A DNA stretch of 24,000 nucleotides, taken from the NCBI GenBank assembly GCA_035649535.1, contig DASRJI010000168.1, positions 1-24,000 on the forward strand. The letters run 5' to 3'. Below the pieces are notes generated by a model. That model ran no database searches, was not told the origin of the DNA, and worked only from the letters and a program-made list of their open reading frames with translations. How positions within the stretch are numbered: the stretch's first letter is position 1; every line of letters begins with the position of its first letter. Shown here in pieces: positions 1 to 24,000 of the stretch. Source of the DNA: Acidimicrobiales bacterium. GTDB lineage: Bacteria > Actinomycetota > Acidimicrobiia > Acidimicrobiales > JACDEA01. The position numbers and the translations under genes are program-made.

Positions 1-345
1 GCGGCACCCGGCATGCCCCAACTGCGCGCCGGTTGCCTCGCCTATCTCGACGCGGCGACCGAGCCTGCGGTTCGCCGCATCACGTTGATCGAAGGTCCCG
101 CCGTCCTCGGTTGGGACACGATCCGCGAGCTCAACACGGGATACAGCGCCGAGCTCATGTTGCCTGCGCTGGCCGCCGCCACCGAACGCGCCATGAGCGA
201 CGAGCAACTTCGCATCACCGCCCACCTAACGCTGGGCGCGCTCAACGAGGCGGCCCTTCTGATCGCCGCCGCCGACCAGCCGCGTAAGGTTCGCCGCCAA
301 GTGGCTGACACGTTCCTCGCGTTCCTCGATCGCCTCGTCGCCTAG
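1..345 (+). CDS. TetR/AcrR-family transcriptional regulator, C-terminal ligand-binding domain only (5' end outside window)
   Basis: The ORF is open to the window edge in frame 1. The helical sequence (ITLIEGPAVLGW, LTLGALNEAALLIAAADQP) looks like a TetR C-terminal domain. Its TAG stop overlaps the GTG start of the downstream MFS gene, a classic regulator-efflux pairing. The HTH is not visible. Confidence 0.6.
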   Translation, partial: AAPGMPQLRAGCLAYLDAATEPAVRRITLIEGPAVLGWDTIRELNTGYSAELMLPALAAATERAMSDEQLRITAHLTLGALNEAALLIAAADQPRKVRRQVADTFLAFLDRLVA

Positions 346-1481
346 TGCGGCGGCTCGCCGCCGCCTTCGCGGTGTTCGGCGCCTTTTGGGGCGGGTGGGC
401 CGTCGCCGCCGCCGACGTCGAGCGGTCACTCCACCTCTCGCATGCCGGCTTCGGGCTGCTGTTGTCGGCGGCGCTAGGCGGAGCGGCGCTGACCAACGCC
501 ATCGGTGGCGCGCTCGTCGAGCGCCACGGCACCGCGTCGATGTTCCCAGTAACGCTCGCGGGCTGGGCTGTGCTCCTCGTCGTCGGCGCGGCGGTGCGCT
601 CGCCAATCGCGCTGGGCCTCGTCATCGTGCTGCTGATCGCGTCGGGCGGCTTCCTCGACGTCGTGATGAACGTCGCCGCGACAGCGGCGCTGGCCAACGA
701 GCCGGGCGAGCTCGTGCGCTTCCATGCTCGCTTCAACGTCGGCGCCGCGATCGGCGCCGCGTGTACCGGCGTCCTGCTCGCCAACGGCGCGTCGTGGCGC
801 TGGCAATGGGCGGGCATCGCCGCAGGTGCCCTGCTGCTCGCCACCGCGACCCGCGGTCGCGACTTGCCCGCCGGGGAGGCGGGGGAACACACGGAACTGA
901 CGTCGGCCCTGTCGCTGCTCCGCCGCGAACGCCTCGTACTGATCGCGCTCGCGTTCGCGGTCGGCGCCATGGTCGAAGGCGGCATTGACCTCTGGGGCGT
1001 GCTCTTCCTGCGGACATTCCTGTCCTCCGGTATCGCCGTCGCCGCCACCAGTTCGACCCTCGGCTTTTGCGTGGCGGCCGCGGCGCGCGTGTTCATCGGG
1101 CCCCGCGTCGCGCAACGCGGCGCGGTGGCTGGTACCGCGGCCGGGGGTATCGCCGCCGGCGTCGGGGTGCTGGTGCTTGCGCTGGCCCGCACGCCCTGGC
1201 TGTCGGGCGTCGGGCTCGTGCTCGCCGCCGGTGGCATCTCGATGTGCTGGCCCCTGTTGCTCGCTTACGCCAGCGCAGGCCGGAGTCGGCCCGGGCTCGT
1301 CGTCGGCGGGATGAGCGGCGTCGGCTATCTCGGGTTCGTGGTCGGGCCGACCTTGGTGGGCTGGCTGGCCGCCGCCTTCGGGCTGCGGTGGGGCCTGCTG
1401 GTGCTGGCTACCGGGGGGTTGTTCGTGGCCGTCGCGCCACTCGCGCACCGCCGCGCCGTATCGCCAAGCCGACAGCCATGA
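345..1481 (+). CDS. MFS-type membrane transporter
   Basis: 378-aa ORF that is very hydrophobic, with about 11-12 predicted TM segments rich in Gly/Ala/Leu. A central charged loop (RGRDLPAGEAGEHTELTSALSLLRRER) separates two halves, as in MFS proteins. The GTG start overlaps the TetR stop. Confidence 0.75.
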   Translation: MRRLAAAFAVFGAFWGGWAVAAADVERSLHLSHAGFGLLLSAALGGAALTNAIGGALVERHGTASMFPVTLAGWAVLLVVGAAVRSPIALGLVIVLLIASGGFLDVVMNVAATAALANEPGELVRFHARFNVGAAIGAACTGVLLANGASWRWQWAGIAAGALLLATATRGRDLPAGEAGEHTELTSALSLLRRERLVLIALAFAVGAMVEGGIDLWGVLFLRTFLSSGIAVAATSSTLGFCVAAAARVFIGPRVAQRGAVAGTAAGGIAAGVGVLVLALARTPWLSGVGLVLAAGGISMCWPLLLAYASAGRSRPGLVVGGMSGVGYLGFVVGPTLVGWLAAAFGLRWGLLVLATGGLFVAVAPLAHRRAVSPSRQP

Positions 1482-3645
1482 CGACCAAGCCCACGGCCAG
1501 CGCGGACCGTCGGCCGGTCGCCGGGAGGACGGCCTTGCCGAGAACGGATGAACCGGTGGCCACCGCCGACACTGGCGCCGGGCCGAGGGCACGGCCGCCC
1601 ACCGCACCGTTGTACGTGAGCCACGCGATGGCGCCCTGCTTCGACACACCGGGCTTCGAGTAGTCGCACACACCGGTCGGGAAGGTCGCACGCAAGGCGG
1701 CGAGCTGCGGGTCGGTGAGGGCGACGGGATAGTCCTCCCGCCGCAACGGCTTGAGCTGACACTTCATGGTGTCGTCGGCGATCGGTGCGCCGGCCTCGAT
1801 GCGCGGCGACGCGTAGGCCTGCACGGTCCCGTCGCACACGGCGCCCGGGACGTCGACGCCCGCGCCGTTGGTGCACCGGTCGGCGACCGACGCCGGTTTG
1901 TCGTCGAGGATCTTGCGGGCCAGAGGAACGGCGCGGTGATCCTTCTCGACGGCGGCGAGCCAGCGGTCCATGGCGAACACGGCGTCGTCGGCGAACGTGG
2001 CGTCGCCCAGCAACGGCGCCTGCCCGCGCCACAAGACCTGGTTCGCCGCGGTGCCGTGCTCCCGTAGCAAGCGGGCCCGCATGGCGTAGGTGCGGTACAC
2101 GTCGTGGAACGCACCCGGATCGGGGCCCCGCAGATCGATGATCGCGACCTGGTCGAGGTTGTTGGCCGTGTTGATCGCGCCGCTGGTGTACGCCCGTTGC
2201 AGCGCCAGCGGATCGGCGACGGTGCGGGCGGCCTGCGGGTTGTAGTCGATATCGAACGCGCCGATCTTGGTGTTGAGGTCGACGAACTCGGCCGCCGTCA
2301 TCGTCCCGGCGAGGAGTCCGGACAGCCCGTACTGGATGCCGACGTTGTCGGCGGGCCGGCGCGCCTTGCCGTCGGCCGTCGCGCCGAACACATTCACCAT
2401 GTAGTCCTGCAACGAGCAGCGCACGCCCCGCGGGTTCGTCTGCGCGTCGTACACCTGCGCGGCGGGAACGCCCGGGCACGGCCGGCTCGGGTCGCCGCCC
2501 GAAGAGATGACTTCGGTGAACGTGATGGGATTGGCGACGTTCGGATGACCGTACGCCGACATCATCTGCACCGGCGTCCACACCACGCCGAGACCCCACT
2601 TGTCCGGGTGTTCGAAGTAGGCGCGCAGGAGTTGGTAGTCGACGTATTGCTGCGCCGACGACCACGCGTCCGTGAAGCTGCATTGCGGCGTGATGCCCTG
2701 GTACAGCCCCGGATAGGCGTTGGCAACCTGCTGCTGCACGAGCGACCCACCTGAGCAGCCGCGACCGATCGTGTAGCGGATCGGGCCGAACTCCTCGATC
2801 ACCTTCTCCTTGGTCATCACCAGCGACTCGGCCTGCGTGATGATGTTGCAGTTGTGCCCGGCGTTATCGAGGGCGTGCGACATCACGATGAATCCCTTGG
2901 CCAGCGCGGGCTCGACCAGCACGTCGGGCGCGGCGTCCATCTCATAGGCGGTGTCACAGCTCGCGCCGTGCGTGATCACGAGCTTCGAATTCACACCCGC
3001 CGGCGGATCCCACGGCGTGCCCGCCTTCTTCGGATCGAACAATGCAGCGATGCGGTACTGGTCACGGGCCAGCACGCCGATCTCCTGGCGGACGATGAAC
3101 GGGACGGTCTCGCCCGTGTCGGTCGTCGTCATCGCCACGTCCGATGGTGGCGACGCCATGTTGTAGGCGGCCAGCGACCCGCCACTGGTCCGCTGGTAGA
3201 CGTAGTTGTACTGGGGCGGTCGATTGCATTCCTTGTCGACGCCGCCCGGCGTGCACCCCCACGGCTGGATGTGGGGGCCGGAGAACACTGGTCCGCCGAT
3301 CGGTGCGTTGGTGATCGTGAGTTGCGCACCGCGACCGTCGGCCACCGCGGCCCGCACCGTGTTGGCGCCTACCCGCAGACCGGTGAGGAGGCCTTGCACC
3401 CGGCCGGTTGGCCGCAACGCGAACTTGCTGCTCACGTCCTTGCCGTCAACGGCAACGCGTACCGACGACGGGTCGGCCCCCGCCGGCAGGCGAACTTCGA
3501 CGAGCGCGTCGCCGCCCGAGACGAGATCGGCCCGGTTCGACAGCACGACGATCTCGAGCGGCGCGCTCGACGGTGCGGCCGACACCGGAGGCGCGGTCAC
3601 CGAGCCGACGATTGCCACCAGCGCGGCGGCACCCAACAACCTCAT
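1408..3645 (-). CDS. Secreted tannase/feruloyl-esterase-like alpha/beta hydrolase (DUF6351-like, from memory) with C-terminal LPXTG-type sorting signal
   Basis: 745 aa. N-terminal signal peptide (MRLLGAAALVAIVGSVTAPPVSA/AP). GCSGGS nucleophile-elbow motif as in the tannase family (GCSxGG). The C-terminus reads LPATG, then a hydrophobic stretch (ALAVGLVVMAVGLAI), then an Arg-rich tail. Many Cys residues are consistent with an extracytoplasmic protein. Confidence 0.75.
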   Translation of the reverse strand: MRLLGAAALVAIVGSVTAPPVSAAPSSAPLEIVVLSNRADLVSGGDALVEVRLPAGADPSSVRVAVDGKDVSSKFALRPTGRVQGLLTGLRVGANTVRAAVADGRGAQLTITNAPIGGPVFSGPHIQPWGCTPGGVDKECNRPPQYNYVYQRTSGGSLAAYNMASPPSDVAMTTTDTGETVPFIVRQEIGVLARDQYRIAALFDPKKAGTPWDPPAGVNSKLVITHGASCDTAYEMDAAPDVLVEPALAKGFIVMSHALDNAGHNCNIITQAESLVMTKEKVIEEFGPIRYTIGRGCSGGSLVQQQVANAYPGLYQGITPQCSFTDAWSSAQQYVDYQLLRAYFEHPDKWGLGVVWTPVQMMSAYGHPNVANPITFTEVISSGGDPSRPCPGVPAAQVYDAQTNPRGVRCSLQDYMVNVFGATADGKARRPADNVGIQYGLSGLLAGTMTAAEFVDLNTKIGAFDIDYNPQAARTVADPLALQRAYTSGAINTANNLDQVAIIDLRGPDPGAFHDVYRTYAMRARLLREHGTAANQVLWRGQAPLLGDATFADDAVFAMDRWLAAVEKDHRAVPLARKILDDKPASVADRCTNGAGVDVPGAVCDGTVQAYASPRIEAGAPIADDTMKCQLKPLRREDYPVALTDPQLAALRATFPTGVCDYSKPGVSKQGAIAWLTYNGAVGGRALGPAPVSAVATGSSVLGKAVLPATGRRSALAVGLVVMAVGLAIRRGGARVARRPRTTPR

Positions 3646-3680
3646 TTTCGAGCCCCAATCCCCAGAAGAACGACAGGAAA

Positions 3681-4199
3681 CTAGCGAGCCTGGGCGACGA
3701 GTGCCTCAGCGTCCTCCGGACGCAGCTGGCCGAGGTGGCGCGCCACCAGAACGCCTCGGCTCGACACCGCATACGTGACCGGGAGTCCGGGCTTCTGGGC
3801 GACGCGGTACGCCCGGGCGATGCTGCCGTCGTCGTTGGCCGTGGTGATCGTGACGCCCAGTTCGCCGAGGAACGACCGGGCGCTGCTCGGCGAGTCGTCG
3901 AACAGCACGGCGATGACCTCGGCCTGCTTTCCGTCCTGCACCCTCTGGAGCAACGGCAGCTCCTCGCGGCACGGCGTGCACCACGATGCGAAGAAGTTGA
4001 CGAGCACGGGCTTGCCGCGGAAGTCCGTCAGCCGCACCTCGCCGGTCCCGACGAGGCGGGGCGCGGCGAACGTCGGCGCCCGCTTCCCCACCGTCGCCCG
4101 CACCGACCCGCCACCGCCGCTGCTGCACGCGGCGAGTAGGACTACGACGAGGAGGGTGGCGGCGGTGTGCGCTCGAGCTCGCGTGCGACGTCGTCCCAT
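3681..4199 (-). CDS. TlpA/ResA-like thiol-disulfide oxidoreductase lipoprotein (thioredoxin fold)
   Basis: This is the internal ATG (CAT at 4197..4199) of the 435-aa track ORF. It gives a 172-aa product with an Arg-rich n-region, the lipobox-like LLAAC, and the thioredoxin motif FFASWCTPCREELP. It is the last gene of the cta string. Confidence 0.85.
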   Translation of the reverse strand: MGRRRTRARAHTAATLLVVVLLAACSSGGGGSVRATVGKRAPTFAAPRLVGTGEVRLTDFRGKPVLVNFFASWCTPCREELPLLQRVQDGKQAEVIAVLFDDSPSSARSFLGELGVTITTANDDGSIARAYRVAQKPGLPVTYAVSSRGVLVARHLGQLRPEDAEALVAQAR

Positions 4200-4999
4200 G
4201 TCAGTACATCGTCGCGCTGCGTTCGCGGCCGCCGGTTCTCCTCGGCGTACCACCGGAAGAACATCACGACGATCACGCCCCACAGGATCGACCCACCCAA
4301 CACCTTCATCAGGGCGCCGGCCAGCTGCTGGTCGGCCACCGCCGAGAGATGGAACGGGTGCGGCACCGTTGCGTAGAACTTGTAGATCACGCCGTCGGCG
4401 AACGTGATGAACGACGCCGGCACCGTCGGGATCACCGACTGCAGGAACAGGTACACCATGCGCGCCGGCGGGGTGAGCATCGGGAACTCCGGCATGCGGT
4501 TCATCACCGGGAACCACATCAGCAGCGCGGTGAAGAAGATCAGGCAGTGCGCGCCGAAGTGGATGCCCTCGGAGCGCAGGGCGGCGTCGACAACCGGCGG
4601 CCAGTGCGTGAAGACGAACGCGGTGTTGTAGATCACCGCGGCGAGCAGCGGCCGGGCGAGGAAGCGAACGGCCGCCGTCGCCGACGGAGGCCGCAGCAGC
4701 CACCGCTTCAACCAGTCGGGCGTACCGACCAGCAGCAGGGGCGGCACGACCAGCGTGAGCAAGATGTGCTGCACCATGTGGACGCTGAACAAGTAACGCT
4801 CGGCCAGGTCGTGGGCCGGCCAGTCGGCGGCGATCCACATCAAGGCGACGCCGGTGTAGAAGGTGGCGATCTGCCGACGCGCCGTCTGCCCGCCGACTTT
4901 CGGCCCGACGAGACGCAGCGCGGCGGCGTACCCGAACGCGACGAGCCCGATAACCGCCCAGACGGACGGGTGGGCGTGCCACGCCCACGGCGACTTCAT
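4142..4999 (-). CDS. ctaG: Cytochrome c oxidase assembly factor CtaG (caa3/Bacillus type, polytopic membrane protein)
   Basis: 285 aa and multi-TM. Motifs such as FSVHMVQHILLTLVVPPLLLVG and FTHWPP are typical of the COG3336 CtaG family. Its ATG shares one nucleotide with the ctaF stop. Confidence 0.8.
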   Translation of the reverse strand: MKSPWAWHAHPSVWAVIGLVAFGYAAALRLVGPKVGGQTARRQIATFYTGVALMWIAADWPAHDLAERYLFSVHMVQHILLTLVVPPLLLVGTPDWLKRWLLRPPSATAAVRFLARPLLAAVIYNTAFVFTHWPPVVDAALRSEGIHFGAHCLIFFTALLMWFPVMNRMPEFPMLTPPARMVYLFLQSVIPTVPASFITFADGVIYKFYATVPHPFHLSAVADQQLAGALMKVLGGSILWGVIVVMFFRWYAEENRRPRTQRDDVLTWDDVARELERTPPPPSSS

Positions 5000-5328
5000 C
5001 AGCTCCCGATGAACGTGTGGAGCGTGAGCAGGTACAGCATGTACACGATCACCGCGAGCACGAGACCGGCCACGAACAGCCGACGCAGCACCGGATGGTC
5101 GAACTTGAGGTGCATGAAGTACATGGCGACGGTGGCGAACTTGATCGCGGCCAGCACGAGCAGGCTGCCGTTGGTGAGGATCTGGCTGCCGCCGATCTTG
5201 AGGTACGACAGCGCCACCTCGATGCCCGTGAGGACGGCGAGGAAGATCGCCACGCGGACATAGACGGCCTCGCCCGGATGCTCGTGTTCCTGCGTGGCCA
5301 CGTGCGGCGGCGGTTCGTGGGTCGTCAT
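4999..5328 (-). CDS. ctaF: Cytochrome c oxidase subunit IV (prokaryotic caa3 type)
   Basis: Small 3-TM protein (VRVAIFLAVLTGIEVALSY, AAIKFATVAMYFMHLKF) in the position after ctaE. I chose the internal ATG at 5328 (MTTHEPP), 8 nt after the ctaE stop. The track ORF extends to 5382 but would overlap ctaE by 46 nt. Confidence 0.8.
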   Translation of the reverse strand: MTTHEPPPHVATQEHEHPGEAVYVRVAIFLAVLTGIEVALSYLKIGGSQILTNGSLLVLAAIKFATVAMYFMHLKFDHPVLRRLFVAGLVLAVIVYMLYLLTLHTFIGS

Positions 5329-5336
5329 CGCTTCGC

Positions 5337-5951
5337 TCAATTCGACGGGATCAGGTAGACGACCGTGAAGATCACGATCCACACGACGTCGACGAAGTGC
5401 CAGTACAAGCCGGCGATCTCCACGACCTCGGCTTTTTCCTCCGGCAGCTTGCCCCGCATCGACATGCTCCAGAGCGAGAGCAGCATGACGATGCCCAGCG
5501 TGACGTGCACGCCGTGGAACCCGGTGAGGACGAAGAAGCTGCTACCGAACACGTTGGTCTTGATCGTCAGGCCTTCGCGGATGAACGACGTGAACTCGTA
5601 CACCTGACCCGAGATGAACGTGGCGCCCAGCAGCGCGGTGGCAAGCAGCCACACGCGAAGCCGGCGATGGTCGCCACGCTGGATGGCGGCCAGGGCCAGC
5701 ACCATCGTGAGCGAGCTCATCAGCAGGACGAACGAGCTGACCGACGTGTAGGGGATGTCGTAGATGTCCTTGGGCGTCGGACCGCTGACGCTCTTGCCCC
5801 GGTACAGCAGGTACGTCGAGATCAGCGCGCCGAACAGAAGGCACTCGGAGCCGAGGAACGTCCACATCGCCAGCTTCTCGTTGGAGAGGCCGGTGTTGGT
5901 GACGTGGCCGTGATCGTCGCCCCCGTGTTCGTCAACAGTGGTGGTGCTCAC
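5337..5951 (-). CDS. ctaE: Cytochrome c oxidase subunit III
   Basis: 204 aa, 5 TM. It has the C-terminal GLYWHFVDVVWIVIF signature of COX3. GTG start in a GTGA overlap with the ctaD stop. Confidence 0.9.
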   Translation of the reverse strand: MSTTTVDEHGGDDHGHVTNTGLSNEKLAMWTFLGSECLLFGALISTYLLYRGKSVSGPTPKDIYDIPYTSVSSFVLLMSSLTMVLALAAIQRGDHRRLRVWLLATALLGATFISGQVYEFTSFIREGLTIKTNVFGSSFFVLTGFHGVHVTLGIVMLLSLWSMSMRGKLPEEKAEVVEIAGLYWHFVDVVWIVIFTVVYLIPSN

Positions 5952-7942
5952 GCGTCCACCTCCTCGACGGCTGCGGCGCCCTCAGATCCTGTGTCTCCCG
6001 GATCGGCTCCGTCTCCGCCTCCGCCTCCCTCATGATCATCGTGCGGCTCGGCCGACGGCTCCAACGCCCACGCGTAGAGGGCGCCGATGATCACGATGCC
6101 GCCGAAGACGGCGACGAGGTAGGCGCCGTAGATCATGGCGTAGGCCATGATCGGCAGACCGAACGACGCGATCAGCGGGTAGTACGACGGCGACGGCAGG
6201 TGGATCGACGCCGGGTCGACGTCGTCCGCCTGCGCCTCCTGCGGTGGCAGCTTGACCAGACGGCCCTGCTCGTCCTCGGTGTACTTCTGGTGCCAGAAGT
6301 CGTCGACTCCATGCACCGTCGGCACGACCGCGAAGTTGTACGCCGGTACCGGCGTGGGCAGCGTCCACTCGAGCGTGCGCCCATCCCACGGGTCGTCGCC
6401 GACGACGTTGCGGACCTTGCGCGAGTGCATGACGTTGTAAAGGAAGATCAGTACCGAGAAGGCGATGACGAACGCCCCGATGGACGCCACCAGGTTCCAG
6501 AAGTCCCAGCCCATGTGCTTCGGGTACGTGTAGATGCGCCGGGGCATGCCAGCCAGGCCCAGCAGGTGGAACGGGCCGAACGTGACGTTGAACCCGATGA
6601 ACCACAGCCAGAACTGGAGCTTGCCCAGCCGCTCGCTCAGCGCGTAGCCGAAGATCTTCGGCCACCAGTAGTAGATGCCGGCCATGATGCCGAACAGCGA
6701 ACCCCCGAAGAGCACGTAGTGGAAGTGGGCGACGATGTAATAGGTGTCGGTCTGCTGACGATCGTGCGGCGACACCGCATGGGTAACGCCCGACAGGCCG
6801 CCGATCGTGAACATGGCGACGAAGCCGATGGCGAACAGCATCGGCGTGCTCAATCGCAACGAACCGCGCCACATGGTCGCGATCCAGTTGAAGATCTTCA
6901 CGCCGGTCGGGACGGCGATGAGCATGGTCGTGACCGAGAAGGCCGACACCGCCACCGGGCCCAGACCGACGGCGAACATGTGGTGCACCCACACGCCCCA
7001 GCCCATGAAGCCGATGGCGATACCCGAGAAGACGACGACCGGGTAACCGAAGAGTGGTTTGCGCGAGAAGACCGGCAGGATCTCCGAAACGATGCCCATC
7101 GCCGGGAGGATCAGGATGTACACCTCTGGATGGCCGAATAACCAGAAGAGGTGTTGCCACAACAGCGGGTTCCCGCCCGCGGCGGTGTTGAAGAAGTTGG
7201 CGCCGAACAGCCGGTCGAACATCAACAGGAACAGCGCGATGGTGATCACCGGCATGGCGAACAGCATCAGGAACGACGACACCAACGTCATCCACACGAA
7301 CACCGGCATTCGGAACAACGTCATTCCGGGCGCGCGCAGGTTCAGGATGGTGACGATGAAGTTGACGGCGCTGACCGTCGACGCGATACCGAGGATCTGT
7401 AGGCCGAAGATCCAGAAGTCGATGTTGTGGCCGGGCGAGAACGTGATGCTCGTGTTCGGCGCGTACCCGAACCAGCCGCCATTGGGCGCTCCGCCGAGCA
7501 GGAAGCTCGAGTTGATCAGGAGCGCTCCGAACAGGAACGTCCAGTAGCTGAACGCGTTGAGGCGCGGGAACGCCACGTCTCGCGCGCCGATCATCAGCGG
7601 CGTGAGGTAGTTGAAGAAGGCGGCGGACAGCGGCATGACGACGAGGAACACCATCGTCGTGCCGTGCATCGTGAAGACCTGGTTGTACGCGTCGGCCGAC
7701 AGCACCGTGCCGTTCGGCCTGGCCAGCTGCAGCCGGATCAACAGCGCTTCGGACCCGCCCACGAGGAAGAACGTGAACGACGTGATGCCGTAGAGGATTC
7801 CGATCTTCTTGTGGTCGACCGTCGTCAGCCACGACCACACGCCGGTCGTCGCCTTGGGCCGGCGCAGCAGGCCGGACTCCTCGACGACCTCGGCGTCGAC
7901 GATGTCTTCAGTTGTCGTTGTTGGCTCTAAGACAGTGGCCAT
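5948..7942 (-). CDS. ctaD: Cytochrome c oxidase subunit I (A-type, 14-TM long form)
   Basis: All canonical motifs are present: FTMHGTTMVF (heme a His), WLFGHPEVY (CuB His, cross-linked Tyr, Glu), WVHHMF (CuB His-His), AHFHYV (heme a3/heme a His) and TGVKIF (K channel). It has two extra C-terminal TM helices plus an acidic tail. Confidence 0.95.
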   Translation of the reverse strand: MATVLEPTTTTEDIVDAEVVEESGLLRRPKATTGVWSWLTTVDHKKIGILYGITSFTFFLVGGSEALLIRLQLARPNGTVLSADAYNQVFTMHGTTMVFLVVMPLSAAFFNYLTPLMIGARDVAFPRLNAFSYWTFLFGALLINSSFLLGGAPNGGWFGYAPNTSITFSPGHNIDFWIFGLQILGIASTVSAVNFIVTILNLRAPGMTLFRMPVFVWMTLVSSFLMLFAMPVITIALFLLMFDRLFGANFFNTAAGGNPLLWQHLFWLFGHPEVYILILPAMGIVSEILPVFSRKPLFGYPVVVFSGIAIGFMGWGVWVHHMFAVGLGPVAVSAFSVTTMLIAVPTGVKIFNWIATMWRGSLRLSTPMLFAIGFVAMFTIGGLSGVTHAVSPHDRQQTDTYYIVAHFHYVLFGGSLFGIMAGIYYWWPKIFGYALSERLGKLQFWLWFIGFNVTFGPFHLLGLAGMPRRIYTYPKHMGWDFWNLVASIGAFVIAFSVLIFLYNVMHSRKVRNVVGDDPWDGRTLEWTLPTPVPAYNFAVVPTVHGVDDFWHQKYTEDEQGRLVKLPPQEAQADDVDPASIHLPSPSYYPLIASFGLPIMAYAMIYGAYLVAVFGGIVIIGALYAWALEPSAEPHDDHEGGGGGDGADPGDTGSEGAAAVEEVDA

Positions 7943-8970
7943 CAGTGAAGCGTCTCCAGGAATGCGATCAACTTGCCAATCTCATCTTCGGTCAGTTGGA
8001 GGTTGGGCATGCCGAGCCCCTTGTTGGGGTTCATCGGCTTCTGGCCGGGCGGGTCCCTGAGCCACAGCCGCAGCTGCTGCTCGTCCAGGGTGAACAACGC
8101 GCCGGCGAACGTCTTGCGGCTGTAGAGGTGCGTGAGGTTGGGCCCGACGGTGCCAGCCGTGTAGCCCGACACCGAGTGGCAACCGCCGCAGCCCTTGGCC
8201 TTGAACAAGCTGGCGCCCTCGCCGGCGGTCCCCGACGTCGGGATAGCGGCCTCGCGTTGCTGATCGGCGATCCACCGCGCGAAGTCAGCCTGCGTATGGG
8301 TCACGACGCGGATACGCATGTTGGCGTGGGAGAGACCGCAGTACTCGGTGCACTGACCGAGGTAGGTCTGGCCCGCCTTGTCGGCCTGAATCGTGAGGTG
8401 GTTGTCGCGACCGGGGACGGCGTCCATCTTGCCGGCGAGGGCGGGCGCCCAGAAGCTGTGAATCACGTCGACCGATGACACCTTGACGAACACCGGCTGA
8501 CCGACCGGGATGTGCAGCTCGTTGGCGGTGGTGACCTTGTAGTCGAGGTAGTCGTACTCCCACCACCACTGATGGCCGATCACCTTGACGTTGAGCACGT
8601 CGCCGGTGGGCTTGCGATCGAGGTCGACGAGCGTCGTGACCGTGAAGAAGCCGACGATCAGCAACAGCAACGCCGGCAGGATCGTCCAGCCGATCTCGAG
8701 CGTGGTGTTGCCGTGCACCTGGACCGGCGCGTCGTCGTCGGACTTGGCGCGGTAGCGGATGAGCACGAAGAGGATCAGGCCCTCGACGAGCACGAAGATG
8801 ATGACGGCGATCAGGAAGACCGGATTCCAGAGGCTGTCGAGCTTGCGAGAGATCGGCCCCTGCGGATTGAGGATGTCCTGCGGCTCGGGCTGGCGGCTGC
8901 ATGCAGTCGCAATGAGCGCGAACGCGGGAAGGACGAGCGCGAAGCGAAGGCGGCGACGGAACGTGGTCAT
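7942..8970 (-). CDS. ctaC: Cytochrome c oxidase subunit II with fused C-terminal cytochrome c domain (caa3 type), probable lipoprotein
   Basis: CuA motif HSFW...CTEYCGLSHANM. C-terminal CGGCH heme c attachment site with a downstream GMPN Met ligand. N-terminal signal with LIATAC. Confidence 0.95.
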   Translation of the reverse strand: MTTFRRRLRFALVLPAFALIATACSRQPEPQDILNPQGPISRKLDSLWNPVFLIAVIIFVLVEGLILFVLIRYRAKSDDDAPVQVHGNTTLEIGWTILPALLLLIVGFFTVTTLVDLDRKPTGDVLNVKVIGHQWWWEYDYLDYKVTTANELHIPVGQPVFVKVSSVDVIHSFWAPALAGKMDAVPGRDNHLTIQADKAGQTYLGQCTEYCGLSHANMRIRVVTHTQADFARWIADQQREAAIPTSGTAGEGASLFKAKGCGGCHSVSGYTAGTVGPNLTHLYSRKTFAGALFTLDEQQLRLWLRDPPGQKPMNPNKGLGMPNLQLTEDEIGKLIAFLETLH

Positions 8971-10016
8971 CAGTGCTTCGTGGTCTCCTCGCCGGCCGTC
9001 TTGGACTCGGCGGGCGTGATGACCAGGGTCCCGGTCATCGTCGTCGGGTGGAAGTCGCAGACGAAGGCGTAGCTGCCGGGCGCCGGCGTGTGCGTGTCGT
9101 ACTGGATGCGACCACCGGGGATCGGCTTCCCGTTGAAGAGCGGTCGACTGCCGGGCTCGGTGGACGTGTAGAACGCGACGTTGTGGTAGGTGCCGACGTC
9201 GTCATTCTGGAACTTGACGATGACTTCCTCACCGGCCGGGAACTTGATCTCTTTCAGGGAGAACTGGACGTCCTTGGCGGTGACGGCGACGGTCGGTATC
9301 TCGCTCGGCTCCGGATGAAATTCGCGCTCGCCGGCCTTGGCCCCGATCGCACCAGCGGCGACCATCCCGACGAGCGCAACCGAGGCGATGCCCACGAGGG
9401 CCGACGGTTGCAGACGTGGGCGGGAAGCGATGAACCACAGCACCACGACCAGACCAGCGGCCAGCACGAGCGCGGTGACCCACGATGCGGTGGTTGAGAT
9501 GGCGAGCAGCACACGGGAGACCATCACCGCGATGAACAACGCGCCGAGCACGCCGAGCACCGGCATGGCGAGCGGCGCAACCAGGCGCTCGACGACGCGC
9601 GCCTGCACCGGCCCCGTGAAGCTCGGGTGTTCGCGCCAGACCTGCGAGAGCCAACCGCCGAGCGGGATCAGGGTGGCGGCGAGGGCGGCGCCGAGCCACG
9701 ACGCTCCGGCGGCGGTCGCCAGGGCCAGGGACACCAACGACAGCGCGGCGACGAGCGGCCACGCGCTGGCGGCCGGTGCGTCGGCTTCGGTGTAGGCGTT
9801 GCGGCGCTCGGGCGCCGGTGCGTCGGCCGGCACCGCCGGCGCGCGGTCGTCGCGCAGCGTGAACGCGGCGACGAGGGCCAGCACGGCGGCCGCGCCGGCG
9901 ACGCCGGCGAGCAGATCGGCGCCGGCGCGATCACCGACCACCACGCCGTAGCCGATGGCGGCGACGAGCGCGACGCCGCTAAGGGCGACGTACAGCTTGG
10001 TTGCGAGGTTGACCAC
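8970..10016 (-). CDS. Polytopic (about 7 TM) membrane protein with C-terminal type-1 (blue) copper cupredoxin domain
   Basis: 348 aa. The N-terminal 240 aa form about 7 hydrophobic helices. The C-terminal 100 aa carry the cupredoxin ligand pattern GTYHNVAF ... FVCDFHPTTMTG (His, Cys-x2-His-x3-Met). GTG start 7 nt after the upstream stop. Its stop shares one nucleotide with the ctaC ATG. Confidence 0.8.
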   Translation of the reverse strand: MVNLATKLYVALSGVALVAAIGYGVVVGDRAGADLLAGVAGAAAVLALVAAFTLRDDRAPAVPADAPAPERRNAYTEADAPAASAWPLVAALSLVSLALATAAGASWLGAALAATLIPLGGWLSQVWREHPSFTGPVQARVVERLVAPLAMPVLGVLGALFIAVMVSRVLLAISTTASWVTALVLAAGLVVVLWFIASRPRLQPSALVGIASVALVGMVAAGAIGAKAGEREFHPEPSEIPTVAVTAKDVQFSLKEIKFPAGEEVIVKFQNDDVGTYHNVAFYTSTEPGSRPLFNGKPIPGGRIQYDTHTPAPGSYAFVCDFHPTTMTGTLVITPAESKTAGEETTKH

Positions 10017-10023
10017 GGCGGCT

Positions 10024-10617
10024 CTACCGGTGCTGGAGGAGGAAGAGGGCGGTGAACACGAGCAGCCACGCGGCCGACACGACGTGCCAGTGCCACGCGG
10101 CGGCGCGGACCAATGACGGATCGGAGGCGGTGGCCTGGTCGCCCATCGTGCGCGTCAGGGCCACGATGAGGAACCCGATACCGCCGACGGCGATGACGCC
10201 GACGACGATGAGCAGCGCGTAGGCCAGCGCGCCGTACGAATGGTCAGCCGGCCCGAAGTGCAGCTGGGTACCGAGGTACCAGAGCAAGTTGACGAACGCG
10301 AGGCCGAGTCCGCCGGTGAGCGTCAACGCTCCCAAGGACTGGCGGCGGTTGCCGCGCCGCAACGCGTACACCGCCCACTCAGCGGTGACGATCGTCAAGC
10401 CCATCGTGATCGTGAGCGTCGTGCCGAGGTAGTTGTCGAGGCTCACGCCCTTCGGCGGCCACCGGTCGGCCAGGCCGCGCACGTTGAGGTAGCCGGCCAC
10501 GAGGGCGCCGACCACCATCAATTCGGCGACGCCGGCCAGCAGGGTTGCGACACTCAGCCCGTTGGTCGGACGGCCGCGGTCGCCGCGCGGGAGGGCGAGC
10601 ATCGTGGGCGTGCTCAT
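10024..10617 (-). CDS. Heme-copper oxidase subunit III-like membrane protein (second copy, divergent)
   Basis: 197 aa, about 5 TM. The C-terminal AAAWHWHVVSAAWLLVF matches the COX3 WHFVDVVW signature region. ATGA overlap with the upstream subunit I-like gene. Confidence 0.7.
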   Translation of the reverse strand: MSTPTMLALPRGDRGRPTNGLSVATLLAGVAELMVVGALVAGYLNVRGLADRWPPKGVSLDNYLGTTLTITMGLTIVTAEWAVYALRRGNRRQSLGALTLTGGLGLAFVNLLWYLGTQLHFGPADHSYGALAYALLIVVGVIAVGGIGFLIVALTRTMGDQATASDPSLVRAAAWHWHVVSAAWLLVFTALFLLQHR

Positions 10618-12140
10618 GCCGATGCCTCGACGGCGCGCAGATCGCCGAGCGGCGTGGACGAGCGCACTTCAGGAATGGCGTCGAAGTTGTGCGCGGGCGG
10701 CGGTGAGGTCGTCGCCCACTCGAGGGTGAGGCCGGCCTCGGCGGCATCGCTCGCGGTGACGCGGGCGGCGCGGGCCATGACCGACGCGGCGGTGGCGAGG
10801 ATGCCGAGGAGCACCAGGACGGCGCCGCCCTCGGCGATGCGGGAGAACCCGTCGGACGCGGCGACCTCGCCCGCTTGGCCGTCCCACCCGGCCAGATACG
10901 ACCCGAGCGCCATCACGGCCGAGCCACCGAAGAGCAGGAGGAGCTGTGCGCTGCCCGCCGCCGCACCGATCGGGCGGCCGAAGAGCTTGGCGCCCCAGTA
11001 GTGGAGGGCGCCGACGGCGAGGAGGAGCGGCGCGGCGATCGCGACCAGGTCGAGTTGACCGGCTGACCATGCGCTGCCATCGACCGGCTTGATGGCGGCG
11101 ACCCCGGCGGCCAGGCCGGCGGCCGCGAGAGCGAGGATGAAGGCGACCACGAACGATGCGCTGACGTCGGGCCGCGGCCGACCGGCCCGGCGCAGGGTGT
11201 CGAGCCAGACGAGCACGAGCACCGCGAGCGGGATCACGACCGCCGCGGTCAACCCGGAGTAGGTCGGCAGGACGATGCTGCTGGCGACCTTCGTGCCGGC
11301 AGCCCACGCGCCGAAGGCGAGGAACCCGACGGCGGCGATCGCGGTTCGGGCCGCGTTGAGGTTGGCGAGTGGGCGATCGGCCGCGTGGGCGACGATGTCG
11401 CTCGCCGCGCCCAGCCCGGGAACCACGAGCAGGTAGACGTCGGGCCGCCCGTACAGCCACAACATGTGCTGCCAGATGACCTGCGTGCCCACCGTGCCGG
11501 CGGCGAAGAACTCGTGGCCGCCGAAGTGCTGGTCGATGAACAGCAGCACCAGCCCGGCGAGGAACACCGGCGCCGCGAGCAGGGTGCCCGTGCTGCTCAC
11601 CAGCGTCGCCCAGCTGAACATCGGCAGGCGGCCCAGCGTCATGCCGTCGGTGCGGTACAGCAGCACGGTGGCAACCAGGTTGGCGGCGGCGGCGATGGCG
11701 GCGATGGTGACGACGATGAGGCTCGCGACCCAGAGGTCGGTGTGGCCCTTGTCGCCCGCGCCGTTGAGCATGAACTGCCGCAGGCTGACGCCGACGACCC
11801 GAGGCCCGGCCCCGGTCTCGCTCAAGAGGTGGACAACACCGCCCAGCGCGTAGCTCCAGAACGCGAAGGACTGGAGCCTTGGGAAGGCGAGGCGCGAGGC
11901 GCCGATCTGCAGCGGGACGAGGTAGGTGGCCAGGCCGACCCACAGCGGGGCGAGCACAAGCGTGGCCGTGCCCGAGGCGCGCAGGTCGGAAAGGCGCAGG
12001 TAGGAGAGCTGCGAGAGGTCGGACTGGGCCCGCAGGAGCGCTCCGGCAACGCCGCCCACCACCAGGAAAGCCAGCGCCACGACGATGTACATGCGCCCGA
12101 TGCGCTTGTGGTCGGCCGTGGTCAGCCAGGTGCCCGTCAT
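10614..12140 (-). CDS. Heme-copper oxidase subunit I-like protein lacking the canonical heme/CuB histidine ligands
   Basis: 508 aa, 12-TM-like, clearly homologous to CtaD (WLTTADHKRIG, LAFPRLQSFAFW, MTLGRLPMFSWATLVSS, IWQHMLWLYG, LTLEWATT..AHNF). The ligand positions read ASG, GRPDVY, WAAGTK, and there is no AHFHY motif. The ORF is uninterrupted and translationally coupled downstream. Confidence 0.85.
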   Translation of the reverse strand: MTGTWLTTADHKRIGRMYIVVALAFLVVGGVAGALLRAQSDLSQLSYLRLSDLRASGTATLVLAPLWVGLATYLVPLQIGASRLAFPRLQSFAFWSYALGGVVHLLSETGAGPRVVGVSLRQFMLNGAGDKGHTDLWVASLIVVTIAAIAAAANLVATVLLYRTDGMTLGRLPMFSWATLVSSTGTLLAAPVFLAGLVLLFIDQHFGGHEFFAAGTVGTQVIWQHMLWLYGRPDVYLLVVPGLGAASDIVAHAADRPLANLNAARTAIAAVGFLAFGAWAAGTKVASSIVLPTYSGLTAAVVIPLAVLVLVWLDTLRRAGRPRPDVSASFVVAFILALAAAGLAAGVAAIKPVDGSAWSAGQLDLVAIAAPLLLAVGALHYWGAKLFGRPIGAAAGSAQLLLLFGGSAVMALGSYLAGWDGQAGEVAASDGFSRIAEGGAVLVLLGILATAASVMARAARVTASDAAEAGLTLEWATTSPPPAHNFDAIPEVRSSTPLGDLRAVEASA

Positions 12141-12167
12141 GGCGTGCGCAATCTAGTCATTGGCGCG

Positions 12168-13061
12168 TCAGCGACTCCGCACCAACTGGTCCAATGCCAT
12201 GGCCGAAAACAACAAGGTCACGTAGGTGATCGAGTAGCTGAAGAGCCGCATGGCCCGGGCAGCGGTGCCGTCCTGGAGGAGGCGCACGGCCAGGACGAGG
12301 AATACAGCACCCAGCACCACGGCGGCGACGCCGTAAATCGCCCCCATCCCGCCCACCTCGGCGAACACGAGCGACAGGGCGTACAGCGCCACCGTGTAGA
12401 CGATGATCTGGCGCGCCGTGGTCTTGAGCGAGGCGACCGCGGGGAGCATGGGGACGCCCGCAGCCCGGTAGTCGTCGCGGTACTTGATCGCCAGGGCCCA
12501 GAAATGCGGCGGCGTCCAGACGAAGATGATGGCGAACAGGACGAGCGGCGCCAGGCCTACGTCGTTGCGGACCGCGGCCCACCCGACCAGTACCGGCACG
12601 GCGCCCGCCGCACCGCCGATCACGATGTTCTGCCGGCTCGTGCGCTTGAGCCAGAGCGTGTACACGAACACGTAGAAGAGGGTCGCCGACAGGGCGAGGA
12701 CCGCCGACAGCAGATTGACCAACACCCACAGCTCGACGAACGCGACGGCCTCGAGAATGAGAGCGAACGTCAGCGCGGCCGCGGGCGTGACCTCGCCGGT
12801 GACGAGCGGCCGGCCTGCGGTGCGGGCCATGAGCCGGTCGATGTCGCGGTCGGCCCACATGTTGATCGCGTTGGCGCCGCCCGCAGCCAGCGCACCACCG
12901 AGCAGCGTGGCCGCCATGAGCCCGAGCGACGGCATGCCGCGCTGGGCCACCACCATTGTCGGCAGCGTGGTCACGAGCAGCAGCTCGATGATGCGGGGCT
13001 TGGTGAGGGCCACGTAGGCCTTCACTGGGCCCCGACGACCCAAGAGGCGGGTGGCAGGCAT
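12168..13061 (-). CDS. ctaB: Protoheme IX farnesyltransferase (heme O synthase)
   Basis: 297 aa of the UbiA prenyltransferase family. Motifs: YVALTKPRIIELLL, NMWADRDIDRLMARTAGRP, TPPHFWALA. Its stop lies 27 nt upstream of the subunit I-like start. Confidence 0.93.
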   Translation of the reverse strand: MPATRLLGRRGPVKAYVALTKPRIIELLLVTTLPTMVVAQRGMPSLGLMAATLLGGALAAGGANAINMWADRDIDRLMARTAGRPLVTGEVTPAAALTFALILEAVAFVELWVLVNLLSAVLALSATLFYVFVYTLWLKRTSRQNIVIGGAAGAVPVLVGWAAVRNDVGLAPLVLFAIIFVWTPPHFWALAIKYRDDYRAAGVPMLPAVASLKTTARQIIVYTVALYALSLVFAEVGGMGAIYGVAAVVLGAVFLVLAVRLLQDGTAARAMRLFSYSITYVTLLFSAMALDQLVRSR

Positions 13062-13131
13062 CCGGGCAGCACACTAACTGGCTCGTGACCGGATTCACCA
13101 AGCGCGGACATGCCCCTACTGTCCAGGTTTC

Positions 13132-14034
13132 GTGGGCCGACTCTCCCCCCGTACCTACGGGCTCCTGACGGCCGTCGTCACGTGGGCGGTGGCGGCGATC
13201 ATCGTCACCGGTGGCGCGGTTCGGCTGACCGGGTCCGGCCTGGGCTGCCCCGACTGGCCGACATGCACGCAGGACCGCCTCGTCGCCCAGTGGGACTACC
13301 ACCAGATGGTCGAATTCGTGAACCGGGTCGTGACCGGCTTGGTCTCGGTCGGCGTCATCCTCGCCGTCCTCGGGGCATGGGTGCGCGTCCCCCGGCGTCG
13401 CGATCTCGTGCTGCTGGCGTGCGGCCTGGTGGCCGGGGTGATCGCCCAGATCGTGCTGGGCGGGATCACGGTGCTTTTCGACCTGGCGCCCCAACTCGTC
13501 GCCAGCCACTTCCTGCTCTCACTCGCCCTGCTGACCGTTGCGGTCGTCCTGCACGAGCGGGCGACGTCGCCCGACACGCCGCCGGTGCTGGCGGTGCCGG
13601 CCGACTTGGCACGGCTGGGCCGCGTGCTGCTCGCGGCCGCCGCGGTCGTCGTCGTCACCGGAACGGTCGTCACCGGCTCCGGGCCTCACGGTGGCGACGA
13701 GCACGCCCGTCGCTTCCCGTTCCTCCCGACCGACGCGGCGCGGGTGCACGGCATCAGCGTGATGTTGTTCCTCGGGCTGACGTTGCTCACAGTCGCGTTG
13801 TTGCGCCGCAGCGGGACGCGACCCGAGACCGTGCGGCGGGCGACGGTGCTGCTCGCGGTCATCGTCGGCCAGGCCGCGGTCGGCTACACGCAGTACTTCA
13901 CCGGTGTGCCCGCGTTGCTCGTCGGCATTCACCTCGCGGGCGCCGCCGCGGTGTGGACCGCCACCGTGCGGTTCCAACTCGGGCTCTACGTGCGGACTGC
14001 GACAATGGCTCCGTGGCCGGCACCGCACCCGTAG
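13132..14034 (+). CDS. ctaA: Heme A synthase (COX15/CtaA family)
   Basis: 300 aa and multi-TM. It has the [12 protein letters not shown] motif and a second-half HGGDEH / VHG histidine region typical of CtaA. Divergent from ctaB with a 70-nt spacer. GTG start. Confidence 0.9.
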
Positions 14035-14318
14035 AGCTCGAGCGCCCCGACATCGGGTGGGCGAGCGACGAGGACGTCAGCCCCGACCACCCGTGGATCG
14101 TCATCGTGTGGAACGACCCGATCAACTTGATGTCCTACGTCACCTACGTGTTCCAGAAGCTGTTCGGTTACAGCCTCGAGAAGGCGACGAAGCTGATGCT
14201 CGACGTCCACGAGAAAGGCAAGGCGGTGGTGTCGAGCGGCTCGCGTGAACGAGCTGAACTCGATGTGTTCCGGCTTCACGAACACGGGCTGTGGGCGACG
14301 ATGGAGCACAACGGTTGA
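14013..14318 (+). CDS. clpS: ATP-dependent Clp protease adaptor ClpS
   Basis: The C-terminal part of the 402-aa track ORF reads [47 protein letters not shown], the ClpS core. The first in-frame start upstream of the core is the GTG at 14013, which overlaps the ctaA end by 22 nt. The start is uncertain. Confidence 0.85.
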
Positions 14319-14782
14319 TGGAGATGGAGCCCCCGGTTCGCCGGGTGGCCAGCGGCGGCTTCGCCGTCACGCTGTCCGACGACGAGCGCGACGTGTTGCG
14401 CGGCCTGCCGACCCAACTACGCGAACTGCTCGGCAGCGACGACCCGTCGTTGCGCAGGCTCTTCCCGCCCGCCTATCCCGACGACGACGAGTTGGAAGCC
14501 GAGTACCGACAGCTCATGTCGGAGGACCTGCTGGCCGGCCACGCCGCGTCGCTCGACCTCATGGAGGCCACCGTCGACCACGACGAGCTGACCGAGGACG
14601 AACTCGTCGGCTGGCTCGGCGCCCTCAACGATCTGCGGCTCGTCCTGGGAACGCGTCTCGACGTCACCGAGGACCTCGACCCGACGACCATCGATCCCAA
14701 GGATCCGCGGCGCCATGCCTTCGCGCTGTACCACTACCTCACGTGGCTGCAGGACGAGGTGATTACCGCCCTAAGCGGCTGA
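14318..14782 (+). CDS. DUF2017-domain protein (conserved ClpS-neighbour in Actinomycetota)
   Basis: Acidic protein (RRLFPPAYPDDDELEAEYRQLMSEDL, WLGALNDLRLVLG) in the typical position after clpS. I chose the ATG at 14318, which shares one nucleotide with the clpS TGA. The track ORF starts at 14291. Confidence 0.7.
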   Translation: MEMEPPVRRVASGGFAVTLSDDERDVLRGLPTQLRELLGSDDPSLRRLFPPAYPDDDELEAEYRQLMSEDLLAGHAASLDLMEATVDHDELTEDELVGWLGALNDLRLVLGTRLDVTEDLDPTTIDPKDPRRHAFALYHYLTWLQDEVITALSG

Positions 14783-15367
14783 CGTGGTGATGCTGTCGAC
14801 CGACGACGCCGTCGCGAACCGGTAGATCACCACCGCGCTGCTCGCCGCCGCGCCCAACACCAGGGCACCGGTGGGCTTGGGCCCCCACAGGTTGGGCCAA
14901 TCGGCCGCCCACCACAGCGCGCTGCCGGCGACCCATGCCACACACACCAGCCCGTAGACGCGCGACCGGAGGCGACTGCCAGCTAGTGCCACGACGGCGG
15001 CGATCGGCACCAGGGCAGGGAACGTCGTGACCATCTGGCCGCCGGCGGTGGCCACGCCCTTGCCGCCGCGGAAGCCGTTCCACAGTGGGAAGCAGTGGCC
15101 GATGACAGCCGCGGTCCCGGCCGCGCTGGCCGCCGCGCCGCCGCCCATCCACCGCCCGACGGCACAGGCCGCCACGCCCTTGGCGATGTCGAGCACGAGA
15201 ACGAACAGGCCCCACCCCTTACCCAGCTCGCCCATCACGTTGGCGGCACCGGGGTTGCCCGAGCCCATGTCGCGGATCTCCGCGTGGTGGCCGAGCGCAA
15301 ACCGGGCCGCGAGGTCAGCCGATGGGAACGTGCCCAGTACGTAGGCACAGGCCACGGCGAGGAGCAT
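14771..15367 (-). CDS. plsY: Glycerol-3-phosphate acyltransferase PlsY
   Basis: Motifs GSGNPGAANV, HCFPLWNGFRGGKGVAT. The internal ATG at 15367 (MLLAVACAYVLGTFPSADL) gives about 198 aa, the usual PlsY size. The track ORF extends to a GTG at 15484. The 3' end overlaps DUF2017 convergently by 12 nt. Confidence 0.85.
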   Translation of the reverse strand: MLLAVACAYVLGTFPSADLAARFALGHHAEIRDMGSGNPGAANVMGELGKGWGLFVLVLDIAKGVAACAVGRWMGGGAAASAAGTAAVIGHCFPLWNGFRGGKGVATAGGQMVTTFPALVPIAAVVALAGSRLRSRVYGLVCVAWVAGSALWWAADWPNLWGPKPTGALVLGAAASSAVVIYRFATASSVDSITTSAA

Positions 15368-15403
15368 CACCGGTCGTAACAGTAGGTTCGCAGCATCGAG
15401 ACC

Positions 15404-16147
15404 TTGCGTATCCTTGTCGCCGACGGCGTAACCCTCGAGGCGCGCGAATGGCCGGGCCAAGCCACCGCCTTTCTCCTCGTGCACGGGCTGGCCTCGAACG
15501 CCCGCATGTGGGACGGCGTGGCCGAACAGCTCGCGTCACGCGGTCACCGCGTCGTCGCCGTCGACCAGCGCGGCCACGGTCGCTCCGACAAGCCGGACAC
15601 GGGGTACGACTTCGCCACGCTCACCGCGGACCTGGTCGCGCTCATGGACGCCCTCGACCTCGACCGGCCCGTCGCCGCCGGCCAGTCGTGGGGCGGCAAC
15701 GTCGTCCTCGAACTCGGTCACCGGTACCCATCCCGGGTAGCCGGCGTGGCCTGCATCGACGGCGGCACGCGCGACATGGCCGAGCGCCTTCCGGATTGGG
15801 AGGAGGCATCGGTGGTGCTGGCGCCGCCGGTATTCGACAACGTGCGTCGCGACGAGATCGGGGCCTACATGCGACGCACGCATCCCGATTGGCCCGAGTC
15901 CGGGATCACCGGCGCGCTGGCGAACTTCGACGTGCGCGACGACGGCACGGTCGCGCCGTGGCTCACGCGGACACGCCACATGACGATTCTGCGCGAGCTG
16001 TGGCAGCACCGGCCGACCGAGGTGCTGCCACAACTCACGGTGCCGGTCTGCATCGTGAACGCGCGCGACTACGACGCCGACCATGACATCCACGCGCAGA
16101 AGCCAGAGCTGGTCGCGCAGTTGCTCCTCGAAGCGGTTGGGGCGTGA
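15404..16147 (+). CDS. Alpha/beta-fold hydrolase
   Basis: 247 aa. HGLASNARMW oxyanion region, DQRGHGRSD, and nucleophile elbow GQSWGG. TTG start. Confidence 0.8.
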   Translation: MRILVADGVTLEAREWPGQATAFLLVHGLASNARMWDGVAEQLASRGHRVVAVDQRGHGRSDKPDTGYDFATLTADLVALMDALDLDRPVAAGQSWGGNVVLELGHRYPSRVAGVACIDGGTRDMAERLPDWEEASVVLAPPVFDNVRRDEIGAYMRRTHPDWPESGITGALANFDVRDDGTVAPWLTRTRHMTILRELWQHRPTEVLPQLTVPVCIVNARDYDADHDIHAQKPELVAQLLLEAVGA

Positions 16148-17370
16148 CGCGGCTGCTCGCCATCATGGGATCGGGCGAGACCAGCCCGACGATGGTCAAG
16201 ACTCACCGCGCCCTGTTCGAACACCTGGGCCCGAACACATCGGCGGTGCTGCTCGACACACCGTTCGGCTTCCAGGAGAACGCCAGCGACATCGCCGCCA
16301 AAGCGGTCGAGTACTTCGCGACCAGTGTTGGCCGGTCGATCGACGTCGCCTGCCTCCGAACGTCGGACATCGACGCACTGGCGCGCGAATCGGCGGTCGA
16401 GCAGGTGCGGGCCGCTGACTACGTGTTCAGCGGCCCGGGGAGCCCCTCGTACGCGCTCCGCCAGTGGCGCGACACGCCCATCCCGGAACTGCTGCGCGCC
16501 AAGCTGCGCGACGGCGGGTGCGTGTGCTTCGCCAGCGCGGCCGCGCTCACGCTCGGGCTGGTCACCGTGCCGGTGTACGAGGTGTACAAAGTCGGCGAGG
16601 ACCCGGTGTGGCTCGAGGGCCTCGACTTGTTGGGCGCGACCGGGCTGCGCGCCGCGGTCATCCCCCACTTCGACAACGCCGAAGGCGGCAACCACGACAC
16701 GCGCTTCTGCTATCTCGGCGAACGGCGGCTGCGCATTCTCGAGGCGTCCCTACCCGATGACGCGTTTGTCCTCGGGGTCGACGAGCACACCGCGTGCGTG
16801 CTCGATCTCGACGCCGGCACCGCGGCCGTCACCGGCAACGGCGGCGTGACGATCCGCCGCGACGGCGAGGCGCGGGTAGTCCCGGCGGGGACGACGGTAT
16901 CCATCGACGAACTGGCCGAGGGCGGCGGGGCGACCGTGTCCGCGGCCCCGCCGACGGCCGCGGCGGCGGTGCGCGAGGCGCGGTCGCCACTGCTCGACTC
17001 GGCGGCGCGGCTCGAGGCCGATGCCGGCACCGCCCTCGCCACCGGCGACTTGGCCGGCGCCGTGAACGCAGTGCTCACCCTCGACGACGAGCTGGCCGCG
17101 TGGTCAGCCGACACGTTGCAGAGCGACGAGCCCGATCGGGTCAAGGCCGTGCTGCGCTCGATGCTCGTCCGCCTGGCCGGTGAGGCTGGCGCCGTCGGCC
17201 AGCGCGCCGAGTTGGTCGGTCCGTTGGTCGAAGCGCTGCTCGACGCGCGCGCCGCGGCACGTGACGGCGGCCGCTTCGACGAGGCCGACGCCGTTCGCGA
17301 CCAACTGGTCGCCTTGGGCATCGAGGTGAACGACAGCCGGGAAGGCTCGTCGTGGCGCTTACTATCGTGA
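16144..17370 (+). CDS. Hypothetical two-domain protein: N-terminal class-I glutamine-amidotransferase/peptidase S51-like fold (tentative), C-terminal CysRS-type (CysS/YqeB C-terminal) helical module
   Basis: 408 aa. GTGA overlap with the hydrolase stop. The C-terminal LLDARAAARDGGRFDEADAVRDQLVALGIEVNDSREGSSWRL closely resembles the extreme C-terminus of cysteinyl-tRNA synthetase/MshC. The N-terminal assignment rests on weak motif resemblance only (SGPGSPSY, FASAAAL). Confidence 0.55.
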   Translation: MTRLLAIMGSGETSPTMVKTHRALFEHLGPNTSAVLLDTPFGFQENASDIAAKAVEYFATSVGRSIDVACLRTSDIDALARESAVEQVRAADYVFSGPGSPSYALRQWRDTPIPELLRAKLRDGGCVCFASAAALTLGLVTVPVYEVYKVGEDPVWLEGLDLLGATGLRAAVIPHFDNAEGGNHDTRFCYLGERRLRILEASLPDDAFVLGVDEHTACVLDLDAGTAAVTGNGGVTIRRDGEARVVPAGTTVSIDELAEGGGATVSAAPPTAAAAVREARSPLLDSAARLEADAGTALATGDLAGAVNAVLTLDDELAAWSADTLQSDEPDRVKAVLRSMLVRLAGEAGAVGQRAELVGPLVEALLDARAAARDGGRFDEADAVRDQLVALGIEVNDSREGSSWRLLS

Positions 17371-17388
17371 CCCGGCCTTCGGGCCCCG

Positions 17389-17461
17389 GCCCCCATCGTC
17401 CAGCGGCCTAGGACGCCGCCCTTTCAAGGCGGTAACACGGGTTCGAATCCCGTTGGGGGTG
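17389..17461 (+). tRNA. tRNA-Glu (anticodon UUC)
   Basis: Folds by hand as a cloverleaf. Acceptor GCCCCCA/TGGGGGT (G1-U72). D arm GTCC/GGAC. Anticodon arm CCGCC-CTTTCAA-GGCGG. T arm ACGGG-TTCGAAT-CCCGT. 73 nt, and CCA is not encoded. Confidence 0.9.
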
Positions 17462-17483
17462 CTGCTGGCTAGATTCGTCTCGG

Positions 17484-18896
17484 GTGCACGTTATTGAGAC
17501 GGATTACCTCGTGGTGGGTACCGGCGCGTCGGGGCTTGCGTTCGTCGACGCGCTCATCAACCGTGCTGATGTCGACGTTGTCATGGTCGATCGGCGCCAC
17601 CGCCCTGGCGGCCATTGGCTGGACGCGTATCCGTTCGTCCGGCTTCACCAGCCCTCGGCGACCTACGGCGTCGACTCGCGCGAGTTGGGCAACGGACGGA
17701 TCGACACATCTGGCCCGAACGCGGGTTACTACGAGCTGGCGACCGGTGCGGAGGTAGTCAACTACTTCGGCCGTGTTCTCGACGAGGGGTTGCTGCCGTC
17801 GGGCCGGGTGCGTTTCTACGGTCTGTCCGACTACCTGGGCGGTGACTCGGACGGCCACCACTTCAGGTCGCTCCTGACCGGAGCCGAGACGACCGTCAAG
17901 GTGCGCAAGCGCGTGGTCGACGCCGCGTACATCCAACCGTCGGTTCCCTCGAGGCACACACCGTCCTTTGAGGTCGATGACGGCGTGCGGTTCGTGTCCC
18001 CAAATCGTCTCGCCGAGCTGTCCGAGCCGGGGGGCGGGTACACGATTATCGGCTCCGGCAAGACCGCGATGGACACTTGCGGCTGGCTGATAGAGAACGG
18101 CGTCCCGGCCGACAACATCCGCTGGGTCAAACCGCGTGAACCGCTCATGCTGAACCGCGCCTTCACCCAGCCGCGTGAGCTTGTCGCTTCGTACATGCAG
18201 CTCCTCTCATCGCTGGTGCGCGCGAGCGCCGCAGCTGAGGAGCCAATCGATTTCGCCGGGCAGCTCGAGTCCGACGGCGTGTTGGTGCGGATCCACTCCG
18301 ACGTCGAGCCCACCGCCTTCCGAGGCGGGACGATCAGCATGGGGGAGGTCGAGCGCATCCGCCAGGTCTCCAACGTCGTCCGCCAGGGCTACGTGCGTCG
18401 AATCGGAACCGACCGCGTGACGCTTGCGGATGGCGCCATCGAGTCGCGCCGCGGCGAGGTGTTCGTCGATTGCACGGCCCGTGGTGTTCCTTCGTTGTCG
18501 CTGCGTCCCGTGTTCGAGCCGGGTCGCATCACGATGGAGTTCTTGACGCTCGGGAACGCGCCCTACAGCGCGGCGATCATCGGCGTCGTGGAGGCACTGG
18601 GTGACGACGATGGGGAACGGAATCGGGTCTGTCCGCCGATGGCGTTCGACGGCACCCTCGTCGGGTTCCCCGGCCTGGTCCTTCCTGCGCTGACGGGAAC
18701 CACCGCTCGGGCGGCCGTGCCGGAAATCAACACGTGGAACGCGGGGTCACGGATGAACCCGACCCGCGGGGCGCAGGATCGCCGCGACGACCCAACCATC
18801 GCCAAGGCGTTCGAAGTGCTCGCCGAGCACACCGCTCCCGCGCTCAGCAACCTCGCACGCCTCGTCGCCGCCGGCGCCGCACCCGCTCGCGAGTAG
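17484..18896 (+). CDS. FAD/NAD(P)-binding oxidoreductase (two Rossmann dinucleotide motifs)
   Basis: 470 aa. N-terminal DYLVVGTGASGLAF (GxGxxG) and a second IIGSGKTAMD motif. GTG start 22 nt after tRNA-Glu, and the stop is 30 nt before tRNA-Asp. More A/T-ending codons (GTT, ATT, ATA, CGT, CCT) are visible than in neighbouring genes. Confidence 0.75.
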   Translation: MHVIETDYLVVGTGASGLAFVDALINRADVDVVMVDRRHRPGGHWLDAYPFVRLHQPSATYGVDSRELGNGRIDTSGPNAGYYELATGAEVVNYFGRVLDEGLLPSGRVRFYGLSDYLGGDSDGHHFRSLLTGAETTVKVRKRVVDAAYIQPSVPSRHTPSFEVDDGVRFVSPNRLAELSEPGGGYTIIGSGKTAMDTCGWLIENGVPADNIRWVKPREPLMLNRAFTQPRELVASYMQLLSSLVRASAAAEEPIDFAGQLESDGVLVRIHSDVEPTAFRGGTISMGEVERIRQVSNVVRQGYVRRIGTDRVTLADGAIESRRGEVFVDCTARGVPSLSLRPVFEPGRITMEFLTLGNAPYSAAIIGVVEALGDDDGERNRVCPPMAFDGTLVGFPGLVLPALTGTTARAAVPEINTWNAGSRMNPTRGAQDRRDDPTIAKAFEVLAEHTAPALSNLARLVAAGAAPARE

Positions 18897-18926
18897 CTTG
18901 GAGCAGCGCTCCGTTCGGAGTGCCCC

Positions 18927-19004
18927 GGTCCTGTGGTGCAGTTTGGAGTGCACGCCGGCCTGTCAAGCCGGAGGTCGCGGGTTCAAATCCCGTCAGGACC
19001 GCCA
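18927..19004 (+). tRNA. tRNA-Asp (anticodon GUC), CCA encoded
   Basis: Acceptor GGTCCTG/CAGGACC. Anticodon arm CCGGC-CTGTCAA-GCCGG. T arm GCGGG-TTCAAAT-CCCGT. Discriminator G followed by genomic CCA. Confidence 0.9.
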
Positions 19005-19028
19005 ACCAGTAACGTTGTCCCGTTCCAC

Positions 19029-19101
19029 GGTCGGGTAGCTCAGTCGGCAGAGCACGCGCCTGAAAAGCGCGGGGTCACCGGATCGACGCCGGTCCCGACC
19101 A
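19029..19101 (+). tRNA. tRNA-Phe (anticodon GAA)
   Basis: Acceptor GGTCGGG/CCCGACC. D arm GCTC/GAGC. Anticodon arm CGCGC-CTGAAAA-GCGCG. T arm ACCGG-ATCGACG-CCGGT, which has an atypical T loop. Discriminator A, and CCA is not encoded. Confidence 0.85.
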
Positions 19102-19105
19102 CTCA

Positions 19106-19158
19106 TCGACTTTGTTGCAGTTGTCGTTCCTCCAGAACGACAACTGCAACAAAGTCGA
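19106..19158. terminator. Perfect 24-bp inverted repeat (5-nt loop) between convergent tRNA-Phe and the HAD gene; candidate bidirectional U-tract-less terminator
   Basis: 19106..19129 tcgactttgttgcagttgtcgttc is the exact reverse complement of 19135..19158 gaacgacaactgcaacaaagtcga, with loop ctcca. It starts 5 nt after tRNA-Phe and ends 13 nt before the HAD stop codon. There is no flanking T-run on either strand. Confidence 0.5.
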
Positions 19159-19170
19159 CAGGGGTCTGAA

Positions 19171-19889
19171 TCAGAAGCCCAGCACGCCCGGCAGGGCGCG
19201 CATGTCACCCACGACGTGGTCGGCCTCGGGGTCGGGGCTCGAGTCGTCGTCGAAGACGCCGGTGTAGCGGACGGCGACCATGCCCATGGCCAGCGCGCCG
19301 GCGATGTCGGTGCGCCGGAGGTCGCCGACGTGGGCCGCACGCGAGGGCTCGACGCCGCCCAGCCCGTCGAGGGCGTGCTCGAAGATCTCGGGCGCCGGCT
19401 TATAGCAGCCGACCTCGTCCGAGAACGACCAGTGGTCGAACAGCGGGAGCAGCCCGCGGCGGATGAGGTGCTCGCGGAGCACGTTCGACGGCGTGAAGCC
19501 GACGTCGCAGATGATGCCCAGGCGGACGCCGGCATCCTTCAGGTCCGTGAGGCACTCGGCCACACCCTCGGTGAGGTCGAAGTCGATACCGCGGCCGACG
19601 TGGGTGAACGCGTCGATGAGCGCGGGCTTGAGGTCGTCGGGCACCGCGAAGCCCAACCCCTCGAGGCACTGCTCGGCCGCCTCGGCCGCGTGGTACTGCT
19701 CGTTGGCCGTCCACGCGGTGACGTAGCGGTCCCACGCATCTTTGAAGACCGCACTCAACTCCTCGCGCTCGACGGTGAACCCGGCGTCCTCGAATATGCC
19801 GAGCCACGCCTCGAGCCGGCGGCCGGGCAGCTCGCCTTTCTCGACGACGAGCGTGTTCCAGTGATCGAAGGTGACCGCTTCGAGCGCCA

Positions 19890-19890
<1 letters not shown>
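19171..19890 (-). CDS. HAD-superfamily hydrolase, subfamily IA-like
   Basis: This is the internal ATG of the 403-aa track ORF and gives 239 aa. Motif I region VTFDHWNTLV, motif III GCYKPAPEIF, motif IV HVGDLRRTDIAGA. Its ATG shares one nucleotide with the malic enzyme TGA. Confidence 0.8.
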
Positions 19891-21308
<1,418 letters not shown>

Positions 21309-21337
21309 ACCGACTCAGTATCGCTGCCCCGAGACCC

Positions 21338-22402
21338 CTACTCCGACAGACGGGCGATGTCGTAGGCGCGGAGCACGACGTCGGCCGAGTCGGCCCACGT
21401 CGGCGCTGCCGCGACGCGGGCCTGGCCCGCGGTCCGCAACTCGGCGCTCCGCCGCGGGTCGTCCAGTAGCCCGGCCAGGGCGTCGGCGAACGCCTCACCG
21501 GTGATCTCTTCGCACCATTCGGCCGCGTCGCCGGCGACCTCCGGCAACGACGCTACCGGCGCGCACACCAAAGGCGTTCCGGCGGACAGCGCTTCGAGGG
21601 CGGGCAGGCCGTAGCCCTCGTACTCGGTCGGGTACACGAAGGCCGCCGCGCCGGCGAGCAGGGCCTGGTAGTCCTCGTCGGGACACGAACCGGCCACCAC
21701 GAGCCCGGGTTCGGGCGCCAGCTCCGGTTCACCGATGACGACGAGCCCGACGTCGCGCCCCGCAGCGCGAACGCGGCGCCACGCGGCGAGCGAGACGTCG
21801 AGCCGACGTCGGGGCGCGCCGCCGAAGGCAAGGACGTACTGGCCGCTGACGCCGAAGCTCGCCAGGCGCGCCTGCACGACGTCGCCGTCGAGCCGACCGA
21901 AACCGTCGGCGACCGAGCACGTCGCCACCATCACACGGGCCGGGTCGACGCCGTAGGTCGCCACGATCTCGTCGCGTATGAACTCGCTGATGGTCAGGAC
22001 GACCTTCGCCGTGCGCGCCGCATGACGCGCCTGGTAGCGGAAGGCGTACATGTTCGCCTTGTGGTTCGGGAAGTACTGCGGATGGTGCTCGTAGGCCAGG
22101 TCGTGGATGTTGACGACCATCGGCACCGATTGCCGGTACGGGAGCGCGTTGAAGGTGCCGTGGAAGATCCCGTCGAACCCGCGCAGCGCCCGCGGGATCG
22201 CGTACTGCACCCATGGCAGCGTCATCCCGGTGAGCGGCACGCGCAGCGGCCGCACGCTCGCCCCGGCGGTGCGCAGCGGCGGTGGATCACTTGCCTTGGT
22301 GAACAGTTCGATGTCGGCGTGCGCCGCGAGGCTGGGCAACAGATTGTCGAGGTAGCGACCCACGCCGGCGAGGGGCCGGACCTGAAGGGCGCGCGCGTCC
22401 AT
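21338..22402 (-). CDS. Glycosyltransferase family 4 (GT-B, retaining)
   Basis: This is the internal ATG (CAT at 22400..22402) of the 594-aa track ORF and gives 354 aa. It carries the E-x7-E signature FVYPTEYEGYGLPALEALSAGTPLV. Confidence 0.85.
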   Translation of the reverse strand: MDARALQVRPLAGVGRYLDNLLPSLAAHADIELFTKASDPPPLRTAGASVRPLRVPLTGMTLPWVQYAIPRALRGFDGIFHGTFNALPYRQSVPMVVNIHDLAYEHHPQYFPNHKANMYAFRYQARHAARTAKVVLTISEFIRDEIVATYGVDPARVMVATCSVADGFGRLDGDVVQARLASFGVSGQYVLAFGGAPRRRLDVSLAAWRRVRAAGRDVGLVVIGEPELAPEPGLVVAGSCPDEDYQALLAGAAAFVYPTEYEGYGLPALEALSAGTPLVCAPVASLPEVAGDAAEWCEEITGEAFADALAGLLDDPRRSAELRTAGQARVAAAPTWADSADVVLRAYDIARLSE

Positions 22403-22422
22403 GGCGACGTGTCGGCGGTCGC

Positions 22423-23349
22423 TCACTTCCGACGCACCACCCAGCGCAGGAACGCGCCGTACCCGGCCAGCATCGACAGGATCAGGCGGGGCTGGCGCGC
22501 CGCCGTGAGCTGCACGGTCTTGAACGCCAGCCGGGCGGGAACCGCGATCGGCAGGCACCAGCGGTGGAACCGCCACGTGAAGATCATGGTGCTGCGCGTG
22601 CTGTGGAACTCCGAGATCGTCGACGACGTCCGACGGCCGGCGCTCTTGCCGCCCGTCGTCGACGCCCCGGCGTGGCGGACGACCGAGTCCAACGCCGCGT
22701 CGATCCGCCAACCGGCGACCGCCAGGCGGCGGGCGACGTCGATCTCCTCGCAGTACAGGAAGTAGTCCGGGGAGAAGCCGCCGACCGCGACGAACGCGTC
22801 GCGGCGGAAGAACATCGCCGCGCCGGAGACGAAGTCGATGGCGACGCGCCGCGTCGCGGCGACATCGCGACGGGGCAGGCTCGCGCCGACCGGTTGCGAC
22901 CGCGTCAAGCACGGCGTGTACGTGAAGCCGCCGGCGCACTGCACGACCTCGGGCGCGTCGCGGTCGACCAACAGGCTCCCCCACAACCCGACCGAGGGCT
23001 CGGCGGCGGCGGCGGCCAACAAGCCGTCGAGCGCCCCGAGCTCGATCTCGCAGTCCGGGTTGAGGAACCACAGGTACGTGGGCGGGTTCTCGGTCGACAG
23101 CGCGTCGGCCCCAATGTTGCACCCGGCGGAAAACCCGCCGTTGCGAGCGGCCGCTACCAACGAGACCCTGTCGCGCCAGGCGGCGAGGCGCTCGAGCGAT
23201 CCGTCGTCCGAGTCGTTGTCGACGACGACGACTCGCAGGCCTTGATCAATGAGCGGCGCCAGCGACTCGAGGCACGCGACGACATCGGCGGCCGATCGAT
23301 AGTTCACGATGACCGCGCCGACGTCAGCTGGCGTGGAGAGCGCGGTCAC
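22423..23349 (-). CDS. Glycosyltransferase family 2 (GT-A)
   Basis: 308 aa. Motifs: AVIVNYRSAADVVACLESL, VVVVDNDSDDGS, GGFSAGCN, FLNPDCE. GTG start. Confidence 0.85.
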   Translation of the reverse strand: MTALSTPADVGAVIVNYRSAADVVACLESLAPLIDQGLRVVVVDNDSDDGSLERLAAWRDRVSLVAAARNGGFSAGCNIGADALSTENPPTYLWFLNPDCEIELGALDGLLAAAAAEPSVGLWGSLLVDRDAPEVVQCAGGFTYTPCLTRSQPVGASLPRRDVAATRRVAIDFVSGAAMFFRRDAFVAVGGFSPDYFLYCEEIDVARRLAVAGWRIDAALDSVVRHAGASTTGGKSAGRRTSSTISEFHSTRSTMIFTWRFHRWCLPIAVPARLAFKTVQLTAARQPRLILSMLAGYGAFLRWVVRRK

Positions 23350-23404
23350 AAGCGGTCGACCGTACCCGAGCGGCCGCGAGGCAGGGAATTACGCTCGTCA
23401 CTCC

Positions 23405-24000
23405 GTGTCGCGCCCGCCGCTCGCCTTCGTCCACGACCACATCGTCCAGCGCGGTGGCGGGGAGCGCGTGCTGCTGGCGATGACCCGCGCCTTCCCGGCA
23501 ACGCCGGTGTACACGTCGTTCTACCGACCGGAGCTGACGTTCCCTGAGTTCGCCAACCTCGATGTCCGGCCCATGCCGGCTGACCGCGTGGGCGTCCTGC
23601 GGAAGCACCACCGGGCCGCCCTCCCGATCTTCCCGCTGCTCTACAACCGCCTCCATGTCGACGCTGACGTCGTGATCTGTAGCTCGTCCGGTTGGGCCCA
23701 GGGCGCGCGGGTCGGCGGACGCAAGCTGATCTTCTTCCAGGCCTTGGCGCAGTGGCTGCACGCCTCCGAGCACTACCTCGCCAACGTCGGCCCCGCCGCT
23801 CGATGGGGCGTGGCGACGCTGCGACCATGGCTGACGCGGTGGGATCGCCGGACCGTGGAGACCGCCGACCGTCTCGCGGTGTGCGGCGGTCACATGCGAG
23901 ATCTCGTCCGGCAGGCCTACGGGATGGACGCCGAGATCGTGCCGCCACCTATCGCCGTGGACCCGTCAGGCCCGCAGTCGCCCATTGACGGCGTCGAGCC
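23405..24000 (+). CDS. Glycosyltransferase (GT4-like N-terminal domain), 3' end outside window
   Basis: Not in the ORF track because it has no stop in the window. My own translation from the GTG at 23405 gives MSRPPLAFVHDHIVQRGGGERVLLAMTRAFPATPVYTSFY...VICSSSGWAQG, typical of GT4 N-termini (xFVHDWxxxxGGxExV). No in-frame stop occurs to position 24000. Divergent from the GT2 gene. Confidence 0.7.
   Translation, partial: MSRPPLAFVHDHIVQRGGGERVLLAMTRAFPATPVYTSFYRPELTFPEFANLDVRPMPADRVGVLRKHHRAALPIFPLLYNRLHVDADVVICSSSGWAQGARVGGRKLIFFQALAQWLHASEHYLANVGPAARWGVATLRPWLTRWDRRTVETADRLAVCGGHMRDLVRQAYGMDAEIVPPPIAVDPSGPQSPIDGVE

What the first reader, a model, noticed from the sequence alone, without database searches (positions are those of the whole stretch)
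8970..12140. Three-gene shadow-oxidase module (subunit I-like, subunit III-like, 7-TM cupredoxin) wedged between ctaB and the canonical caa3 genes
On the minus strand the gene junctions are:
- ctaB stop to subunit I-like start: 27-nt gap
- subunit I-like to subunit III-like: 4-nt ATGA overlap
- subunit III-like to cupredoxin: 7-nt gap
- cupredoxin to ctaC: 1-nt overlap
- ctaC to ctaD: 1-nt overlap
- ctaD to ctaE: 4-nt overlap
- ctaE to ctaF: 8-nt gap
- ctaF to ctaG: 1-nt overlap
- ctaG to tlpA-like: 58-nt overlap

The module therefore sits inside what looks like a single 10-gene, roughly 9.4 kb respiratory transcription unit and is probably made stoichiometrically with a complete caa3 oxidase. 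Its composition mirrors an oxidase. It has I-like and III-like subunits, plus a cupredoxin-fold protein where the CuA subunit II would be. However, the redox cofactor sites of subunit I are gone and the copper site is mononuclear type 1.

Possible roles (all inference):
- a membrane scaffold docking a blue-copper electron carrier onto caa3
- an ion- or proton-conducting accessory module
- a copper-handling or assembly complex
Basis: partly seen in the sequence, partly recalled or inferred. Interest (0 to 1): 0.8.

Follow-up and report, generated by a model that had tools for sequence, protein, structure and literature searches.

The report
Dead oxidase copy carrying blue-copper protein
Next to a normal respiratory oxidase, this Acidimicrobiales bacterium and its relatives keep three genes for an oxidase look-alike that cannot reduce oxygen. 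It carries an intact blue-copper electron carrier and most likely holds that carrier in place to feed the working oxidase.

Summary
Between ctaB and ctaCDEFG lie three tightly packed minus-strand genes:
- A subunit I paralogue (10614-12140) with the full 12-helix oxidase fold but none of the six His ligands.
- A 5-helix subunit III paralogue (10024-10617).
- A 7-helix protein ending in a type-1 (His/Cys/His/Met) cupredoxin (8970-10016).

Three results are new:
1. The trio sits in this position in every informative relative fetched: 9 genome or assembly loci plus the window, and 22 of 22 metagenome loci. All named records are Acidimicrobiales or Actinomycetota MAGs, and the genes are under purifying selection.
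2. No family member keeps a CuB ligand (0 of 137), but 96% keep the low-spin haem His pair. The window copy is an unusually stripped member.
3. The first four helices of the cupredoxin protein are homologous to actinobacterial CtaF (subunit IV). The trio resembles actinobacterial/Chloroflexi aa3 genes more than the neighbouring caa3 genes. The same cupredoxin type occurs elsewhere fused to CtaC, or as a 3-helix protein in caa3 operons that lack the pseudo-subunits.

Best reading (confidence about 0.5): a non-catalytic oxidase-derived scaffold that tethers a blue-copper carrier delivering electrons to caa3, perhaps docking to complex III. I found no prior description in the literature searched.

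The parts
10614..12140 (-). Subunit I paralogue ('ps1', 508 aa). It has the 12-helix A-family haem-copper oxidase fold and no metal ligands.
   Evidence: Pfam COX1 scores 197 bits. The alignment to the window CtaD is 33% identical and all six His ligands are replaced. The AlphaFold2 model has pTM 0.84. Foldseek gives TM-scores of 0.82-0.84 to CtaD of the C. glutamicum and mycobacterial supercomplexes.
11445..11447 (-). Codon for R232, which replaces the first CuB histidine (motif GRPDVY instead of GHPEVY).
   Evidence: Arg occupies this position in 137 of 137 family sequences and His in 86 of 86 canonical CtaD.
10024..10617 (-). Subunit III paralogue ('ps3', 197 aa, 5 helices), overlapping ps1 by ATGA.
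   Evidence: Pfam COX3 scores 50.6 bits. The best NCBIfam model is aa3_CtaE_Actin. Family members average 88 bits against an HMM of CtaE from actinobacterial-type aa3 clusters and 29 bits against the neighbouring caa3 CtaE.
8970..10016 (-). 7-helix membrane protein with a C-terminal type-1 cupredoxin ('cupr', 348 aa).
9630..10016 (-). Residues 1-129 of cupr: a four-helix domain homologous to actinobacterial cytochrome oxidase subunit IV (CtaF).
   Evidence: PF12270 matches 17 of 28 orthologues at E<0.01. The family profile hits CtaF chains of the M. tuberculosis and M. smegmatis supercomplexes over nearly their whole length, at E of 1e-5 to 4e-5.
9336..9614 (-). Residues 135-227 of cupr: helices 5-7, the membrane anchor shared with the shorter 'class B' cupredoxin proteins.
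   Evidence: The SRVLL and SRP motifs and profile positions 138-334 match 3-helix proteins that begin at their residue 2-6.
9012..9308 (-). Cupredoxin domain (residues 237-335) with type-1 copper ligands H278, C320, H323 and M327.
   Evidence: The ligands are invariant. The domain is modelled at pLDDT about 96. The best structural matches are auracyanin A, Roseiflexus auracyanin and amicyanin. The profile hits amicyanin at E=5.6e-10.
12168..13061 (-). ctaB (haem O synthase), first gene of the unit.
   Evidence: NCBIfam haem o synthase scores 399 bits, above its cutoff.
7942..8970 (-). ctaC, subunit II with a CuA site and a fused cytochrome c domain (caa3 type).
   Evidence: Pfam COX2_TM, COX2 and Cytochrom_C all match. 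The CuA motif CTEYCGLSHANM and the haem motif CGGCH are in the translation.
5948..7942 (-). ctaD, the catalytically complete subunit I.
   Evidence: NCBIfam CtaD_CoxA scores 726 bits, above its cutoff. All ligands are present.
5337..5951 (-). ctaE, subunit III.
4999..5328 (-). ctaF, Bacillus-type subunit IV (COX4_pro).
   Evidence: The start at the ATG at 5328 is inferred.
4142..4999 (-). ctaG, the caa3-type assembly factor.
   Evidence: Pfam Caa3_CtaG scores 162 bits.
3681..4199 (-). TlpA/ResA-like thiol-disulfide oxidoreductase lipoprotein, last gene of the unit.
13132..14034 (+). ctaA (haem A synthase), divergently transcribed. Followed by clpS and a DUF2017 gene.
   Evidence: The same arrangement occurs in relatives.

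Best explanation
**What is shown**
- The three genes encode a non-catalytic paralogue of an aa3-type cytochrome oxidase.
- ps1 is a CtaD-like 12-helix subunit without CuB ligands, and in this genome without haem ligands either. Both canonical proton-channel entry residues are replaced.
- ps3 is a CtaE-like 5-helix subunit.
- The third protein is a fusion of three parts. The first is a CtaF (subunit IV)-like four-helix domain. The second is a three-helix anchor. The third is an extracytoplasmic amicyanin/auracyanin-like type-1 blue-copper domain.
- The trio is conserved between ctaB and ctaC of a complete caa3 operon throughout the Acidimicrobiales-type relatives sampled.
- It evolves faster than the active oxidase genes but is under purifying selection.

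**What is inferred**
- The three proteins assemble like subunits I, III and IV of an oxidase.
- This assembly is a membrane scaffold whose only universally retained redox centre is the type-1 copper.
- The scaffold holds the blue-copper domain on the outer face of the membrane.
- There the domain accepts electrons from the menaquinol:cytochrome c reductase and passes them to the cytochrome c/CuA entry site of the co-expressed caa3 oxidase.
- The carrier would replace the small membrane-bound cytochromes c that other monoderm bacteria use.
- In actinobacterial III2IV2 supercomplexes, CtaE and CtaF make the main contacts with complex III. The retained CtaE-like and CtaF-like parts may therefore dock the carrier to complex III.
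- In most family members a low-spin haem in ps1 may still take part in, or stabilise, this assembly. The window lineage shows that haem is dispensable.
For: 1. **Identity and dead active site.**
   - 0 of 137 family sequences keep any CuB His.
   - D122 becomes Arg in 96%, and K349 becomes Leu/Val/Ile in 95%.
   - The haem-propionate Arg pair is lost.
2. **The type-1 copper site is the constant feature.** H, C, H and M are invariant in all orthologues. The fold matches auracyanin and amicyanin.
3. **Obligate linkage to caa3.**
   - The order ctaB-ps1-ps3-cupr-(tlpA)-ctaC-D-E-F-G holds in the window and 9 genome or assembly loci.
   - In the metagenome scan, ps3 lies upstream in 22 of 22 informative loci and ctaC lies downstream in 22 of 22.
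   - Start and stop codons overlap and no terminator-like site intervenes.
4. **The same cupredoxin subtype is wired to A-type oxidases elsewhere without the pseudo-subunits.**
   - It is fused to the C-terminus of CtaC in Chloroflexota, in the position where caa3 carries cytochrome c (L004, L010).
   - It is fused to subunit IV-like helices downstream of ctaE (L016).
   - It forms a 3-helix tandem-cupredoxin protein after ctaG in caa3 operons (L121 and about 25 more loci).
5. **The CtaF-like domain gives a rationale for binding ps1 and ps3**. CtaE and CtaF are the complex III-contacting subunits in M. smegmatis (PMC8361435).
6. **The genes are functional.**
   - dN/dS for the closest pair is 0.25, 0.33 and 0.31 for the trio, against 0.15-0.19 for ctaC, ctaD and ctaE.
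   - GC3 is the same as in the neighbouring genes.
7. **Haem ligands were lost in at least two separate lineages** (the window and L007) while the operon and the copper site stayed intact. This points to a role that does not need haem.
Against: - There is no direct evidence that the three proteins bind each other, caa3 or complex III.
- No expression data are available.
- Every relative is a MAG or metagenome contig.
- A 24-helix scaffold is an expensive way to anchor a carrier that other lineages anchor with three helices.
- 96% of the family keep the low-spin haem His pair and 68% also keep the haem a3 His. The ancestral and commonest form may therefore do redox chemistry of its own.
- The link to complex III is extrapolated from mycobacterial structures.
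- Whether these genomes have qcrABC or an alternative complex III was not checked.
- The membrane part of the cupredoxin protein is modelled only at moderate confidence (pLDDT 50-80).
Confidence: 0.5

Rival explanations
1. **Assembly factor.** The pseudo-oxidase is a biogenesis complex for caa3. It would be a subunit I look-alike that receives or buffers haem A from CtaA/CtaB, or a cupredoxin that protects or loads the copper centres, as has been proposed for AcoP.
For: - The genes lie between ctaB and ctaC, with ctaA divergent and ctaG and tlpA in the same unit.
- In many relatives a second TlpA-like gene follows the cupredoxin gene directly.
- The low-spin haem site and the Arg that H-bonds the haem a formyl group are kept in most of the family.
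- AcoP is discussed as a chaperone-like partner of cytochrome oxidase (PMC10804444).
Against: - The window copy has no haem ligand at all, yet the operon is intact.
- The copper site is a classical buried type-1 electron-transfer site. It is not a Sco, PCuAC or CupA-type chaperone site.
- The same cupredoxin is fused to mature CtaC in Chloroflexota. That suits a permanent redox partner better than a transient factor.
Confidence: 0.15
2. **Autonomous CuB-less redox enzyme.** In the haem-retaining majority, electrons would run from the type-1 copper to the low-spin haem and on to a high-spin haem. That haem's distal side carries an invariant Arg instead of CuB. The enzyme would act on an unknown substrate, and the window copy would be a secondarily inactivated derivative.
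For: - 130 of 135 sequences keep the low-spin His pair and 92 of 135 also keep the proximal His of the second haem.
- R232 is invariant, Tyr is kept in 124 of 137, and Glu or Asp is invariant at the E273 position.
- The family is old and monophyletic.
Against: - The proximal His of the would-be catalytic haem is replaced by Gln, Asn, Glu, Tyr or Pro in a third of the family.
- Both proton-uptake pathways and the haem-propionate Arg pair are gone.
- The gene set persists unchanged where all haem ligands are lost.
- There is no subunit II with CuA and no quinol-site residues.
- Linkage is strictly to caa3.
Confidence: 0.15
3. **Ion or proton-conducting accessory module** derived from the oxidase proton pump.
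For: The 12-helix fold is kept, as is an acidic residue at the E273 (Rhodobacter E286) position.
Against: - The D-channel entrance Asp is Arg in 132 of 137 sequences.
- The channel Asn residues are replaced.
- The K-channel Lys is hydrophobic in 130 of 137.
- Without redox chemistry there is no evident driving force in this copy.
Confidence: 0.05
4. **Functionless relic.** The trio is a duplicated or superseded oxidase that is decaying.
For: - Evolution is faster: mean pairwise distance is 0.77 against 0.22 for the adjacent CtaD.
- Composition has drifted towards Gly/Ala/Arg/Pro: 38% against 28%.
- Haem ligands have been lost progressively.
Against: - Full-length intact ORFs persist in well over 100 divergent sequences.
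- dN/dS is 0.25-0.33 in the closest pair.
- Copper ligands and family-specific residues are invariant.
- Synteny is strict across 39-71% identity.
Confidence: 0.05

Closest known systems
Actinobacterial aa3 cytochrome c oxidase (CtaC/CtaD/CtaE/CtaF) of the bcc-aa3 III2IV2 supercomplex (M. smegmatis, M. tuberculosis, C. glutamicum)
   Same: - ps1 has the same 12-helix fold. Its best sequence and structure matches are these CtaD chains.
- ps3 best matches the actinobacterial CtaE model.
- The N-terminal domain of the cupredoxin protein is homologous to CtaF.
   Different: - There is no CuB. In this copy there are no haems and no proton channels.
- There is no CuA subunit II.
- CtaF is fused to three more helices and a type-1 cupredoxin.
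- The genes sit inside a caa3 operon instead of next to qcrCAB.
Auracyanins of Chloroflexus and Roseiflexus (membrane-anchored blue copper carriers) and amicyanin
   Same: The cupredoxin fold is shared, and so is the His/Cys/His/Met type-1 site with a short Cys-x2-His-x2/3-Met loop. These are the top structural and profile matches. Like them, it is tethered to the membrane of a monoderm-type cell.
   Different: Auracyanins have a lipid anchor or a single helix and are not encoded with oxidase pseudo-subunits. Here the anchor is seven helices, including a subunit IV-like domain.
AcoP, the cytochrome c oxidase partner cupredoxin of Acidithiobacillus ferrooxidans
   Same: It is a membrane-anchored mononuclear cupredoxin that interacts with an aa3-type oxidase. 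It is proposed to be an electron donor and/or stabiliser of the oxidase (PMC10804444).
   Different: AcoP has one helix, a green copper site and an acidophile-specific loop. It has no accompanying subunit I or III paralogues, and it is only a distant structural match (rank 35).
caa3 oxidases with the electron carrier fused to subunit II (Thermus, Bacillus), and the Chloroflexota CtaC-cupredoxin fusions seen here
   Same: The principle is the same: the electron donor is built into or beside the oxidase. The Chloroflexota fusion uses a cupredoxin homologous to the one in the window.
   Different: In the window the carrier is not fused to CtaC, which already carries cytochrome c. It is fused to a subunit IV-like domain and paired with dead subunits I and III.
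Variant haem-copper oxidase families with altered active sites (cNOR/qNOR, eNOR, bNOR, sNOR, gNOR, nNOR)
   Same: They are members of the same superfamily with a modified binuclear centre (PMC11214002).
   Different: As described in that paper, those families keep metal ligands (cNOR/qNOR: three His plus Glu for FeB; gNOR: an Asp in place of one His) and lack the active-site Tyr. This family has lost all three His, keeps the Tyr, and derives from the A family.

Membership tests
A-family haem-copper oxidase subunit I (CtaD/CoxA) | 12-helix subunit I fold | tested here: met
   The AlphaFold2 model has pTM 0.84. Foldseek TM-scores are 0.82-0.84 to CtaD chains. Pfam COX1 scores 197 bits against a cutoff of 34.8.
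A-family haem-copper oxidase subunit I (CtaD/CoxA) | Six invariant His ligands: two for low-spin haem, one for high-spin haem, three for CuB | tested here: not met
   The window copy has 0 of 6. In the family, CuB ligands are kept in 0 of 137 sequences, the low-spin pair in 130 of 135, and the haem a3 His in 92 of 135.
A-family haem-copper oxidase subunit I (CtaD/CoxA) | D- and K-pathway residues (Asp at the D entrance, Lys in the K pathway) and the haem-propionate Arg pair | tested here: not met
   D122 becomes R, K349 becomes L, and R468/R469 become G/E in the window. The family shows the same trend.
A-family haem-copper oxidase subunit I (CtaD/CoxA) | Score above the curated equivalog cutoff (TIGR02891) | tested here: not met
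   It scores 279 bits against a cutoff of 670.75. The neighbouring CtaD scores 726.
Cytochrome oxidase subunit III (CtaE) | Pfam COX3 domain above the gathering score, with 5 helices as in Gram-positive CtaE | tested here: met
   It scores 50.6 bits against 23.8, and the whole length aligns to mycobacterial CtaE. It falls below the NCBIfam aa3_CtaE_Actin cutoff (47 against 190), so it is a divergent homologue and not an equivalog.
Type-1 blue copper proteins (cupredoxins: auracyanin, amicyanin, plastocyanin) | His, Cys, His and Met ligand set in the canonical positions | tested here: met
   H278, C320, H323 and M327 are invariant in all aligned orthologues.
Type-1 blue copper proteins (cupredoxins: auracyanin, amicyanin, plastocyanin) | Greek-key beta-sandwich fold | tested here: met
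   The domain has pLDDT about 96. The top Foldseek hits are auracyanin A, Roseiflexus auracyanin and amicyanin, at E of 7e-8 to 1e-6. Pfam Cupredoxin_1 scores 41.6 bits against a cutoff of 27.
Type-1 blue copper proteins (cupredoxins: auracyanin, amicyanin, plastocyanin) | Binds one copper with the blue 600-nm band and a high redox potential | not testable with these tools
   This needs the expressed protein, UV-visible and EPR spectra, and a redox titration.
Actinobacterial cytochrome oxidase subunit IV (CtaF, PF12270) | Four-helix protein matching PF12270 above the gathering score | tested here: inconclusive
   The window protein scores 18.2 bits against a cutoff of 26.9. However, 17 of 28 orthologues match at E<0.01, with a best E of 3e-6. 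The family profile also hits solved CtaF chains over residues 5-129 of 139, at E of 1e-5 to 4e-5. Homology is likely, but the domain is fused and divergent.
CuA subunit II (CtaC/CoxB) | Binuclear CuA motif H...C-x-E-x-C-x3-H-x2-M, and the COX2 Pfam domain | tested here: not met
   The motif is C-D-F-H-P-T-T-M with a single Cys. There is no COX2 hit. CuA domains are only second-tier structural matches.
Nitric oxide reductase-type HCO variants | Three metal-ligating residues at the CuB/FeB site, and absence of the active-site Tyr | tested here: not met
   Arg, Ala and Gly occupy the three positions, and the Tyr is kept. The family definitions come from PMC11214002.

The most novel reading that the evidence does not exclude
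The trio would be a molecular fossil of the ancestral actinobacterial aa3 oxidase. It lost catalysis and was repurposed as a supercomplex adaptor. Its CtaE-like and CtaF-like parts would still dock to the menaquinol:cytochrome c reductase. Its blue copper, sitting where CuA used to be, would relay electrons sideways to a separate caa3 oxidase. That would be a pseudo-enzyme acting as the physical and electronic bridge between complexes III and IV.
Probability: 0.2. Interest if true: 0.85.

Novelty: new variant of a known kind. Interest (0 to 1): 0.7.

Why it matters
- Haem-copper oxidases are among the best-studied membrane enzymes. I found no description of a conserved, selected paralogue that has lost the binuclear centre yet stays locked into an oxidase operon (seven searches of the paper library).
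- The module gives a natural series, from haem-containing to fully cofactor-free, for asking what the oxidase scaffold does apart from catalysis.
- It points to blue copper as the built-in electron donor of A-type oxidases in Acidimicrobiales and Chloroflexota. If the docking idea holds, it would also show how respiratory supercomplex contacts can outlive the enzyme that made them.
- There is a practical consequence. These genes are annotated as 'cbb3-type cytochrome c oxidase subunit I' or 'cytochrome c oxidase subunit 1', so metagenomic surveys may count them as a second terminal oxidase.

Tried and rejected
- **Species-genome scan with the ps1 alignment.** One search pattern (TLEWA..SP) also matches true CtaD. 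As a result 76 of the 80 loci were ordinary oxidases and only L001, L002, L007 and L051 were family members. The ordinary loci were reused as canonical controls and for the Chloroflexota observations.
- **Third word-indexed protein search with the cupredoxin alignment.** It added almost nothing and named no cultured organism. The exhaustive profile search showed the family is much larger, with 402 representatives at E<=1e-30.
- **Neighbour-joining tree of ps1 and 87 canonical CtaD.** The ps1 clade is monophyletic but sits on a long branch. It attaches deep, between the aa3 and caa3 groups. The tree rules out a recent duplication of the neighbouring ctaD but does not resolve the origin. HMM scoring and the CtaF domain give the better evidence.
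- **dN/dS.** Synonymous sites are near saturation (pS 0.4-0.5) and GC3 is about 0.9. The ratios are therefore only relative, and only the closest pair is quoted.
- **Structure prediction of the three proteins joined by linkers.** The sequences were prepared but not run. The tool returns no coordinates or inter-domain error, so interfaces could not have been read.
- **A bo3-type quinol site in ps1.** I checked this by eye only. The helix I and II positions that carry Arg and Asp in bo3 are Gly and Val in the family consensus. A quinol-to-copper bypass was therefore not pursued.
- **Horizontal origin of the lower-GC ctaCDE genes.** Rejected, because GC3 is equal across all ten genes. The GC difference lies in codon positions 1 and 2, which means amino-acid composition.

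Full report
**Source and layout.** The window comes from an Acidimicrobiales metagenome-assembled genome. The subunit I-like protein is 100% identical to a protein from NCBI, JGI and ENA records of that name. Ten genes on the minus strand run from 13061 to 3681:
- ctaB
- a COX1-family gene (ps1, 10614-12140)
- a COX3-family gene (ps3, 10024-10617)
- a membrane protein with a C-terminal cupredoxin (cupr, 8970-10016)
- ctaC with a fused cytochrome c
- ctaD, ctaE and ctaF
- a caa3-type ctaG
- a TlpA/ResA-like lipoprotein gene

ctaA, clpS and a DUF2017 gene are transcribed divergently.

**Junctions and signals.**
- ctaB to ps1: 27-nt gap.
- ps1/ps3: ATGA overlap.
- ps3 to cupr: 7-nt gap.
- cupr/ctaC: one-base TGATG overlap.
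- The downstream junctions are equally tight.

A simple scan finds no promoter-like site. The single terminator-like site lies inside ctaG, against four expected by chance. This is consistent with one transcription unit but does not prove it.

**Subunit I paralogue in the window.** ps1 is 33% identical to the neighbouring CtaD.
- It has lost all six histidine ligands: R54 and D364 for haem a, Q362 for haem a3, and R232, A281 and G282 for CuB.
- It has also lost the D-channel Asp (R83) and the K-channel Lys (L308). The active-site Tyr remains.
- It still folds as a complete subunit I. The AlphaFold2 model has pTM 0.84 with 12 long helices.
- Foldseek TM-scores are 0.82-0.84 to CtaD of the Corynebacterium and Mycobacterium supercomplexes. 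Those chains are also the best sequence matches in the PDB.

**Subunit I paralogue across the family.** I aligned 137 family sequences with 86 canonical subunit I sequences.
- None of the 137 keeps a CuB ligand. The first is always Arg, and the other two are Ala (91%) and Gly (89%).
- The D-channel Asp is Arg in 96%.
- The K-channel Lys is hydrophobic in 95%.
- The haem-propionate Arg pair is gone.
- 130 of 135 keep both low-spin haem histidines, and 92 of 135 also keep the haem a3 histidine.
- Only the window, a close partial relative, L007 and a few others have lost haem ligands.
- The window's nearest relatives, at 67-71% identity, still have the low-spin pair. The losses are therefore recent and occurred in at least two lineages.
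- Of 111 sites conserved at 95% or more in canonical CtaD, 52 are kept in the family.

The family as a whole is better described as lacking CuB and both proton channels.

**Cupredoxin protein.**
- AlphaFold2 predicts seven helices and a very confident beta-sandwich with pLDDT about 96.
- The ligands H278, C320, H323 and M327 are invariant in all orthologues, with a short Cys-x2-His-x2/3-Met loop.
- The closest solved structures are auracyanin A, Roseiflexus auracyanin and amicyanin. CuA domains rank lower.
- A family profile hits amicyanin at E=5.6e-10.
- The same profile matches the CtaF (subunit IV) chains of the M. tuberculosis and M. smegmatis supercomplexes. The match covers almost their whole length through profile positions 6-124, at E of 1e-5 to 4e-5.
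- PF12270 is found at E<0.01 in 17 of 28 orthologues.

The protein is thus a fusion of three parts: a CtaF-like four-helix domain, three further helices, and a type-1 copper domain on the outer side of the membrane. It does not imitate subunit II.

**Co-occurrence.**
- Nine loci fetched from genomes and assemblies have ps1 identity of 39-71%. All show ctaB-ps1-ps3-cupr-(tlpA)-ctaC-ctaD-ctaE-ctaF-ctaG-tlpA. The divergent ctaA-clpS-DUF2017 genes are present wherever the upstream flank is annotated.
- A metagenome scan starting from the cupredoxin protein returned 29 loci with the full-length architecture.
- In all 22 with enough upstream sequence, ps3 lies in front. ps1, and ctaB where the contig reaches that far, lie beyond it.
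- In all 22 with enough downstream sequence, ctaC follows, sometimes after an extra TlpA-like gene.
- An exhaustive profile search finds 402 cluster representatives at E<=1e-30. The family is therefore large.
- All named records are Acidimicrobiales or unclassified Actinomycetota MAGs. No cultured organism was identified.

**Selection and rate.**
- In the closest genome pair, dN/dS is 0.25 for ps1, 0.33 for ps3 and 0.31 for cupr.
- In the same pair it is 0.18 for ctaD, 0.19 for ctaC and 0.15 for ctaE. Synonymous sites are close to saturation, so only the relative values are meaningful.
- Mean pairwise distance within ps1 is 0.77, against 0.22 for the adjacent CtaD of the same genomes.
- GC3 is 0.89-0.93 in all ten genes.
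- The trio is enriched in Gly/Ala/Arg/Pro (38% against 28% in CtaD). This explains its higher GC content without invoking gene transfer.

These are functional genes under relaxed constraint. They are not decaying copies.

**Origin.**
- A neighbour-joining tree places the ps1 clade on a long branch attached deep among A-family sequences. It does not fall inside the clade of neighbouring caa3 CtaD.
- ps3 scores 88 bits on average against an HMM of CtaE from actinobacterial-type aa3 clusters. It scores 79 bits against Chloroflexota aa3 CtaE and only 29 bits against the neighbouring caa3 CtaE.
- ps1 shows the same order more weakly, at 356, 337 and 331 bits.
- The active neighbour has a Bacillus-type subunit IV (COX4_pro) and Caa3_CtaG.

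Together with the CtaF-like domain, this suggests the trio descends from an actinobacterial/Chloroflexi-type aa3 oxidase. It does not look like a tandem copy of the caa3 genes. This conclusion is an inference.

**What the cupredoxin does elsewhere.** The ordinary oxidase loci gave unexpected help.
- In Chloroflexota (L004, L010), CtaC carries a homologous type-1 cupredoxin fused to its C-terminus. This is the position where caa3 enzymes carry cytochrome c.
- In L016, a protein with subunit IV-like helices and this cupredoxin follows ctaE in an operon whose subunit I groups with the fully liganded canonical CtaD set.
- In about 25 metagenome loci, a shorter protein follows ctaG in caa3 operons that have no ps1 or ps3. 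It has helices equivalent to 5-7 of the window protein plus two cupredoxin domains with the same CDFHPTTMTG motif.

So this cupredoxin subtype is repeatedly built into A-type oxidase systems and does not need the pseudo-subunits. The simplest reading is that it is the oxidase's electron donor.

**Mechanism proposed.** The steps below are inferred.
1. ps1, ps3 and the CtaF-like domain assemble like subunits I, III and IV of an oxidase.
2. The assembly has no oxygen chemistry and no proton uptake paths.
3. Its constant redox centre is the outward-facing blue copper.
4. That copper takes electrons from the menaquinol:cytochrome c reductase and hands them to the cytochrome c/CuA entry of the co-expressed caa3.

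[quoted passage not shown] These are exactly the parts retained here, which makes a docking role plausible but unproven. Acidimicrobiia of the order UBA5794 are reported to encode a menaquinol-cytochrome c reductase (PMC12008989). I could not check this in the window's genome.

**Rivals.**
- *Assembly factor.* It fits the position beside ctaA, ctaB, ctaG and tlpA, and the AcoP precedent (PMC10804444). It fits poorly with a classical type-1 site and with the haem-free window copy.
- *Autonomous CuB-less haem enzyme.* It is suggested by the retained haem ligands and the invariant Arg over the former active site. The variable proximal His, the lost proton paths and the unchanged operon in haem-free lineages argue against it.
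- *Ion conduction.* It is disfavoured by the channel substitutions.
- *Functionless relic.* It is disfavoured by selection and synteny.

**Prior knowledge.** Seven full-text literature searches and a reading of the recent survey of variant haem-copper oxidase families found no description of this module. Source annotations call ps1 a 'cbb3-type cytochrome c oxidase subunit I' or 'cytochrome c oxidase subunit 1', and call the third protein 'plastocyanin' or 'cupredoxin domain-containing protein'. The paper library is incomplete, so absence of a report is not proof of novelty.

**Limits.**
- All relatives are uncultured.
- There are no expression, protein or cofactor data.
- Several start codons are inferred.
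- The membrane part of the cupredoxin protein is modelled only moderately well.
- Subunit contacts were not modelled.

Noticed in passing
L004 8681-9916 and L010 7785-9263 (Chloroflexota / Limnocylindria MAGs): Subunit II (CtaC) carries a CuA domain followed by a C-terminal type-1 cupredoxin domain. Pfam finds COX2_TM, COX2 and Cupredoxin_1. This is the position where caa3 enzymes have cytochrome c, so it amounts to a 'blue-copper aa3' architecture.
   Followed up: partly
L121 7962-8993, and similar genes in L119-L135, L143-L148, L152 and L155-L164: A 3-helix protein with two tandem type-1 cupredoxin domains (motif C[DE]FHPTTMTG) is encoded right after ctaG in caa3 operons that lack the pseudo-subunits. 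It is homologous to residues about 138-334 of the window protein.
   Followed up: partly
L016 12323-13654, L008 10302-11699 and 11570-12874, L013 about 12000-13389: Chloroflexota aa3 operons encode proteins downstream of ctaE with H-x-P-x-P-S-x-W-P type subunit IV-like helices. These are followed by one to three type-1 cupredoxin domains.
   Followed up: partly
L082 11306-11809, L085 6621-7193, and many metagenome loci (L087, L089, L090, L092-L094, L100, L101, L114): In a subset of relatives an extra TlpA/ResA-like thioredoxin gene is inserted between the cupredoxin gene and ctaC. This is in addition to the one at the end of the operon. The window lacks the insertion.
   Followed up: no
L051 6359-8065 and L114 47-1300: This is a divergent branch of the subunit I paralogue, with AAYPTLW in place of GRPDVY. 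It scores about equally against ps1 and CtaD and keeps the first haem a His, but it also lacks CuB ligands. In L051 a reversed CtaG-like gene sits between ctaB and the paralogue.
   Followed up: partly
L081 13169-14187: In the closest long-contig relative, ctaC is split into a CuA-domain ORF (275 aa) and a separate 79-aa ORF matching the cytochrome c part. This is either a frameshift in the assembly or a genuine split.
   Followed up: no
window 5948-6310 (C-terminal about 120 residues of CtaD): The active CtaD has a C-terminal extension with the motif IHLPSPSYYP, followed by hydrophobic stretches that look like two extra helices and an acidic Gly-rich tail. The motif resembles the P-x-P-S-x-W-P motif before helix 3 of the cupredoxin protein and of the Chloroflexota subunit IV-like proteins.
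   Followed up: no
window 5001-8000 versus 9001-12000: ctaC, ctaD and ctaE have 61-65% GC while the trio has 70-72%. GC3 is equal (about 0.9), so the difference lies in amino-acid composition (Gly/Ala/Arg/Pro 20-28% against 35-38%) and not in foreign origin.
   Followed up: yes
window 17389-17461, 18927-19001, 19029-19101 (+): Three tRNA genes were detected by Rfam.
   Followed up: no
window 1408-3645 (-): A 745-aa protein matches DUF6351 (tannase-like) over its full length (758 bits), with a signal peptide and a C-terminal hydrophobic anchor. It lies just downstream of the cta unit.
   Followed up: no
window 14040-14782 (+) and the same position in L081-L085: A clpS gene and a DUF2017 gene always follow ctaA on the divergent strand in the relatives with an annotated upstream flank. 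The linkage to the haem A genes is conserved and unexplained.
   Followed up: no
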